The notes under the pieces were generated by a model, which was not told where the DNA came from, did not search any database, and saw only the letters and a list, made by a program, of their open reading frames with translations. The position numbers were made by a program, and so were the translations under genes. Positions 1 through 64,000 of a stretch of 64,000 nt of DNA are shown here, one piece after another (position 1 is the first letter of the stretch; each line of letters begins with the position of its first letter). The stretch lies in the IMG/VR virus record IMGVR_UViG_3300050581_000202. The stretch is one strand, 5' to 3'. The stretch comes from a virus (taxonomy: Duplodnaviria; Heunggongvirae; Uroviricota; Caudoviricetes).

Positions 1-254
1 GCCGGCATGTCGAAGTCGTAGCCTTCGGGCACCTCGTAGTCGTCGGGCGGAAATTGCTTTTCCCACCCTATGGACAACTCGGCCGCGATCTCGCTACGGG
101 CGGCCCGGTAGTTGGCCACGTAGTTCATGCGGGTCCACAGTTCCCTGCTGGGCAGTTGCCGGTCTTCCACCATGCTGTGAAACTCCGGCCAGAACTTGGG
201 GTGAATCTCATGGCGCTTGAGGATGGCGTTCAGATTGGGCACTAGCGTTCTCAT
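1..254 (-). CDS. hypothetical protein, 5' part (gene continues past the window start)
   Basis: The ORF track omits this because it has no stop within the window. Minus-strand translation from ATG at 252-254 gives MRTLVPNLNAILKRHEIHPKFWPEFHSMVEDRQLPSRELWTRMNYVANYRAARSEIAAELSIGWEKQFPPDDYEVPEGYDFDMP with no stop to position 1. A GGGAG RBS sits 7 nt upstream. Amino-acid composition is protein-like. Confidence 0.45.
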   Translation of the reverse strand, partial: MRTLVPNLNAILKRHEIHPKFWPEFHSMVEDRQLPSRELWTRMNYVANYRAARSEIAAELSIGWEKQFPPDDYEVPEGYDFDMP

Positions 255-570
255 GGGTGACTCCCAATGTCGGTTGGTGTTGCCTCTCCGCTGGGAGATC
301 GCAAAACGCCCGTGAATCTGGAGTGGGATTTCGGTTGCCGACGAGTTTTTCCAAGGCACGATAGAGTAAGTCCCACGCGAGCAGCCGCTTTCGCGGGAAA
401 CCGGCGATGGTTCCGCTTCTCCACTTGCGGCCGGCGGCATCGCACAGTTCGATGCGGTAGCTGCCCTGGGTGGGACTGCCGGTGCCGGTGTTGACGATCT
501 TGCCGGTGGCGATGACCTTGGCACGGGACTCGACGCCCCAGGGCACTAGCTCGATGGTGATGCGGAGCAT
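208..570 (-). CDS. hypothetical protein, possible small beta-barrel protein
   Basis: ORF 208..588. The likely start is the ATG at 568-570 (MLRITIELVPWG...), which overlaps the upstream stop as TGATG. Composition is protein-like for ~75 aa. The 3' third reads through conserved element copy 1, so the true C-terminus is uncertain. Confidence 0.35.
   Translation of the reverse strand: MLRITIELVPWGVESRAKVIATGKIVNTGTGSPTQGSYRIELCDAAGRKWRSGTIAGFPRKRLLAWDLLYRALEKLVGNRNPTPDSRAFCDLPAERQHQPTLGVTHENASAQSERHPQAP
284..325 (-). repeat. conserved ~42-bp intergenic element, copy 1
   Basis: CTCTCCGCTGGGAGATCG-N13-AATCTGGAGTG. About 29 nt upstream (on the minus strand) of the ATG at 254. Confidence 0.8.
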
Positions 571-809
571 CAGTAGCACTCCGGCCACGGTTCACCGTCT
601 TCGGGGTGGTGTTCTCCAGGCGTGCCGTGCCACGCCTCGCCATCTCCGCAGCAGTCGCACGCGGAAACGTCGTGGCAGGAATTGGCCGCGATCCAATCGA
701 GGATGATCTGGTGGTCGCCGGCTTCGTCGAAACGGTTCATTGTCTTGTCGTCCACCTGATGGAGGTTGAGAAAGCCGGTGCCGTCGCAGCGGGTGCAATG
801 GACGCTCAT
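570..809 (-). CDS. small Cys-rich zinc-finger protein (DnaJ-type CxxCxGxG motif)
   Basis: Internal Met of ORF 570..1046 gives MSVHCTRCDGTGFLNL...CDCCGDGEAWHG (79 aa). Its ATG at 807-809 overlaps the methylase stop (ATGA). The annotated N-terminal 80 aa of the long ORF are Arg/Pro-rich junk. Confidence 0.5.
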   Translation of the reverse strand: MSVHCTRCDGTGFLNLHQVDDKTMNRFDEAGDHQIILDWIAANSCHDVSACDCCGDGEAWHGTPGEHHPEDGEPWPECY

Positions 810-1558
810 TCGACCTCCCACAAGGCGCGATGGATGTACTCCGACCGCTTCATGCCGTGCTCTTCGACGATCTTGTCGCAGTAGCCCCGGTCGATCTCGA
901 TCAGGGTGCAGGGGTAGCCCAGCGGCCGGCAAACGCGGAGCGTCGTGCCCGTGCCGCCGAAGGGGTCTAGGACTGACTCGCCTTCTGGCGTGGTGAACTT
1001 CACGCACCGCTCGACCAATCCCTCGTTGAGTTGCGTCGGGTGCCAAGGGCGGCGTTGCTTGCTGTTGCCCACAACCCGCGTGAAATCGAACACGTCGCCG
1101 GGCACGCGGCCGCGCGGGTCAGCCCGCTTGTCGCCGTTCTCCTGCCGCCAACTTGGCACGCGGATCGCATCGGGACGCAGCGGGGCGTCAAGCCACCGCA
1201 GCCGCCAGAGCGGCCGGTGGTTGTTTCCCAGATCGTGGTGGCAATGCTGCCCGAAGGTGAAGGTCTGGACGCAGGGCTTGGCTTCCAAGCCGCTGTTCCG
1301 CCGGACGATCTCGGCCACGATGCGCCCGACCTCGAAGGTCCACTTCGCGTTGAAACTGAACCAAACGGTCTTGGCCCTGTGGACGAACAGATGCAGCCAG
1401 GTCTCCAGCAGGTTCACGTACTGGTGATCGGGCAGCTTGTCCTTGTAGGTTTCGTAGCCCAGGCCGATGTTGTCCGGCGGGTCCGCGAAGATCGTGGTCC
1501 ACGTCTGGCGGTTGCCGTTGAGGTAGTCGAGACAGTCGGCGTTAATCAGGGTGTGCAT
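806..1558 (-). CDS. DNA methyltransferase (N6-adenine/N4-cytosine, beta-class; motif IV then motif I)
   Basis: IFADPPDNIG (DPPY-type motif IV) near the N-terminus and DPFGGTGTT (FxGxG SAM-binding motif I) near the C-terminus. Confidence 0.85.
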   Translation of the reverse strand: MHTLINADCLDYLNGNRQTWTTIFADPPDNIGLGYETYKDKLPDHQYVNLLETWLHLFVHRAKTVWFSFNAKWTFEVGRIVAEIVRRNSGLEAKPCVQTFTFGQHCHHDLGNNHRPLWRLRWLDAPLRPDAIRVPSWRQENGDKRADPRGRVPGDVFDFTRVVGNSKQRRPWHPTQLNEGLVERCVKFTTPEGESVLDPFGGTGTTLRVCRPLGYPCTLIEIDRGYCDKIVEEHGMKRSEYIHRALWEVE

Positions 1559-1599
1559 GGATCAATGGCCTCGATGCTTGTCGTGGCAGACGAAAATCC

Positions 1600-1848
1600 T
1601 CACGGCCGTCTCCGCTTCACAACGACGTAGGTGCCCAGCCAGCCGCCAACGATGTAGGCCACCACGGCGGCAAAGCACTTCTCGACGATCAGGACCGTGG
1701 AGACGATGGTGCAGAGGTAGAGCAGAGCGCTCAGGTTCGCGGCCGTTACTGGCCGTCGTTGTGTCACGGCGGCGATGCACATGGCCCAGATCAGGTCCAT
1801 GAGGAAGCCGCAGATGAACGCCAGTCCAATCACCGCCAACCACGGCAT
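1600..1848 (-). CDS. small membrane protein (2-3 TM helices)
   Basis: 82 aa, strongly hydrophobic (LAVIGLAFICGFLMDLIWAMCIAAV..., VAYIVGGWLGTYVVV) with a basic C-terminus. Confidence 0.4.
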   Translation of the reverse strand: MPWLAVIGLAFICGFLMDLIWAMCIAAVTQRRPVTAANLSALLYLCTIVSTVLIVEKCFAAVVAYIVGGWLGTYVVVKRRRP

Positions 1849-1851
1849 ACA

Positions 1852-2001
1852 TCACTCCGCCAGTTCGCCCGACATGCTGCGGCACACCGGGCACTCAAGG
1901 TTCGATAGCTCACCGTCCGCCGGCACCACAGCCACCCACGTATGCGAACACACCCGGCAGCACGCGAGCCCGCTAATCCAGCCTTCGTGTCCGTCGTCCA
2001 T
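1852..2001 (-). CDS. small zinc-ribbon protein
   Basis: Internal Met of ORF 1852..2205: MDDGHEGWISGLACCRVCSHTWVAVVPADGELSNLECPVCRSMSGELAE (CxxC...CxxC). Its start overlaps the upstream stop as TAATG. The upstream part of the long ORF is Arg/Pro-rich. Confidence 0.4.
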   Translation of the reverse strand: MDDGHEGWISGLACCRVCSHTWVAVVPADGELSNLECPVCRSMSGELAE

Positions 2002-2288
2002 TACTTGCCCTTCGCGTAGCGTTCGAGGCAGTCGAGGATGAGCCAGCCGAGTTGCGCGAGGAAGCTGCCGGCACAGCCGGCTGCGAACACGATACAGGGC
2101 CGGTAGCTCAGCAGAGTCAGTCCCAAGGCAAGGCCGCACCAGAAGCCGGCGCACTGGTAGCAGTCCATGACGCGGGCCACTACGGGCAGGCGCGGCTTGA
2201 TCCATTCGTAGACCGGCCCACTGATCTCGCCGTCCACGATGATGTGGGTCATGCCCACGACGCCGAGGATGAAAAGCAAGGCGTTCAT
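2001..2288 (-). CDS. membrane protein (2 TM, Cys-containing)
   Basis: C-terminal 95 aa of ORF 2001..2891 starting MNALLFILGVVGMTHIIV... The hydrophobic segments are protein-like, and the ATG at 2286-2288 overlaps the stop of the upstream gene (ATGA). The N-terminal 200 aa of the long ORF are Arg-rich junk. Confidence 0.45.
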   Translation of the reverse strand: MNALLFILGVVGMTHIIVDGEISGPVYEWIKPRLPVVARVMDCYQCAGFWCGLALGLTLLSYRPCIVFAAGCAGSFLAQLGWLILDCLERYAKGK

Positions 2289-2545
2289 TGCGGCTCCACG
2301 TCGATTGCGTCCGCCGGCACCGGTTCCACGGCTCTCTCCTGGCGATTCAAGGAAAGCGTGATGGTCGGGATCAGGTCGCCGGAGAGCAATTTGTCGCCGT
2401 CCCTGACGTATTCGAGGTTGACGGCACAGCCGTCGATCCCGGATTTGTCCGCCACCTGCGCCAGCTTGGCGAAGGCATCGGCCACCTGCTCGCCGCTCAT
2501 AGCCGATGTCTTGATTCGGTCCAGTAGAAACAGTGGAATGGGCAC
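2285..2545 (-). CDS. hypothetical protein
   Basis: 86-aa ORF with balanced composition (MPIPLFLLDRIKTSAMSGEQVADAFAKLAQV...) in the operon context. Confidence 0.3.
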   Translation of the reverse strand: MPIPLFLLDRIKTSAMSGEQVADAFAKLAQVADKSGIDGCAVNLEYVRDGDKLLSGDLIPTITLSLNRQERAVEPVPADAIDVEPQ

Positions 2546-2548
2546 GGC

Positions 2549-3553
2549 TTAGTGAACGAACTTGGGACGGGTGACATCGTTGAACCAGTCGTCCAGGGCC
2601 GAGCCGCTGGACACCAGGCCCACGGACATTTCTTCTAGGACGGCGCAGCGGGCATCGCTGTCCTCCCGGCTGAGGCTGGAGAAGACGTGACCGCCGGTAA
2701 TGGCCTGCCAGCAGGTTGCCACCTTCGCGGCGAGCTTCTGCTGATAGTCGGCCTTGACCCGGCCGCGATGGCGGGCGTAGCGGAGCGTGGGCGGATTGCC
2801 CTCGCCCATGAACTTGGCGCACAACTCTTCGATCCCGAGCACGACATTCTCGTCGCCGATTTTCTCGCCCAAGAGCCAGCCGTAGAGGCAAAGCTGGTCA
2901 GCATATTCGTCGTTGCAGAACTCCATGTAGCCGGAATTGATTGTCAGGCCCCGGAAGTCCATCGCCTTGTACATGGCGTGCTCCTTGCCTTGGCTCCGGC
3001 TGGGCTTGTCCGAACGGAAGCCGTCCAGGCAGATCGCGTAGCCCTTCGACGGGCTGGCCCCGTACTTGGAGCAATAGCCCCGGACCTTCCAGTCGAAGAC
3101 GCATGAAACGCGGCCTTGGCCGAGGTCCAGAACGAAGCGGCAATCGGGCTTGCCGGTGAAGGGAACGCCTTCGATCAGGCCGTCCACCTTGAACTCGAAT
3201 CGCGGCGGCTCGATCGACTTGCGAAGCACGTCGAGCAGGTCGTCGTAGGCCCCCGCCAGCTTGTATGCCTTGAAGACCCGCTTGCCCGCCGTTAAGGCGA
3301 AGTCGCGGTTGTGCGGCTCCACCTGGCTCTCGAAGATCGCGCCGAACTCGAATTGGGCCGGCATGTCGCGGCCGAAAAGAGCGTGAGCCAGCATCGACTT
3401 GACATAGGCATCGAAGGCACTGCCCACAGCGGCCGGCTGCTCTTGCGGCAGGCGAGGCGCGGGGTGGTCGGCCAGATAGCGGATGTAGAATTCGTCCTGG
3501 TCCTTGTACCAGAGCGACATGGACGAATAGCTGAGGGACTTGGGGACTCGCAT
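2549..3553 (-). CDS. putative PD-(D/E)xK family nuclease (RecB/Cas4-like N-terminus)
   Basis: 334 aa. The N-terminal SLSYSSMSLWYKDQDEFY resembles the RecB-family exonuclease N-terminal motif, and internal D/E-x-K candidates are present (DWKVRG, DFRGL). Confidence 0.45.
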   Translation of the reverse strand: MRVPKSLSYSSMSLWYKDQDEFYIRYLADHPAPRLPQEQPAAVGSAFDAYVKSMLAHALFGRDMPAQFEFGAIFESQVEPHNRDFALTAGKRVFKAYKLAGAYDDLLDVLRKSIEPPRFEFKVDGLIEGVPFTGKPDCRFVLDLGQGRVSCVFDWKVRGYCSKYGASPSKGYAICLDGFRSDKPSRSQGKEHAMYKAMDFRGLTINSGYMEFCNDEYADQLCLYGWLLGEKIGDENVVLGIEELCAKFMGEGNPPTLRYARHRGRVKADYQQKLAAKVATCWQAITGGHVFSSLSREDSDARCAVLEEMSVGLVSSGSALDDWFNDVTRPKFVH

Positions 3554-3560
3554 GTCAGGC

Positions 3561-3776
3561 TCATGCTTGTTTGCCGAACGGAATCTGGTGCCAGACCCGT
3601 TCGTGGTAATAGAAGAGGATCAGCTTCACGATGAAGCAGATCAGCGTGAACACCGCACAGCCGCCCAGGTTGCCGAACGTGGCGTAGGCTAGGGCAAAGC
3701 AAACAAGATTAGAGAAGGTTTCCCAGGAGACGGCCTTGACGAAGGACCGCGTGGGCGTGCTCGGATCAGGCCGCAT
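3561..3776 (-). CDS. small membrane protein
   Basis: Internal Met of ORF 3561..3902: MRPDPSTP...FSNLVCFALAYATFGNLGGCAVFTLICFIVKLILFYY (71 aa, 2 TM). Confidence 0.3.
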   Translation of the reverse strand: MRPDPSTPTRSFVKAVSWETFSNLVCFALAYATFGNLGGCAVFTLICFIVKLILFYYHERVWHQIPFGKQA

Positions 3777-4827
3777 GGTAGTTGTCTCCGAGCAATTCAC
3801 GCCCAACCTTGTCACGAACGTGGCGTGCTTCATCAAGCGTCGGGTAGCGGCCCAAGCGATGCTTGACTCCGCAGAACATGATCTCCGGGTGATACCAACC
3901 ATCTTTGACCCAAATGCCTTTCACGCCGCTGGTGTTGTTCGACTGCTTCCCTCGGTTGTGCAAGTTGACGGCTCGCTCTGTGACGCGCAGGTTATCGCGG
4001 GTGTTGTTGAGCGGGTTGCGGTCGATATGATCGACTTGCACGGTCTCCGGGTCATACGGCAGGTTCATACGCACGACGACATCTTGGTGCATGTATCGCG
4101 TCATGCTTCGACCGGCGATTCTCACTTTGCGTTGGGCTCGCCACTTGTCGCTTCCTTGACCTCGCTGTCGTGCGTTGTTTTGCGGAGCGGCTGACCAGTT
4201 CCAACGGCTTAGGTAGGCATGGTCTTCCGGGCTAATAGAAGCGGTCAGGCCGTTCGAGATTGGTATGGTCCGTTTCCCGTATAGGGTGCCGTAGTCTAAA
4301 AACCGCCAGCGGTTGTAGGTATCAATAGGCGGCGGATCGGAAGCAACGTGCCGGACGTAGGCAATCACTTCGTCCCAAGTGCTGAACACATGCTGATGCG
4401 GCAGCGTCCCCCAGTACCAATCGGGTAGTGCGGCTTTGCCTTGTTCCATGTGGACGAGGATCGGCACCTTGCGGCGGTTGAGCAGCGCGATTTCCTCGTG
4501 TGTCCCAGTGGAGTAGACGTTCTTGTCAAGGTGAACGATGGCAAAATCACAGAGATCAGCGAGGCGCAAGTCGATGCAGCGGATCAACCGCATTTCGCGG
4601 GAAATTGTCTCGAAATCACCGCGTTTCTTCTGTTCGAGCCGACGTTGATGGTTTTCCAAGTCTTCACAGGCATAACCGGCTTGCATCGGCTTGGCACAGG
4701 GGTCCAAGAAGATCAGGTCCAGGTCGCGGAGCCGCTCCTTGATTTCATTGCGCCAGCCCGTGCCGAAGTCACTGGCGTTGTCGATAGGCCCAGACAAGTA
4801 GACGCGGTTGTAGAAGAGGCGATTCAC
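3766..4827 (-). CDS. nucleoside 2-deoxyribosyltransferase-like domain fused in frame to an HNH (HNH_3) endonuclease with a C-terminal AP2 domain
   Basis: The likely start is GTG at 4825-4827 overlapping the deoC stop (GTGA); the next ATG is at 4867-4869. N-domain: VYLSGPIDNA...GWRNEIKERL...DLIFLDP...DLCDFAIVHLDKNVYSTGTHEEIALLNRRKVPILV, a Rossmann-like NDT/DUF4406 pattern. C-domain: VQVDHIDRNPLNNTRDNLRV (HNH) followed by SGVKGIWVKDGWYHPEI...GRYPTLDEARHVRDKV (AP2). No stop and no Met lie between the domains. Confidence 0.6.
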   Translation of the reverse strand: MNRLFYNRVYLSGPIDNASDFGTGWRNEIKERLRDLDLIFLDPCAKPMQAGYACEDLENHQRRLEQKKRGDFETISREMRLIRCIDLRLADLCDFAIVHLDKNVYSTGTHEEIALLNRRKVPILVHMEQGKAALPDWYWGTLPHQHVFSTWDEVIAYVRHVASDPPPIDTYNRWRFLDYGTLYGKRTIPISNGLTASISPEDHAYLSRWNWSAAPQNNARQRGQGSDKWRAQRKVRIAGRSMTRYMHQDVVVRMNLPYDPETVQVDHIDRNPLNNTRDNLRVTERAVNLHNRGKQSNNTSGVKGIWVKDGWYHPEIMFCGVKHRLGRYPTLDEARHVRDKVGRELLGDNYHAA

Positions 4828-5472
4828 GGCAGCAACTCCTGGTAGCGGGACGAGCCGAGTCGAGTGCATCCCAGGTCCAAGTAGCGAGCGGCATCGGAAT
4901 AGGTCTTGATGCCGCCGCTGGCCTTGACTTGGGCCTCGCCATCGACGGCTACCAACATGGTCTTGACGGCTTCGGGCGTAGCCCCTCCGGGTCCGAAGCC
5001 GGTCGATGTCTTCACGAAGTCCACGCCACTCTTGACACACAGGCGGCAGGCTTCGTGGATTTGGTCCGGCGTGTAGTAGCACGCCTCCAAGATCGCCTTG
5101 ACCAACACGCCGCGCGGCCGGGCGGCCTTGACGATTGCGGCGATGTCCCAGAAGGCATCGTGTCGGCCGCTCTCAAGAAACCGGCCATAGTTGGCCACCA
5201 CGTCCAATTCCTTCGCTCCATAGTCCATCGCTGCTACGGCCTCGGCGTATTTGGCCTCGGGCAGCGTGTTTCCGTGAGGAAAGGCAATGACGGCGCACAC
5301 GTTGCCGTACAGGTCGCTCGCCATCGGCACCCAAGCCGGGGCAATGCAGACCGACTTGATCTGCCAGGCGACGGCCAGGGCACAAGCGGCTCGCACGTCG
5401 GCGGCCGTGGCGGTCGGCTTCAACACGGCCAAGTCCAGGGCAGCGGCAATCTGTTCGCGGGTGTAGCTCATA
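4824..5472 (-). CDS. deoC: deoxyribose-phosphate aldolase
   Basis: Start MSYTREQIAAALDLAVLKPTAT. DeoC signatures are SVCIAPAWV, ELDVVANYG, VKAILEACYYT, DFVKTSTGFGPGGAT and KASGGIKT. The upstream 50 aa of ORF 4824..5630 are Arg/Gly-rich junk. Confidence 0.8.
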
Positions 5473-5992
5473 GGCAGATCGAACCTTCCACTTCGTTGCC
5501 GAAGGCGTCCCAGCCGGGTCGGCGGGTGCGGGCGAACATTTCCAGGTAAGGGCCGGGAGACACCGACTCCACGAGCCGGTAGAACTCCTCGGGCTTCTCG
5601 CTGTGACGGCCTCGCGGCCAAGTGAACCATGTTCCGCCTGTCGGGCCGAAAGGATTGCCGTGGCGTGGCCCCTTGCGGCAGACCAGGACGTGCTCGCTAT
5701 TGCACTGAAAGCGGCCCACGCCCAGGCCGGGCTTGGCCCATGTAAGCATGTTCCACGGCTCGAAGTCCCAGGCCCGCGCCACCTCGTAGCCCCAATCGAC
5801 GTGCTGGTTCACCACCCACAGCCACAAATGGGCTTGCTTGGCGGCCGGCACCTTCAGGCTGCAAATGTCCCGCACGCTCATGGTCCGGTACTGCCGTTGC
5901 GGCGCGGCCTTGAAGGACGGGTGCCCCGCGTTGAGCGCCGGCGTCCAGGGCGGATCGGCGATGATCGTGCGGTAGTTACCGGCGGACGGCAT
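5468..5992 (-). CDS. MT-A70 family N6-adenine DNA methyltransferase
   Basis: IIADPPW (DPPW catalytic motif), HLWLWV, SEHVLVCRKG and HSEKPEE, which is the typical MT-A70 motif order. Confidence 0.8.
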   Translation of the reverse strand: MPSAGNYRTIIADPPWTPALNAGHPSFKAAPQRQYRTMSVRDICSLKVPAAKQAHLWLWVVNQHVDWGYEVARAWDFEPWNMLTWAKPGLGVGRFQCNSEHVLVCRKGPRHGNPFGPTGGTWFTWPRGRHSEKPEEFYRLVESVSPGPYLEMFARTRRPGWDAFGNEVEGSICL

Positions 5993-6476
5993 TACTTAGC
6001 TCTTGGAGTTTCTTCTCGCGGGCGTTGATATGGCTGTGGCCGAAGTAGGGCCAGTAGTCGTGCAGGGCTTCGTGCGCCAGCACAATGGCGGTTTCCTCGG
6101 GCGCGAAGTCGATCAACAGGCAAGTGTCGAGGGTCACGCCCGGACACCAGGGACAGTTGCAGCCGATGACCTTGCCTGCCCCGCCAGCGTTAATCACCGG
6201 CCCGGTCAGCGGCATGAACATCACGTCCCACGCGCCAACCTTGTGGTAGCGCCGAATCGTGTAATCCAAGACGCCTCGCAGATCGGGGTCGTCGCAGAAG
6301 GCCCGCATCAGCTTCAGGTGGGCGATGGAGCGGTCGAGATACCTCTGCTCGCCGCTGTGGTCGCCACTCAGGCTGTAGTACATGCCGCCAATGATCGGGA
6401 TGCTGAGTTGCACGACGAGCGAGTAGATCGCTACCCGCAGCGTCAGGCTTACCCAGTGGCGGAGTCGCAGTTTCAT
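5976..6476 (-). CDS. membrane-anchored putative zinc metallopeptidase (HExxH)
   Basis: An N-terminal TM (LTLRVAIYSLVVQLSIPIIGG) plus LAHEALHDYW (HExxH) and additional His/Cys residues. Confidence 0.45.
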   Translation of the reverse strand: MKLRLRHWVSLTLRVAIYSLVVQLSIPIIGGMYYSLSGDHSGEQRYLDRSIAHLKLMRAFCDDPDLRGVLDYTIRRYHKVGAWDVMFMPLTGPVINAGGAGKVIGCNCPWCPGVTLDTCLLIDFAPEETAIVLAHEALHDYWPYFGHSHINAREKKLQELSNAVRR

Positions 6477-6642
6477 CGGCGCGCAGTGCGAAACAGTTGA
6501 TGGTTGATAGCAAAGTGACTGGCTACTCTTTCACGTAGCCTTCGCGTTCGGCCCGGCCTTCTAGCTCGCCGGTGCCGAAGACCTCAGCCGGGTTGTAGGT
6601 TTCCCGGACGAAACCGAGAATGTTCCGTTCCGAGTACACCCA

Positions 6643-6789
6643 TCAGAACACTCCCTTCGCCTTGGCGACGATCGCCCCGATGAAGCAGATGCCGCAGACC
6701 GTGATAACGGCCACGACCGGCGGGCACGTCATGGTCACGACCACAGCACCGGCCAAGAGCGAAATCACGAGGGTCACGAGTCCGGCCAT
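6643..6789 (-). CDS. small membrane protein (48 aa)
   Basis: Not in the ORF track. Minus-strand ATG at 6787-6789 gives MAGLVTLVISLLAGAVVVTMTCPPVVAVITVCGICFIGAIVAKAKGVF*. It is strongly hydrophobic and fits exactly between the flanking genes. Confidence 0.3.
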   Translation of the reverse strand: MAGLVTLVISLLAGAVVVTMTCPPVVAVITVCGICFIGAIVAKAKGVF

Positions 6790-6790
6790 G

Positions 6791-7813
6791 TTATTCACCC
6801 TTCAAGCGTTTGATGGTTTGCAGATAGTGGCTCTCGCAGTTGCGGCAGTCCCGGCAGTAGGCCGAGTCGATGCTGCTGCACATGCTCACCAGCCGATTGC
6901 CGGCGTAACGGGACATGACCCAGCGCATGAACTCCTTGGTCGGACACCAGTAGGAATTGATGTGCCGCACGCGCCACTGGTAGCACTCGCCCTTGAAAAG
7001 CAGGTCGGCGGGCACCTGTGGCTCGTGGTCGTAGTAGGCCATGAAGGTAATCACCACCGGCACCTGGGCGGCGGTCCAGGCAGCCACCGCCTGATCCACC
7101 AGCCGCAGATTGGTTGCCGACGTGCGAAGGCGCACGAACATCAGGTTGGCGGCCGGCGAGTGCCAGTCGTCGCAGTGACGGTTCGGCATGGCGTAGCTGC
7201 CCTCTTGCTCCTCCTTGGGATTGGCCGTGAGCACGACGGGGCCGGGGAAATCGAAGCGGGGGATCGACGTGTTGAAGAAATAGCGCCGATACCGCTTGGC
7301 GGCCTCGATCACCAGGTCGCGTTGGTTGTTGCTGTCGTTGCCGCAATTCATCCGCACGATGCCGTCGCCCACGTCTTCGGGCGTCGGGACGTGTGGGCGG
7401 TCGATGGGCACGTAGTAGGCCCCCGGCCGATTGTAGAAACACTGGTTGCAGCCGATGGGGCATGGCCCGACCTGGGGAATGCAGTCGAAGAACGGCGTGC
7501 CTTCCTGTTTCGGGTTGCGTTTGAGTGCCGAGGGTCTCGCTGGCTTGCGCCGTGGGCCGGAATTGACTGAGGTGATCTCGTAGCAGGAGTCCGAGCGGTT
7601 GACGACCTTGTAGTCGCACTTGCCTTCCAGCCGAAGCTGCCGAAGGATACGATCCGGGGAGGCGGGGGCAATCTGTGTTCGGGCGGTGATGTAGTCATGC
7701 AAATCCTGGATGTAGAAACGCGGCTGCGCAGCCTGCCAGCGGTCTTGCACGAACCTTTCCACCAGATCGCCGATGTTGGCTTGGACACGCGATAGCTCTG
7801 CGGCTTGACTCAT
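6791..7813 (-). CDS. Fe-S protein with radical-SAM-like CxxxCxxC motif and a C-terminal Cys cluster
   Basis: 340 aa. Contains GPCPIGCNQCFYN (C-x3-C-x2-C) and a C-terminal CSSIDSAYCRDCRNCESHY (C-x7-C-x2-C-x2-C). The N-terminal ~110 aa are basic. Confidence 0.45.
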   Translation of the reverse strand: MSQAAELSRVQANIGDLVERFVQDRWQAAQPRFYIQDLHDYITARTQIAPASPDRILRQLRLEGKCDYKVVNRSDSCYEITSVNSGPRRKPARPSALKRNPKQEGTPFFDCIPQVGPCPIGCNQCFYNRPGAYYVPIDRPHVPTPEDVGDGIVRMNCGNDSNNQRDLVIEAAKRYRRYFFNTSIPRFDFPGPVVLTANPKEEQEGSYAMPNRHCDDWHSPAANLMFVRLRTSATNLRLVDQAVAAWTAAQVPVVITFMAYYDHEPQVPADLLFKGECYQWRVRHINSYWCPTKEFMRWVMSRYAGNRLVSMCSSIDSAYCRDCRNCESHYLQTIKRLKGE

Positions 7814-7919
7814 GGTGCGAACCTCAGTGGTCGGATCACTCCCTCAGAAATTGGCGAACAGGGCTTGCAGAAAGACGCCTTGCCGCCGTACTGGCGATAG
7901 GTTGTCGTGGGCGTTGCGG

Positions 7920-9062
7920 TCACTCGGCGTCTCTCCGTCGCCAATACCGAGCCTCTTTGGGAACGCCGTCATCGGTCAGTTCGCGGTACTTGAACGTGAC
8001 CGTCTGGCCCTTCTTGAATTGCTTGCCTTCGACCCAATAAGGAGTGTCGATGCCGGGGTTGTTGATGGCCCAATCGCGGGCCATTGGGTCGGCGAATTCC
8101 CGCTCGGTGTCGGTCAGGCCCGCCAGTTCCAATCGCTTGCCTTGGTAGTCCACGATCAGGGCACCGATCCTTCCCAAGAGCCGGCTGCCTTTGGCAGTCT
8201 CACGTCCGCTGGTGAAGCCCGTGACGCGGGCCTCTGCGTCCTGGAACGGCTTGTACTTGAGAATGGACCTGTGGCGTTTCGGCGTCCAAATGGAGTCAGG
8301 ATTGCGAATGACCACGCCTTCGCCGCCCTGATCCAGGACTCGTCCCAGGTACGCTTCCACCTGGTCGCCGGCCGCATCGGGAACGTCGATCAGCTTCGTC
8401 TGCGGATGGAGGTAGCAGACCGAGGCGTCGGTGTTCTCCAAGGCCGTATTGAGGATGGCCAATTCCTTGCCGAAGGGCTGGCCGGGTTGCAGAAAGCGGA
8501 AGTCGTCGCCAAGGCAGCGCTTCGGATGGGGCACGCCCTCGAATCGCTCGCCTCGGGAGTTGAGCCGCTGTCTGATCCACGCCTCGATGGTGAAGTAATC
8601 GACGTTGCAGACCATATTGGCGTTCTTGATCTGCCCGGTGCCAAAGACGCATCCGAGTGGCGGGCTGGAATAGACGGCGAAGACGATCTTGTCGAAGCGG
8701 TCGTCGGGTGTGTCGCCGCCGCAGATCGACCGGCAGAGTTGGAACTTGCCCCGTCCCGCCCACAATTCGCCATCCAAGGGACAGCAGGGAAGCTGATTGA
8801 GCCACCAGTCCGGGGCCATGATAGGATTGCCGTAGCGGCTCCACAGCCCGGTCGCTACGGGCTTGATCTTCGCCTTCTTCTGACCCGTCTTGGGGTCGAT
8901 GATCGAGGCCCAGGGCACCTCCTCGGTGGGCAGGCCACGGGTCACGCCGCCGTCCCAGAAACAGCGGGTGCCATCCAGCTTTTCCGACACAAACCAGCCC
9001 GCCACGTTATGCTTGCGCGGGTCGTAATGATCGGCCAGTTGCAGAAATTCGCGTCGCGCCAT
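7920..9062 (-). CDS. ATP-dependent DNA ligase
   Basis: Start MARREFLQLADHY at the ATG 9060-9062. The KxDG adenylation motif is present (SEKLDGTRC), along with GEGVVIRNP and ILKYK. The upstream 46 codons of the ORF are Arg/Gly-rich junk. Confidence 0.8.
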   Translation of the reverse strand: MARREFLQLADHYDPRKHNVAGWFVSEKLDGTRCFWDGGVTRGLPTEEVPWASIIDPKTGQKKAKIKPVATGLWSRYGNPIMAPDWWLNQLPCCPLDGELWAGRGKFQLCRSICGGDTPDDRFDKIVFAVYSSPPLGCVFGTGQIKNANMVCNVDYFTIEAWIRQRLNSRGERFEGVPHPKRCLGDDFRFLQPGQPFGKELAILNTALENTDASVCYLHPQTKLIDVPDAAGDQVEAYLGRVLDQGGEGVVIRNPDSIWTPKRHRSILKYKPFQDAEARVTGFTSGRETAKGSRLLGRIGALIVDYQGKRLELAGLTDTEREFADPMARDWAINNPGIDTPYWVEGKQFKKGQTVTFKYRELTDDGVPKEARYWRRRDAE

Positions 9063-9229
9063 CAGTAACACCTGTCCGAAAGCAGGGATCGGAGGAGCAG
9101 TTCCACGTCGGCAGTCCGCCGCGTGCGGACCCGTCGCTCGACTGCCACGGGCCGGCTGTAGACCGTCAGGCCGGGCCACCACGCGGCCCGCTCCACCCAA
9201 TCAGCCGGAATGAAGTCAACGGCGTGCAT
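9063..9229 (-). CDS. small hypothetical protein (55 aa)
   Basis: Not in the ORF track. MHAVDFIPADWVERAAWWPGLTVYSRPVAVERRVRTRRTADVELLLRSLLSDRCY*. Its stop overlaps the ligase ATG as TGATG, and a GAGGTG RBS lies 9 nt upstream. Confidence 0.3.
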
Positions 9230-9253
9230 GTACGTGTCACCTCACAAGCTGCG

Positions 9254-9862
9254 TTAGTCTCTCCGCTGGGAGATCGTAAATCCGGGTGACTTCTGGAGTG
9301 CCGCCGCGAGTTTTTCCTCCAGATACAAGCGGGGGTCTAAAGCCCAAAGGTCATTCCAGGGCCTTGGGACGGTGATGGCGTGGCCACCGTTGGCCTCGAA
9401 CCGCTCGATGTTTTCGCCGTAGTCGTCGATCAGCAGGGAGTCGGGACGAGCGAAAAGGTGCTTCCGGGGCGTGATGGCGTACTGCCGGTGCATCCACTCG
9501 GGAAAGTGGTCGTGAATCCACTCCAGCTTTCCCGCCAGGCAGTCGGGGTCTTTCGTCGGCGAGGTGGCGATGCAGACGTTCTCGCGGCCAACGGCTTGCG
9601 CGCAGGCGTCCAAGAGCCAAGGGAAGAAGTCGGACTCCGGCACCTTGATCCAGACGGAGCGCGGGATCGACGCCCAGAGCGTGGCCGGGGTGTAGCGCGG
9701 CCCACCCAACATGGCGTTGGCGGCGTCCGAGATATTGAAGCCATGCGCACGCGGATAGCGCGCATAGTCGCTCGGGCCGATGTTGCCGCCGACCGAGTGC
9801 AGCACGAACGGTGCCAGCGTATTGCACACGTCGTCCAAGTCCAGGAAGATGCGCCGGATCAT
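9254..9862 (-). CDS. HAD-superfamily 5'(3')-deoxyribonucleotidase-like protein
   Basis: N-terminal IFLDLDDVCN (HAD DxDxV motif, as in NT5C-type deoxynucleotidases), about 200 aa long. Confidence 0.55.
   Translation of the reverse strand: MIRRIFLDLDDVCNTLAPFVLHSVGGNIGPSDYARYPRAHGFNISDAANAMLGGPRYTPATLWASIPRSVWIKVPESDFFPWLLDACAQAVGRENVCIATSPTKDPDCLAGKLEWIHDHFPEWMHRQYAITPRKHLFARPDSLLIDDYGENIERFEANGGHAITVPRPWNDLWALDPRLYLEEKLAAALQKSPGFTISQRRD
9258..9300 (-). repeat. conserved ~42-bp element, copy 2
   Basis: TCTCTCCGCTGGGAGATCG-N13-CTTCTGGAGTG. Overlaps the last 14 codons of the nucleotidase gene and lies ~29 nt upstream of the small ORF start at 9229. Confidence 0.8.
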
Positions 9863-10542
9863 TCGTTGCGCAGGGCCTCCAGCTTGCGCTGCACGCGGGC
9901 GTCAATTTGCTTGGACATCCGTTGCACGGCCATGCGGGATTTGCCAATGGCGGTCCCAATCTCAACGAGCGTGTGGCCCGCTTCCCGCATGGCAACAAGC
10001 GTCCGCTCGTCTTCACCGGCGCAACACGAGTCGATCAGATCGCGGATTTCCAGTTCCTCTTGGTAGGAGGGAACCTCGAACCGCTCGGGGATGGCGTTGC
10101 AGACCTCGGGTGCTTCAAGCTCTTGACCATTCGCACGGGCGCGATACTTGGAACGAGCAGGCAGCCGGATGGTGTGTTCTGCGTCAACCAATTCTCCAAG
10201 TTCACGATTGATCCACATGCCAATGAAATCAGTTGGCGCAACGGGATCAGTGTTGCGCGGCCCCTCGCCGCGGGCCATCTTGTTGACCGCTTTGACCAGG
10301 CCGACGCATCCGGCGCTGACCAAATCATCGCGGAGATGTGCAATACTTGGGAACGAGCGGATGAAGGCTTCCACCTTCGAGAGGACCAACGGCATGTTGC
10401 CGCTAATCATGGTCTCTCGGGCCTTCTTGTCGCCGGCCGCAACGCGCGGGTGCAAGTCGGCGTTCTTCTCAGCCGTCCATGTCTCGCTGTTGGTCGCACG
10501 GTGCAGACCGGCAACTAGCTTTTCGTTGTACTGGTTACTCAC
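9859..10542 (-). CDS. sigma-70 family (ECF-like) RNA polymerase sigma factor
   Basis: Region 2 is DLHPRVAAGDKKARETMISGNMPLVLSKV...LVSAGCVGLVKAVNKM; the region 4 HTH is LVEIGTAIGKSRMAVQRMSKQ. The likely GTG start at 10540-10542 overlaps the upstream stop. The Ala/Thr/Pro-rich N-terminal 54 codons of the ORF were rejected. Confidence 0.7.
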   Translation of the reverse strand: MSNQYNEKLVAGLHRATNSETWTAEKNADLHPRVAAGDKKARETMISGNMPLVLSKVEAFIRSFPSIAHLRDDLVSAGCVGLVKAVNKMARGEGPRNTDPVAPTDFIGMWINRELGELVDAEHTIRLPARSKYRARANGQELEAPEVCNAIPERFEVPSYQEELEIRDLIDSCCAGEDERTLVAMREAGHTLVEIGTAIGKSRMAVQRMSKQIDARVQRKLEALRNE

Positions 10543-11032
10543 GGGTGCGCTCTCCAACGGGGTCAATCCGCCAGGCACAGCGGGTGTAGAACTGGTGGGC
10601 CTCGCAGGCGAGGCGGGAGTAGTCGTAGACCGACCCCTTGGGGTCGCAGATGCGCCCGTGGTCGTAGGCGACAACATGGCCGAAGCGCGCGCCGCGGCCG
10701 TCAATCACGCCACGACTCGCCCGGATCGTCTCCTCGAACCGCCGCCAGTTGTTGTTCGCATAGAGCACCGTCTTGTGCGGCCCACCTTCCGTGGGTTGCA
10801 GGACGGGGAACAGTTCCACCGGCGTGACGGCGAACCCGCGGGCCAGGGCGACTTGGATTGGCTCTTGGATGTGGAAGCACCGCCGGCGCAGCGGCTCGGA
10901 CAGACTGGGGAAGACGATCTCGCTGCCGTCGTGGCCAATGGCCGCGAGCAGATCGGCGACGGGCATATCCAAGGCCATTGCGAAGGCCAGAGGCATACAC
11001 ATCCACGGCTCGGGACGTTGTTGTAGTTCCAT
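10535..11032 (-). CDS. hypothetical protein (possible papain-like Cys/His peptidase)
   Basis: 165 aa with protein-like composition. Has an N-terminal Cys (WMCMPLAFAM) and a C-terminal His (FGHVVAYDHG). Confidence 0.3.
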   Translation of the reverse strand: MELQQRPEPWMCMPLAFAMALDMPVADLLAAIGHDGSEIVFPSLSEPLRRRCFHIQEPIQVALARGFAVTPVELFPVLQPTEGGPHKTVLYANNNWRRFEETIRASRGVIDGRGARFGHVVAYDHGRICDPKGSVYDYSRLACEAHQFYTRCAWRIDPVGERTRE

Positions 11033-11089
11033 AGGCGCAGGGTTTCTCCGCAGTTGGCGGTTCTTAGCGGGTTGAAGAGAGACGACGGG

Positions 11090-11488
11090 CTACCAGCCTT
11101 CGCGGTCTAGCTCGTCCAGCAGGGCGTCGATGTCAGGAACCTGACCCCAGGACGCCTTCCAGTAGTTGCGCCAGTTGGGCGGCGCGAACAGTTTGTCGTA
11201 TTCTTCTTGTGTCGCGGCCGTGAGTATCCAGATGCCGATGCCGAAGGCTTCCCATACGGGCCATTTCAGCTTTTGGGCCTTGGTGAAGCTGTAGTTGTTT
11301 CCCGGCCGCTTCACGTCGATCCATCGCTGGCCCCATTTGGGATGCGCGACGAACAGGTCGGGTATGCCCATCTGGAAGGCGTTGCCGATCATCCGCTCGA
11401 CGTGCCAGTCTCGAATCTTGAGGTAGGCCATCAGCGCTTGCTGGATGTGCCACTCTTGGCTGTGCTTTGGCCGGCGGATGTCACCCAC
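11090..11488 (-). CDS. VRR-NUC domain nuclease
   Basis: GIPDLFVAHPKWGQRWIDVKRPG...FTKAQKLK matches the VRR-NUC pattern. The likely GTG start at 11486-11488 overlaps the polA TAG (TAGTG); an alternative ATG is at 11429-11431. The ORF N-terminus is junk. Confidence 0.55.
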   Translation of the reverse strand: MGDIRRPKHSQEWHIQQALMAYLKIRDWHVERMIGNAFQMGIPDLFVAHPKWGQRWIDVKRPGNNYSFTKAQKLKWPVWEAFGIGIWILTAATQEEYDKLFAPPNWRNYWKASWGQVPDIDALLDELDREGW

Positions 11489-13989
11489 TACTTCATCATC
11501 TCCGGCGCTCTGATCTTGACCTGCGTGGCTCCCGACTTCTTCTCCGCCCAGTTGTTCATCCCCTCGCACCAGTCCATGCCGATCAGCGGCACGTAGGGAC
11601 GGAAATGCTCGACGGAATCCCGGACCACCTCCGTGACACTCGAAACCGTGTCCGGCCGGGTGACGCACATGATCTCGTCGTGGATATTCATGGGGGCGAC
11701 GTGCCAGTCATGGACGCCCACCGGCTGCAAGTCCCAAATCTTGCGCTGGACGTGCTTCGTGATTTCAGCGCCGGGCGATTGGATTTCGTGGTTTGCCGCT
11801 GCCCGCATGTTGGCCGCCTGCATCGAGAACGCCGCGCCGTAGAGGGCCGAGGAGACGGCACCGCCGGCCGTCTGCACGCGGTCGCGGCGGACGACCTTGA
11901 CTTTGCAGTCCTTCCAGTGCTTTGGTGTGTTGCGGGCCAAGTCGAAGATCGCGCGGGCGATGCGGTTCTCCAACGTGAAGTAGCGGCGGAATCCCAGCAT
12001 GGTCTCGGCGTAGTCGGCAGGGTCTTTCCAGACCACCTTCGTGCCGATGCCAGCCGGCTGGGTCATGGAGCAGAACGAATCGGCGACCCGCTTGCGCCAT
12101 CGCTTGACGCCCACGAACCGGCTACCAAAGTTCTCGATGGCCGCTTTGGCGACTTCTTCGCTAATGCCCAAACGGTTGACCAGCGTGCTATGGTCGCCGC
12201 CGTAGAGCATTGTGCCGAAGAAGCCCTGCTTGCCCTTCGTGTACATATCGTTGGTCGTGCTGCCGTCGCTCGACTTGACCTCTTCGTAAGTCGTGCCGGG
12301 GAAGATCGCCATGCCGAACAGGGCGTGAATCTTCCGGCCAGCAATCAACTCGGCGCGTAGTGCCTCGTCGTTGCACACGGCGTCGGCGATTGTCACCTCG
12401 AAGGAACTGAAGTCGCCGCCGCAGAGCAGATACCCGTTCCAGGCCAAGGGGAACGTCTGCCGGACTTCCTTGGTGTGCTTGATGCCCTGGGCATTCAGGC
12501 CATCCGCTCCGGCCATGCGGGACGAGAGGGCACCAATCACGACAAACGAGGCATGGAACTTGCCGGCCAAGAGCAACTTGTCGTATAGCTCGATTTCCTT
12601 GGCGGCGAACTTGACGCCGAGGATCTCCTTGGCACGGACGCCGGCCGGATGCCGGCCCACCTTCAGGCAGCCCGTGCCGCCGCAGCGTGCGCAATGCGCG
12701 TCGTCGCCCTGACACTTGCCGCACGGCTCTGACTCGCCGACGTAGCAGGCACCCTTGCACTCGGGGCAGGTGTCCGTTTCCTCGTGCAGATGGCCCTTGC
12801 CCTTGCACCTCGGGCACAACTGGCCGACCCCCCATTTGCTGATCGCTTCGAGGTTGGCCTTCTTCGTGGAGGTGTCGAGAATCAAGTGCTCGGTGCCATC
12901 CATCGCGGCCGTGATGTAGGCCCGGACCTCGCCCGGCTTGTTGATGTTCACCGGGCTGGCAGCCACCGTGGCTTCGGCCTTCGCCTTTAGGGCCTCGATC
13001 CCTTCGCGGTCGATCGTGAAGCCGTGCCAGCGGACGGCCGCCACCATGCAGGTCAGGGTCGAGTCGTTGTCCCCCGGCTCGGGGCAGCCGAAGTGCTTGT
13101 CCAGCGCCCGCGTATAAACGATGTCGTCGGTGGCGTACTCGCGGGCGTCCTGGCGGGTCGCCCAATGGTCAATGAACTGCCGAATCACGCCAGGCCAGGC
13201 ATACTTCGTGACTCTCTTGCCGGTGCCGCCCTCTTCGTCAGTTTCAATCGCCCAGCCCTTTTCGAGAGTGGACACGGCCAGGGCTGTGGGCGCATAGCCC
13301 AACTCGTAGGGTCGCCAGGCCGGGGGCGGCTCCACGTCCTTGTAGTGATACTTGGGCTTGAGCTTCAGGGCGTGCTCGGCGAGAAATTTGAGGCCGCCAG
13401 CCGGATTGAACTTCAAGACGACATCCTTGAACTCCGTGTCCAGATCGCCGAATGAATCGTGGCGGTCGAAGACCTGCCACTTGGGAGCTTCCGGGTCGGC
13501 CGAGCGGGCGAAGTAGATGTTGTCAAACTGGACGCGGGCCTCCAACTCGCGGGCCAGGGCATAGGCCAGCGCCGTGGGCACTCGCTTGATCCTGACATCC
13601 TCACGGGCCATGAGCGACTGGTAGGGGCCTTTGCGGCTGTGGAGCATCAGGTCCAGGACCGCTGCCGGCTTGATGCACGGGCCATCCTGTCCCTGGGGCT
13701 CCAGCATGGCGATCTCGTCGATGTGCTCTTGGGGTATCCAGTCCGGGTCACAGAGGCGGAAGGTCGTGTAGATTTTGCAGACGTGGAACCAGTCGAAGGA
13801 CAGGTTGAAGCCCACGACCGTGTGCTGGCATATCCACTCGATCAGCGCCAGCGTTTCGCGGATCGGCCTCCGCCAGACCTCGTACAGGACAACAGGGCCG
13901 TCTTCCACGGCGTACTGCAACAGCACCATCATGCTGTGCAACCCGCAGGTCTCCGTATCGAGGTAGAGTTTCGGCGGATGCTCGCTCAT
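11488..13989 (-). CDS. family A DNA polymerase (PolI-like, with 3'-5' exonuclease domain)
   Basis: LYLDTETCGL (Exo I), KGKQGFFGTMLYGG (motif B region) and NIHDEIMCV (motif C). A Cys-rich insertion is present: CPRCKGKGHLHEETDTCPECKG...CGKCQGDDAHCARCGGTGC. Confidence 0.9.
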   Translation of the reverse strand: MSEHPPKLYLDTETCGLHSMMVLLQYAVEDGPVVLYEVWRRPIRETLALIEWICQHTVVGFNLSFDWFHVCKIYTTFRLCDPDWIPQEHIDEIAMLEPQGQDGPCIKPAAVLDLMLHSRKGPYQSLMAREDVRIKRVPTALAYALARELEARVQFDNIYFARSADPEAPKWQVFDRHDSFGDLDTEFKDVVLKFNPAGGLKFLAEHALKLKPKYHYKDVEPPPAWRPYELGYAPTALAVSTLEKGWAIETDEEGGTGKRVTKYAWPGVIRQFIDHWATRQDAREYATDDIVYTRALDKHFGCPEPGDNDSTLTCMVAAVRWHGFTIDREGIEALKAKAEATVAASPVNINKPGEVRAYITAAMDGTEHLILDTSTKKANLEAISKWGVGQLCPRCKGKGHLHEETDTCPECKGACYVGESEPCGKCQGDDAHCARCGGTGCLKVGRHPAGVRAKEILGVKFAAKEIELYDKLLLAGKFHASFVVIGALSSRMAGADGLNAQGIKHTKEVRQTFPLAWNGYLLCGGDFSSFEVTIADAVCNDEALRAELIAGRKIHALFGMAIFPGTTYEEVKSSDGSTTNDMYTKGKQGFFGTMLYGGDHSTLVNRLGISEEVAKAAIENFGSRFVGVKRWRKRVADSFCSMTQPAGIGTKVVWKDPADYAETMLGFRRYFTLENRIARAIFDLARNTPKHWKDCKVKVVRRDRVQTAGGAVSSALYGAAFSMQAANMRAAANHEIQSPGAEITKHVQRKIWDLQPVGVHDWHVAPMNIHDEIMCVTRPDTVSSVTEVVRDSVEHFRPYVPLIGMDWCEGMNNWAEKKSGATQVKIRAPEMMK

Positions 13990-14349
13990 TCAGAAGACCT
14001 CGTAGGACCAACGGCTGCCATCTTCGTGCTTCCCGCTTACGCTGGCGGCCGTGACCGGCTTCGTGCGGTAGAGGCCATTGCGGAACCGTATTTCCAGGGT
14101 GAGCCCTTTGCCGATCCAGGAGGGGATCGGTGCTGCCGGACTCGACCAATGGAAGCCGTGAAGCACTTGCCCCACGGTGGCAATCCGCAGTGCCGGATCG
14201 CTGGAACTGATCTCCACAATGCCGTGGATCGGGTACATGACCCGCATCTCATAGAGATAGGGGTCAGCCTCCAAGAGGATGGTGGCATCCGCCTTCAGTT
14301 TGCGTATGTCGATCCCCGGCTCAGCCGGCGGCTTGATCGGCGTGCTCAT
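13990..14349 (-). CDS. hypothetical protein
   Basis: Start MSTPIKPPAEPG (ATG 14347-14349), 7 nt after the ParB-like stop. 119 aa. Its stop abuts the polA ATG (TGAATG). Confidence 0.4.
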   Translation of the reverse strand: MSTPIKPPAEPGIDIRKLKADATILLEADPYLYEMRVMYPIHGIVEISSSDPALRIATVGQVLHGFHWSSPAAPIPSWIGKGLTLEIRFRNGLYRTKPVTAASVSGKHEDGSRWSYEVF

Positions 14350-14356
14350 CAAGATG

Positions 14357-15181
14357 TCACTCCGCTGGGAGATCGGGAAGTCTCGCGCTTTCTGGAGTCG
14401 CCGCCTCAATTTCTTTCAGCAATGTCTCGTCAGAGACCTGACCGGCGCACCACGCGGCCACACGGGGCGGCAGGCCGCTGATGCCAACGGCCAACATCCG
14501 TTCGATCATGCGGTTGATTTCTTCGCGCGGCCGGACACTGCGGCGGCGTTTATACGTTCTGGCAAGACCCGGCAGGAACTTCCCCTTGCCGCGCTGCCGC
14601 GCCTCGGCGATCTTGTCGGCAGCGGCGATCTGCTCGTCGGCCGACTCGATTCCTGCCAGCGTGTCCAGGTTCCACTGCGAAAGCAGACCAGCAGCGGCCT
14701 TCTGTTGAATGGCCTCGGGCATCCGCAACAGCCGCACGCGGACCCAGACCCATCGCGTGTCCCGCTTTAGCTCGCGGGCCGCCTCCCGCACGCTCGCCCC
14801 GTGGGGATAGAGGTTCTGGATCGCACGGGCCTCTTCCAGGATGTTCAGGCTCTTGCGTTGCAGGTTCTCGACCAGATTCAGCATCCGGGCTTCATGGTCG
14901 CTCAAGCCCTCGCAGACGTAGGAGGGAATCTCCGTCCATTTCAGGAACTCGGTCACGGCCCGGAAGCGGCGGTGCCCGACGATCAGGCGGTACTGGCAGC
15001 CGGGTTCCTCCGTCCAAGGCTGGATGGCGACCGGGCAGATCAGCCGCCCTGCCTGGGCGATGCTCTCGGCCAGTTCTCTGACGGATTGCAGTGTGAACTC
15101 GCCACGACAGTTGAAGGTGGCGTCACAGTAAATGGTCGCCGCCGGGACGGGATATGCCTGGTACTGTTCCAGCGGTTTCAT
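14357..15181 (-). CDS. ParB/sulfiredoxin-like nuclease domain protein
   Basis: Start MKPLEQYQAY (ATG 15179-15181, ATGA overlap with the upstream gene). Contains the ParB N-domain motif RLIVGHRRFRAV. Confidence 0.6.
   Translation of the reverse strand: MKPLEQYQAYPVPAATIYCDATFNCRGEFTLQSVRELAESIAQAGRLICPVAIQPWTEEPGCQYRLIVGHRRFRAVTEFLKWTEIPSYVCEGLSDHEARMLNLVENLQRKSLNILEEARAIQNLYPHGASVREAARELKRDTRWVWVRVRLLRMPEAIQQKAAAGLLSQWNLDTLAGIESADEQIAAADKIAEARQRGKGKFLPGLARTYKRRRSVRPREEINRMIERMLAVGISGLPPRVAAWCAGQVSDETLLKEIEAATPESARLPDLPAE
14358..14399 (-). repeat. conserved ~42-bp element, copy 3
   Basis: CACTCCGCTGGGAGATCG-N13-TTTCTGGAGTC. Overlaps the ParB-like C-terminus and lies 9 nt upstream of the start at 14349. 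Confidence 0.8.
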
Positions 15182-15978
15182 CGCAAGGCACGGGAAAAAA
15201 GCGCAGGCCGGTTGCTGGGCAGCCATTCCCAGACGGCTGCGCTGCCGTCGTCGTTGATCCGCACGAAAGTATCGTTCGTCCTTGCCCAAGTCCCAGTGTT
15301 GAAGTGGTAGTCGCCGATCGAGCCCGGCTCGTGCGTGTGACCGTAGACCACCACGTCCGCCCCAGCCTCCTTGCGATACGCTTCTACGCCATCAAGCATT
15401 TCATCCATGCGGCCGTGCTGAAGGGTCAACTTCCGCCAGAGGGTCAAGGCCCCTTCCAACGTGCCGACGAACTGATCTTCCACGGCACGATGATTCGTCG
15501 AAAACGGCCCCCGATTGCGGTCTTCCAACAGGCCGGAAATGATCGCGGTGATCTCGCCGGTGCCGGGGTTGGCGTCGCGGCAATACGGGTCGGACTCGTG
15601 CCCGTGGAGGAAGGCAAACCGCCGACCGCCGATGGTCGCCTCGAAGGCCCTGGACATGGCGGGCAACGTAAGCCCCTGCAATTTGATCTGGGTGCCGATG
15701 AAGTCGATCAAGGCGTTGTCGTGGTTGCCGACTACCCACAAGGCCCCGAGCGGACCCATGTGTGCCATACGTGCCAGCAGGTCTTGATAGGCGCGAATCG
15801 ACCGGCTCAGGTTGACTTGCCACCAATCGAACAGATCGCCCAGGATATAGAGGAGGCCGCCTTCGGTCTCCACGTAATCCAGGAACTTGTGGAAGCGGAC
15901 CTCGCGGCCCTCCGCCGCGAAGTTATCGCGGTAGCCCCGGTCGCACAGATGCAAGTCGCTCACGCAGAAGATGGACAT
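15178..15978 (-). CDS. calcineurin-like metallophosphoesterase
   Basis: CVSDLHL, ILGDLFDWW, GNHD, LHGHE and GHTHEP motifs. Confidence 0.7.
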   Translation of the reverse strand: MSIFCVSDLHLCDRGYRDNFAAEGREVRFHKFLDYVETEGGLLYILGDLFDWWQVNLSRSIRAYQDLLARMAHMGPLGALWVVGNHDNALIDFIGTQIKLQGLTLPAMSRAFEATIGGRRFAFLHGHESDPYCRDANPGTGEITAIISGLLEDRNRGPFSTNHRAVEDQFVGTLEGALTLWRKLTLQHGRMDEMLDGVEAYRKEAGADVVVYGHTHEPGSIGDYHFNTGTWARTNDTFVRINDDGSAAVWEWLPSNRPALFSRALR

Positions 15979-16017
15979 GGGCTTTCTCCAGAATTGAGAC
16001 TGTAGCGGCCGAGGTCG

Positions 16018-16203
16018 TCACGCATGGCCTTCTCCCGCATAGCGGTGCCACAATCGGTTCAAGGTCTCTTCGATTCCATAGAGCGAGTAGACAAGCGTGT
16101 GTGGCTCGCCGAAGGCGAACAGCAGACGGTAGACGCATTGCGGATCGTCGCGCATCCCGACGTACCGATTGCGATGCACCAGGACACGTTCCTGTCCATC
16201 CAC
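16018..16203 (-). CDS. hypothetical small protein (possible gene remnant)
   Basis: 61-aa ORF next to an integrase remnant. No family recognised. Confidence 0.2.
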   Translation of the reverse strand: MDGQERVLVHRNRYVGMRDDPQCVYRLLFAFGEPHTLVYSLYGIEETLNRLWHRYAGEGHA

Positions 16204-16212
16204 CGGACCTCC

Positions 16213-16295
16213 TTATGTGGCGCAGCCAGTTATGTGGCGTCCAACACGAATCGTCCGGGATTCCAGGGGTCGTTGCTGTGCTGGACGCCACATAA
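16213..16295. repeat. direct plus inverted repeats (TTATGTGGCG x2; TTATGTGGCGTCC / GGACGCCACATAA) next to the integrase remnant
   Basis: TTATGTGGCG occurs at 16213-16222 and 16230-16239. A 13-bp perfect inverted copy GGACGCCACATAA lies at 16283-16295. Confidence 0.6.
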
Positions 16296-16303
16296 TGTCG
16301 GTT

Positions 16304-16524
16304 CTACAGGCTTCGCAGAAACTCCATGATTCCTCGATTCTTGCGCCAAGGCTTCTTCGGCTTGCCGCCCTTGATTTCGCACTTCACAAGTGCCTTGGCC
16401 TTCATTTTCAGATCGACTTCTGCATACACGTTGGTCGTGCTGAGGCATACATGACCCAGCCACGCTCGAATCGTGTTGATGTCCACGCTGGCTCGAAGCA
16501 GGTGGGTCGCCGCGCCTCGCAGGT
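16304..16524 (-). pseudogene. tyrosine recombinase (phage integrase) C-terminal remnant
   Basis: The frame translates ...THLLRASVDINTIRAWLGHVCLSTTNVYAEVDLKMKAKALVKCEI..., which is the canonical integrase C-terminus containing the catalytic Tyr (NVYAEV). An in-frame stop lies immediately upstream at 16525-16527. Only ~70 aa of the ~350 expected are present. Confidence 0.65.
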
Positions 16525-16698
16525 CTACAAGTCGGCAGGCTTCCCAGTGCGGCGCGCAATGGCGAGCGCCTGCTTGATGGCCTTCTTCTTGGCGGCCTCA
16601 CGGCTCGCTGCATCGCCAGCCGTGTAGATGTACTTGGCACCCGTAGTGCCATACTGAATCGCCGGCTTCCCGTTCTTCGTTGCGCGATGGATCGGCAT
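16525..16698 (-). CDS. small conserved hypothetical protein (57 aa)
   Basis: Not in the ORF track. MPIHRATKNGKPAIQYGTTGAKYIYTAGDAASREAAKKKAIKQALAIARRTGKPADL*; ATG at 16696-16698. Confidence 0.35.
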   Translation of the reverse strand: MPIHRATKNGKPAIQYGTTGAKYIYTAGDAASREAAKKKAIKQALAIARRTGKPADL

Positions 16699-16711
16699 GA
16701 TCTACTCCGGG

Positions 16712-18028
16712 TCAGGTCTTCAGCGGCCCCACGTCGCGGCCACCGTCGATCAGGTAGCGCCTGGGGCCGTTCTTCTCGTTCTCGTGGCGCAGCTTGCAAT
16801 TCATCCGCCAGGTGATGCCGTGCTTCGGATTGACGCCGTGAAGCCACTGGGACGGCTCGCGGTAGCCGGACAAGGAGTTGTAGGCGAAGGCGTCGGTGCC
16901 CACCCACGACCCGTTGACCAGCAGTTCGCCGTCCACGTCGGACAGGACGCTGGCGGCATGATGATGGCCGACGCAGAAATAGCGGCAGCGCTGGGCACCG
17001 GCCGCCGCACCCAGGGCGATCAGGCCCTTCTGCCGGCGGACCATGCCGTACCACGGGATGCCCAGGTTGGAGCGAACGTCGTCGCCGTGGGCGATGTTGA
17101 AGCCGACGCCGTTGATGTTGACGTTGGCGCTCCACGCATCGGGAATCGTGAAGTGGACGTTCTCCACGCCACGACAATGCAGACGCGCGACCTCACCGAC
17201 CAGATAATCCCAGTTGTCGTGCGCGCCGAGGTAGTCCTTCTTGGGTGTCCGCCGGCCGTGGTTGCCGGCCAGGTACAAGACATGGACCTCCTCGAAGTGG
17301 GCGGCCAGGTCGCGGTACATCAGGGCGTGCAACTGGCCGATGGCGAGGCAGTTCTTGAACTGGTTGCGGTAGTAGCTGCGCTCGCACGCCTTGTGGATTT
17401 CGCCGCTGGTGAAGTCGCCGTAGGCCAAGACCCACAGCACCGGGAAGTAGAACTTGGGTGCGAGGGTGTCCTGGGTCCATTCCACGACCGTGTTGACGTA
17501 CCGCTCGGCGCGACAACACGAGACGGGGAAGTTGTAGTCTTCCAGCCCGCCTACCTGATCGGGAACCACGACCTGATCGTGGTGGCCGTCCGACAGGTGC
17601 ATGACGCAGTGCTCGACGATCTGCGCCTTGCGTCGGTACTCGAAGGCCGTCGGCAGCGGCTCAAACGGCTTGATGCGTTGTTCCATTTCCGCAACGACGG
17701 CCTTGAACAAGCCGGCGATCTTCGCCCCGGCCTTGACCTTCTGCCGTTCGCGGTTTCGTTCATCGGTCAAATGGACGATCTCGGCCTCCAACTCCAAGAC
17801 CCGTTTGTCGGTCGGGTCGTAGTCCGGGAGAGTCTTGTGCTGGCCGCCGGCCCGCTTGGGCGTCGGCGGTTCCCCGCTCGGCCACTGCACGTCTTTGTGG
17901 ACCCGGCCCGTGGCGATGTCGGACACGATGGAGCGACTGACCTTGAATTGCCTGGCAATATCCGGCTGCGTGACGCCATCCGTGATGGCCTGCTTGATCT
18001 TCTCAACCTTCTTCTTGGTCAGCTTCAT
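16712..18028 (-). CDS. HTH domain fused to a PPP-type Ser/Thr-phosphatase-like metallophosphoesterase
   Basis: The N-terminal HTH is KIKQAITDGVTQPDIARQFKVSRSIVSDIATGRV. Phosphoesterase motifs follow: LSDGHHDQ, AYGDFTSGEIH, YLAGNHG, IAHGDD and VGHHH. Confidence 0.6.
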   Translation of the reverse strand: MKLTKKKVEKIKQAITDGVTQPDIARQFKVSRSIVSDIATGRVHKDVQWPSGEPPTPKRAGGQHKTLPDYDPTDKRVLELEAEIVHLTDERNRERQKVKAGAKIAGLFKAVVAEMEQRIKPFEPLPTAFEYRRKAQIVEHCVMHLSDGHHDQVVVPDQVGGLEDYNFPVSCCRAERYVNTVVEWTQDTLAPKFYFPVLWVLAYGDFTSGEIHKACERSYYRNQFKNCLAIGQLHALMYRDLAAHFEEVHVLYLAGNHGRRTPKKDYLGAHDNWDYLVGEVARLHCRGVENVHFTIPDAWSANVNINGVGFNIAHGDDVRSNLGIPWYGMVRRQKGLIALGAAAGAQRCRYFCVGHHHAASVLSDVDGELLVNGSWVGTDAFAYNSLSGYREPSQWLHGVNPKHGITWRMNCKLRHENEKNGPRRYLIDGGRDVGPLKT

Positions 18029-18042
18029 GGTGTGTCCTTGTC

Positions 18043-18288
18043 TCAGTCGAAGGCCCAGGCATCCAGGCGTTTGTCATGTGATTCTGGATTCTGTTTGGCT
18101 TTCCGCCGGTTCTTGCGATGAAGCGCCTTCTTGAAGTCGCGTTTCGCCTTCGGGGCGTCACAGGCCCGCGTCGTTCGCTTCCAACTATTCGGTCGTCCCA
18201 TCAGCGGCCTCGCAGAGCAGTCCACAGAAAGCAGGACGCATACGCCGCCGCAAAAGGGAGCACGCCATTGCCGAGAAGGCGAAGCCAA
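18043..18288 (-). CDS. hypothetical small basic protein
   Basis: 81-aa Lys/Arg-rich ORF. Weak support. Confidence 0.2.
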   Translation of the reverse strand: MASPSRQWRAPFCGGVCVLLSVDCSARPLMGRPNSWKRTTRACDAPKAKRDFKKALHRKNRRKAKQNPESHDKRLDAWAFD

Positions 18289-18469
18289 TGGGCACGATCT
18301 CGGGCCAACCCATCAGCCAGCAAACGAACCTTGTTGTTGAGCTGCTGATCCACACGCCTGTTGCTGCGCTGAAGGATTAGAGAGGCCGGATGGCGCTGCC
18401 CGCCGCCACCCGGCTCAAGTGCTGTCGGTCACAAGAGGCAGAGCAAGGGGCAGATCAAGAGGGACGACC

Positions 18470-19432
18470 TCAAGAGGACCGACGCCCCGCGCGGTTGAAC
18501 AGTCGCTCGACCCAGTTGATAGCGTCGTTGAAGGTAGACGGCGGCCTGAAGGCAGGCGGCTCGTCGGGGCCGGCGGCCGGATTGCGGTCGGGGTAGCCAC
18601 CCGGCGACTGGCCGGCGTCTTCCACCGGGATCGCCTCGATCTCTTTCAAGCTGGGCATCGGCACCGCGGGGTCGATGGCCCATTCGATCTTCGACTGCTT
18701 TGCCCAGGCATGGATGCGCCGCACGGGAACAACGAAGTTGAAGCCCTGCAACTGCATGACGCCCTGCGTCAACATGCCGATGTACAGGCCGTTGTCCTTC
18801 AAGTACATGCCGCCGCCAGAGGAGCCGGGGAACGAGACGGTCGTGACCTGATCGAAGACCTTGACGTTGGCACCCTTCATGGGCAACGTGCGGCCGACCT
18901 GGGAGAGCACACCGGTCGTGTAGCTGTTGGCCCCGAACTGGCCCAGGAGACTGCCGCAATGACTCAGATCGACGCCGATGGGCGGGATGTAGTTCGGGTC
19001 TTTGTGGAACTTGGCGCAGATGTTCAGGGGGTACGCCCCTTTGCAGCGGACCATGAGCACCGCCAGGTCTTCACCGTAGTCGGCATCGCTGACCTTGATG
19101 ATCTTGCAGTCGTACTTGACCTCGCCCACGCGGCGGCCGTCTTGCTGCCGTTCCTGGACGATCTCGGCGTCCTTGTACTCGACGAGAATCCTCGGGGTTC
19201 CTTGCGGCGTGACCACGGTGCGCGTGGTGCGGAGGCCATCAATGACATGCGCGGCTGTCCAGATGAAGGTCACGGTATCGTCGCCTACCTGCCGGGTGAC
19301 GAGGGTGCCGGAGCCTTGGGCGCGGCCCGCCTTGATGGTGACGCTCACCTTCTGCAAGTCATCGGGGACACCGGCGACCGCCGGGCCGGCAGCCAGGGCG
19401 ATCAGGGTCAGGACCAACAGCACGTACTTCAT
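18470..19432 (-). CDS. secreted trypsin-like (S1 family) serine protease
   Basis: A signal peptide (MKYVLLVLTLIALAAGPAVAG) and a catalytic triad context: WTAAHVI (His), GEDLAVLMV (Asp) and FPGSSGGGMY (GDSGG-like Ser). The C-terminal tail is Pro-rich. Confidence 0.8.
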   Translation of the reverse strand: MKYVLLVLTLIALAAGPAVAGVPDDLQKVSVTIKAGRAQGSGTLVTRQVGDDTVTFIWTAAHVIDGLRTTRTVVTPQGTPRILVEYKDAEIVQERQQDGRRVGEVKYDCKIIKVSDADYGEDLAVLMVRCKGAYPLNICAKFHKDPNYIPPIGVDLSHCGSLLGQFGANSYTTGVLSQVGRTLPMKGANVKVFDQVTTVSFPGSSGGGMYLKDNGLYIGMLTQGVMQLQGFNFVVPVRRIHAWAKQSKIEWAIDPAVPMPSLKEIEAIPVEDAGQSPGGYPDRNPAAGPDEPPAFRPPSTFNDAINWVERLFNRAGRRSS

Positions 19433-19468
19433 CGTTGCAACTCCAGGGGTCAGAGAAGGTTTTGCAGA

Positions 19469-19855
19469 TCAATGCCAGACTCGTCGAATTCGGCCGAACT
19501 TCCCAAGATCGCCCGCGTCGTCCCAAACATGGTCACACGAATCGCCGAAAGGGTCTTCAGGCTCGTAGGTGACTTCAACTTCTACTTGGCTGTCGTATTC
19601 CGGCCGCAAGTGCTGAACGAGGTCCGTGACAATGGTGTCGCCCACGGCTTCGTCATGGCCCCAATATCGAAAACAAGACTCCAAGAGAACTACAGCCTCG
19701 CACTCGACGGCCACGTCTTCATCCGGTTTCACGAACTCCAAATCGCAAAGCGAATCCGACAAGACCCATCGCAACACGCTTCGCACGGATGTTTGCGTGA
19801 CGGCACGCTCATATCGGCCCACGGCAAGCACAATTCGGCATCGAACACGACTCAC
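19469..19855 (-). CDS. hypothetical acidic protein
   Basis: 128 aa, Asp/Glu-rich (VEVEVTYEPEDPFGDSCDHVWDD). The ATGA overlap with the SNF2 gene places it in the same operon, immediately upstream of the secreted protease. Confidence 0.4.
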   Translation of the reverse strand: MSRVRCRIVLAVGRYERAVTQTSVRSVLRWVLSDSLCDLEFVKPDEDVAVECEAVVLLESCFRYWGHDEAVGDTIVTDLVQHLRPEYDSQVEVEVTYEPEDPFGDSCDHVWDDAGDLGKFGRIRRVWH

Positions 19856-21888
19856 GATGCGACCTCCTCCACCGACATCTCGCCTTCTTCACCGGCATCC
19901 TTCCAATCGACGCCTTGGAGGAATTCACCCATCGTCATTAGCTCCAACTTCCGGTTGGCGCGGATCACGTCGAGCACGCGGCTGTCACTCGGCAGATGGA
20001 TCAGGTCCACGATGGTGCATCCCAGGTTCTCGTCCATGCCCTTGCGGTGGATGCGGTCTTCGCTTTGCACCCGGTATTCCGGCTTCCAACTGTTGGACCA
20101 GTACACCGCCATGCGGGCCTCCACCAACGTCAGGCTCATGCCGCCTGACTCCGGGTTGGCCACAAAAGCAACCTTGCCGTGGCCTTCCAAGTTGGCCCAG
20201 TAGTCCAGTGGCTCTTCTTCCGTTGCCAACGCGCCGTCCGGGCCGTCGCTCTTGGCGCGAAACACCTGGAAGTTCCCCTGGTCGCAGCGCACCACGTCCC
20301 ACTTTTCCTTGAGGCACAGCCTGACGATGCGATCCACCGAGCCGGTGAAGCCGGCGAAGATCACCAACCGCCCGACTTCCTCGTTCTCGTCCAACAGCAT
20401 CTTCAGGGCGGCGTCCTTCGGACACGGGACTTCCCGCGCAACACGGACCATCCGCGGTACTTCCCGCTTGCCGCCGCATGCCGGGCAAGGAACGGTCTGC
20501 TTGACCAACCGGGCCTTCAACTCGGGGTCCAGCAAGTCGATGGCCTGGTAAGTGGCCTCGGGATCGTCCGGGTCCACCCATTCGGCGACGGTGCCGTCCG
20601 CGCAATGCGTGCATTTCGTCACGCCGTCTTGCTGTTCGCGGTACTGGAAGCCGTCGCTCAGTTCCCGCAGCAGGGTCATGCCCGTCACGGCGTTGGGTGC
20701 CGCGCCGAAAAGGGCCTCGGCCACGCGCAACGTGCTGGCGGACGGCTTGCAAACGACCTTCCGGTATCGTTTTTCCGGCAGTTGCAGGCAGTCCTTCTTG
20801 TGCTTGATGACGACCAGCCCTTTGAGCCGGTCGTAGAGGTAGGCAACCTCGTTGGTGCTGGCGACGAACTTGTGGTAGCTGTCCGGGTCCGTTACGCCGT
20901 CCAATTCGTGCGGTCCCTCCTCGAACGTCTCTCCACACTGGGCGCATTTCCTCTGGTCGTCCTTCCAGCCGATGCGCTTCTTGAACTTGCCGGCATCGAA
21001 CTGCTGCTCAACCATGAAGGCCAAGCGTTCTTCCATCGCGCGGCGGCTGCCCTCTTTCAGGAAGCCCGGCCAGGCAATCTCGCACTGGCTCCACCAGTCG
21101 CACGGCGTCTTCGGCGACGGCGTGCCCGACATCTCGATCACGTAGCCCTCGTGGCCAAACGTCGTGCGGATCAGGTCCGCGAGCTTCTGGCAGGCTTTGG
21201 AGCGCTGCGAGGTGTCGTTCTTGCACCGGCTCGATTCATCCGCCACGAAGAACCGCGGCAAGGTCTGCGAGCCGTCCCACTCGTCCATAACGCGGACCAG
21301 ACCTTCATAGGTGAAGAACTCCACCTGGATGCGGTCGAAGGGAAAACCCCACAGCTTGAACTCACGCTTGATGTTCGGAATGCTGGTCTTCGGCCCCGCC
21401 CACCACACCAGATCGACGCCCGACTTCTCAATCACCATCTGGGCGGCCAGGGTCTTGCCCGTGCCCATCTCGGCACCGAATATCTGGTAGTGATACGTCA
21501 GGCCGGCGTCGGCCATGTCTGCCTGATGCGGCATGAAGTTCTGCGGCACGCCGCCGCGCATCAGCGGGCGGTACTCGTGACGCACAAGCGGGCGGTCGAA
21601 CCAGGCGTAGACATCCTCGCCGCAGAGATAGCCGATTTGGAAACGATTGCGCTGGCAGTCGTCCACGGACCACACTTTGATCTTGGCGTACTCGCCCTCG
21701 TCGTCGTAGCCGTGGAAGTGCGCGCCGCGCATGGCCTTGACTTCCGCCATCAGCCCGTAGCGAGTCTTCGTGCCGACCTTGCCGTCCCAGAAATAGATGC
21801 GGCCATCCTTTCTTTCCAACAGCACGGGCACACGAATCCTCGTGCCGCTGGATGTCTGGGCTTCAACCTTCACGGACTCAAGCGACAT
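19852..21888 (-). CDS. SNF2-family DEAD/DEAH-box helicase with zinc-ribbon insertions
   Basis: GAEMGTGKT (Walker A), FFVADESSRC (DExx) and a C-terminal helicase domain (LTLVEARMAVYWSNSWKPEYRVQSEDRIHRKGM). Inserted Cys pairs: CAQCG, CTHCADG and CPACGG. Confidence 0.85.
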   Translation of the reverse strand: MSLESVKVEAQTSSGTRIRVPVLLERKDGRIYFWDGKVGTKTRYGLMAEVKAMRGAHFHGYDDEGEYAKIKVWSVDDCQRNRFQIGYLCGEDVYAWFDRPLVRHEYRPLMRGGVPQNFMPHQADMADAGLTYHYQIFGAEMGTGKTLAAQMVIEKSGVDLVWWAGPKTSIPNIKREFKLWGFPFDRIQVEFFTYEGLVRVMDEWDGSQTLPRFFVADESSRCKNDTSQRSKACQKLADLIRTTFGHEGYVIEMSGTPSPKTPCDWWSQCEIAWPGFLKEGSRRAMEERLAFMVEQQFDAGKFKKRIGWKDDQRKCAQCGETFEEGPHELDGVTDPDSYHKFVASTNEVAYLYDRLKGLVVIKHKKDCLQLPEKRYRKVVCKPSASTLRVAEALFGAAPNAVTGMTLLRELSDGFQYREQQDGVTKCTHCADGTVAEWVDPDDPEATYQAIDLLDPELKARLVKQTVPCPACGGKREVPRMVRVAREVPCPKDAALKMLLDENEEVGRLVIFAGFTGSVDRIVRLCLKEKWDVVRCDQGNFQVFRAKSDGPDGALATEEEPLDYWANLEGHGKVAFVANPESGGMSLTLVEARMAVYWSNSWKPEYRVQSEDRIHRKGMDENLGCTIVDLIHLPSDSRVLDVIRANRKLELMTMGEFLQGVDWKDAGEEGEMSVEEVAS

Positions 21889-23101
21889 GCAATCTCCCTC
21901 GGGCGATCTCGCAATTGTGTTCGGTCAACTCGACGCCGATGCAGCGGCGGCCCAGGCGCTTGGCGGCCAAAAGCGTGGTGCCGCTGCCAGCGAAGGGGTC
22001 CAGAATCACGCCGCCATCCGGGGTCGAGAGCAGGGTCAGCAGGTACTCCATGAGGCCCAGTGGCTTAACGGTCGGATGGTCGTTGCCCGGCCCGCGCTCC
22101 GTGCGCGTCGCTTTGGCACAGTAGAAAAACCGGCTCGCTCCGCCCGAGTCGCCATAGCTCACCTGCACGTCGCCCGCCCTGCCGATGCCACCGTGATAGC
22201 CGTCGCCCGACTTGGTGCGGACGCAGTTGGTGCCACTGGTTAGCGTGCCGGTCTGTGCATCGAGTTGGACTGCCACCTCGTCGTCAAGCAACAGATTCGC
22301 CGGCCAACGTCCGCACTCCGATCCGCCTACAGGTGAGCGATTCGTGCTGGCCCAGCCGGCATCCGTTAGGCTGTCGCCGCGCTTGCGCACCGTGCTTTCG
22401 GTGCCGATCCGGCAAGCGTCGATGTTCATGCCGGCCACACCCCAGGTCAGGGCATTGTGGGCAATCGTGCCATCCAGCGGTTTCATCGCCAGGACGATTG
22501 GCTCCCAGGCCGGCTTGAGGGCCATTGCCCAGCCGGTCCACCGCGCGGCCTCGGGAGTGGCGGGAGCCGTTATCTGCGCGGCGCGAAGCCGAGCGTCGGT
22601 GCCAGGGGCATGAAGGCCGTTGCCACCGCCGTAGCATCCGTTCCCCTTGCCCTCGTGCAGGTGGTAGCCGGGACGGTCGAGCTTGTCGCCAATGACCTGT
22701 CGCTCCGCACCTTTCGATTTGTCAATCAGTTTGCCGATGTCGCCACACTTGGGCATCCCCTGGCCGTAAAGCCACATCAGCGCATCCCGAATCTCCCAGC
22801 CGGCATCCTCGATGGCGCAGCACAGCCGGTGATAGGTCCGCGTGCCGCCGAACGCCAGCAAGAGAGCACCGGGCTTGGACACGCGGGCGATGGCCCGCCA
22901 ATACTCGGGGCCAGGAACCTCGTGGTCCCAGTCCTTCTCCATGAAGCTGAGCCCGTAGGGCGGGTCCGTCGCCACGAAGTCTACCGATGCCTCGGGCAGC
23001 GTAGGCAGCACGTCGAGGCAGTTGCCGCAGTACAGGCTCAGGTTGTTCTGCTCGAAGAAGGGCTGCATGATAGGCGCTGACTCGAAAGCAATGACAGTCA
23101 C
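21878..23101 (-). CDS. DNA methyltransferase (N6A/N4C, DPPY + FxGxG)
   Basis: FVATDPPYG (motif IV) and DPFAGSGTT (motif I). The ORF start is GTG at 23099-23101, inside conserved element copy 4. An alternative ATG (MQPFFEQNN) is at 23066-23068. Confidence 0.85.
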   Translation of the reverse strand: MTVIAFESAPIMQPFFEQNNLSLYCGNCLDVLPTLPEASVDFVATDPPYGLSFMEKDWDHEVPGPEYWRAIARVSKPGALLLAFGGTRTYHRLCCAIEDAGWEIRDALMWLYGQGMPKCGDIGKLIDKSKGAERQVIGDKLDRPGYHLHEGKGNGCYGGGNGLHAPGTDARLRAAQITAPATPEAARWTGWAMALKPAWEPIVLAMKPLDGTIAHNALTWGVAGMNIDACRIGTESTVRKRGDSLTDAGWASTNRSPVGGSECGRWPANLLLDDEVAVQLDAQTGTLTSGTNCVRTKSGDGYHGGIGRAGDVQVSYGDSGGASRFFYCAKATRTERGPGNDHPTVKPLGLMEYLLTLLSTPDGGVILDPFAGSGTTLLAAKRLGRRCIGVELTEHNCEIARGRLHVA

Positions 23102-23140
23102 TCCGCTGGGAGATCGTAAAACGGACCTGAATCTGGAGTG
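23099..23140 (-). repeat. conserved ~42-bp element, copy 4
   Basis: CACTCCGCTGGGAGATCG-N13-AATCTGGAGTG. Lies directly after the stop of gene 23141..23734 and directly upstream of the methyltransferase start. Confidence 0.8.
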
Positions 23141-23734
23141 CTACCGGCCCCTTTTGTCTTCCAAGAGCAGAAAAGTCTGGTCCGGGGCGCTGCGGGGCGA
23201 GTAGTCGCCCCAGACGTTCAGGCCGGCGGCCGTGAAGAGGCCGTGCAACTTGTTGAAGCAGTGCCGGACGGGCGTTGGGACGCCTTTGCCGCATCCCGAG
23301 ACAACAGCATCCCGCCACTGGGAGAGAGTGCCGGTGACGACGGCCGCTTGGACGCCCCGCACGACCGTTTCTGCCACGACAAACGACATCCCCGCGCAAA
23401 GCTGAAGGATGTCGAGCATGTCCCGCTCGTCGGCCCCGATGAAGGCGCTGAACGAGACGTGCTTCAGTAGATGGGGCGACAGTCCTACGGGTGCCCGCTC
23501 GTCGCGCATCGCCGCCAAGCAGCTTAGGAACCGCTCGGCATCCGATAGCTGCCGCCGGCAAGCATCCGAAGGCGCAGCCGGCGAGCGGCCCAACACTTTA
23601 TGGCTGAGGCCAATGAAGGTGCGGAAGTCAATGCTGGGGACTTGGATCAATACGGCGTCGGGCATCATGGTTTCACAAAGGCTCCGCTTGCTGGAATCCC
23701 CTTCACCGACAATCCGGTTGAGGCCGTGGCACAC
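23141..23734 (-). CDS. hypothetical protein
   Basis: 197 aa with protein-like composition. No family recognised. Confidence 0.35.
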   Translation of the reverse strand: MCHGLNRIVGEGDSSKRSLCETMMPDAVLIQVPSIDFRTFIGLSHKVLGRSPAAPSDACRRQLSDAERFLSCLAAMRDERAPVGLSPHLLKHVSFSAFIGADERDMLDILQLCAGMSFVVAETVVRGVQAAVVTGTLSQWRDAVVSGCGKGVPTPVRHCFNKLHGLFTAAGLNVWGDYSPRSAPDQTFLLLEDKRGR

Positions 23735-23839
23735 CTGTTCCAGCTTCCCACGGTCAGGCCGCGCTTAGGCCGAGGCCAAGCGGAAGAGAAAGAGCAGCCG
23801 AGGGCGGTCGCCATCGCCGCCCGCGGCCTAAAGAGGAGA

Positions 23840-24652
23840 CTACCGGGCACGGGCCGGCTTGCTGTCCTGGACCTTCTCGACGCCGTTGTCCTTGACAGTA
23901 AGGAACTTGACAATCTCCCGGCGGATCACATCGTCGGCGGGCAGCCGGGTGAATGGCGTGGAGCACATCACCACCACGGGAACGTGCCAGGTGCCTTTGC
24001 GGTTCTCGGCCACCTTGACCTTCAAGGTGACGGGGATCGGGCCGTGCGGCTTCAGATCGCCGACCGCGTTGCCGGCCACCGCCTTGGCGTCGATGTCCGT
24101 CTGGGTGAGCGGAAGGAAAGGAAAGAGTTTCTTCGCCTCGATGCGGCTCGACTTGTTGCCGCAGAAGAACTCCAGGAACCGGCCGGTGCTCCGCTCGTAG
24201 ACGAGAAAGCTGGGACCGTACTGGCAGTGCGAATCGGCTTCGGTGGACTTGGCGGCGATCCGCTTGAACTCCTCGGATTCCATGTCGTAGGAGATGACCA
24301 GGGCCTCCATGTCGGTCATGTCGATGGCCTTCGGCCGGCGGGCCAGCGGGAGCAGGTCCGCGGACGGCCCCAGGTCGATGATCTCTTCATCGGACTCCGG
24401 GATGCCATAGTGGCCCTGCGGAATGAGGCCCTTCATGTTGGCCTTCGACTTCGTGTAGAGTTGCATCCGGCCGATGTAGTCGCCGCCCTTGGCGAGTTCC
24501 GCGAACTGGTCGTCGGTGCCGATCTGGGTGGAGGGAAGCTGGTCGAGATTGATGGGAACCAAAGCGGTGTCGGACATGGTTGTTCTTTCAGGGTTCAGGG
24601 TTCGGGATTCAGAGTTCAGGCGTCGAGAAGGTAGGTCACTCGTTGTCGTCAC
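23840..24652 (-). CDS. hypothetical protein
   Basis: 270 aa. A GGAGGG RBS precedes the ATG at 24650-24652; an alternative ATG is at 24575-24577 (MSDTALVPINLD). Function unknown. Confidence 0.4.
   Translation of the reverse strand: MTTTSDLPSRRLNSESRTLNPERTTMSDTALVPINLDQLPSTQIGTDDQFAELAKGGDYIGRMQLYTKSKANMKGLIPQGHYGIPESDEEIIDLGPSADLLPLARRPKAIDMTDMEALVISYDMESEEFKRIAAKSTEADSHCQYGPSFLVYERSTGRFLEFFCGNKSSRIEAKKLFPFLPLTQTDIDAKAVAGNAVGDLKPHGPIPVTLKVKVAENRKGTWHVPVVVMCSTPFTRLPADDVIRREIVKFLTVKDNGVEKVQDSKPARAR
24578..24626. repeat. short direct repeats (GTTCAGGG-like, 4 copies) immediately downstream of the ParB-like gene
   Basis: GGGTTCAGGGTTCGGGATTCAGAGTTCAGG. Confidence 0.4.
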
Positions 24653-25565
24653 ATGGCTCTACCCTCCGTCTCAAGAGATTCGCGCGACTTCGCGCCAGGA
24701 TTCTCTCTCGCTGCTGGCGGATGCTTTCCTCATCCAGGTTCAGCGCCCACTCCAGCGCCAGATACCAGCCGTCCACCGGCGTCTTGCAGCCAGCCTTCGT
24801 GAGTGCCAAACCGCCAAGCTGATGCTCGCGGTACTCGGCCAGCACTTCCTTCAAGGGCCGCAAGTGAGGCACCGGCTCGAAGTCCTTGCACAGGTCGTGC
24901 AGTTTTCCTTGACGGGCGGCCTCTTGAATCTGCTTGAGCAGGCAAGCCGCCACGGGGACGAACTCCCGTGCGGGGGCCGTCTTCGCCAATTCCATCAACT
25001 GCGTCTGATGGATGCGCGGCAGCTTGGCGAGCGTGTAGGCCGACTTCAGCGGTATCTCGCCACGTTCCACGGCCCTTTGGATGTCCGGCCGCAGACTTAG
25101 CAGCCTCAGTTGGTCGCCGATCCAGGCGGTCCCTTTGTGGATCAGATTGCTCACGTCGGCCAGCGTTGCGTCCATGCCCTGCCGGGTCGTGAGGGCGTCC
25201 ATGATCCGTTTGACCTGCCGCGCGTACTCCACGGCCGTCGTCTCGGGCCGCAAGGCATTGGCCTGAATCTGAAGCGCCAGCACGTCGTCGTCCGTGAGGT
25301 TGTGCTTCACGATGCAGGGCAGCGACGGCAGCCGTAATTCCGCGGCGGCCGTGTACCGATAGAGGCCGTCCACGACTTCGTAGCAGTCGGGCCGCTGCAC
25401 GGAAGGCCGCACGCAGATGGAATTCAGCGGGCCGACCGCCGCCAACGAATCACGTAGTTCCAGGTACTCAATCGACTCCCGGTTCACGATCCGCAGAACG
25501 ACCCACGGCTCGATGATCTGGTCCAGGGAAATCAGCCGGAACTCGTCGGGCAGTTGCTCGGGCAT
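24636..25565 (-). CDS. ParB-like nuclease domain protein
   Basis: ISLDQIIEP...LRIVNRESIEYLELRDSLAAVGPLNSICVRP...YEVVDGLYRYTAAAEL (ParB N-domain). Likely ATG at 25563-25565 (MPEQLPDEF). The ORF-track GTG start at 25592 lies inside an inverted repeat. Confidence 0.65.
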   Translation of the reverse strand: MPEQLPDEFRLISLDQIIEPWVVLRIVNRESIEYLELRDSLAAVGPLNSICVRPSVQRPDCYEVVDGLYRYTAAAELRLPSLPCIVKHNLTDDDVLALQIQANALRPETTAVEYARQVKRIMDALTTRQGMDATLADVSNLIHKGTAWIGDQLRLLSLRPDIQRAVERGEIPLKSAYTLAKLPRIHQTQLMELAKTAPAREFVPVAACLLKQIQEAARQGKLHDLCKDFEPVPHLRPLKEVLAEYREHQLGGLALTKAGCKTPVDGWYLALEWALNLDEESIRQQRERILARSRANLLRRRVEPCDDNE

Positions 25566-25587
25566 CGGTGCATCCGCGTCATACGTT

Positions 25588-25672
25588 GACACCTATACAA
25601 GACTGCCAAAGTCCCGTTTTTTCCCAACATTTCTGGGAAACTGCGAGCTTTTGGCAGTCTTGTATAGGTGTC
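25588..25672. promoter_or_regulatory. 24-bp near-perfect inverted repeat with a nested palindrome, in the divergent ParB-like / primase-helicase intergenic region
   Basis: GACACCTATACAAGACTGCCAAAG (25588-25611) and CTTTTGGCAGTCTTGTATAGGTGTC (25648-25672) are reverse complements with a single T indel. The 36-nt spacer contains TTCCCAACATTTCTGGGAA (TTCCCA-N7-TGGGAA). Confidence 0.7.
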
Positions 25673-25758
25673 TACGCGGCCCGCTCTTCGAGGCCGGATG
25701 CCATGCGCGTTTATACGCCCACTACGGATCGACCGACGCGGCCATTCAGAGAGATGTC

Positions 25759-28425
25759 ATGCCCTTAGTCAGCCAATCGCTCCAAAGTTTCCTCCAAGCC
25801 CGCAAGACGCTGGCCAATGCCGATCTGGTGGATCGCTGGTCCACGGCGATGGAAACGCAAGTGAACGTGATGGCCGGCGACGGCGAGCCGGTGGCCGGGA
25901 AGAAGTCCACCTGGACGAATGGCAGCGACACTTGGCACTCCATTCGCATCCCGAAGAACGCCGCCACGGACCCGACGTGGGAAGACTACAGGATCGGCTA
26001 TCCCTTCGACCTGTATGCCGAAGGGATCGGGATGACAGGCTGGGATTGGCAAGCCCGCTGCTCCCGGCACTTCGGCTATGACTTCGATGCCCTGACCGGA
26101 CACGCCCAAGGCATTGGCATCGACGATGCCCAATTAGAGAAAGTCAAACAGGCCGCTTGCGCCCTGCCCTACGTCGAAGTCCGCCGCAGCACGGGCGGCG
26201 GCGGCATCCACCTCTATGTCTATCTTGACGATGCTGGCGTGCCGACCGCCAACCACACCGAGCACGCCGCCCTGGCTCGCTGCATCCTGGGGATGATGTC
26301 GGCCGAGGTGGGCTTCGACTTCGCCAGCGCGATCGACGCCTGTGGCCACGTCATGTGGATTTGGCACCGCAAGATGTCGGCCGAGAACCACGGGCTGGAG
26401 ATTATCAAGCCGGCTGAGAAGCGACTGTGCCTCAACGACTTGCCGGCCAACTGGCGGGACCATATTGAAGTCGTCAAGGGACGCCGCACAAAGGTCCGCA
26501 TCAACGAGGTCGCCGAAGACGACACCGACCCTTTCGAGGCCCTGGCCTCCAGCCGGAAGATCATTCCCCTGGACGACAGCCACAAGGCGCAGATCGAGGC
26601 CCTGATGCGCTCTGGGGCCACCACGCTCTGGGTGGCCGACCACCATCTCCTGCAAACGCATACCACAGCGCTCCGCGAACTCTTGAACGGCCCGGAGGGC
26701 AAAGCCTTGAAGCTCGTGGGCGTCTTCAAGACGAACTCGGAGGGCCGCGACCCCGGCACGCCCAACTGTTTCTTGTTTCCGCTGCCCAACGGCGCTTGGA
26801 GGGTCTATCGCTTCTCGCCCGGCATCGCCGAGGCCGACACCTGGACCCAAGACGGTCAAGGTTGGACCACTTGCCACTTCAACCGCTACCCGGACCTGAA
26901 GACCGCGTGTACGTTGCTCGGCGGTGTGGAGCGCGAGCAAGGCGGCTTTGTCTTTGCCTCGGCGGAGGCCGCCGTCCAGGCCGCGAAAAGCCTGGGCGAA
27001 GACCTCAAATTGGACCCGAGCGTCATGGACCGCAAGGTGACGCTCAAGGCGCACAAGGACGGCCGGCTGGTCGTGGAGATCGAGCGGAAGAAGAAAGACG
27101 AAGAGCCGTTGAAAGGCTGGGAGGAGAAGAAAGGGAAGTACGTCAAGATTTTCCAGATCAAGACGGCCCCCAAGGAAGACAGCGACCTGGATTCTAACGA
27201 ATTCGACGGAATCATCCGCGCGCTGGAGACCGCCGCCGTCGAGCACGCCGGCTGGGTCGTGAAGAAGCAGAAGGAATGGGTCCGGCAGCCGGCCGCCAAC
27301 GTGAAGATGATCCTGCAAAACCTGGGGCAGCCCAAGGCCGACGCCGAGGCCATCATGGGCGGGGCCGTGGCCCGTGGCTGGCGCTTGGTCAACCTCCCCT
27401 TCCGCGAAGAATACCCCGGCGGCCGGCAATGGAACATGGACGCCGCCCAGTTCAAGTACAAGCCCGCCGAGTTGGCCGACGACGAGATTCCCCACCATCC
27501 GCATTGGGACTTGATCTTCGAGCACATCGGCCACGAACTGACGCCGATGCTGCGGGAACTGCCCTGGGCCATCAACGCCAACATCCGTAGCGGGGCCGAT
27601 TATCTCCGTGCCTGGATCGCCTGCGCCTTCCGCGATCCCTTTCAACCTACGCCGTACCTCTTCTTCTTTGGTCCTGAGAACAGCGGCAAGAGCATTTTCC
27701 ATGAAGCCCTGCAACTGTTGGTGACAAAAGGCGTGGTCCAGGCCAAACGGCCGCTTGAAGGGCGCGATGGTTTCAACGGCGAACTCTCCGGGGCAATCAT
27801 CTGTGCCGTGGAAGAGGTGGACATCTCCAAATGCCCTGGTGCCCGCGAACGACTCAAGGCATGGGTGACTGGCCGGACCATCTCCATCCGCAAGCTGCGC
27901 CAGGACAGTTTCGAGCAGCCCAACGCGACCCATTGGGTGCATACGGCCAACAGCCTGGAGAATTGTCCGATCTTCCCCGGCGACACCCGCATCACGGCCA
28001 TCTACGTCGCCGATCTGTTGGACGAACAACGCATCGCCAAGCCCAAGATGGAGGCGTTCCTTGAGCAGGAGGCCCCGCATTTCCTCCACACGCTGATGCA
28101 CCTGGAATTGCCACCGATGATCGACCGGCTCCGGCTGCCGGTGGTGACGACCGCCAGCAAGCTCTCCGCGGAAGAGGCAAACCAAACGGAACTGGAGCAC
28201 TTCGTCGCCGAGTGCTGCGAAACCACACCCGACAAGCATACGCCGTTCGCGGAATTCTACGACCGCTTCCAGCAATGGCTCCCGCCCAACGAAAAGCACG
28301 CCTGGTCCAAGAAGCGAGTCAGCAAGGAATTGCCCGTCCGCCACTCGACAACGGTTGGATACGCCAACCAGAAATTCGTTTCCCATGTGACCCTGAAGCC
28401 GGCCAAGGAAGGGGACCGCAAATGA
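25759..28425 (+). CDS. bifunctional primase-polymerase (AEP/Prim-Pol) fused to SF3 (D5/P4-alpha-like) helicase
   Basis: The likely start is the in-frame ATG at 25759 (MPLVSQSLQ); upstream ORF sequence overlaps the divergent ParB gene. The Prim-Pol motif is RRSTGGGGIHLYVYLDD. The Walker A is FFFGPENSGKS, with a Walker B / SF3 helicase region around AIICAVEEVD. Confidence 0.8.
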   Translation: MPLVSQSLQSFLQARKTLANADLVDRWSTAMETQVNVMAGDGEPVAGKKSTWTNGSDTWHSIRIPKNAATDPTWEDYRIGYPFDLYAEGIGMTGWDWQARCSRHFGYDFDALTGHAQGIGIDDAQLEKVKQAACALPYVEVRRSTGGGGIHLYVYLDDAGVPTANHTEHAALARCILGMMSAEVGFDFASAIDACGHVMWIWHRKMSAENHGLEIIKPAEKRLCLNDLPANWRDHIEVVKGRRTKVRINEVAEDDTDPFEALASSRKIIPLDDSHKAQIEALMRSGATTLWVADHHLLQTHTTALRELLNGPEGKALKLVGVFKTNSEGRDPGTPNCFLFPLPNGAWRVYRFSPGIAEADTWTQDGQGWTTCHFNRYPDLKTACTLLGGVEREQGGFVFASAEAAVQAAKSLGEDLKLDPSVMDRKVTLKAHKDGRLVVEIERKKKDEEPLKGWEEKKGKYVKIFQIKTAPKEDSDLDSNEFDGIIRALETAAVEHAGWVVKKQKEWVRQPAANVKMILQNLGQPKADAEAIMGGAVARGWRLVNLPFREEYPGGRQWNMDAAQFKYKPAELADDEIPHHPHWDLIFEHIGHELTPMLRELPWAINANIRSGADYLRAWIACAFRDPFQPTPYLFFFGPENSGKSIFHEALQLLVTKGVVQAKRPLEGRDGFNGELSGAIICAVEEVDISKCPGARERLKAWVTGRTISIRKLRQDSFEQPNATHWVHTANSLENCPIFPGDTRITAIYVADLLDEQRIAKPKMEAFLEQEAPHFLHTLMHLELPPMIDRLRLPVVTTASKLSAEEANQTELEHFVAECCETTPDKHTPFAEFYDRFQQWLPPNEKHAWSKKRVSKELPVRHSTTVGYANQKFVSHVTLKPAKEGDRK

Positions 28426-28604
28426 TCCTTCGCATTTACCGTTCCGCCGGCTTCCTTTCCCGCTCCGTGTTGCGGGCCGAGTTCGTCGCCGAAGTTGAAG
28501 TAGACGAGCGGCCGGAAGACGAAGCGGCCTTCGCCGACGAGTACGGCGGCGACATCGTTGACGTTGCACCCACTGATTCAGAGAGCCTCGGAGAAGATCC
28601 ATGA
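28422..28604 (+). CDS. small acidic protein (60 aa)
   Basis: MILRIYRSAGFLSRSVLRAEFVAEVEVDERPEDEAAFADEYGGDIVDVAPTDSESLGEDP. ATGA overlaps at both ends (primase stop and next gene start). Confidence 0.35.
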   Translation: MILRIYRSAGFLSRSVLRAEFVAEVEVDERPEDEAAFADEYGGDIVDVAPTDSESLGEDP

Positions 28605-29026
28605 GCAGGTACGGCATGACCGACAGCGGCAAACGGCAATCCTTCGGCAAGGGCATGGCGATCCGCGACACAGCAGATGACAAGCCCCGGCCGGACCTAA
28701 TCTCCCCTTTCGCCGAAGAGCGGCAAGGGCACTGGCTGCTCATGGGTGCCAAGAAGTACGCCGAGCGCAATTGGGAAAAGGGGATGCCCTTCAGCCGTTG
28801 CGTGGCCTCGCTCAAGCGGCACGTAATGAAGTACCAGCAGGGAAAACGGGACGAGGACCACCTGGCGGCGATCATGTTCAACGCAATGGCCTTGATCCAT
28901 TACGAGGAGATGATCGAGCGCGGCCTGTTGCCGGCGGAATTGAACGACATGCCCAACTACCAGTCGGCCGCCCGTGAGCCGTCGCGCAAGCCTGTCAGGA
29001 AGGGGAGGAAGACCCGCCGTGGCTGA
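28601..29026 (+). CDS. DUF5664-like phage protein (domain associated with the N-terminus of phage dATP/dGTP diphosphohydrolases)
   Basis: DSGKRQSFGKG...DLISP...GAKKYAERNWEKG...SLKRH...DEDHLAAIMFNAMALIHYEE matches the conserved pattern of that family as I recall it. I could not verify this by search. Confidence 0.45.
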   Translation: MSRYGMTDSGKRQSFGKGMAIRDTADDKPRPDLISPFAEERQGHWLLMGAKKYAERNWEKGMPFSRCVASLKRHVMKYQQGKRDEDHLAAIMFNAMALIHYEEMIERGLLPAELNDMPNYQSAAREPSRKPVRKGRKTRRG

Positions 29027-29639
29027 TTCCGTTGTCTATCCCGGTCTGGTCCATCTCAACGGTTGCCTGATGGCCGCCGTGGACTTGGAGACTACCGGCA
29101 CGCGGCCCGGCTATCACGAGATCATCCAGATTGCCGTGGTGCCGCTGGACTCGGACTTCAGGCCCCTTGTCAGCGTGCGGCCGTTCTACACCCGCGTCAA
29201 GCCTAAGCACCCTGAGCGGGAATCGGCCGGCGCGAAACATAAGCACAAGATTCCCATGACGGAACTTCTGCTCCACGCCCCAGAGGCCGAACAGGTGGCG
29301 GATTGGCTTCACGACTGGTTCTTGAACTTGAAGCTCCCCTTCAAGAAGTGCCTCGTGCCGCTGGCCCACAACTGGGCCTTCGAGTCCAGCTTCCTCAAAG
29401 CCTGGCTCGGCGTGGAGGAAATGGACCTATTGTTCCACAGCCACGCCCGCGACGGAATGCTCTACGCGATCTCGCTCAACGACAAGGCCGCCTTCGCGGG
29501 CGAGCCGGTGCCGTTCCCGTTCGTCGGCCTGGGTGCCATGTGCAAGAAGTTGGGGATCGTCAACACGAATCCCCACGATGCCTTGGCCGACTGCATTGCC
29601 GAGGCGGAGGTCTACCACGCCATGCTGCGGATGTTCTGA
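29019..29639 (+). CDS. DnaQ-like (DEDD) 3'-5' exonuclease
   Basis: AAVDLETTG (Exo I) and PHDALADC...Y (Exo III). The start is either GTG at 29019 overlapping the upstream stop, or ATG at 29070. Confidence 0.65.
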   Translation: MADSVVYPGLVHLNGCLMAAVDLETTGTRPGYHEIIQIAVVPLDSDFRPLVSVRPFYTRVKPKHPERESAGAKHKHKIPMTELLLHAPEAEQVADWLHDWFLNLKLPFKKCLVPLAHNWAFESSFLKAWLGVEEMDLLFHSHARDGMLYAISLNDKAAFAGEPVPFPFVGLGAMCKKLGIVNTNPHDALADCIAEAEVYHAMLRMF

Positions 29640-29650
29640 GGGGACGCCCA

Positions 29651-30142
29651 ATGTCAACATCTGAAAAGAACCAGTACCCGCCTTGTCCGAAGCGCCTTAC
29701 CGGCGCGGACATGCACGCGAAGTGCAACAATCCTACGAAGGGCCATTTTCAGCGACCGGTGCGAGAGACGGAATGCCGTCGCTGCCTCGGCCTTGACCCC
29801 ATGCCGACCGCTGCGGCGGCGGGTGAATCATCGCAGCCCGAGCCGCCACTTGCGCCGTTGTCTCAGCCTTTGCCACATTCTGAACCGCCCACGACGCCGG
29901 GATTAGTTCGTCGGGCCGTCTCCTACACCGAGGCCCTGGCCCGCTGGACGGCAGCCGGTCGGCCGGAGCGCTCCGACAAGGATGTCGAGCGGATATTCCA
30001 CGAGCACTGCAAGCCGTGCAAGTGGTATGACTCCGAGAAGCACATCTGCCGAGGCTGTGGCTGCCGGGTCGCCGACAGCGGTGTCGCCGTCCTGAACAAG
30101 ATCAGGATGGCCACGGAGCATTGCCCCCGAGACCTGTGGTGA
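29651..30142 (+). CDS. Cys-rich zinc-finger-like protein
   Basis: MSTSEKNQYPPCPKR...CNNPTKGH...CRRC...HCKPCKWYDSEKHICRGCGCRV...HCP. The earlier part of ORF 29303..30142 overlaps the exonuclease gene. Confidence 0.4.
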   Translation: MSTSEKNQYPPCPKRLTGADMHAKCNNPTKGHFQRPVRETECRRCLGLDPMPTAAAAGESSQPEPPLAPLSQPLPHSEPPTTPGLVRRAVSYTEALARWTAAGRPERSDKDVERIFHEHCKPCKWYDSEKHICRGCGCRVADSGVAVLNKIRMATEHCPRDLW

Positions 30143-30147
30143 AAGCC

Positions 30148-30537
30148 ATGCCGTGCGACTGCCCCGAAGACCTCCCCCGTCCCAAAGCAACGGGCGGCTG
30201 CAACTACCTGTGCTATTCCGGCGGTTCGGCTGCCGGCATCTACTCCCTCGTCGAAGAAGCACTCCCGGACGTGGAGATGGCCCACGGTCGTCCCGTCGTC
30301 CACTCCGACGGCTCTCTGGAGTTCCCCGGCCCTCCACCCGCGATCCTCGGCTACCGCCAGGAGGGCAATCGGCTCTATCCCGCCTGGCCGCCCTGTAAGC
30401 TGCGGATGCTGAGAATCGCAGTTGTTGACGGCGTGCTGACCATTGCCGGCATTTGCGGTGAGCAAGCGGCAGGGGCGTTCGGGCAGGAAGTCGCGCCGGG
30501 TCAATGTCACGCCTGTCCCACGCGCCGATTCTCCTGA
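30148..30537 (+). CDS. hypothetical Cys-containing protein
   Basis: Start MPCDCPEDLPRP right after the upstream stop. 129 aa. Confidence 0.3.
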   Translation: MPCDCPEDLPRPKATGGCNYLCYSGGSAAGIYSLVEEALPDVEMAHGRPVVHSDGSLEFPGPPPAILGYRQEGNRLYPAWPPCKLRMLRIAVVDGVLTIAGICGEQAAGAFGQEVAPGQCHACPTRRFS

Positions 30538-30643
30538 CTGGCGCGTCCAGATCGCGCAATTCTGTCCTACGTTCGGCATTCCGGGAAGTGCCGACTGTCG
30601 GGGTCGCAGAGGGCGTGCTATCCTTGCGGGGAGGATAGCGCTC

Positions 30644-31120
30644 ATGCCGACGAGGATAGGACGAAACAGCCCGTGCCCCTGCGGTAGCGGAAGGAAGTAT
30701 AAGAGTTGCTGCTACGGACGACAGTTCGACTGGGTTGAAGACGAGGACGGCCAGATTCTCCGCCGGGTGCCGGTCCCGGAAGAAATGGTCGATATGCTCA
30801 ACGGCCTCTTTGTTGCTTCCCACGGCCGGGAACCGGGACCAGGAGATCGCCTGTTCGACGGGGCACCGCCCTTGGAGTGGATCGAGCACCAGACCATCCA
30901 GGCGATGAAGAAGGCCAGGATCGACCCGGCCCTTATCCACGCCCACGAGCAGACGGGTCTGCTTCTCTCCACCGAGAACGAGTCGAAATGCACGACGATG
31001 GACGTGGCCGAATGGGACGCCGCCATCGACGCCTATGAACGAGAGACCGGCACGAAAGCCACGCGCCGCCGCTTGAGCGACGACGACCTCATGGCAGTGC
31101 TCGCCAACGGGCCGAAGTGA
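30644..31120 (+). CDS. SEC-C motif protein
   Basis: MPTRIGRNSPCPCGSGRKYKSCC, the SEC-C metal-binding motif, at the N-terminus. Confidence 0.5.
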   Translation: MPTRIGRNSPCPCGSGRKYKSCCYGRQFDWVEDEDGQILRRVPVPEEMVDMLNGLFVASHGREPGPGDRLFDGAPPLEWIEHQTIQAMKKARIDPALIHAHEQTGLLLSTENESKCTTMDVAEWDAAIDAYERETGTKATRRRLSDDDLMAVLANGPK

Positions 31121-31145
31121 CCGCGAGGCCGGAGGAAACGCGGCG

Positions 31146-31673
31146 ATGAGCGATGTCCGAAGCGACTGGCTGTACCACAATCCCGAACACTTCGTCCTAG
31201 CGAACGGGCGTCCCTTCACTCCGCAGCCGAGACCCAAAGGGATCAGGACGGGCAGTTTCAGGCAGTGCTTCGACAACGCCTTCCGCCTGGCGCGGCGGCG
31301 GAAGCTGATCTACGTCGAAGGGTATGCGATCCGAGGATGGGACGATTGGAAGTCCTTCCCGGTACTCCACGCCTGGTGCGCCACACGCGATGGCCTGGTC
31401 ATTGACAGCACTTGGAAGGACGGCTTGGAATACTTCGGCGTGCCCCTCGACATGGGCTACGTTGAGCGCAGCCGAAAAGCATCAGGTCAATTCAGCGTTT
31501 TGGAGAATTGGGAACAACTGTACCCCATCCTCCGGGACCACACGACCGACTGGCGGTATCGCGGCGAGATCGACCCGTCGGCGCATACTCCGAGCGAGGT
31601 CATTGATTGGCTGAAGGGGATCAAGGAGCACTTTGACAGCGAGGGCGAGGCCCAGCGGCCACAGGAGTCTTGA
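31146..31673 (+). CDS. hypothetical protein
   Basis: 175 aa with protein-like composition. It is the last plus-strand gene before the convergent junction. Confidence 0.4.
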   Translation: MSDVRSDWLYHNPEHFVLANGRPFTPQPRPKGIRTGSFRQCFDNAFRLARRRKLIYVEGYAIRGWDDWKSFPVLHAWCATRDGLVIDSTWKDGLEYFGVPLDMGYVERSRKASGQFSVLENWEQLYPILRDHTTDWRYRGEIDPSAHTPSEVIDWLKGIKEHFDSEGEAQRPQES

Positions 31674-31705
31674 CCGACATCGGTGAACCCTCGCCGATCC
31701 CACGG

Positions 31706-32281
31706 CTACTGATAGAACTGGTGCGTCGCCATCCCTTGGCGATCCGCCTGGGAAGTGAGCAGCTTGTAGACCTTGCAGTCGGAGAAGTCCACCAGCTTGC
31801 AGCGGGTGACGTGGACGCCGAACTGCCGCAACTCACGGCGGACTTCTTTGGTCAAGGTCTTGGTGAGCGATTCGTCTCGGATGCCCGCCATGATCTCGTC
31901 ATAGGTGTGCGTGGCAATCACGCGGACCACGGCGGATTGCGTCAGGTCGTTGATCGTGGTGTCCACGTCCCAGTTCAGCTTGCCGATGGCCCGCACGGGA
32001 TCGGGAATCCGATAGACCACGAGCGTCTTGACGACGACCTTCGTGCCATCCTTGGTGGCCATCACCTGATCGGGGATGGCGAGCGTCTGTCGGGCCGTCA
32101 CGATGACTTCCACGTCCGTCGTGAGCGGCCAATAGACGTGCAGCCCCGGCACGAGCAGCTTGACTCGTTTGCCGCGCACCCATCTCACGCCGCCGTGTGT
32201 GGCCCGCACAATGAGGATGCGGGGAAAGAATTGGTAGACCGCCTGGAACAACTGGTTCAGCCAAGCAAACGCGCTTTCCAT
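31706..32281 (-). CDS. SPFH/Band-7 (stomatin/prohibitin-like) domain protein
   Basis: FFPRILIVRATHGGVRWVRGKRVKLLVPGLHVYWPL...VEVIVTARQTLAIPDQVMATKDGTKVVVKTLVVYRIPDPVRA matches the SPFH consensus pattern. Confidence 0.55.
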   Translation of the reverse strand: MESAFAWLNQLFQAVYQFFPRILIVRATHGGVRWVRGKRVKLLVPGLHVYWPLTTDVEVIVTARQTLAIPDQVMATKDGTKVVVKTLVVYRIPDPVRAIGKLNWDVDTTINDLTQSAVVRVIATHTYDEIMAGIRDESLTKTLTKEVRRELRQFGVHVTRCKLVDFSDCKVYKLLTSQADRQGMATHQFYQ

Positions 32282-32451
32282 AAGATGCTCCTCTCAAGAA
32301 ACGACAAGTGCCCCGGCGATAGTCACCTGGGCACCTTGTCCAACCGCACTTGCCGCTTGCACCGTAATCTACTTGCCGCGACTTGACCCTGGCGCGTCTT
32401 CGCCGCCCATATCTCGCTTTTCATCGTTCGGACAGGCCGCGGACGGCTGCC

Positions 32452-33285
32452 TTACGCCGGGCACTGGAACAGCGACCAGTACGAGAAGTAATACCAGTAC
32501 GCATCGACCTCGAAGTATCCGATCAATCGGCTTTCATACCATCGGTGCTCAATGTAGTCGTAGAGATACTGAGTGAACATCGGCTGATCGTAATAGGTGG
32601 TCGATCCAACCGACGTGCTGCTCCCATAGCTGGAAGCCAGGGACGGCACTCGCCCCAGGTAGGTGACTTCATCCGGGTCTTCACCGCATGTACTCCAATA
32701 CTCGTCTCCTCTCGGCGCGCCGTTGTCCAGCCAGTAGTCCCGGTAGACGCAGTTCACCCAATGAGCGTGGTGGTAGCTGTGGGCAATGTAGCCCTGACCG
32801 CTGCCGTAGCATTCGACCAAATGGGCCATGACGCCTTCTGGAAGGGCCGCTTCCGCCGCCCCGTAGTCGATGTTCCCGAAAAGGTACTGCTCGATGACCT
32901 GCCAATACGGGATGGTCACGTAATAGCCGCCGCCGGGGCCTTCGATCCAGACGGTTCCTTGCCCGTTGGGTATGCAGCACGGCAACTGCGGCTCGCAGTT
33001 GCACCAGCCGTTGTCGATGGCCGCATCCACCTCGTCGATGTAGAGCTTCCGCCATTTGCCACCGGGCACGCCAGCAGTGGGCGTCGTGAATGTATTGTCC
33101 GAGCAGATCTCCTTGAGTTTGTCCTGAGCCGCCGTGATGTCCCGCGCGCTCCACTTGTGCGGCGCACTGACAAGCGATAGCGGCGCTACCGGATCGCAGC
33201 CCTCGGGCGGATAGGAGGCAAGGCTATTGATTCGCCCGAGCAGACTGTTCCAAGCGTCAAGCGTCAGAGGATAGAGGGCGGCCAT
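32452..33285 (-). CDS. Cys/Tyr/Trp-rich protein (putative structural or tail-associated)
   Basis: 277 aa with many Cys, Tyr and Trp residues (CNCEPQLPCCIPNGQG, YYDQPMFTQYLYDYIEHRWY). Located immediately downstream of the tail tip gene. Confidence 0.4.
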   Translation of the reverse strand: MAALYPLTLDAWNSLLGRINSLASYPPEGCDPVAPLSLVSAPHKWSARDITAAQDKLKEICSDNTFTTPTAGVPGGKWRKLYIDEVDAAIDNGWCNCEPQLPCCIPNGQGTVWIEGPGGGYYVTIPYWQVIEQYLFGNIDYGAAEAALPEGVMAHLVECYGSGQGYIAHSYHHAHWVNCVYRDYWLDNGAPRGDEYWSTCGEDPDEVTYLGRVPSLASSYGSSTSVGSTTYYDQPMFTQYLYDYIEHRWYESRLIGYFEVDAYWYYFSYWSLFQCPA

Positions 33286-33288
33286 GAC

Positions 33289-36192
33289 TCACTCCTCGCT
33301 TTGCAGGAAGGCGGTCCCCGCACCGAACTTCTCGGTGATAAAGTCGAAGGCGAAATCGAACTCGTGCTCGCCGTAGGTCGAGTCCCACATGGAAACGTCC
33401 GTGCGGATCGCCAGATAGTCGTCTCCGTTCTTGAGCACGTCCGACAACGGCTGGCCTTCCTCATGCTCGTCGTCGGCGACCAGCGCCGAGCGGTCAATCG
33501 TCAGATCGCCGTCCTCATTGATGCCGTGGAAGATCGACGACAAGGAGGCCACCTTCGGCTCGTCCCCGGATGTGTCGAGAACCTTCGTCTTGTGGAGATC
33601 AACCGTGACCTCCGTGGTCGTCGTCTTGTACGGAGTGATGGCCGGCAGGCCGCGCCGCTTGTAGACGTTCAGGTTCAATCTCGGCCGCGATCCTGGCGAG
33701 AGGTTGATGTAGGTGGAGCTATCGACCACGGGTTGGGCGGCAAAGCCGGCGTCCGTAGGCGTGCTGTCGCCCCAATCGCTACGGGCCTTGAAGACGACGT
33801 TCGGCCCGCCTACGAAAACGATGCTGCTGGCGGGAATCGCCGACGTGTCGCCCACGGGCAGGCTGCCGGTCGCCCCTCCGCCGATGCCGCCGCCTCCGGC
33901 CTGCCCCGCCGCGATCTCGTCGGCGGGCGGCCAGGTGTCGCTCTCCGGCAAGGCCGCCGGCCAGAAGAAACGGTACTGCTCCATCTTCCCGGACAAGACC
34001 GGCACAAGGCACTCGAAATCCACCAGGTTGTCCGCCGAGTTGTAGTTGGCCTTCTCCACAATCGCCAGCACGGGACCGCTTGCCACGTATTGGCCGGCGA
34101 AGTCCAACGTCACGGCGTCGAACGTTTCCAGGTTCAGCTTGTTCAGGAAGGTTTTGAACTTGATCCGCTTCCAGGTGTTCGACTTGCGAATCAGCCAAAA
34201 CGTCGCGCACTTGTACGCGATGTCGGGCTGATTGAAGATGTACCAGTCGTATTCCCGCTCTTGCGTGCCGTACTTGGCGACGTTGTGGCGGAGGATGATG
34301 GTCTTTTCGTTCGTGTCCTGCTTCCGATCCGAGGCGGCGGCCCAACTCAGCCGCCACTTCACCTTCATCTTCGTCACGATTTCTTCCGTGCTCGTCAACT
34401 CGACTTCGATGCCGTTCTCGGCGTCGATGTCGCTCACCCGGATCGTGTCGGCCGGGACGGGCTGCTCCGGCAGGTACTTCAAGTAGAATTTGCCGTTGCT
34501 GATCCAAATGGCGCAGCGAGCCTGGAAGGCAAGTTCCTGCAACACGTCGATGGTGTTCTTCCGGTCCAGGATCGGAAAGTTGGCCGGGAACGGAGCGAGC
34601 TTCGTCTGAACGTGGTTGAAGCTGGCGGTGTCCCACGCCAGGTCCGTGTAGTGGGAGATCAGGTACTTGAGGATGTCCACGATGTCCGGGCCGACGTTCG
34701 ACTCGAACGTGACGTAGAGATCGTCGCTCCATCCTTGGTCGGTGATCGTCGAGAGCGGCTTGTTGACGACGATCTCGACCGCCGTGACCGTCCCGTAGGT
34801 CTTCGTCTGGACCGTGTACAGGTCGGTCGGCACGTCCACCAGACGGCGCTCGCCGGTAAGCTGCTTGTAGGCCCGCACCGCCAGGACCGTGCCCGGCACG
34901 ATGGAAGCGATGTAGGTAATCGGCTCGTCACTGGCGAGCGTGACGCTCGCGCCGGGATCGACCCAAAAGTGCTGGGCCACCGGCGAAGTGTCCATTTCGC
35001 TGACCGTAGCGCTCGTGTTGGTAATCACGACGCCCTGGTCGAGAATCTTGTTGCCCCTGGGGAAGCCGTCGCCGCAGCCATTGGGCACCTCATCTTCCCA
35101 GCGGTAGTAGGTCGTCTGCGTCGGCTCGTTGCAGACCGCCGGCTCGGTGGTCTTCTCCGTGTAGGCGGCCTGGGCCGCCGCATCATTCGCCGGGTGCGTG
35201 CGGCTGGTCACGTAGAACAGGTCGCCCTCGAAATGGCCGGTGAACAGGCCGCCGTTGATGTTCAGCGTAATCGCCTTGTTCTGCGGGAAGTCTTCTCCGC
35301 CGAGGATATGGACGGGGTTCTCGCCGACGCCCTTGGCGTTGGCCTCGTCGATCTGCTGCCGCTTGCGGGCCAGGGCACAGGCCCGTTGCTTGCTCTGCCG
35401 CGCGATCGCCTGCTGGACCTGTTGGTTGAGCGAGTCGATCTGCTTCTGGAGATCGTCCGCCTTCTTCCGGTCCACGGCCGGGTGGAAGGCCGGTGCCCAG
35501 CAGTCTTTCACTTTCTTCAAGTGGCTGATCTGCGCGAGCATCACCAACAGGCTCATGGTGAACTGCGAGTCGTCGGCCCCGTCCGAAAGCGTCTCCCACA
35601 ACTGCATCCCGCTGAGGATGCCCGTGGCGGTCAGCGTGGTGCCGGACACGGCCTTGTTGACTTGCAGTGCGGGGCAGTTGACCACCTTGCCGAAGATCAT
35701 CGGCCACGCCTTTCCCACCATGTCCGCCGGCAGGTAAGGAAACTGCCCCTCTTCCGCGGAGAAGCCGATTTCCTTGTCCTCAAGCTGCGAGAGGATCGTG
35801 AACTTGACCGTCCGATCCCGCTCGCTCCACGTAATGGGCGAACTCACCTTGCCGGCGAACAGCAGGAACCTGTCGGACAGCGCGAGTCCACTGAAATACT
35901 GGTAGACCCGCGCCGTCCGCTTGTGAACGTCGTGGCTATCCAGGATGGCCTTGATCGTGCCGTCCGTGTCGTCCAGCGTGATGGAAAGCTGCTGCGAACC
36001 GCTGTTGTCGCTCACGTTGACGACGTTATCGAGATCGCCGACCTCGATGATCCGCCCAGGGATCGTGCTCACGTCGCGGTCGGCGTAGACGGCCGTGTTG
36101 CCGTTCACCCAATCCACTTCGATGATGGTGATGGGTTCGGTGCCGCAGCGGGCCGCCAGCTTCGCCAGTCCAGCGGGGGATATGTTTCTCAC
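33289..36192 (-). CDS. large tail tip / host-specificity (J-like) protein
   Basis: 967 aa at the distal end of the tail module. An ATGA overlap links it to the upstream gene. Confidence 0.55.
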   Translation of the reverse strand: MRNISPAGLAKLAARCGTEPITIIEVDWVNGNTAVYADRDVSTIPGRIIEVGDLDNVVNVSDNSGSQQLSITLDDTDGTIKAILDSHDVHKRTARVYQYFSGLALSDRFLLFAGKVSSPITWSERDRTVKFTILSQLEDKEIGFSAEEGQFPYLPADMVGKAWPMIFGKVVNCPALQVNKAVSGTTLTATGILSGMQLWETLSDGADDSQFTMSLLVMLAQISHLKKVKDCWAPAFHPAVDRKKADDLQKQIDSLNQQVQQAIARQSKQRACALARKRQQIDEANAKGVGENPVHILGGEDFPQNKAITLNINGGLFTGHFEGDLFYVTSRTHPANDAAAQAAYTEKTTEPAVCNEPTQTTYYRWEDEVPNGCGDGFPRGNKILDQGVVITNTSATVSEMDTSPVAQHFWVDPGASVTLASDEPITYIASIVPGTVLAVRAYKQLTGERRLVDVPTDLYTVQTKTYGTVTAVEIVVNKPLSTITDQGWSDDLYVTFESNVGPDIVDILKYLISHYTDLAWDTASFNHVQTKLAPFPANFPILDRKNTIDVLQELAFQARCAIWISNGKFYLKYLPEQPVPADTIRVSDIDAENGIEVELTSTEEIVTKMKVKWRLSWAAASDRKQDTNEKTIILRHNVAKYGTQEREYDWYIFNQPDIAYKCATFWLIRKSNTWKRIKFKTFLNKLNLETFDAVTLDFAGQYVASGPVLAIVEKANYNSADNLVDFECLVPVLSGKMEQYRFFWPAALPESDTWPPADEIAAGQAGGGGIGGGATGSLPVGDTSAIPASSIVFVGGPNVVFKARSDWGDSTPTDAGFAAQPVVDSSTYINLSPGSRPRLNLNVYKRRGLPAITPYKTTTTEVTVDLHKTKVLDTSGDEPKVASLSSIFHGINEDGDLTIDRSALVADDEHEEGQPLSDVLKNGDDYLAIRTDVSMWDSTYGEHEFDFAFDFITEKFGAGTAFLQSEE

Positions 36193-36608
36193 TGCTCTAC
36201 TCCCTCAAACTCCAAGTCGATCATTTGCGCTTCGCCGAACGGCATCGGCGCAATGGCCGGTGCCGCTCGGCCCGTCGTCTCAAACTCGAACGGGTTGTTG
36301 GTGAAGTTGCCGATCCAGATTCGCCCGTCGTGGTCGATCACCTTCACCGTTGAAGCGAAATAGTCGAAAAGAAAGGCCCGCAGTTCGAGGCCCTTATTTC
36401 GCATCATGCGGAAGGTCCACTTCAGCTTTCGCCGGTCCCCTTTGCGCTTAACGTAGGCGTAGCGCGTGCCGTCCATCGCCGTCTTGCGCGTGACGGTCGC
36501 GGTCAGGCTCTCTTGATTGCTGAACTGCGGGTTGGGCAGCAGCGTCGTGGTCTGTAGCATCGGGTACGGGGCTGCAAGCGTGAACATGGGGCTCTCCTCG
36601 CTAGGCAC
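36189..36608 (-). CDS. minor tail protein
   Basis: 139 aa between two large tail genes. Called from gene order only. Confidence 0.4.
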   Translation of the reverse strand: MPSEESPMFTLAAPYPMLQTTTLLPNPQFSNQESLTATVTRKTAMDGTRYAYVKRKGDRRKLKWTFRMMRNKGLELRAFLFDYFASTVKVIDHDGRIWIGNFTNNPFEFETTGRAAPAIAPMPFGEAQMIDLEFEGVEQ

Positions 36609-36629
36609 TGAGTTGGCACCAAGTTGGCA

Positions 36630-39002
36630 CTATGCCGGCACCAACTCACCCTCGAACTCCATGCTGGCGGTGTAGCTATCCTTGCCGTCCTGGACTACTG
36701 CGTCGGCTGGCGTCGTGATGATGCCTTTCCACGTCCGGCCTTCCCAATCCAGCAGACCGATCTCTTCACCGAGGTGCGCGTCCAGGAAGGCGAGCAACTG
36801 CCGGGTCTGAGCGTTGCGTAGGCCGGAAAATGTCAGCACGAGAGTCTGAATCTTCGGCCAGATCGGATCGGCGAAGACGATTAGCGTGCCGCCTCGTGTC
36901 TCCCGGAGGATGCGGTTGAACGCAAGGCGATCCTTGTTGCCGAAGTTCGGTGCCCGCAGCACGACCGAATCCGTTACGACGCCTTCGGCCGGGTAGAACA
37001 ACTGGAACGGCAGGGCGACGTGCTCCGGCGCTTCCAACAGCGGCGGGGGCGGCGTCGGCGATCCATCCGCCCCGGCCCCGACGAACGGGCTGTACCGTTG
37101 GAGGGCACCCCGCGAGACGATGGTGTAGGCCGCCGCCTGCTGCAAGCCGAGGGCCGAGGCCGCCCCGCGGGGGACGCTGACCAGCACGGCCGCCGCCTGC
37201 GACAGGTCCAGGACCGAGCGCACGATCTTGCATTTGTTTACCGTGGCCGACTGGCCCAGTGCCAGCCAGTTGCCGGCCCCGCCGGTCTGGTTGAGGCGAA
37301 CTTCGCCCAGCAGGTCCAGGACGCTTTCGGCCGAAACGCTGATCGCGGTCGGCTTGACGCGAACCGCCGAGGCCAACTGCGCCAACGAGATCGCCTGGTG
37401 GACCGAGGTCGCCAGCGGCCGAGCCGGATGGGCCGAATCCCGCAGTCCCTCGTAGACTGGATAAAACGTGTCGGTCGCCTGATCGTACTGGTAGCCGACC
37501 GTCTGCAACGGGCTTTCAGCGGACAAGTGCCAGGGTCGGGCCGTGTGCTCGGTCTGGACCAGATTGATCGTGTTCCGTGCGGACACCTTCCGCACCACGC
37601 TCACCGCGGCCTCGTCGTAGAGGAAAACCCAGTCCCAGCACTCCGCGTTGTGGACGGCGGTTTTGATGGCGCTGGCCGCATCGGTCAGCGATAACTCGCT
37701 GGTTGCCGCCGCCTCCAACAATCGGCCGACTTGTTCGCCCGTCGCGCCGAGGCTGAGGATCGACTCGGCACTGACCGGGAGAATCTGGTTGCGCGCGGCC
37801 GTGCCCGTCAGGCTGATCGCGGACTCGGCACCGACGCACAATATGTTGTTGCGCCCAGCCGCACCGTCCAAGTCGAGCGTGTTGGACGCCGCGACGGCGT
37901 AAGCCACTGTGAAACCTGCTTCGATGCTCAATCCCAAAAGCGATTCGGCGGCAACGTCAAAGACCGTTCGGCCGGTCATCTCGGCGGCATCGGTTAGAGC
38001 GACAACGCTCTCGGCCGACAGCGACCGCACGGCCTTGAATCCGGCCGCATCGGTCATGGGGATATTACTCGACGCCACCACCGCCCTTGCAACCGAAAAG
38101 CCGGCCGCCGTGTCCAGGTTCAGCGTAGAGAGGGCACTGGCGTCGAGAAGGCTGTTGCGGCCAGCGGCGTCCGTCAAGCTGATCGGCGATGCAGCCGAAA
38201 CGCTAAGGAGGTTGTTTCGGCCGGCGGCATCGGTCAAGCTGAGTACCGATTCTGCCGTTGCCGGCCGGGCGACCGCCGCTGCGGCCGTCTGCGACAGCGA
38301 CAATTCGCTGGCGGCATCGGCGTAGACGAAGGCCGTCGTGCCCTCGCCCTCTTGCAGGCCGAGAGCCAAACGCACGCCGCCCAGCAGCGAGTTGGCCGTG
38401 CCCAGTTTCCCGGTCAGGCTGCCGGTCAACGGCCGGGCGTCGGCTGGACCATCAGAGGCCAGCGTCACGCCGCCCAGGCAGGAATCCTGGCCGCCCAAGA
38501 CCCAACGAGGGGACGAACGGGGTGCGAAGGTTGGAGTAGGATCGGCCGTCTGCGCGATCGCCAACGCGCTTTCGGCCGAAAGATGAAAGACCCGAGGGCC
38601 GGCTACTCCGTCCAGGCCGAAAACCACGTCACCCAGGGCCGTGCCCAGTTGACCGCTCTGCGTGGTGGGCGTCGGAAGCGAGGGCGGCGCGCCATCGAAG
38701 GCCGGCACCAGGCCGCCGAATTGCGAGTCGTGCCCACCGAGTACCCAATCCGGCGTGGAATGGGCTGCGAAGGTCGGATCGGATGCCGCCGTGTGCGCAA
38801 GCGAAAGCGCGCTCGCGGCCGAGACGTTGAAGGTCAATCGACCTTCCCCGCCCGCCGAGGCGAGAATCGTAGCTCCCAGTTGACCACCGAGTTGCCCGCT
38901 CTGCGTCGTGATTGCCGGCGCGCTCGGGGCGGCACCGGCAAACGCCAACTCGACGTTCGCCAGCAGGGAGTCGCCAGTGCCTAGCTTGCTGGTCAGCGCC
39001 AT
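36630..39002 (-). CDS. repeat-rich tail protein (N-terminal ~75-aa duplication plus ~11 tandem 20-aa repeats)
   Basis: 790 aa. Residues ~30-105 and ~108-185 are near-duplicates (TTQSGQLG...WVLGG.DS..GG). Residues ~228-452 consist of 20-aa repeats of consensus SAESxLSLTDAAGRNxLLxV. Confidence 0.55.
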   Translation of the reverse strand: MALTSKLGTGDSLLANVELAFAGAAPSAPAITTQSGQLGGQLGATILASAGGEGRLTFNVSAASALSLAHTAASDPTFAAHSTPDWVLGGHDSQFGGLVPAFDGAPPSLPTPTTQSGQLGTALGDVVFGLDGVAGPRVFHLSAESALAIAQTADPTPTFAPRSSPRWVLGGQDSCLGGVTLASDGPADARPLTGSLTGKLGTANSLLGGVRLALGLQEGEGTTAFVYADAASELSLSQTAAAAVARPATAESVLSLTDAAGRNNLLSVSAASPISLTDAAGRNSLLDASALSTLNLDTAAGFSVARAVVASSNIPMTDAAGFKAVRSLSAESVVALTDAAEMTGRTVFDVAAESLLGLSIEAGFTVAYAVAASNTLDLDGAAGRNNILCVGAESAISLTGTAARNQILPVSAESILSLGATGEQVGRLLEAAATSELSLTDAASAIKTAVHNAECWDWVFLYDEAAVSVVRKVSARNTINLVQTEHTARPWHLSAESPLQTVGYQYDQATDTFYPVYEGLRDSAHPARPLATSVHQAISLAQLASAVRVKPTAISVSAESVLDLLGEVRLNQTGGAGNWLALGQSATVNKCKIVRSVLDLSQAAAVLVSVPRGAASALGLQQAAAYTIVSRGALQRYSPFVGAGADGSPTPPPPLLEAPEHVALPFQLFYPAEGVVTDSVVLRAPNFGNKDRLAFNRILRETRGGTLIVFADPIWPKIQTLVLTFSGLRNAQTRQLLAFLDAHLGEEIGLLDWEGRTWKGIITTPADAVVQDGKDSYTASMEFEGELVPA
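37650..38320 (-). repeat. tandem ~60-bp (20-codon) repeats inside tail gene 36630..39002
   Basis: About 11 degenerate copies encoding SAESxLSLTDAAGRNxLLxV. Recurring nucleotide strings such as CGGCCGCATCGGTCA and CGGCGGCATCGGTCAAGCT are present. Confidence 0.6.
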
Positions 39003-39005
39003 CGC

Positions 39006-40001
39006 TTAGCTCTCTTCCCAATGGAGCAACGTCAGGGAAATCCTGTTGTTGTTGCTCAGCGGGTCGATGAAGATGCCGTGTTGATTAGGGGCGTTCGCCG
39101 AATCGAAGGTAAGCTCGCCCCATTTGATCCAATTCACGCCGTCTGTTGACCAGTACCAGCGCTTGTAGTTCCCCTCCCAGGAGAATTTGACCCAGAACAC
39201 GCGCCACAGCGGCCAGAGGGTCCGGTTGTCTGCCGTGGGCGTGGACTCCGAAGCGGTTGGCGAGTAGTAATTGACGTTTTCGAGGAACGGATAGGTGCTG
39301 GTCTGCCAGAAGCGCAGGCCCCAGGTCGTGAAGTTCCCGTAGTCCGTAGTCCCGCCCGTGCAACGCGAGACGAAACCGCACTTCGGGCCGTTCATCGAAG
39401 CCGCCCCGTTGTAGGCGAAGGCCGCCACGACGCTTTGCACGCCGGGCATCAGCGACCGGACGTAAAGCCGCAGTTCGGGAGCGATGGTATCCAGGTCGGG
39501 GTCTTCGAGAACCAACGCCCCGCCAACGAAGGTTGCAGTGGCGTTGCCCTGATTGACCCATTCCCACCCGGTTTGCGGCGGAGCCTTGAAGCGTTTATAC
39601 GGCCCGTACTTGTGCCAGGCCGCCCCATCGTCGTACTCCAAGAAGAGGCCGTCCGTGGGAAGAAACAGCCGCCCCCTCACCCCGGCGGCCGGCTTGTTGG
39701 CGTAGATGTCCGAGACAAACCGGTTGGCGACCCGCGCCTCCAAGCCGCCTTTGGTGAGCAGGTGAACCACGTCGGCCCCGCTGTCGTGGCTGGCCGCCAC
39801 GGTGCCCTCCGCACCCCGCGTGACGGTGAACGTGCTGCCGGCCACGCCGGTCACGATTAGGATTTCGCCGTCGATCTTGATGCGAAAGCTGCCCGAGGCG
39901 GGAAACGCCGAGGCGTCCGTCACCGTGCAACTGGTGGCGGTCGGCGTCTCAATCGCGGCGGACAACGTAGTCGTAGCGTTGTTGGCAAACTTCTCGGTCA
40001 T
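39006..40001 (-). CDS. putative tail fibre / receptor-binding paralog C2
   Basis: Start MTEKFANNATTTLSAAIE (TGATG overlap). About 330 aa, ~70% identical at the N-terminus to C1. Ends in LLHWEES. Confidence 0.55.
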   Translation of the reverse strand: MTEKFANNATTTLSAAIETPTATSCTVTDASAFPASGSFRIKIDGEILIVTGVAGSTFTVTRGAEGTVAASHDSGADVVHLLTKGGLEARVANRFVSDIYANKPAAGVRGRLFLPTDGLFLEYDDGAAWHKYGPYKRFKAPPQTGWEWVNQGNATATFVGGALVLEDPDLDTIAPELRLYVRSLMPGVQSVVAAFAYNGAASMNGPKCGFVSRCTGGTTDYGNFTTWGLRFWQTSTYPFLENVNYYSPTASESTPTADNRTLWPLWRVFWVKFSWEGNYKRWYWSTDGVNWIKWGELTFDSANAPNQHGIFIDPLSNNNRISLTLLHWEES

Positions 40002-41002
40002 CAGTATTGCCTCCAACTGAGGACGGTCATGCCAGTGTTGACCTGACCGCTCGACGAGGAATAGCCGGCATAGGAGTTGACGCCTATCCCGATCTGGTTG
40101 GGCGTTATCCAATCCGTCCGCACGATGCTCACCATCTGCGTCCAGTTGATGCCGTCGTGCGAGAACGAGATCACGCGGTTGGTGGTGCCGTCGTCGTAAT
40201 ACCGCAACCAGATCAGCGGCGAGTCGTAGCAATGTCGATTACTTGGCCAGCCGGTGACTTCGCCGCTTACCGAGGTGGGGCTGTTGTACTTGACGCCCCT
40301 TGTCTCCATGCTGCTCGAACTGCCGCCAACGCCGTAGGCCACAATCTTGCCGCTCCCGGAATCTCGGATGCACAGGCCGGCAGTAGCGTATGCGCCCCCG
40401 TAGCCCCAGGCATTGACCAGGAAGGCCATCTCCACGGTAAAGGGCGCGGCAGGATACGCCTTGACCTGGCAGCGCAGGTTCTCGCCACTGGTGGCCGGAC
40501 CTGAATCCAGGAAGATCGCCCCTTTGTTGTCCACAATGGTCGCGCTTCCCTGATTCACCCACGTCCCGAAGTCGGCCGCCGCCGGAGGCGTCATGGGCCA
40601 GATCGGGCCGAACTTTTCCCAGGCCGCACCATTGTCGCGTTCGAGGAACAGGCCATCGGTCGGCAGGAAGATGCGCCCCGGCACCCCGGCCGCGGGCCGA
40701 CTGGCCAGCGCATCGTAAGCCGCCAAGTCGTTCTGGTCGCGGGCGTCCAGTGCCCCGGCCGTCAGGACATGCTTCACGTCCGCTCCGGTGCCGTGGGCGA
40801 CGGCCGACGTTCCTTCCTGGTGGCGCGAGACGGTCAATGTCGTCCCGCTGACGCCCGTGACCAGCATGATCTCGTTGTCGATCAGGATGCGGAAGTTGCC
40901 GCCGGTGAAGCCCATTGCGCTGGCCACGTCGAACTCGGTGGCCGCATCGTCGATGTCTTCGCTCAGCGTGGTGCTGGCAAGATTCTTGAACTGCTCGGCC
41001 AT
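40001..41002 (-). CDS. putative tail fibre / receptor-binding paralog B2
   Basis: Start MAEQFKNLASTTLSEDIDD (TGATG overlap with A2). Paralog of B1. Ends in VLSWRQY. Confidence 0.55.
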   Translation of the reverse strand: MAEQFKNLASTTLSEDIDDAATEFDVASAMGFTGGNFRILIDNEIMLVTGVSGTTLTVSRHQEGTSAVAHGTGADVKHVLTAGALDARDQNDLAAYDALASRPAAGVPGRIFLPTDGLFLERDNGAAWEKFGPIWPMTPPAAADFGTWVNQGSATIVDNKGAIFLDSGPATSGENLRCQVKAYPAAPFTVEMAFLVNAWGYGGAYATAGLCIRDSGSGKIVAYGVGGSSSSMETRGVKYNSPTSVSGEVTGWPSNRHCYDSPLIWLRYYDDGTTNRVISFSHDGINWTQMVSIVRTDWITPNQIGIGVNSYAGYSSSSGQVNTGMTVLSWRQY

Positions 41003-41979
41003 CAGGTTTCCCTCCAATGCAGAACGGAGACCACGCGCGGGATGCCATACGAGGTCTTCCAGTTGTTGGCAAACAAGCCGACCTGGTTCGGCGTAAGGAA
41101 AACCGTTCGCCCTTGGGGAGGCTGGACCGGCACCCAGTTGAACCCGTCGCTGGAGATTTCCACCGTCCGGTAGGTGCCGTCGTCTCCGAAGCGAACCCAG
41201 TAGGGTGCCATCGTCGGCGCGCTGAAGTTGTACTGGCTGCCTTGAAGGGTCGTCTCGTTCGTCCACCAGGCGTACAGGAAGAGTTTGGGGTAGTTGCTCG
41301 ATCCCCAGCCATAAGTGAGCAGCTTGCCCGAACTGCTTTCTCGCCAGCAGACGCCGAACTGCGGGACGTTCCACGCATTGAGATAGAGCGGGTCTTGCGC
41401 CAAGAAGCCCACGGTAATCTTGTAGGGCGTGGCCGGAGCCGACTTGACCAGACAGTGCAGGCCGTCCGCCGACGCATGGCTTGGCGCGGTCACAACCAGG
41501 ATGCCCTTCGTGTCCGCGACCGTGGCGGTTCCCTGGTTGACCCAGGTGAAGTCGCCGCTGCTGGGCGGCGTCACCTTGTTCAAGGGCAGCGTGTCCCATA
41601 GCGAGCCGTTGTCTTGATGCACGAGGCCCTCGGTCGGCAGATAGAGACGGCCGGCTTGCCCCGCTGCATCACGGTCGGCAATGGCCCCGGCGGCAAACTG
41701 CTCGGCCTCCCGCCGCGCCAGGGCACCGGCCGTCAGGACGTGATTGACGGCGACATCGGCGTCGTGGCTGGCGGCACTGGTCCCTTCCTGCGCCCGCGTG
41801 ACGGTGAAGACGTTGCCCTGCACGGCCGTCACCAGCATGATCTCGCTCTCGACGAGGATGCGGAAGTCGCCGCCGGTGGGAAAGCCGGCGGCCGACTTCA
41901 CCGTCAGGCTGAGATCGTTGCTGCCGATCCCCGCGGAGAGCGAAGAGAGTCCGCCGTTTGCAAATCGTTCGTAGGCCAT
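41002..41979 (-). CDS. putative tail fibre / receptor-binding paralog A2
   Basis: MAYERFANGGLSSLSAGIGSNDLSLTVKSAAGFPTGGDFRILVESEIMLVTAVQGNVFTVTRAQEGTSAASHDADVAVNHVLTAGAL. Paralog of A1. A GAGGGA RBS is present. Confidence 0.55.
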   Translation of the reverse strand: MAYERFANGGLSSLSAGIGSNDLSLTVKSAAGFPTGGDFRILVESEIMLVTAVQGNVFTVTRAQEGTSAASHDADVAVNHVLTAGALARREAEQFAAGAIADRDAAGQAGRLYLPTEGLVHQDNGSLWDTLPLNKVTPPSSGDFTWVNQGTATVADTKGILVVTAPSHASADGLHCLVKSAPATPYKITVGFLAQDPLYLNAWNVPQFGVCWRESSSGKLLTYGWGSSNYPKLFLYAWWTNETTLQGSQYNFSAPTMAPYWVRFGDDGTYRTVEISSDGFNWVPVQPPQGRTVFLTPNQVGLFANNWKTSYGIPRVVSVLHWRET

Positions 41980-41991
41980 CGGTGGTCCCTC

Positions 41992-42984
41992 TTAGGCTTC
42001 TTCCCAGTGGACCAGGGACATCGACACCTTTTGGGCGTTGTTCACCGGGTCGATGAAGACGCCGAACTGGCTCGGCGTGTTGTAGGAGGAGAAGGTATCC
42101 TCGTACCATTTCGTCCACCACACGCCATCCTGGGAAAAGTACCAGCGTTTGTAGTTCCCCTCCCACGAATACTTCACCCAGAACAGCCGCATGGGAAACA
42201 ACTGGTGGCCGTCCGTCGAAGGACTCGATTCAATGGCCGTGGGTGACGTGTAGTGCTTGAAGTGCAGGAAGGTCATGGGGTTGCTCGGCGAGGGCTGAAG
42301 CCGGAGGCCCCAACCCGTGAAGTTCCCATCGTCCGAGCCGCCGACGCACCGCGAGCAAAGGCCCATGATCGGGTAGTCCGTCCCGATGCCGTTGTACGTG
42401 AAAGCCACCGCCACGCTCGTCACGCCCACGCCCAAGCAGCGGACGTAAAGCCGAAGCTGTGGAGTCGTAGCGTCGAGGTCGGGGTCTTCGAGCACCAGCG
42501 CGCCGCCCACGAAGGTCGCCGTGGCGTTGCCCTGGTTGACCCACGACCATCCCGTTTGCGGCGGCGCTTTGAGCCGCTTGTACGGCCCGTACTTGTGCCA
42601 GGCGGCCCCGTCGTCGTACTCCATGAAGATGCCGTCCGTGGGGAGGAACAAGCGTCCCTTGACGCCGGCCGCCGGTTTGTTGTCGTAGATGTCTGAAATG
42701 AACCGGTTGGCGACCCGCGCCTCCAAGCCGCCTTTGGTGAGCAAATGCCGCACGACCGCGCCGCTGGCGTGGGTTGCCGCCACGGTGCCCTCGGCCCCGC
42801 GCGTGACGGTGAACGTGTTGCCGGAGACCTCCGTGACGATGAGGATTTCGTCGTCGATCTTGATACGGAAGCTGCCGCCGGCAGGGAAGCTGAACGGGTC
42901 CGTCACCGAGCAGATGGTGGCAGTCGTTGTCGCAATTGAGGCCGACAGCGTGTTGACGGCAAAGTTGGCGAACTTCTCGATCAT
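41992..42984 (-). CDS. putative tail fibre / receptor-binding paralog C1
   Basis: Start MIEKFANFAVNTLSASIA (TGATG overlap). Ends in LVHWEEA. Confidence 0.55.
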   Translation of the reverse strand: MIEKFANFAVNTLSASIATTTATICSVTDPFSFPAGGSFRIKIDDEILIVTEVSGNTFTVTRGAEGTVAATHASGAVVRHLLTKGGLEARVANRFISDIYDNKPAAGVKGRLFLPTDGIFMEYDDGAAWHKYGPYKRLKAPPQTGWSWVNQGNATATFVGGALVLEDPDLDATTPQLRLYVRCLGVGVTSVAVAFTYNGIGTDYPIMGLCSRCVGGSDDGNFTGWGLRLQPSPSNPMTFLHFKHYTSPTAIESSPSTDGHQLFPMRLFWVKYSWEGNYKRWYFSQDGVWWTKWYEDTFSSYNTPSQFGVFIDPVNNAQKVSMSLVHWEEA

Positions 42985-43973
42985 CAGTATTGCCTCCAGT
43001 GCAGCAGGGTGAGGGCCGTGTCGCATTGGCCGCTGCTCAGCGAGTAGCCGCAGTAAGAGTTGACGGCGATGCCAAGCTGATTGGGCACGATCCAGTCCGT
43101 CCGCGAAATGCTGAGGGCCTGCACCCAGTTGTAGCCGTCCACGGAGTACGACATGACGCGGTTGTTCCCGTCGTCCGCGTACTTGAGCCACACGATGGCC
43201 GTTTCGCCAAAGTGGCAGGCCGCCGCCCCCGTGACATTGCCGCTGGAAGACGTGGGGCTGTTCCAGTTGTAGCACTGGACTTGCAGATCGCCGTTACTGC
43301 CCCCGATGCCGAGGGTGACGAGTTTCTGGCTGATTGAATCACGGAGCATCAGGCCGCCAACCCCGGTGCCGTTGTACGGCCAGGCGTGGAGCAGATACGC
43401 CATTTCGATGGTGAACGGCGGGGCGGGATAGTCCTTCACCCGGCAGCGGAGGTTGGTATTGCTGTTGACCGGCGCGACGAGAAGCGGCGCGCCTCTGTAA
43501 TCGGTGAATGTCGCCGTCCCCTGGTTCACCCACGTCGGGAAGTCGGCCGCCAGGGGAGGTGTCAGGGGCCAGATCGGGCCGAACTTCTCCCAGATCGAGC
43601 CGTTGTCACGTTCGAGGAAGATGCCATCGGTCGGCAGGAAGATGCGGCCCGGCACTCCGGCCGCCGGCCGGTTGGCGTAGGTATCGTAGGCGGCCAAGTC
43701 GTTCTGGTCATGGGCGTCCAAGGCCCCGACCGTCAAGACGTGCTTCACCGCCGCGCCGTTGCTGTGCGCCGTGGCAGGCGTCCCTTCCTGGCCGCGCGCG
43801 ACCGTCAAGGTCGTGCCGCTGACGCCCGTGACCTTCATAATCTCGCTGTCCACGAGGATGCGGAAGTCGCCGCCGGAGAAGCCCATCGCGCTGGCCACGT
43901 CAACGTCGGTTTCCGAGGCGTCAAGGTCTTCGGCGAGAGTGGTGCTGGCAAGGTTCTTGAATTGCTCGGCCAT
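42984..43973 (-). CDS. putative tail fibre / receptor-binding paralog B1
   Basis: Start MAEQFKNLASTTLAEDLD (TAATG overlap with A1). Ends in LLHWRQY. Confidence 0.55.
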   Translation of the reverse strand: MAEQFKNLASTTLAEDLDASETDVDVASAMGFSGGDFRILVDSEIMKVTGVSGTTLTVARGQEGTPATAHSNGAAVKHVLTVGALDAHDQNDLAAYDTYANRPAAGVPGRIFLPTDGIFLERDNGSIWEKFGPIWPLTPPLAADFPTWVNQGTATFTDYRGAPLLVAPVNSNTNLRCRVKDYPAPPFTIEMAYLLHAWPYNGTGVGGLMLRDSISQKLVTLGIGGSNGDLQVQCYNWNSPTSSSGNVTGAAACHFGETAIVWLKYADDGNNRVMSYSVDGYNWVQALSISRTDWIVPNQLGIAVNSYCGYSLSSGQCDTALTLLHWRQY

Positions 43974-44950
43974 TACGCTTCCCTCCAATGCAGGAAAGAG
44001 ATATTTCGGGCCAGGACATTGCTCGTCTTCCAGCTATTGGCGAAGACCCCCACTTGGTCGGCCGTAAGAAACACGGTGCGGCCCTGCGGCGCGGCCACTG
44101 GCTCCCAGTTGAATCCGTCCAGCGAGATTTTCACCGTCCGGTTGGCCCCGTCGTCCGCGAACCGAATCCACACGATACCGGATGCGACCATGCTGGCTTG
44201 CAGCACATTCGTCGAAACGGTCGTAGGGTTCGTCATTTGGGTGTAGTTGAACGTGGTCGGGTAGCTCGCCATGCCCGGACCATAGAGAAGGAGTTTGCCG
44301 GAGCCGCTTTCTCGCCAGCAAACGCCGTACTGCGCCATCGCGCTGGCGGTGGTGTAGGTCGGCGAGAGGGCCAACATGGCGACGGTGATCTCATAGGGGG
44401 TCGCCGGCGCGGTCTTGACGAGGGCGCGAATGTTCTCGCCGGACGCCACGCCGGGCGTCGAGAGCACCATCATGCCCTTGCTCATGGCCACCGTCGCGCC
44501 GCCCTGATTCACCCAACTGAAGTCGGCGCTGTCGGGAGGGGTGAAGCGGCTCAAGGGCATCATGTCCCACGACAAGCCATTGTCTTGATGCACGAATCCT
44601 TCGGTCGGCAGATAGAGCCTGCCCGCCTGCCCGGCCGCATCGCGGTTGCCGACCGCGCCGGTGGCGAACTGCTCGATGTCCCGCTGGGCCAAAGCGCCGG
44701 CCGTGAGGACGTGGAAGACGGCAGCGTCGGCGTCGTGACTGACCGCGCTGGTCCCCTCCTGCGCCCGCGTGACGGTGAAGGTCTTGCCCTGCACGGCCGT
44801 GACCAACATGATCTCGCTGTCAACAACGATGCGGAAGTTGCCGCCGGTGGGGAATCCAATGGCCGATTTGACGGTCAGGCTGAGATCGTCGCCGTCGATC
44901 CCCGCCGAGAGCGAGGAAAGGCCGCCGTTTGCGAAGCGTTCGTAGGCCAT
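43973..44950 (-). CDS. putative tail fibre / receptor-binding paralog A1
   Basis: MAYERFANGGLSSLSAGIDGDDLSLTVKSAIGFPTGGNFRIVVDSEIMLVTAVQGKTFTVTRAQEGTSAVSHD... Ends in FLHWREA. Confidence 0.55.
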   Translation of the reverse strand: MAYERFANGGLSSLSAGIDGDDLSLTVKSAIGFPTGGNFRIVVDSEIMLVTAVQGKTFTVTRAQEGTSAVSHDADAAVFHVLTAGALAQRDIEQFATGAVGNRDAAGQAGRLYLPTEGFVHQDNGLSWDMMPLSRFTPPDSADFSWVNQGGATVAMSKGMMVLSTPGVASGENIRALVKTAPATPYEITVAMLALSPTYTTASAMAQYGVCWRESGSGKLLLYGPGMASYPTTFNYTQMTNPTTVSTNVLQASMVASGIVWIRFADDGANRTVKISLDGFNWEPVAAPQGRTVFLTADQVGVFANSWKTSNVLARNISFLHWREA

Positions 44951-44992
44951 TGGGATTCCTCAAGGAGAGCAGAAGGGCGAAAGAAAGGCCGA

Positions 44993-45016
44993 GCGGGGCT
45001 TCTTGCGAAGCCCCGC
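44993..45016 (-). terminator. GC-rich hairpin (10-bp stem, 4-nt loop) followed by CUUUCUUUC on the transcript: candidate intrinsic terminator
   Basis: GCGGGGCTTC-TTGC-GAAGCCCCGC between the stop of 45041..45646 and the start of fibre paralog A1. The minus-strand downstream sequence is CTTTCTTTCGCCC. Confidence 0.5.
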
Positions 45017-45040
45017 CCGACCTGTGGCGAGGGAATACGT

Positions 45041-45646
45041 TTACGCCGAGACGGTGTACGTCACCTTCAACTGGTCGTCGGTGTTGACGGCCACGTCGCC
45101 CGTGCCGAACAGGGCCGTGGCCCAGAGGATCGCTCCGGCCGCCGCATTGTCGCCCTTCGTTTGGGCACCGGCGGCACCGCCGACCAGAAAGAGACCCTTC
45201 ACCGTGCCGCTACCGGTGATGTTGAAGACCACCGGGCTGGCGTTGGTAATCGACTGGCCGGAGGCCGCACCCTCGGTCCACTCGGGGCGGGTCGTGGCGT
45301 TGTCGCTGTTGGCGGCGTCGGTGTAGTCCGTGAACTCGGCCCAGCCGTTGCTGCCGCCGATCTGCGCGTACACGTCACCGGCTGCCAAGGCGGTGTAGCC
45401 GCTGTTGGAGATCAAGCCCAGCCACCAGGTCGTGATGGCCGAGACGCCGTGGAACATCACGTCCAGCAGCTTGTTTTTGCCCTGGTTGACGATCCCGTTG
45501 GGAAACTCGTAGTGGCCGATCTTCACGCCCTTGCGGAAGTGCTCGACCACGAACTTGCCACGGGGCTGGAGTTGGTCTTCGGCCTTGCGGGCGCGGACCA
45601 TGCTGCAACCCGCACTCTGGCCCAATTTCATCTGGCTGACACTCAT
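45041..45646 (-). CDS. putative tail-associated beta-sandwich protein
   Basis: 201 aa, Gly/Thr/Asn-rich (SITNASPVVFNITGSGTVKGLFLVGG). Located between the tape measure and the fibre array. Confidence 0.4.
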   Translation of the reverse strand: MSVSQMKLGQSAGCSMVRARKAEDQLQPRGKFVVEHFRKGVKIGHYEFPNGIVNQGKNKLLDVMFHGVSAITTWWLGLISNSGYTALAAGDVYAQIGGSNGWAEFTDYTDAANSDNATTRPEWTEGAASGQSITNASPVVFNITGSGTVKGLFLVGGAAGAQTKGDNAAAGAILWATALFGTGDVAVNTDDQLKVTYTVSA

Positions 45647-45669
45647 GGTTGTCCTCTCGATACAAAGGG

Positions 45670-48600
45670 TTACAAGGTTGCCGTACCACGCCGCAATTCA
45701 CGCCTTAGCTCAGCGGCGATGGACCGAGCCGTCTGGCGGCTGGTTCCGCCGCCCGTTACCGTCACGTTGATGTCACCGATGTTGGTGACGCTGCCGCCTT
45801 CGCTGCGGTACACCGGCTGGACGCCGGCATTGATGGCAGTCAGTTGCGCGGCGAACTTCCGCGCGGAGGCGGCATTGATAACCACCTCGCCCGGCGAGAG
45901 CATCGCCGGGATCACATCTGTGCCCTGGGCCTGGCCGCCAAGGGACAAGAAGTTCCACGCGATCCGGCCCTTGGCGGCAGTCAGGGCCGATGGCGGGGCT
46001 TGCACGCTCCACGAGGCGGCAGCCAAGTCCCACATGGCCGTGGCCGCCGCCTGGATGTCGCCGGCCAGGCTCGCCATGCTCGGCATTGCGCTTAGGGACG
46101 TTTGTGCCGCCTTCGCGCCTTCACCCATTTCGGTCGCCGCCTGGGGATTCAATTTGTCGATCAATTCCTTGAGGCGGTCGGCCTCTTGCCGGGCTTTCAG
46201 CAACTCCGCCTCCACATTGCGGGTCTGACCTTGCGGCGTCTGCAACTTCTTCATCGCCTCCGCTTGATCGGCCAGGAACTTCAAGTTGGCCATCTGGTTG
46301 GTGATGAAGGTCTGGTCCCATCCTGTCACGGTGGGCATGGCCATCACGGCGGTGGCCTTCTTCTGCAATTCCTCAAACTCTTTCAGGCCGAAGCCTTTGC
46401 CGCCGGTCTCCTGCAACTGCCGAAACTGCCCGACCAATTCTGCCAGGGCCTTTGTCTCCTTCTGGATGTCCCCGCCGCCGAGGATCGCGCCTTTGGCCTT
46501 GGCCGCCGCTTGCATCAAGAAGGTCGATGTCTTCTCCATGCCTTCCTGGTAGATTGCGTTGTTCGCGCCCAGGGCACCCACGGCCGCTTTCTGCCTAGTC
46601 GTGGCCTCCGTGAGTGTCGTTTGCTCGGCCGTGAGCTTCTTGACCAGTTCTGTCTGCTTCGCGTACTCCGCGTTCTGTCGCGTGAGGTACGCCTCCTTGT
46701 CGGGCAAAGGCATTTCTCCCAACAGCCTCTTGGCAAGGTCGGGAGAGGCGACGGGCAGCAGGACGGAGACATCCACCGGCTTCAGGCCCGCCTCGATCTG
46801 GCTGCGCAGGTCGTCAATCGCCTTCGGCGCGGCCAAGAGCTTCTGGACCTCCGCCTCCGAGACGCCGCCCTCCAAGGCCGTCTTGACCCGTTGGCTGAGG
46901 GCGTCGAACTTCAGCATCTCGTCCAGGCTGAGATCAGCCGTGCCGTCCATCCATTCCTTCTTGAAAGCAGCCATCTTCTGCTTCAAGTCTTCCGACATGG
47001 CGGCTGATTTCTTCGGGTCCACCGGGCCGCGCTTATCGAACAAGTCCAGGTCCGTGAGGATGCCCTTCATCAAGACCTTCATCCGGTCCACGCGCTCTTG
47101 CTCTTTCGCCGCCGCTTGGGCCGCGGCCGAGGCGCGGGAATCGCTGTTGCGCTGAAGTTCCTTTTCCGCGTCGATCTGCTTGCGGATGATCGACTCCACG
47201 GTGTTCGCGGCGTCTTTCCGCAGCCACTCGTTCTCCGTCCCCTTGGCGATCTGCTCGGCTTCCTGGGCGTAGGCCGTCGCCCGCTGGAAGATCGCCTGGG
47301 CCGTTCGCTCTTGGTCCGGGGTCTCCGCCTTGGCCAAGAGGCCCGCTGCTTGCTGCGCCAGTTCGAGCGCACGCCGGCCGTACATATCCGACGTGACTTC
47401 GGGCTGCTTGTAGTAGCTGTCGTACTTCTGACGCTCTTCGAGTCGTCGCTTGAAGAGCAGATCGTCCAGCTTGGCTTGCGAGTCCGCCTGGCGCTTCACG
47501 GAGTCTTCGGCCGCCTTGTTGGCGTCCTGGGCGGCCGCGCGGAACTGCTGCACGACCTTTTCGCGGGTCGAGATCATCGCCTGCATCGTGGTCCGCGAGG
47601 AGATCACCAACTCCTCATTGGTCTTTCGCGCCTGGTCCACCTGGGCGTTGTACGCCTTGCGGACCTCCGCCGTGTACTGTTCTAGGCGACGGCCCGCTTC
47701 GTCGTAGACCTTCATCTCGGCGTCCAGCCGCTCTTGGGCGGCCTTTCTCTGCGCCTGTACGGTCTCCTCAACCTTCGCACGGAAGTTCGCGTTGGCATTG
47801 TCCAGCATCGACGCCATGCGCTGATCGAGGAATTCGGTAGTCCACACCGCCATGCTCAGCGGCGCAACGACGTTGTTGAAGAGGACGCCCCCGAGGCCGG
47901 TGAATCCCGCCAACTTGGCGCGGAGCGAGAACGCCGCCAGCGCGCCGCCGGCAATCGCTAGCGGCTCGGCCAATTGGCTTGCCGTCATCGCAACGCCCTT
48001 CAGCGCGGCGGCCAACCCCTCCGCCCCGCCCGCGGTCTTCAAGAGGGTGCCAAGGAACTTGACCAGTTCCGGCCCAACCTCGGTGGCCAGCGAGACCTTA
48101 AACTTGTTCAACTCCGCCATGTACTGCTGGGCGTCGGTGGAGGTGAACGTCTTGAATATCTCGTTGAAGTTGTCCGTGAGCGTCCCGTCGCTCATCGCCT
48201 TCATGGCCTCGGCCGCTTGTTCCGCGCCCGAGCCGGTCAAACGCAACTCAGCGTTCAGGGCACGGATGTTGCGGAACATTTTGGCAGTGGCCGCCACATC
48301 CTCGTTCACGCTATCACGCAGCGCAAGGAAAGTCCCTTGCAGGCCCAGCGCATGGATCATCTGCTGACCCGTCTCATAGCCCAAACCATGCAACTCCTTC
48401 TTCAAGTCCTCGGAGGGCTTGATGAGGGCCGACATCGCCGACCGGAAGCTGGTCGCCGCCTCGGGGACGCGCATAGAGCTAATGGTCAGCGCGACCATCG
48501 AGGAATTGACTTCATCCAGGTTGACGCCCAACTCGCTGGCAATCGGCACAAGGCGACCAATCACCGGCGTCAACTCGGCACCGCGGGTACGGCCCAATTC

Positions 48601-49482
48601 GATGGTCTTGAAGAACTTGGCGGCCACCGTCTCGGCCTGGTTGGACGCCATGCCGTAGCCGTTGAGCGTGCCAGTCAAGAGCATCGCCGCCTCATTCAAG
48701 TCCATCACGCCGACCTTAGCCAGCTTCGCGGAGGCCGTCATAATGTCCGCACGTTGCTGCGCCGAGGTGAACTGGTTGGACAGCGTTTGATACACAGCCT
48801 CGGCCACGTCGGGCAGCGGGAAGTTGAACTCGCGCGAGATGTCGGCGACTTCCTTGCTCAACCCCTGGAAACTCTTGTCGATGCTCGGGGCAATGGTCTG
48901 GATTTCCGCGATTTTCGTGGAGAACTTCAATGCCTGGTCCACCGACTCTCGCAAGAGATCGCGGATTTGGCTTAGCGCACGGACGATGGCCTGGGTCATT
49001 ACCACCCGCGTCAGGGTCTCCCAGGTGACGGTCCACGCCTTGGTCTTCTCGGCAGCATCTTTCGCCGCGCTACCGGCATCCGAGCCGGCCTTCTTGCCCT
49101 TCTGCCCTGCCTCGCGCATCTTGTCCCCGGCGGCAGCCGCCGTGTTGCCAAGCTGATCCATCGTCTGGTTGGCTTTCTGGGCCTCCGCCGTTACATCGGG
49201 CGGCAGCCAGAGCTTCGAGGTGGGCGCAGCCACCGTCGCGGCGGGAGTCACTGGGCCGTTGCCCATCTTCGCCATCGAGTTGGCCAGCCGCGAGGCGGCC
49301 GAGGCCATGTCCTTCATCCGGTTCAGCGCGCCTTCCGCCTGGTTGTTCCAAGCGTTCATCCGCTCGCCGAACGTCTGGAAGGCCGTGCCCGACGATTGCA
49401 GCGCAGAGTCCAAGCGCTGAAGCTGCTTGAGAGCATCTTCGACGCTGAAGCCGAGTTTATTGACAATGGTTTCGTCGGCCAT
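45670..49482 (-). CDS. tail tape measure protein
   Basis: 1270 aa. Alpha-helical, Ala/Gln/Lys/Glu-rich coiled-coil composition with Gly-rich segments. Located between the chaperone genes and the distal tail genes. Confidence 0.85.
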   Translation of the reverse strand: MADETIVNKLGFSVEDALKQLQRLDSALQSSGTAFQTFGERMNAWNNQAEGALNRMKDMASAASRLANSMAKMGNGPVTPAATVAAPTSKLWLPPDVTAEAQKANQTMDQLGNTAAAAGDKMREAGQKGKKAGSDAGSAAKDAAEKTKAWTVTWETLTRVVMTQAIVRALSQIRDLLRESVDQALKFSTKIAEIQTIAPSIDKSFQGLSKEVADISREFNFPLPDVAEAVYQTLSNQFTSAQQRADIMTASAKLAKVGVMDLNEAAMLLTGTLNGYGMASNQAETVAAKFFKTIELGRTRGAELTPVIGRLVPIASELGVNLDEVNSSMVALTISSMRVPEAATSFRSAMSALIKPSEDLKKELHGLGYETGQQMIHALGLQGTFLALRDSVNEDVAATAKMFRNIRALNAELRLTGSGAEQAAEAMKAMSDGTLTDNFNEIFKTFTSTDAQQYMAELNKFKVSLATEVGPELVKFLGTLLKTAGGAEGLAAALKGVAMTASQLAEPLAIAGGALAAFSLRAKLAGFTGLGGVLFNNVVAPLSMAVWTTEFLDQRMASMLDNANANFRAKVEETVQAQRKAAQERLDAEMKVYDEAGRRLEQYTAEVRKAYNAQVDQARKTNEELVISSRTTMQAMISTREKVVQQFRAAAQDANKAAEDSVKRQADSQAKLDDLLFKRRLEERQKYDSYYKQPEVTSDMYGRRALELAQQAAGLLAKAETPDQERTAQAIFQRATAYAQEAEQIAKGTENEWLRKDAANTVESIIRKQIDAEKELQRNSDSRASAAAQAAAKEQERVDRMKVLMKGILTDLDLFDKRGPVDPKKSAAMSEDLKQKMAAFKKEWMDGTADLSLDEMLKFDALSQRVKTALEGGVSEAEVQKLLAAPKAIDDLRSQIEAGLKPVDVSVLLPVASPDLAKRLLGEMPLPDKEAYLTRQNAEYAKQTELVKKLTAEQTTLTEATTRQKAAVGALGANNAIYQEGMEKTSTFLMQAAAKAKGAILGGGDIQKETKALAELVGQFRQLQETGGKGFGLKEFEELQKKATAVMAMPTVTGWDQTFITNQMANLKFLADQAEAMKKLQTPQGQTRNVEAELLKARQEADRLKELIDKLNPQAATEMGEGAKAAQTSLSAMPSMASLAGDIQAAATAMWDLAAASWSVQAPPSALTAAKGRIAWNFLSLGGQAQGTDVIPAMLSPGEVVINAASARKFAAQLTAINAGVQPVYRSEGGSVTNIGDINVTVTGGGTSRQTARSIAAELRRELRRGTATL

Positions 49483-49493
49483 GAGACACCCTG

Positions 49494-50420
49494 CTAGGAC
49501 TTCACTCGCACGATACGCAGATGGGGCTTGACGGCAGGAAGGTCCACGCTTTCCGCAAACCGTAGGAAGGCCGTGGCCCCTTTGATCTGGAAGTTGTAGG
49601 GGCCGGGTTCAAGCAGCCGGTAGAACAGCGTCGGGTCGGGATCGACGTTGGCGTTGTGGTACTCGTTCCAGATCAGCCAGGGCAGTGTCGTCGTGTAGGT
49701 GAACGTGTACTCGCCGGTCTCCTTGTCCGTCGTCAGCTTGCCGTCGCTATGCGCCATACCCATCCAGGCACGGTCCATTCGTTCCGTGAACAGCCCGTGA
49801 GCCGCATTGACGGCCGCCGGCGCTACGGGCAGACTGTAGCCAATCTGCCCGGCCAGCTTCACAAACGTCGCCCGAGACGCCCCGCTCCACACCGGAATCT
49901 CCGCCAAGACCGCCTCCAGCCACTCCATGAGGCCCTGGGCAATCGCGGCCTTCAGGTGCGAATCGAGCGTGTTGCGGTAGGCCGCCACGTCGATGCGCGG
50001 GATGGAGAACTGGGCCGTGAACTTCATGGTGCCCTCCAGGTAGGCAGCCGCATTGAGCAAAGACTGCGGATCGTCCTTGAAAGCGCCCAACCCGGTGTTA
50101 CACCTATTGCACAAGAGACCACGCACTTCGCCGGTCGCGTGGTCGTGGTCAACGCAAAACTGGCCTTTTGCATTGGTGCCGGGATCAAAGCTGCCACAAA
50201 TTGCACATGCACCTCCCTGCTGCCTCAGCATCCGCTCGTATTCATCCCGGCTGAGGCCAAACTTCTTCTGAAGCTGGTAGTCCCGGCAACATTCCTTGCA
50301 CCACGGACGACCTCGGCCTCGTAACTGGGCCTTCTGATAGGCTGTACGAGGCTTCTCCTGCTTACACACCCAGCAACGCAGTGATCCAGATTCGGTCAAG
50401 CTCGTTTCACTGCTTATCAT
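49494..50420 (-). CDS. endonuclease VII-like (Endo VII) N-terminal domain fused to a ~180-aa domain of unknown function
   Basis: CAICGSFDPGTNAKGQFCVDHDHATGEVRGLLCNRCNTGLGAFKD matches the Endonuclease_7 motif (CxxC...D.DH.TG.VRGLLC..CN..LG). A C-terminal domain starts around MKFTAQFSIPRID. Confidence 0.65.
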   Translation of the reverse strand: MISSETSLTESGSLRCWVCKQEKPRTAYQKAQLRGRGRPWCKECCRDYQLQKKFGLSRDEYERMLRQQGGACAICGSFDPGTNAKGQFCVDHDHATGEVRGLLCNRCNTGLGAFKDDPQSLLNAAAYLEGTMKFTAQFSIPRIDVAAYRNTLDSHLKAAIAQGLMEWLEAVLAEIPVWSGASRATFVKLAGQIGYSLPVAPAAVNAAHGLFTERMDRAWMGMAHSDGKLTTDKETGEYTFTYTTTLPWLIWNEYHNANVDPDPTLFYRLLEPGPYNFQIKGATAFLRFAESVDLPAVKPHLRIVRVKS

Positions 50421-50582
50421 CCGCCCCTCTCTCAGAACGCCCGAAAGGCATCCTCACCCCGGCCAATTGAGCCTCCCGCTCCGCTTCGTCGTGACTTCGC
50501 AGTTGGTCGAAGGCGACGATCAAAGCCTGGGTCTCAACACCGCACTCGTCCCAGGACGGCCTGACGCCCGGCGGCCGGATAG

Positions 50583-51110
50583 CTAGCCGTTCGCAGGCCC
50601 GCCAGACAGCGAACTCGGCGGTTCGATAACTGGGCCAGAGAATTCGGGCGGCATTGGAGCTTGACCAGCAAGAAAAACCTCGCGCGCCCGTTGCAGCTTC
50701 GCGTCGTCCAGGGCATTCGCCTCCAGGACCAGGGCCAGCACGCGGTTGCACTCCACCTGGGTCAGGCCGGCGCTTTTCAGGTCTTCCTCCCACTTGGACC
50801 AGGTGCGGGGATCATTCTCTTTGACCGTATCCCACTCGATCTCGGACGGGGCCAGGGACTTGACGACCATGTAGCCAAGCCGCTTCTTCGCCCACTCGCT
50901 GAGGATTTGCTGGTAGGTGGGGTCGGTGAGATTGGGAATCCAGCCGTCTTTGGTGAACTTGCCCGGCGGCTTGGGGTTCGGGCACAGGGCCTCGAATTCC
51001 ACCATGTCGGGCAAACCCTTGGCGCGGAAAATGATCTCGCTCTCGCCGCGCGGCAGGACCAGCAGCACTTCGTTGGAGAGTGTCTTGGGGTCGATACCGG
51101 CAATCTTCAT
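50583..51110 (-). CDS. putative tail assembly chaperone (gpG-like)
   Basis: Start MKIAGIDPKTLSNEVLLVLP (ATG 51108-51110). 175 aa, acidic, positioned between the major tail protein and the tape measure. The upstream part of the ORF is junk. Confidence 0.5.
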   Translation of the reverse strand: MKIAGIDPKTLSNEVLLVLPRGESEIIFRAKGLPDMVEFEALCPNPKPPGKFTKDGWIPNLTDPTYQQILSEWAKKRLGYMVVKSLAPSEIEWDTVKENDPRTWSKWEEDLKSAGLTQVECNRVLALVLEANALDDAKLQRAREVFLAGQAPMPPEFSGPVIEPPSSLSGGPANG

Positions 51111-51232
51111 GTTGTTCCCTCGCTGAAAGGAATGAGAAAGCTGCGGTGCCGGCACCGCTGCCGGCACCGCATATCTGGCCTTCTTGAAAAAACGGCCAGA
51201 GAAACCGGCCTCAAGGGGCCAGGGAGTCGTCA

Positions 51233-51982
51233 CTACGCCGCCGCCTCGCGCTCGACGAGCGGTTCGGTCGCCTTGCACTTGCCCGTAATCGAGATCGTGG
51301 ACTCCTTGTAGTTGATCTCGCGGGTCTCCGAGCGGAAGTCGGGGAACGTCACGCGCTCAAGCTCGGACGTGCCGCAGGGCGGCGTGTGCAGGACCACCAC
51401 GTCCACGCAGTACGGCTCGCACAAGTCGCTCGACGCACTCACCCACTCCGCCGCCCCGCCGATGCCCTTCAAGGCGTCCATCGGGCTGACCGGCTCGCCC
51501 GTGCCCTGGGTGATATGCTCGAAGACGGCCTCCAGCTTCACGTCCATCGGCACTTCGTCGCCTTCCTTCACGGTGTCCAGGTTCCCCCGGTCCTTGAGGT
51601 ATTCGTACTCGTTGTGCTCGGTGTAGGTGATGTTCCCTTCCCCGATCTTGATGTCGAGGTTCTGGGGATAGAACGTCACGACCGCGCCGTCCGCGTAGGT
51701 GCCCGCCCCGAGGGCCGGCGAAAACGTGATCTCGGTCGTTGGGCCGGCGTCGGCCGGAGTGCGAGCCGTGACGGTGTGATACACCGGAGTCGTCTCGCCC
51801 GCGATCTTGAAACGCGCCCCCACGGGCACCTTGTCGGTGTCGGCCGTGTTCAGGACGATGGTGTCGATGGCAAAGCTGGTGTCGGTCGCAGCGGGCGGGG
51901 TCACGGGTTCGTTGACCGCCGCCGTGCCGCTGAGGCCGTCCTGCAAAATGACATCGCAGTCACGAAGCTCTATGCGTGCCAT
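51233..51982 (-). CDS. putative major tail protein
   Basis: 249 aa with protein-like, Thr/Gly/Val-rich composition. It follows the connector genes and precedes the chaperone. Confidence 0.45.
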   Translation of the reverse strand: MARIELRDCDVILQDGLSGTAAVNEPVTPPAATDTSFAIDTIVLNTADTDKVPVGARFKIAGETTPVYHTVTARTPADAGPTTEITFSPALGAGTYADGAVVTFYPQNLDIKIGEGNITYTEHNEYEYLKDRGNLDTVKEGDEVPMDVKLEAVFEHITQGTGEPVSPMDALKGIGGAAEWVSASSDLCEPYCVDVVVLHTPPCGTSELERVTFPDFRSETREINYKESTISITGKCKATEPLVEREAAA

Positions 51983-51997
51983 GTTTGGGTTCTCCTG

Positions 51998-52495
51998 TCA
52001 TTGGTTGGTGGAAATCTCCATCCGGTAGCGAGCGTCTACCATTGATTGCTTCAAGCGGTCGGTCGGATTGATCTGGCCGAAGTGCATCACGCGGATAGCG
52101 TCATGTCGGCCTTGGACCGGCGCGAGGCAGCCGACAAGAACGTGCTCGTCGTCGTCTGCCCCGCTTCCGTACTTGTAGACGGCGATGGCTCCATCCATTG
52201 CCTCCTGAAACACGCCGGTCTTCTGAATGATGGCGTATTGGTTCTTCTGCTCTTCGTAACGGCTCACGAACAAGACGTTCACCACGACTTCGACCTGGAA
52301 GTAGTCGCGGCTCAATTCCCTGGTGAACGGCCCCGTGATGCGCACCTCGCACCGATCCGTGGCGCTCATAAACTCCGTGGTTCGCTCGTCCAGCCCTTCA
52401 ATCAGAACGGGAAGCTGCTGCTGTTGAGCAACTTGCTTCAAGTACGTCGCCACGGATGCGAAAACCCAGCGTGCCCAGTTGGGATTGGCGGGCAT
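51998..52495 (-). CDS. putative tail terminator / tail completion protein
   Basis: Internal start MPANPNWARW (ATG 52493-52495), 2 nt after the upstream TAG. 165 aa. Confidence 0.35.
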   Translation of the reverse strand: MPANPNWARWVFASVATYLKQVAQQQQLPVLIEGLDERTTEFMSATDRCEVRITGPFTRELSRDYFQVEVVVNVLFVSRYEEQKNQYAIIQKTGVFQEAMDGAIAVYKYGSGADDDEHVLVGCLAPVQGRHDAIRVMHFGQINPTDRLKQSMVDARYRMEISTNQ

Positions 52496-52497
52496 GG

Positions 52498-53013
52498 CTA
52501 CACCTCCCCTTCGGCTTGAGAGCCGAGTGTCAAGGAGACGTTGGCTTCGGCGAGCGTCCCTGCGCCACCAATCGACTCGCCCACCAATTCCTTGCCGTGG
52601 ATGATGTAGGCCGCATCGAACTCGTACTCCTCGAAGTTCTCGATGGCGTACTTGCGGCCGAGATAGACGAGCCAGTCGCTTTCCTTCAGCACCAGGTTGG
52701 GGCAGTCGCGGCGCTCGACGATGAACAGACGTTTGCCCGCCTCGTATCCTCCGCCCGTGACCATCTGCTTGTTCGCGGAGATCAGTGAGATCGACTGCTT
52801 CACTTCGCGGCTGACGGTTTCGGGGAGGACGACGGCCCGCTGAATCCGAGTCGCCGTCTTCGTCCGGGTCACTTCGCCGGTCTTCGTATCCGCAGTCACC
52901 GCGCCATTCTGATAAATGACAAGCGTGCCGCCGTACTGACGCTTCAGCGCGTAGAGCACGCGCCGCATCTGCTGGTTCAGTCCGTGGTTGGCAGGATACG
53001 TCATGGGCGTCAC
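52498..53013 (-). CDS. putative head-tail connector protein
   Basis: 171 aa. Called from gene order only. Confidence 0.35.
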   Translation of the reverse strand: MTPMTYPANHGLNQQMRRVLYALKRQYGGTLVIYQNGAVTADTKTGEVTRTKTATRIQRAVVLPETVSREVKQSISLISANKQMVTGGGYEAGKRLFIVERRDCPNLVLKESDWLVYLGRKYAIENFEEYEFDAAYIIHGKELVGESIGGAGTLAEANVSLTLGSQAEGEV

Positions 53014-53017
53014 GCAC

Positions 53018-53314
53018 TCAGGCTTGTTGCGAGCACTTAGGCCGCCAAGGACACTCGAATCGCTCGTCCAGGGCCTTCTCCAGCCGCTCCATCATCAAGG
53101 TGTTCTGGGCGATTACGTCCGCACACCGTTCGACGAGCGGCATGAGCACGTTGCGCTGCTCGTCTTCGAGCTTCACGATCCGTTTGTTCATGCGACACTC
53201 GCGGACCCAGCTTTGCCAGAGCAAGACGGCAGTCACCAGGACCAGCGGACCATACTGCTTGAGCAAGGCAATCGCATCGGCAAACGTATCGGCTTGGGCA
53301 AAGAGCAATTCCAT
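53018..53314 (-). CDS. hypothetical protein with one TM segment
   Basis: 98 aa; GPLVLVTAVLLWQSW is hydrophobic. Confidence 0.3.
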   Translation of the reverse strand: MELLFAQADTFADAIALLKQYGPLVLVTAVLLWQSWVRECRMNKRIVKLEDEQRNVLMPLVERCADVIAQNTLMMERLEKALDERFECPWRPKCSQQA

Positions 53315-53417
53315 GAGGCATTTCCGGCAAGCTCGCAGGGCAGTTGATGGTAGAGGGGCCGCCCGGCTCGCTGTTGACGAGCCGGGCGGCCGTTCGTTCG
53401 CTCGACGGAGATCAGCC

Positions 53418-54815
53418 TTAGCCGAGCACGGGGACCAGCAGGCCGCTGTTCAGGACCGCCACACCCGCGAGGATGTCGCAGTTGACGATCAGGCCGCCCG
53501 CGTTGATGTCGTACTGGGCCAAGACCCGCATGGTGACGCCGTTGTAGGCGGCATGTCCGGCCATGACGCCCGCGCGGGTGTCCGGCAGAGCCAGCGGGCG
53601 GGTCACGAGGGCCAGGGCGTCCCGGTGGAACGCGAGGTTCATCGCGCCGTAGGGGCCGGGGAACGCATCGGCACCGTTGCCAACGGCAGCCGCAAGCGGC
53701 CGATCGAGGTAGACCGTGCAAGACGTGCCGCTTCCCTCGGACTCGATCACCGTGTAGGTGTGCCGAGTGCCGGGGGTCGCGCCGAAGGCGAGCAACTGGC
53801 CGACCTGCGGGGCCTTACCCTCGGTGACGGTCAGGGCGATGCCCTCGCTGTAGCCGGCCGCGTAGGCGGCAGCAGTCACGCACTTCACGTAGCGCGTGGC
53901 CACGGCATTGTCCAGCGTGGCGTACTTGAGGGCCTCGTTCAGGCTAAACCAGGCCGCGTCGGTTCCCGTCGCCCAGGTCGGTTGGTCGTTGCCGGCCACG
54001 ACCACGAACTCACCGGCCGTGGGAGCAAGGACAGACGCGATGTGCGTCCCAGCGGCGGTCCCCGCCTCATACGGCTCCGTGACCGGATCGCTGTCGGTGT
54101 CCGACCCCGACAGGACGCAGTTGACGTTCTGGTCCATGTAGGTGTCGAAGCCGAGGATGCGGCCGAGGATGGCGCTCTCCAGCGCCGAGCCGCCGTCGCC
54201 GCGCTCGTTGGCCTTGACGAACAGGTCGGTCTTGAGCATGGCCGTCTCGCTCGTGGGGGCCATGACCAGCTTGCGGCCATCCACGGGGGCCTTGTTGATG
54301 TTCAGCCGCTCGCGGGCGTCCAGCACATAGTCCTTGGCGGTGCTGGCGGTCAGTCCGCCCAGCTTGCCTACGCGGTTCGCCGGCCCGCCCAGGTAGGCAT
54401 GGACTTGGCCCAGCAAGGCGCGATCGACGCCCTCGGCGATGGTCTTCATCGCAGGCTGGAGGTAAATCTGGCTCAACTCCTTGAAGGACTTGCTGCCTTC
54501 CCCGTCGCGGATGACGAAGGAGTTGTAGAACCACTGGTTCAACGGCACTTGCACGTTGGTGGCCACGGCGTCCTGCTGGACCAGCGTGGTGCCGTCCTTC
54601 TTCCGGCGAATCTTGAACTCGCCGGGGCGGCGAGTGTTGACCACATCGCCGAACTTGGCGATCTGGTCCTCGAAGTCCCGGTGGACCATGTTGGCCATGA
54701 CCATGTTGGCTTCCAACATGCGCAAGCCCTCGTCCGCCCACAACTCGGGGATGAAGGCATCGAGTTGGTTTTCGTAGCAAGCCGTGAACGGCTGGCTGAG
54801 GTACAAACGGTTCAT
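53418..54815 (-). CDS. major capsid protein
   Basis: Start MNRLYLSQPFTACYENQLDAFIPELWADEGLRMLEANMVMANMV (ATG 54813-54815, GGAGAG RBS). 465 aa, positioned immediately after the scaffold gene. Confidence 0.65.
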   Translation of the reverse strand: MNRLYLSQPFTACYENQLDAFIPELWADEGLRMLEANMVMANMVHRDFEDQIAKFGDVVNTRRPGEFKIRRKKDGTTLVQQDAVATNVQVPLNQWFYNSFVIRDGEGSKSFKELSQIYLQPAMKTIAEGVDRALLGQVHAYLGGPANRVGKLGGLTASTAKDYVLDARERLNINKAPVDGRKLVMAPTSETAMLKTDLFVKANERGDGGSALESAILGRILGFDTYMDQNVNCVLSGSDTDSDPVTEPYEAGTAAGTHIASVLAPTAGEFVVVAGNDQPTWATGTDAAWFSLNEALKYATLDNAVATRYVKCVTAAAYAAGYSEGIALTVTEGKAPQVGQLLAFGATPGTRHTYTVIESEGSGTSCTVYLDRPLAAAVGNGADAFPGPYGAMNLAFHRDALALVTRPLALPDTRAGVMAGHAAYNGVTMRVLAQYDINAGGLIVNCDILAGVAVLNSGLLVPVLG

Positions 54816-54918
54816 CGCTACTCTCCGAAGTTCCTTGTGTGACCTCTGCTCGCCGCACCTCGTCACCGTGACGTGCGCCGGGTCCGAGCAGACCTTTGGT
54901 GTGCCGACCCCCGAACGG

Positions 54919-55800
54919 TTAGCGGCCCTTCTTGGGCAAAGGATCGAGTCCGAGCCATTCAGGGTGGTTGGCCCGAATCTCGCGGAACTGCTCTTGCGTC
55001 AGCTTGCGAATCGCCGCCGCATCCAGTTTGCCGCCTTGACCCGGCATGAGGCCGCCGGTAGCCGTTCCCGCGCCGATGCCCGAAACCACGCCGCTGCGGA
55101 AGAGATTGCCCCATGTCTCAGGGGTGTCCTTCATCTTCTTCACGGCGTCCTCGGGCGTGTACGCCTTGGTCTCCATTTCACCGCTCGTCGTGTTGACGGC
55201 CTGCATCTCGACCATCGGCTTGTACTTGCCGGTCAACTTGCCGGTCTTGGGGTCCGTCTCCTCCAGCATCTTCGTCTGCCCGCGGAGCAGGGTGACGACC
55301 TGCGAAGGACTCCACGCCTCGTGCTTGACGGCGGCGTCTTGGAGCGCCCGCTCAATGGTGGAATCACGGTACAACGTCTCGAAGAACGACGCCTTCTTCT
55401 CCATCTCCTGCAACTTGCCGGCGTAGACCTCTTCGACCTGCTTCTTTTCCAGAAGGAGCTGCTCTTCCTTCGACCGCAGTTGGCCTTGCACCATTTCCAG
55501 GTTCGCTTGCAAAGCCTTCCGCTCCTGCTCGGTGAGACTCTGGCTGGCCAGCAAATCCTTGTACTGCTTTTCGGTCTTCTTCAGCGACTCCTCCAACTTG
55601 CGGCGATCGGCCGCCACGATGCGATTCACATCTTCTTGGGTAAACACCTTGGCAGCGGCAGCGGCAGCGGCAGCCTCGGCTGTGGCCTTCTCAGCAGCAG
55701 CCTTCTCAACGGCGGCCTTCTCGGCGGCGGCCTTCGCTGCATCGTCTTCACCCTCGAAACAGGCGGACCACGGACGGGACAGGTACAGAGAGATGGACAT
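54919..55800 (-). CDS. scaffolding protein
   Basis: Ala/Glu/Lys-rich, predicted coiled-coil (AAKAAAEKAAVEKAAAEKATAEAAAAAAAAK), directly upstream of the capsid gene. Confidence 0.55.
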   Translation of the reverse strand: MSISLYLSRPWSACFEGEDDAAKAAAEKAAVEKAAAEKATAEAAAAAAAAKVFTQEDVNRIVAADRRKLEESLKKTEKQYKDLLASQSLTEQERKALQANLEMVQGQLRSKEEQLLLEKKQVEEVYAGKLQEMEKKASFFETLYRDSTIERALQDAAVKHEAWSPSQVVTLLRGQTKMLEETDPKTGKLTGKYKPMVEMQAVNTTSGEMETKAYTPEDAVKKMKDTPETWGNLFRSGVVSGIGAGTATGGLMPGQGGKLDAAAIRKLTQEQFREIRANHPEWLGLDPLPKKGR

Positions 55801-55905
55801 AGCACTTCCTTACACCCGAAAGAAACTCACAGAGCATTCGCCTATTCGGTGTTCAGCGGACTCTGACCCGGCAGTGGGCCGGTAAAAGGGAACCAGGGCA
55901 CGCGC

Positions 55906-56430
55906 CTAGCTCACTCGTGACAATTTCAGGGCGTCCGAGTCGCGCAGAAAAGGCTTGAGCAAGCGCCACGCGGCAGAACTCGGCACCAGATTGATGATGT
56001 GTTCGATGGGCAGTTGCGACCGCTCGTAGCTGGTCTTCACCGCCCCGTACCCCATTGCATTGACGGCCAGGTTCTCCAACTCCAACTCAGGGTCTTTGCC
56101 GTCCAAGAGAGCGTAGGCGATCTCGTAAGAGGCCACGCGGACGGCCTCGGGAACCGCGGTGTCGGCCCCGCGCGGAAATTCCAACGCCTGACTTGCCTCG
56201 GCCGCTCTGATCGTGTCTTGCGAGGCAGATGGGTTTGCCTGCGAGAGCGTATAGACACTGTGTTTGTTTCCCTTGAACGACAACGCATCAATGACGCTGC
56301 GGGCGGCAATTAAAGCCTTCTCACGATCCACTGCGGACGCACCGCTCCAAGCAACTTCGTGAAGTCGCTTGGCAAAATACGAGTCGGCTTCCTCCAAGGT
56401 GCCATAGAACGTCAGATTGAGCGACATCAC
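55906..56430 (-). CDS. hypothetical head-module protein
   Basis: 174 aa with protein-like composition. Confidence 0.35.
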   Translation of the reverse strand: MMSLNLTFYGTLEEADSYFAKRLHEVAWSGASAVDREKALIAARSVIDALSFKGNKHSVYTLSQANPSASQDTIRAAEASQALEFPRGADTAVPEAVRVASYEIAYALLDGKDPELELENLAVNAMGYGAVKTSYERSQLPIEHIINLVPSSAAWRLLKPFLRDSDALKLSRVS

Positions 56431-56918
56431 GCCACCTCATTCAACCGGGCAAAGCTCCCAAACAGTCGTAGCGCCGCCTCGTTGTATGCTAGCGCCGCTT
56501 CTTCCCGCGTGTAGAAGTACCCTAAATGGTGCCGTTCCTTTGCGCACGCGATTCGGGCCGCCCAACACTTTGCTCGATTCCTGACCTTCGTGACGCCCTT
56601 GAACCCCGCTCGATTCGTTACGCACTTGTTGCGGTTTGCTCGCTGTTGCGTAATGGTGGCGGCACGGAGATTGCAGCGGCGATTGTCGAGGCGGTCCATA
56701 TTCCTGTGGTCAACTTGCAGTGACCCATCCAATCCCATCCGCCCCGCCACGACGCGGTGCATCAAAGCGAGCCTTTGCTTACCACCGCTGCCACGTATCC
56801 AACAACCCCGCACCGCGTAGCCTTGCGCACTGACGCACCACTTCCACTGCATCAGGTACTCATAATCCACGTCATCCAGTAGCGCCTCCTTGCCTTGCGT
56901 CAAAGGAATTCGCTTCAT
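56427..56918 (-). CDS. HNH (HNH_3) homing endonuclease with AP2 domain
   Basis: QGYAVRG...QRLALMHRVVAG...VDHRNMDRLDNRRCNLR (HNH), followed by AGFKGVTKVRNRAKCWAARIACAKERHHLGYFYTREEAALAYNEAA (AP2). Confidence 0.8.
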   Translation of the reverse strand: MKRIPLTQGKEALLDDVDYEYLMQWKWCVSAQGYAVRGCWIRGSGGKQRLALMHRVVAGRMGLDGSLQVDHRNMDRLDNRRCNLRAATITQQRANRNKCVTNRAGFKGVTKVRNRAKCWAARIACAKERHHLGYFYTREEAALAYNEAALRLFGSFARLNEVA

Positions 56919-56919
56919 A

Positions 56920-57519
56920 TCAACAAGCCACCCACGAGTAGCCTTGATCCGCCGCCCCGCCGACGATGTACAGCTTGTTCAAGTTGTCCACATGAAGTGG
57001 CGGGCTCTGCTGGCCGGCGGAGAGGATGAAGCCGTCCTCGACGTTGGCGGCCGTGTTGCCGATCATAATGACGTTCCCATTCGCTCCGTTGGCCCGGAGC
57101 ATGACGTACTTCTTTACCGGCCACCCGACCGCGTGCCCTCGCTCGCTGACCGTCACCATGACCGCGTGGCCTTCCCCTTCCAGGTCCACGTCCACTGCCG
57201 TCATGGCCGCGATAAGTTGCCACCGCAGCGCGCCTGCGAAATCCACGGTCCACGGCCCACCGGCATTGCCCGAGACCACGACGTTCCCTTCGCCCACGAC
57301 CGCTTCCAAGCCCGTTTGCACGGCCGCCGCCGCAGCATCGAAGGAAATGGCATCCGTCTCGGACTCCCCGACGCCCAGCTTGAACGTGCCGGCTGTCACG
57401 TCGGTGAGCGTCACCGTCTGCCGCGCACTGGCCGCGCCAAGACGCACAACACTCAGACCAACGGTGCCGCTGCCGGTGCGAAATTCGGCTTGTGATTCAC
57501 GATCAATGTCAACCAGCAT
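56920..57519 (-). CDS. hypothetical head-module protein (Gly-rich beta protein)
   Basis: 199 aa. Positioned between the portal gene and the HNH gene. Confidence 0.35.
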   Translation of the reverse strand: MLVDIDRESQAEFRTGSGTVGLSVVRLGAASARQTVTLTDVTAGTFKLGVGESETDAISFDAAAAAVQTGLEAVVGEGNVVVSGNAGGPWTVDFAGALRWQLIAAMTAVDVDLEGEGHAVMVTVSERGHAVGWPVKKYVMLRANGANGNVIMIGNTAANVEDGFILSAGQQSPPLHVDNLNKLYIVGGAADQGYSWVAC

Positions 57520-57522
57520 GGG

Positions 57523-59310
57523 CTACTCTCCTGCGAAGCGGCCTTTGCCGCGCACTCGCTGGGCCGTGGTGTCCTGTAAGTCGGTATTGCGGCTGGCGGC
57601 CTTTTCTTCCTTGCCGGCGTTGGGATCGGCCGAAAGGTCGGCGATGCCTCGGGCCGCCGGATCGCTGCCGCCCTTTTCCATTCCCTGGGCCTCGGCGATG
57701 CGTTTGACGCGCTCCGCATGGTCTTTGCGAGCCTCCAAATACTCGTCGTCGTCAAAACCCAAGGCCACGGAACTCGTCTTCTCGCCGACCAGCCCCGCTT
57801 GTGCCGCCTGGATGATCGTCTGCGGGTCGCTGGTAGTGTAATGGGCGTTGTCGATCTCACGGTTGATTGCAGCCAGGTCGTCCATGCTGATCTTGCCGCC
57901 CAGGAGCGTCTGGACGATGCCCTTGGCCAGTTCCCGCTTGACTCGACGGCCTGGCACCTTCGCCATCAGCTTCTCCAAGTCCTGCGCTTCCTTGATCCGG
58001 TCGGCATCCGATTTCAGGCTATACCGCTCAGGGTACTTGATCGTCGCCACTTCGCGCTTGCTCAGGCTTCGCTCTTCATAGGCGGCCCAGAACTCGGCGA
58101 TCTGCCGCTCGGCGCTTTCCAAGAGCAGCCCGATGTACGACAGACCCGCCTCAAGCCCTTGGTTGTCCATCGCCTTCGACTCGGCCGAGACACGTACCGC
58201 TAAGCTCGACACGGCCAGGTTTACTAACTCGCGGATGTCCCGCTTCAGCCGGTCCTGCAATTCCAGGCTTGCCCGCAGCGGCTCGGCCGAGGGATTGATG
58301 AAGGCCGGCGGATTCATCCCTTTGTCGTAGGTGCGGCCGTGCGTCGCGCCGACCGTGATGCTCGCGTCGGCCGCGCCTTGGCCGCCAGACGTGGATGTCC
58401 CGTCTTCCGCGGCGGCGTGTTTCAAGTGGGCACCCGTCGCACGCAAGTCCTTCTGCTCGATGTAGAAGGGGAAGTTGCTTCGCAGGGCGTAGTTCACGTC
58501 GCTCGAACCGAGGTTCAGCAGCGCGATCTGCTGTTGGCACACGTCTTTAATCAGGCTCCCGCCGATGTCCAAGAGCACGAAGGGAATGCGATCCAGTTCC
58601 AGTTGCATCGGCCCACCGGGCAACCCCGCGCCGTCCACCTCCTCCTTCTTGAGGTTGTAGAACTGCAAGTGAACGCGCCCACCCTCGATCCACATATAGC
58701 GGTATCGCTCGACCGAGAGCGAAGGCAACATCGTGGACTGGTCGTACTGCATCACTGTGTCGCGCAGCAGGATCGCCTGGAACTCGGACGGGGCTTCGGG
58801 CTTCGAGCAGGTCCAGGAAAGGATGTCTTCGATGTCGTACTTGTACAGGTACGGCGAGGGCCGGCTGACGTTGGCCAAGGTCGCACCCGCCGGGATCAAC
58901 GGGTGATCGACAAACACGCCCACCCGTCCCATGACCAATAGTTCGGTCAAGACCTTCACGCCGAGAAAGGCGTTCATGGTCGAGCCGCGATGGTCCACAC
59001 CCAGGTTGCTGCCGTTGACGGCGGCCTGGTAGACCTCGCTGCCACCCTTGCGAACCACATCCCTGAGGCGCTGATAAATCGCGTTGCGAATGTCGTTGAT
59101 CGCCGCTTTGGCGAACGCCGGCACGGGCGTGATTGCCTTGCGGACGCCATAGTCCTCCTGATCCTCGCGGGTCGAAAACCGCTCCAAGTAGGAATCGCGA
59201 AAGCCGTCGCCGCCTTCGTAGGTCAAGCGCCACTTGCGCCAGTCTGTCATGCCGGAGAGGTAGCCGGGATGTCGGCTGTCGATCAGGCTGAGCGTTTGAC
59301 TTTCGGCCAT
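57523..59310 (-). CDS. putative portal protein
   Basis: Start MAESQTLSLIDSRHPGYLSGM (ATG 59308-59310, 14 nt after the terminase stop). 595 aa, called portal from size and position. The upstream 33 codons of the ORF overlap the terminase gene. Confidence 0.6.
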   Translation of the reverse strand: MAESQTLSLIDSRHPGYLSGMTDWRKWRLTYEGGDGFRDSYLERFSTREDQEDYGVRKAITPVPAFAKAAINDIRNAIYQRLRDVVRKGGSEVYQAAVNGSNLGVDHRGSTMNAFLGVKVLTELLVMGRVGVFVDHPLIPAGATLANVSRPSPYLYKYDIEDILSWTCSKPEAPSEFQAILLRDTVMQYDQSTMLPSLSVERYRYMWIEGGRVHLQFYNLKKEEVDGAGLPGGPMQLELDRIPFVLLDIGGSLIKDVCQQQIALLNLGSSDVNYALRSNFPFYIEQKDLRATGAHLKHAAAEDGTSTSGGQGAADASITVGATHGRTYDKGMNPPAFINPSAEPLRASLELQDRLKRDIRELVNLAVSSLAVRVSAESKAMDNQGLEAGLSYIGLLLESAERQIAEFWAAYEERSLSKREVATIKYPERYSLKSDADRIKEAQDLEKLMAKVPGRRVKRELAKGIVQTLLGGKISMDDLAAINREIDNAHYTTSDPQTIIQAAQAGLVGEKTSSVALGFDDDEYLEARKDHAERVKRIAEAQGMEKGGSDPAARGIADLSADPNAGKEEKAASRNTDLQDTTAQRVRGKGRFAGE

Positions 59311-59323
59311 GACGAACCTCTCG

Positions 59324-60997
59324 CTAAGTGACCTTGCCGACGTTTTCCCCGTTGCCACCAATCGGAGCCAGCGCCAGGCCGATGTCGGCATAGCACAGGG
59401 AGTGTGCAAAGTGGTCGGCCCCCGTGTTCACGTACTCGGCTGCCAGGTTGCCCGTGTCGTCTTTCTTGTAGGTGCGGACCAGGTTCTTGACGTGTTCCCG
59501 GTACTCGAACGAAATATCCCGCGGCAGCAGGATGCGGGGCGGCATCGTCTTGAACCGCCCCAGCGCGCAGCTAAGCCAATTGGTGCGGTCCACAGTGGCG
59601 AAGGGCGAACCTGTGTCCTCCTCACTGATGGCGATTTCCTTGGCCGTCTGCCCCCGCCGGTATCGCGTCAGCCACACGTAGCCGTGAAACTTCTTGGCAA
59701 AGCGGCGGGCGTCGTTGGTGAACGGATCAGCGTCCACCACGCAGGCCAAGACCTGCCACTCCCGCATCAACTCGTCGAGATAGCTCCACTCCTCCCCGGA
59801 GAACTTGCCGAACCAGAGCAACTTGCCGATGGCCGCCGCATTGATGTCCTTGCCGGGGTGCTGATCGAACAGCCAGTCCACGACCGAAATGTAACCCGTC
59901 TTTCCCTGATCCACGCCCATCGTTATCAGGCGGTCGCCGCCGATCTGTGGGCGTTTGTCGTTGATCGAGTGCGACTTGACGCAGGCTTCGATCATCTCGT
60001 CCGTAACTTGAGCACCTTCGCCGATGAACGGCACGCCCAGTTTGCTGCAATGGAACTCCGTATTGGCCGCTTCGTCGCCCAGCCCGCGATGGTAGGCGAT
60101 CACCAACTCGCCGGGCGTCACCGTGGACGAGTAAAGCTGATTGATGTAGAACCCCCGCGATTCCTCCGCCGAGACGTTCGGTTCCGTCGTCTGCCACTTG
60201 CCGCCGGCCAGGAACTCCGGTTTGGCCTCCTGGTCCAGCTTGTGCCTGCACTCCTTGCACTTGATGAACGAATCTTGGCAGCGGGGGTCATTGACCGACT
60301 CGCCGATGATCTCCACACAGTCGGGCCAAACCAACTCGGTCCATCGGCCGCAGTGCGGACACTGAAAGCAGAAGTGCTCCTGGGTGCTGGTCAGGTACAG
60401 TTTGTGGATGCCGTACTTCGGCACGGTCGGCGTCGAGATCGCCAGGATGTGCTTCTCGATCTGTCCCGACAGCCGCTCCAAGGCCAGCCACACCGCATGG
60501 GTGTCCATCTCGTCCAACTCGTCCAAGACCAACTCGGACACCGGGATGGACTTCAGGTTGCTGTCGCCGCGGCTGCCTCGGATGTACAGGACGTTCGTGC
60601 CCGTCGATTTCAGCCCCACGGTGTTCGTATCAACGAACAGGTCTTTGAGGTACGGACTGAGCTTCAGGGCAGTGGCGAAGCGGGCCTTGGAAAAGTCGCT
60701 TGCGTTTAGCGCCGTCGGCAAAACGTACAGCACGTCCCGCTTCGACTGGTCGAGCGTGAAGAAGGCCCGGTTGATTCCCGTCTCCGTCACGCCCAACTGG
60801 GCCGCCTTCATGGCGATGGTCCAGGCCGCCTTGCTGTCGTGAATCTCACGGCACCACGGGTGACGCGCGAAACTGTAAGGACCGTTAAAGGGTGCCCCCA
60901 TCACCCGTCGATGTTCTGCCCACCGGCTGCACGACCGCAGGTTGTTGCTCCGCAGCCCCTCTCCGAAGCTCTGCCACAACTCGTCCACGAAATTCAT
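59324..60997 (-). CDS. terminase large subunit
   Basis: An N-terminal ATPase with ELVLDELDEM (Walker B region) and a C-terminal RNaseH-like nuclease (MGVDQGKTGYISVVDW, CVVDADPF). 557 aa. Confidence 0.8.
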   Translation of the reverse strand: MNFVDELWQSFGEGLRSNNLRSCSRWAEHRRVMGAPFNGPYSFARHPWCREIHDSKAAWTIAMKAAQLGVTETGINRAFFTLDQSKRDVLYVLPTALNASDFSKARFATALKLSPYLKDLFVDTNTVGLKSTGTNVLYIRGSRGDSNLKSIPVSELVLDELDEMDTHAVWLALERLSGQIEKHILAISTPTVPKYGIHKLYLTSTQEHFCFQCPHCGRWTELVWPDCVEIIGESVNDPRCQDSFIKCKECRHKLDQEAKPEFLAGGKWQTTEPNVSAEESRGFYINQLYSSTVTPGELVIAYHRGLGDEAANTEFHCSKLGVPFIGEGAQVTDEMIEACVKSHSINDKRPQIGGDRLITMGVDQGKTGYISVVDWLFDQHPGKDINAAAIGKLLWFGKFSGEEWSYLDELMREWQVLACVVDADPFTNDARRFAKKFHGYVWLTRYRRGQTAKEIAISEEDTGSPFATVDRTNWLSCALGRFKTMPPRILLPRDISFEYREHVKNLVRTYKKDDTGNLAAEYVNTGADHFAHSLCYADIGLALAPIGGNGENVGKVT

Positions 60998-61204
60998 GTG
61001 GCTGTTTCATTGATCTAATTGAGGTTGCATCTCAGGTTCGCGTGGGTCAGCGGCAAGTGCGGCTCGCTGGTTGCTTCGGCGTTCGGCCCGGTGCAACCTC
61101 GTGTTTCGTTCTCGGCGACGACGGGAGCCAACCGTCCTTATCGTCCTTGGTTCCGGTGTCGGTCCCGGCTCCTCGGGACAGTTGCGACAGCGGCGGCGTG
61201 CCAT

Positions 61205-61552
61205 CTACTTGCACCCAAAGCGAGTCAGGGAGACAACCACCAGGATGTCGTTGGTCCGCACCGGGGCTTTCCCGCAGACGTAGACAATGAAGGTCGGCAC
61301 GCTGGTGACGCCGTATTTCTTCGCCAAGTCGGGATGGTCGTCGATGTCGATGATCTCCACTTCCACCCCGGCGGCCTGAACTTGGATCAAGGCAGGCTTC
61401 GCACGCTGACACGGGGCGCACCAAGAGGCGGTGAAGGCCAGCACCTTGGGGCGACGGCAACCGCCTTGGTTCTGCTGTTGCTGCGGCGCTTCGCAGCCCG
61501 CGACCAGCGCAAGCAGCATCGCGGCGATCAGAAGACTTCGACGATTCATCAT
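61205..61552 (-). CDS. thioredoxin-fold lipoprotein (CxxC)
   Basis: A lipoprotein signal (MMNRRSLLIAAMLLALVAGC) and a WCAPCQ active site. GGAGG RBS. Confidence 0.7.
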   Translation of the reverse strand: MMNRRSLLIAAMLLALVAGCEAPQQQQNQGGCRRPKVLAFTASWCAPCQRAKPALIQVQAAGVEVEIIDIDDHPDLAKKYGVTSVPTFIVYVCGKAPVRTNDILVVVSLTRFGCK

Positions 61553-61558
61553 TGACCT

Positions 61559-61609
61559 CCGGTTCTCGGATGGCTCGCGGCAAGTTGTCGGGAGCCATCG
61601 GAGAACCGG
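61559..61609 (-). promoter_or_regulatory. long imperfect hairpin (18-bp stem, 1 mismatch) abutting the RBS of the thioredoxin-lipoprotein gene
   Basis: CCGGTTCTCGGATGGCTC-N15-GAGCCATCGGAGAACCGG. The 5' arm overlaps the GGAGG Shine-Dalgarno sequence. Confidence 0.5.
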
Positions 61610-61653
61610 CCCGGTGAGCGTATGACCGCAGCCGGGCGCGGTGAATCAGTCGG

Positions 61654-62076
61654 CTACGACTTGGCCGGGGCCGCAACGGGCTTCGGGGCCTCGGCAGCGG
61701 GTGCCGGGGCGGCCTCAACCTCGGCGATCCGCGCCTTGATGTAGGCCAGGCCCTCGGGCGTAGCGAGCTTCCGGGCCAGGACGTTCTCGTAGGTCTGCTC
61801 CAGTTCTTTGAGGATGGCATCGCTGCCCGCATCGACGATCTTGCAGACATCGTGAATCTTCTCCACCATGTCTTGCACGTCGCCCACGGCAAAGTCTTCC
61901 AGCAACGCGGGCAACAGCCGCAGGCCGTTGTCGCGGAGGATGCCGGCCAATTTCTGCGCGGCCCGCTTCTTGGTCATCAGCTTCTCGTTGGTGCCGAAAA
62001 GCCACTTGCCGACTTCACGCCCGACGAGCACGGCCACTGCAACGGCCAGAATCCAGATCACAACGGTGGGGTTCAT
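61654..62076 (-). CDS. membrane protein with one N-terminal TM (possible holin/antiholin or spanin component)
   Basis: MNPTVVIWILAVAVAVLVGREV followed by a helical soluble domain. Located in the putative lysis region. Confidence 0.4.
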   Translation of the reverse strand: MNPTVVIWILAVAVAVLVGREVGKWLFGTNEKLMTKKRAAQKLAGILRDNGLRLLPALLEDFAVGDVQDMVEKIHDVCKIVDAGSDAILKELEQTYENVLARKLATPEGLAYIKARIAEVEAAPAPAAEAPKPVAAPAKS

Positions 62077-62155
62077 CTTTTTTTCTCCAGGTGTTCGAGA
62101 GTGGCCGCTCAGGCGGCCGGATGGTCACAAGACAACAGACAGGAAACGCACGCGA

Positions 62156-62863
62156 CTACTTCACCGAACGCAGCTTCGCCGCCAGCTTGCGGCCATAGCC
62201 CGCCGCCAGACCGACAAGGAAGCCACCGTTCACGAGCAGGGCCAGGCCCCAGAGTGGCCAGCCCTCGGCCGCTGGCTGCGGGTCCAGATCGGGTGCCCCG
62301 CCGTCGTCAATCGGCTGCGGCTCGGGGTCCGGCTGCGGACCAGGGTTCGGCTGCGGATTGGGCGTAGGGCAAGGTCCAGGTCCGGGGCAGCGCCGCTCCA
62401 TATCGCGCCGCCAGGGGAGAATCGGTCGGATGCCTTGGGCCGTGTTGACCGCACCGGCGATCGCGCCGTAAAGACCTTCGGCCGTCATAGGGAGATTCTT
62501 GCCGGACGCCTCATAGACCACCGTGCCATCCGGCGTCTGGACCCGCACAGTCGGCAGGCCCTTCACGTTCGCGGCGTACCGTTCCTGATAGATTGGGGTG
62601 CCGGCCGTGACTGGGCAGAAATGGACCTTGTTCTTCAGGCCCTTGAGGCTGGCGGTCGCCTCGAACCAGCCAAGCACGCGGAGATACGCGGCGTCGTTGG
62701 CATTGCCAACCACGCTGATGTACCACTTGCCCTGATCGTTGGGCAGATTGACGACTCGCTGTTCGGCCAGCACGCCGTTGGCCGTGGCGGTGTCCGCGAA
62801 GGACGGGACGACTGCCGCCGACACACCGAGCAACAGACAGACGCTCAAAAGGACTCGATTCAT
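62156..62863 (-). CDS. secreted Pro-rich protein with a C-terminal TM anchor (u-spanin-like architecture)
   Basis: Internal start MNRVLLSVCLLLGVSAAVVPSFA (signal peptide). A Pro-rich linker follows (PGPGPCPTPNPQPNPGPQPDPEPQP), then a C-terminal TM (LWGLALLVNGGFLVGLAAGYG). The upstream part of ORF 62156..63292 overlaps the next gene. Confidence 0.45.
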   Translation of the reverse strand: MNRVLLSVCLLLGVSAAVVPSFADTATANGVLAEQRVVNLPNDQGKWYISVVGNANDAAYLRVLGWFEATASLKGLKNKVHFCPVTAGTPIYQERYAANVKGLPTVRVQTPDGTVVYEASGKNLPMTAEGLYGAIAGAVNTAQGIRPILPWRRDMERRCPGPGPCPTPNPQPNPGPQPDPEPQPIDDGGAPDLDPQPAAEGWPLWGLALLVNGGFLVGLAAGYGRKLAAKLRSVK

Positions 62864-62895
62864 TGGTTTCCTCTCAGGGTTAGTGACTCGGTGAC

Positions 62896-63453
62896 TTACT
62901 GGGGCAGCGGGGCCGCCGGGGTGTAGATCGGCGTCACCGCCCACCCGTAACTGGCTTTCCACTCCGCGATCAGCGTCTCGCGGGGAACCCAGATAGACTT
63001 GGAGACGTTGTTGTTGTCGAGCACGGCGGCCCACTTGTCGTCCAGATGGACAAGGGCAACCATGTGGGCACCGCCCATGACCGTGATGCCGCAGCCGCGC
63101 CGCGTGCGGCAGGCCCATTCCAGGAACCGCACGTCTCCATTCTCGACGTATGCGTAACGGATGCCCTCGCGGTCGAACTTGGCGGCCATATCCTCGGGCC
63201 ATTCGCCGTTGCCGTAAGTCTTTCGCCAGTAGTCGGCGGTTCTGTAACGGCCTTGCCAGCGGAAGAGCGAGATCATGGAAGCATGGACGCACGAGCCTTC
63301 GCGGTTGCTGCCCAGCCAGTTGCTTTGCCGCAGCGCCAGCGGGACGTTGACGACCGGGCGTTCTTTCTTGACCACTCGGTTTCCGGGATTCTCGACGACT
63401 TCGCAGCCCGCAACCGAAACCAGCAGGACTAGCGCGAAGAGGATTCGTTTCAT
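62896..63453 (-). CDS. lipoprotein, putative papain-like cysteine peptidase
   Basis: Start MKRILFALVLLVSVAGC (lipobox), preceded by a GGAGG RBS. Candidate catalytic Cys (GSCVHAS) and His (GGAHMVALVH). Confidence 0.45.
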   Translation of the reverse strand: MKRILFALVLLVSVAGCEVVENPGNRVVKKERPVVNVPLALRQSNWLGSNREGSCVHASMISLFRWQGRYRTADYWRKTYGNGEWPEDMAAKFDREGIRYAYVENGDVRFLEWACRTRRGCGITVMGGAHMVALVHLDDKWAAVLDNNNVSKSIWVPRETLIAEWKASYGWAVTPIYTPAAPLPQ

Positions 63454-63905
63454 TTGAGCCTCCGAGGTTTGCAGAGGATTCGATGCCAGCGCAAGTGACG
63501 GCAGAGCCGGTTCGGATTCCAACGGCTCACGTTGTCGGTCGGGTGCAGTCCAGTCACCGCATACGCCGCCGCAACCCACTCGGAACAGAAGATCGTGTGG
63601 AGATTCGATGGATGAAACCACGACTCAATCCACGACAGGCCGACGCCGGCTGAGCGGAACGCCCCCATCGCGTCGTAGGGGACGTGAATCGTCTCCGTCA
63701 GGAACTCGGTCAGCCGCTCGTCTTCGTTGGGATAGAGCGGCCGATAAAGCGAATAGTGATACGCCTTGCCGTCATACGCCCGCACAATGTCGTCGAGCAG
63801 GTGGGCCTGCGTGCCGGTGAAGTTCTCGCGGCTGATCTCGCAGGGTAGGTTTTCCAGCGACGTGCTCTCGAAAATCAGCAGGCGGCCGTCCGAGGCATTC
63901 GCCAT
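63450..63905 (-). CDS. putative permuted papain-fold peptidase (C92/YiiX-like), candidate endolysin
   Basis: IFCSEWVAAAYAVTGL resembles the C92-family catalytic Cys motif. The call is tentative and the gene start is near the window edge. Confidence 0.35.
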   Translation of the reverse strand: MANASDGRLLIFESTSLENLPCEISRENFTGTQAHLLDDIVRAYDGKAYHYSLYRPLYPNEDERLTEFLTETIHVPYDAMGAFRSAGVGLSWIESWFHPSNLHTIFCSEWVAAAYAVTGLHPTDNVSRWNPNRLCRHLRWHRILCKPRRLK

Positions 63906-64000
63906 GATCCCGACGTGGCTGATTCCCCAAAACGGAATCCCGTAGGTGGCGACGTTGATGCCGGCGCTGATCCAGCTTCGTCCGCTGAACCCGATGATGT

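Follow-up and report, generated by a model that had tools for sequence, protein, structure and literature searches.

Phage-specific promoters and operators that are reused at operon starts are represented by several described systems. The promoters of T7, T3, SP6 and K11 have a contiguous core of ~23 bp with an A/T-rich 5′ part, a central stretch that is phage-specific yet identical among the copies within a genome, and a TATA sequence before a G-rich start, with the first 6 transcribed bases conserved; ten or more copies are present per genome. Promoters of the alternative or ECF sigma type, such as those of SPO1 gp28 and gp33/34 and of phiEco32 gp36, are bipartite, and in phages they form a set specific to phage operons. 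Lambda OR and RK2 korA/trfA with KorB OB are short intergenic regions that serve two divergent operons through dyads of 13–17 bp; in RK2, a ParB-family gene adjoins and the same type of site is reused at other operons. The stoperators of mycobacteriophage L5, about 30 sites of 13 bp inside operons, are asymmetric, orientation-dependent, repeated and aligned with transcription. In P4 ori/crr, the site lies near a primase-helicase gene, a second related element is found kilobases away, and multiple 8-bp iterons are bound by the alpha C-terminal domain. To our knowledge, neither the promoters nor the regulatory logic of planctomycete phages has been characterised by experiment, and we know of no characterised phages of the phylum Planctomycetota; a search of the literature on planctomycete promoters and phages found nothing relevant.

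Here we describe an inverted repeat between two divergent genes of such a phage, located in a window of 64,000 nucleotides (the whole stretch of DNA that was analysed). The original prediction had correctly given the coordinates and sequences of the intergenic gap, the arms, their 36-nt spacing and the nested palindrome, and had offered three readings: a replication origin, which it preferred, a binding site of the adjacent ParB-like protein, and a shared operator for both divergent promoters. Our analysis favours the last of these in a modified form and weakens the other two. The repeat is not a single symmetric site; it consists of a back-to-back pair of independent, oriented units, each directed toward its own operon. 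It is probably a compact divergent promoter/operator region made of two directional units of ~40 bp, of which a further copy heads the structural operon.

Genome context and the inverted repeat

The window belongs to a tailed dsDNA phage with a GC content of 62%. Coding-strand analysis divides it into three long co-oriented blocks (Table 1), which start at the three units described below. Third-position GC supports the reading frames of both genes flanking the repeat. The ParB-like protein, whose gene heads a leftward operon of replication and DNA-metabolism genes, matches Spo0J (PDB 1vz0, E = 1e-12), and the primase-helicase matches a primase (PDB 6k9e, E = 5e-12). The C-terminal part of the latter is a helicase of the D5/DUF5906 type, and AEP-like DxD and sGxGxH motifs were recognised by eye in its N-terminal part; residues D108/D110/H115 and S144/T145/G147/G149/H151 are invariant in the primase alignment A2. 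Other phage genes encode PolA, an ATP-dependent ligase, a gpA-type large terminase, a P22-like coat protein and a tape-measure protein, together with a helicase, methyltransferases, a DnaQ-like exonuclease and a dATP/dGTP diphosphohydrolase-like protein. The reference collection includes no isolated phage that is similar by DNA or by primase. A scan of bacterial genomes with the primase alignment located relatives almost only in Planctomycetota MAGs (Thermoguttaceae, Pirellulales and Planctomycetaceae), many of them inside Mb-size contigs, and the phage is therefore assigned to a temperate phage/prophage family of planctomycetes.

Table 1. Features of the repeat, its leaders and the flanking genes (positions in the window)
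Feature	Position	Strand	Sequence or basis
Intergenic gap, 193 bp, between ParB-like ATG (25565, −) and primase ATG (25759, +)	25566–25758
Imperfect 93-bp palindrome, two back-to-back putative control units	25584–25676		Arms, fold z-scores, conservation in relatives
Left arm	25588–25611		GACACCTATACAAGACTGCCAAAG
Right arm	25648–25672		CTTTTGGCAGTCTTGTATAGGTGTC
Nested dyad between the arms	25621–25626, 25634–25639		TTCCCA-N7-TGGGAA
Left unit, faces ParB-like operon	25584–25626	−	Profile match, E = 1.2e-10
Left unit blocks (as reverse complements)	25620–25626; 25588–25610	−	TGGGAAA; core (block analysis)
Right unit, faces primase operon	25634–25676	+	Profile match, E = 2.5e-10
Right unit blocks	25634–25640; 25641–25649; 25650–25672	+	TGGGAAA; free linker; core TTTGGCAGTCTTGTATAGGTGTC (block analysis)
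ParB-like gene leader, short, conserved	25566–25592	−	..TGACGCGGATGCACCG then ATG; conserved across relatives
Primase leader	25667–25758	+	Two conserved stem-loops then CGACGCGGCC; per-sequence folds
Primase-leader stem-loops	about 25667–25702 and 25704–25721	+
ParB/Spo0J/Noc-family protein, N-terminal ParB domain and HTH	24636–25565	−	PF02195, PF17762, PHROG ParB-like families
Second ParB-like gene	14357–15289
Primase-helicase, first gene of rightward operon	25759–28425	+	PF19263, PHROG DNA primase families
Block 1	25565 down past position 1	−	Coding-strand analysis
Block 2	25759 to about 31673	+	Coding-strand analysis
Block 3	beyond 64000 down to 31706	−	Coding-strand analysis

That the inverted repeat is not attributable to chance is confirmed. 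The 23-nt cores of its arms (25588–25610 and 25650–25672) are perfectly complementary, and no match to this 23-mer occurred in any of 100 shuffled windows. The predicted RNA folds have energies of −61.6 and −67.4 kcal/mol (z about −12), and the DNA fold an energy of −34.8 kcal/mol (z −9.8). A repeat search lengthens the dyad to arms of 43 nt with 84% complementarity around a centre of 7 nt. Local GC falls to 45–50% over the palindrome, compared to 62% genome-wide, as a dip without a distinct AT-rich tract.

The arrangement was followed through ~30 loci of related phages and prophages; scanning IMG/VR by primase provided 77 loci with identities from 99% to 39%. The palindrome, which the original prediction expected to recur in related phages, is kept in its architecture down to ~57% primase identity, and almost all relatives in this range have an inverted repeat with arms of 18–30 nt and a spacer of 29–45 nt. 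The repeat ends 55–100 nt before the primase start, or 200–220 nt before it where an extra small ORF is present, and the prophage relatives in MAGs have the same arrangement. The arm sequences differ among phages, with both arms changing together; the window, for example, has ACCTATACAAGACTGCCAAA, whereas L007 has ACCTACACATAACTCCCAAA and L008 has ACCTATACATGGCCCCCAAA. The inner dyad also varies (TTTCCCA/TGGGAAA, TTTTCAG/CTGAAAA or TTTCCAA/TTGGAAA).

The two-block unit and its third copy

Each arm is an oriented unit of two blocks: TGRAAA, a free linker of 8–9 nt, TTTGG, 7 hypervariable nucleotides and TGTRTAGGTGTC. Read toward the gene, the layout common to all units is (C/T)TG(G/A)(G)AAA, 8–9 variable nucleotides, (T)TTTGG, 7 hypervariable nucleotides and (G/T)T(A/G)TAGG(T/G)GTC. 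The upstream block is TGGGAAA in the window and CTGAAAA or TTGGAAA in relatives, and the contiguous core consists of TTTGG, ~7 genome-specific bases and TGTATAGGTGTC. Block-wise comparison of left and right units in 19 genomes separates the recognition blocks from the linker. The identity between left and right is 0.92 within a genome versus 0.69 between genomes for the upstream block, 0.88 versus 0.79 for the TTTTGG block, 1.00 versus 0.61 for the hypervariable block and 0.97 versus 0.86 for the TGTATAGG block, compared to 0.35 versus 0.39 for the 8-nt linker, which is no more alike between the arms than random sequence (35%). Since the recognition blocks are identical while the linker drifts, selection appears to act on two recognition blocks and not on base pairing. 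Gene conversion between the arms is unlikely, because it would homogenise the linker as well.

No additional copy of the arm is present inside the 64-kb window, either with up to 3 mismatches or by profile search. An exact arm search located a lone third copy at 12461–12495 of L004, a contig that is 90% identical to the window and extends past its right end. This copy lies ~1.4 kb past position 64000 and ~40 kb from the palindrome; its location is thus outside the window, and it is known from relatives of 90% or lower identity. Toward the adjacent gene it reads ctgggaaaaaacggtgaTTTGGCAGTCTTGTATAGGGTgaggag, and a 183-aa zinc-finger-like protein, the first gene of the ~34-kb minus-strand structural block (terminase, portal, coat, tail), starts 7–10 nt later. 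The copy is placed directly 5′ of the Shine-Dalgarno sequence GAGGAG and the start codon, in the orientation of the structural operon. The unit lacks symmetry, and its inner half-site is unpartnered in the third copy. Two assemblies end exactly at the third copy, as expected for a repeat.

In all genomes for which both regions were fetched, the lone copy bears that genome's own variant of the core and upstream block. The common cores are ..GTCTTTTATAGG with CTGAAAA (L010/L088), TTTGGGAGTCT.. (L035/L085), TTTGGGAGTCATGTGTA.. (L038/L083), TTTTGGCAGTCTAGTGTAGGTGT with TGGGGAA (L016/L188) and TTTTGGGGGCCATGTATAGG (L008/L183). Third copy and arms are identical at 159 of 162 positions in 6 genomes, a value reached only by the true assignment among 720 permutations (1/720). 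A profile built from 42 units was used to search ~75 kb of the window's genome type (the window with its left extension in L090 and right extension in L004) and three other multi-locus genomes. It returned exactly three matches per genome, each pointing into one long operon, and the next best match had E > 3. An exact search with an 18-mer in the clade of 63% identity gave just the two arms and no third copy; a degenerate family-wide motif scan of IMG/VR gave mostly chance single matches among the matches listed.

The positions of the units relative to the genes suggest where transcripts may begin. As GAGGAG and a start codon follow immediately after the third copy, its transcript would have to begin at or before TAGG to make use of this ribosome-binding site, and this geometry places putative starts at G 25667 (+) and G 25593 (−) in the window. 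With TATA-GG taken as the start, the upstream block would span roughly −40 to −33, and the hypervariable block roughly −12 to −6. The putative starts, at the G's after TATA, are 73–76 bp apart in 28 loci (median 74) and 74 bp apart in the window. The ParB-side leader is noncoding, since its in-frame GTG at 25592 meets stop codons in three relatives (L029, L052 and L067). On the primase side, per-sequence folds of 19 relatives show that the two stems are kept despite differing sequences, and RNAalifold, applied to these poorly aligned leaders, recovers just the invariant core of the second hairpin. The stem-loops begin directly after the right unit, as would suit a transcript with its start there.

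Origin, partition site or promoter

Three copies located at the 5′ ends of three long operons, all pointing inward, argue for a promoter/operator function. The shared operator is favoured because the two units of the repeat face their own operons and the unit recurs singly before the structural operon. Each unit would then be the promoter of one long operon, probably with an overlapping operator. The left unit would drive the genes for the ParB-like protein, methylase, helicase, PolA and ligase, the right unit those for primase, dNTP diphosphohydrolase and exonuclease, and the solitary third copy the terminase, head, tail and lysis genes, with transcription starting at the G's that follow TATA. 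One sequence-specific factor would read both blocks, its recognition code varying among related phages; it could be a phage sigma-like protein, an activator or repressor, a novel polymerase or a host factor. The whole lytic programme of a temperate planctomycete phage would thereby come under one switch. The promoter type was compared with known classes. No sigma-70 −35/−10 pair spaced by 16–18 nt is present on either strand of 25300–26000, a consensus that may not fit planctomycetes, and a sigma-54 promoter was rejected, no GG-N10-GC being seen by eye. An ECF-type arrangement, GGGAAA(C)-N15/16-GTC, fits in the window, but the position of AAC is not fixed, and the −10 position coincides with the hypervariable block (GTC, GTT, GCC, CTC).

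A replication origin would account for the site by having the primase-helicase or another initiator bind the arms while the centre of 45–50% GC melts, possibly with cruciform extrusion; the distant third copy would then be a cis enhancer, like P4 crr. In a mixed version, the units are promoters whose transcription activates the origin, as with T7 phi1.1A/B or lambda pR. The site adjoins the primase-helicase gene, its large dyad symmetry includes a very stable predicted cruciform arm, the GC dip is local and the 73–76 bp spacing is fixed, all of which agree with an origin, as does the presence of large inverted repeats of unrelated sequence in the same place in relatives with only 40–45% primase identity; none of the other intergenic gaps offers a better iteron-rich candidate. 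However, iterons are absent beyond the two arms: none flanks the repeat, where the original prediction had proposed to look for them, no tandem arrays are found near the site, and the other direct repeats in 25000–26300 are weak two-copy matches. Complementarity is not maintained in the linker within the arms, and the third copy, oriented with its operon, keeps a short and constant distance to a Shine-Dalgarno sequence and start codon. Unit type also tracks no part of the primase (best 30-aa window r = 0.28). In two relatives (L011 and L026), an extra ORF is inserted before the primase gene, and the unit stays with the 5′ end of the operon and not with the primase gene. We consequently regard an origin as unlikely.

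A site for the ParB-like protein, either centromere-like or a KorB/VirB-like loading site for a CTP-dependent clamp with a role in partition of the element or in silencing or activating the three operons, is, in our estimate, distinctly improbable. Such sites are short palindromes in the ParB family, whereas the unit is asymmetric and its third copy is a lone half; canonical parS is absent within 3 mismatches, no ParA-type partner was found among the scanned ORFs, and integrated prophage relatives need no partition system. Unit type does not correlate with variation of the ParB-like protein (no 30-aa window exceeds r = 0.14), and no HTH column separates GGCAG from GGGAG genomes, the sole separating column (259/310) being outside the HTH. 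These points stand against the facts that the first gene of the leftward operon encodes a true ParB/Spo0J/Noc-family protein, that a second ParB-like gene is present in the window, that N15 and RK2 likewise have few dispersed ParB-family sites per genome, and that ParB-family genes are frequently autoregulated from sites at their own promoters. A structure selected for pairing itself (an RNA hairpin, a terminator, a telomere-resolution-like palindrome or a miniature inverted-repeat transposon) would explain the extreme predicted stability and the arm changes on both sides between relatives. The linker columns are not complementary, however, and the two-sided changes are explained by the unpaired third copy, which changes in step; we consider this very improbable. 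Its individual forms were also rejected: the element lies at the 5′ ends of both genes with no T-run or terminator-like site; no Rfam family matches at gathering score, with sub-threshold miRNA-type hairpins only; a MITE is disfavoured by a position fixed across the family and the lack of target-site duplications; and, for telomere resolution, the centre is imperfect and no protelomerase was found among the scanned ORFs.

The hypothetical reading factor and comparison with described systems

A factor that would read the units was sought among the encoded proteins. Searches with Pfam and PHROG in ~55 ORFs of the window and flanks detected no RNA polymerase, sigma factor or classical repressor. 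Neither PF00940 nor a PHROG RNA polymerase was found in the large ORFs of the window or the scanned ORFs of the ~11 kb flanks, the flanks contain no ORF of the size of a T7-type RNA polymerase, and a β′-like DxDGD motif occurs in no real gene. Sigma70_r2/r4 domains and PHROG sigma families are absent from the scanned ORFs, which comprise all but a few small or structural ones.

Candidates were additionally assessed by co-variation in 16–18 genomes, comparing the Hamming distance between units with the p-distance between proteins, for whole proteins and 30-aa windows, over about 1–34.5 kb of the window and part of the left flank. Unit type is unrelated to backbone divergence (r = 0.01). For whole segments of the primase, r is 0.07–0.14 raw and at most 0.31 as a partial correlation. 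The 270-aa and 197-aa proteins, the methylase, the helicase, the diphosphohydrolase and the exonuclease were rejected as readers (r ≤ 0.3), as were all ORFs at 10–25 kb (r ≤ 0.30) and those at 28.4–34.5 kb, which are not common to the genomes or have whole-protein r ≤ 0.22 (best 30-aa window 0.46). Two ORFs left of 8 kb gave r = 0.50 and 0.45 in a small sample (n = 8); the former, left of the window, is a CxxxCxxC radical-SAM-like protein and was rejected. The 75-aa protein adjoining the third copy is nearly invariant across unit types, and the HTH_17 proteins at the far left end are highly variable, with types that do not partition the unit types. None of the neighbouring proteins varies in concert with the unit, which leaves the reading factor hypothetical. 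It is conceivable, if rather unlikely, that the three units make up all the promoters of a self-contained transcription system specified by the phage. Their T7-like single-block core, with its rapidly diversifying specificity stretch, and the upstream block would in that case be read by a phage-encoded specificity factor or polymerase without detectable similarity to known RNA polymerases and sigma factors. The gene for the factor would then sit among the unannotated ORFs or in a mosaic region, and the lack of correlation with the backbone would mean that the code changes independently of the rest of the genome.

At the level of sequence, and with the start placed as above, the unit resembles the promoters of the T7 group in each of the properties given for them: the contiguous core with an A/T-rich 5′ part, forming a block of ~20–23 bp from about −17 to +6, the central stretch that is phage-specific yet identical within a genome, TATA before a G-rich start, and the conserved first 6 transcribed bases. 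It differs from them in that no RNA polymerase gene was found in ~75 kb, three copies are present per genome, an additional upstream block is present at a distance of about 9 nt from the core, and the host phylum and virion type (with a tape-measure protein and P22-like coat here) are others. The bipartite form recalls sigma-type promoters, with a GGAAA-type block 15–16 nt from a GTC/GTT-type element and a putative start 7–9 nt further on, and the set is likewise specific to phage operons. In contrast to that type, no sigma gene was detected, the AAC of an ECF −35 element has no fixed position, and the TTTGG “spacer” and the start region are more conserved than the putative −10.

The placement in a short intergenic region between two divergent operons of a temperate element is similar to lambda OR and RK2, and to RK2 also in the adjoining ParB-family gene and the reuse of the site type at other operons. 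Here, however, the sites are asymmetric 40-bp units, and there is no repressor among the proteins found and no evident sigma-70 hexamers. The unit shares with the L5 stoperators its asymmetry, its dependence on orientation, its repetition and its alignment with transcription, and it differs in being present as three 40-bp units at operon starts only. P4 ori/crr is similar in the neighbourhood of a primase-helicase gene and in a related element kilobases away, but the present locus has no iterons and no co-variation with the primase, and its distant copy is placed as an operon promoter. With fewer than three repeated sites at the locus, just the two arms, it is also unlike iteron-type origins in general (P4 ori/crr, SaPI ori).

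Thus, the feature is ordinary in kind, a phage-specific promoter/operator reused at operon starts. It is noteworthy for a host phylum without characterised phages, for a bipartite specificity that diversifies fast, and for the lack of a recognisable reader among the proteins found. It also provides a caution, as arm changes of an inverted repeat that look compensatory can stem from shared recognition by a protein and not from pairing; the two are distinguished by the linker, which drifts freely, and by the third copy, which is unpaired. If the promoter/operator reading is true, the units give exact positions for mapping transcript starts, and the family would offer naturally diversified, presumably orthogonal promoter variants, whose reader could be traced by genome-wide co-variation. 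The three units would then define the entire lytic regulon in a widespread family of temperate Planctomycetota phages.

Leaders of the primase and ParB-like genes

The right unit, the arm of the 25584-25676 palindrome that faces the primase-helicase gene, is immediately followed on its 3' side by two stem-loops in the primase 5' leader. The CGTTTATACG core of the second stem-loop is almost invariant among relatives, and its outer stem pairs co-vary between related phage and prophage loci (for example, CAGTGCGT/ACGCACTG in L008 and CGGCGCG/CGCGCCG in L010). These stem-loops could act as a 5' stabiliser, as an antitermination-type element or as a translational operator.

A further motif, (T/C)GACGCGG(A/C), is found in the leaders of both the ParB-like and the primase genes, 13-22 nt 5' of the start codon. 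The motif is not enriched across the window overall, and its conservation is thus positional. The distant relatives L142, L144, L164 and L079 carry TTGACGCGGC centrally between the arms, instead of at the leader positions. In some relatives (L011, L012, L034 and L026), ~200-220 nt separate the right unit from the primase start, and this interval accommodates an additional small ORF; the unit remains upstream of this ORF. As read by eye from the sequences, the encoded product begins with MPETKPIL (MPKAKPIP in L026).

Features of the leader regions, the operons and the probable prophage boundary
Feature	Position	Strand	Remarks
First stem-loop, primase 5' leader	~25667-25702		within 25667-25758
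Second stem-loop, primase 5' leader	~25704-25721		within 25667-25758
(T/C)GACGCGG(A/C), ParB-like gene leader	25571-25581	minus
(T/C)GACGCGG(A/C), primase leader	25733-25743	plus
Inverted repeat, leftward operon	16230-16295
Second ParB-like gene	14357-15289	minus	PHROG ParB-like families, E about 1e-20
Nucleotide/DNA-modification candidates, jointly	28601-29026, 6791-7813, 4824-5630, 9254-9862, 806-1558, 5468-5992, 21878-23101
dATP/dGTP diphosphohydrolase N-domain protein			PF18909
Widespread unannotated protein			no Pfam match; CxxxCxxC motif similar to that of radical-SAM proteins; 642 homologues
DeoC-type aldolase			nucleotide/DNA-modification candidate
5'-3' deoxyribonucleotidase-like protein			nucleotide/DNA-modification candidate
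Three DNA methyltransferases			nucleotide/DNA-modification candidates
Tandem HTH_17 proteins	L090:16240-16590 and 16494-16919		~4.7-5.4 kb beyond the left end of the window

Gene content and the convergent junction

The second ParB-like gene shares one operon with the first. A non-coding gap of this leftward operon also holds a second strong inverted repeat, whose 18-nt arms (TTATGTGGCGTCCAACAC and GTGCTGGACGCCACATAA) are 94% complementary and spaced by 30 nt. Candidate nucleotide- and DNA-modification genes are clustered in the window and, taken together, hint that the phage DNA may be modified; no PurZ-type gene was found among the scanned ORFs.

The region in which the plus-strand block converges with the structural block (29640-32450) is mosaic: of 18 close relatives, only 2-5 also have the SEC-C-motif protein (30443-31120), the adjoining genes and the 175-aa protein (31146-31673). 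The 33-bp convergent junction (31673/31706) contains no terminator-like site, the sole match in the scanned interval being intragenic (31823-31841).

Possible genome ends, host and lifestyle

L179 and L184 are independent assemblies that both stop at the same point, 880 nt upstream of the 183-aa gene heading the structural operon. This point corresponds to ~66.3 kb in window coordinates and lies immediately beyond the 175-aa gene that flanks the third copy of the unit on its right. The shared position suggests a physical genome end (cos) of this phage, which has a gpA terminase. The far end of the leftward operon carries a tandem pair of small Xis/AlpA-like proteins of the HTH_17 type followed by a host-like gene with an ARPP-1 domain, and this boundary in L090 is probably the prophage end. 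Of all DNA-binding proteins seen, the HTH_17 proteins vary most, with close relatives sharing 31-72% identity; in some relatives a single one is present, not two. No integrase was identified.

Relatives of the primase occur almost only in Planctomycetota MAGs (L135-L178), many of them within contigs of 0.2-7.8 Mb, and the MAGs carrying them point to Planctomycetota as the putative host of the phage. A search for exact protein matches indicates that one window protein is also encoded on a 0.2-1 Mb contig, so an integrated prophage may be what the window itself represents.
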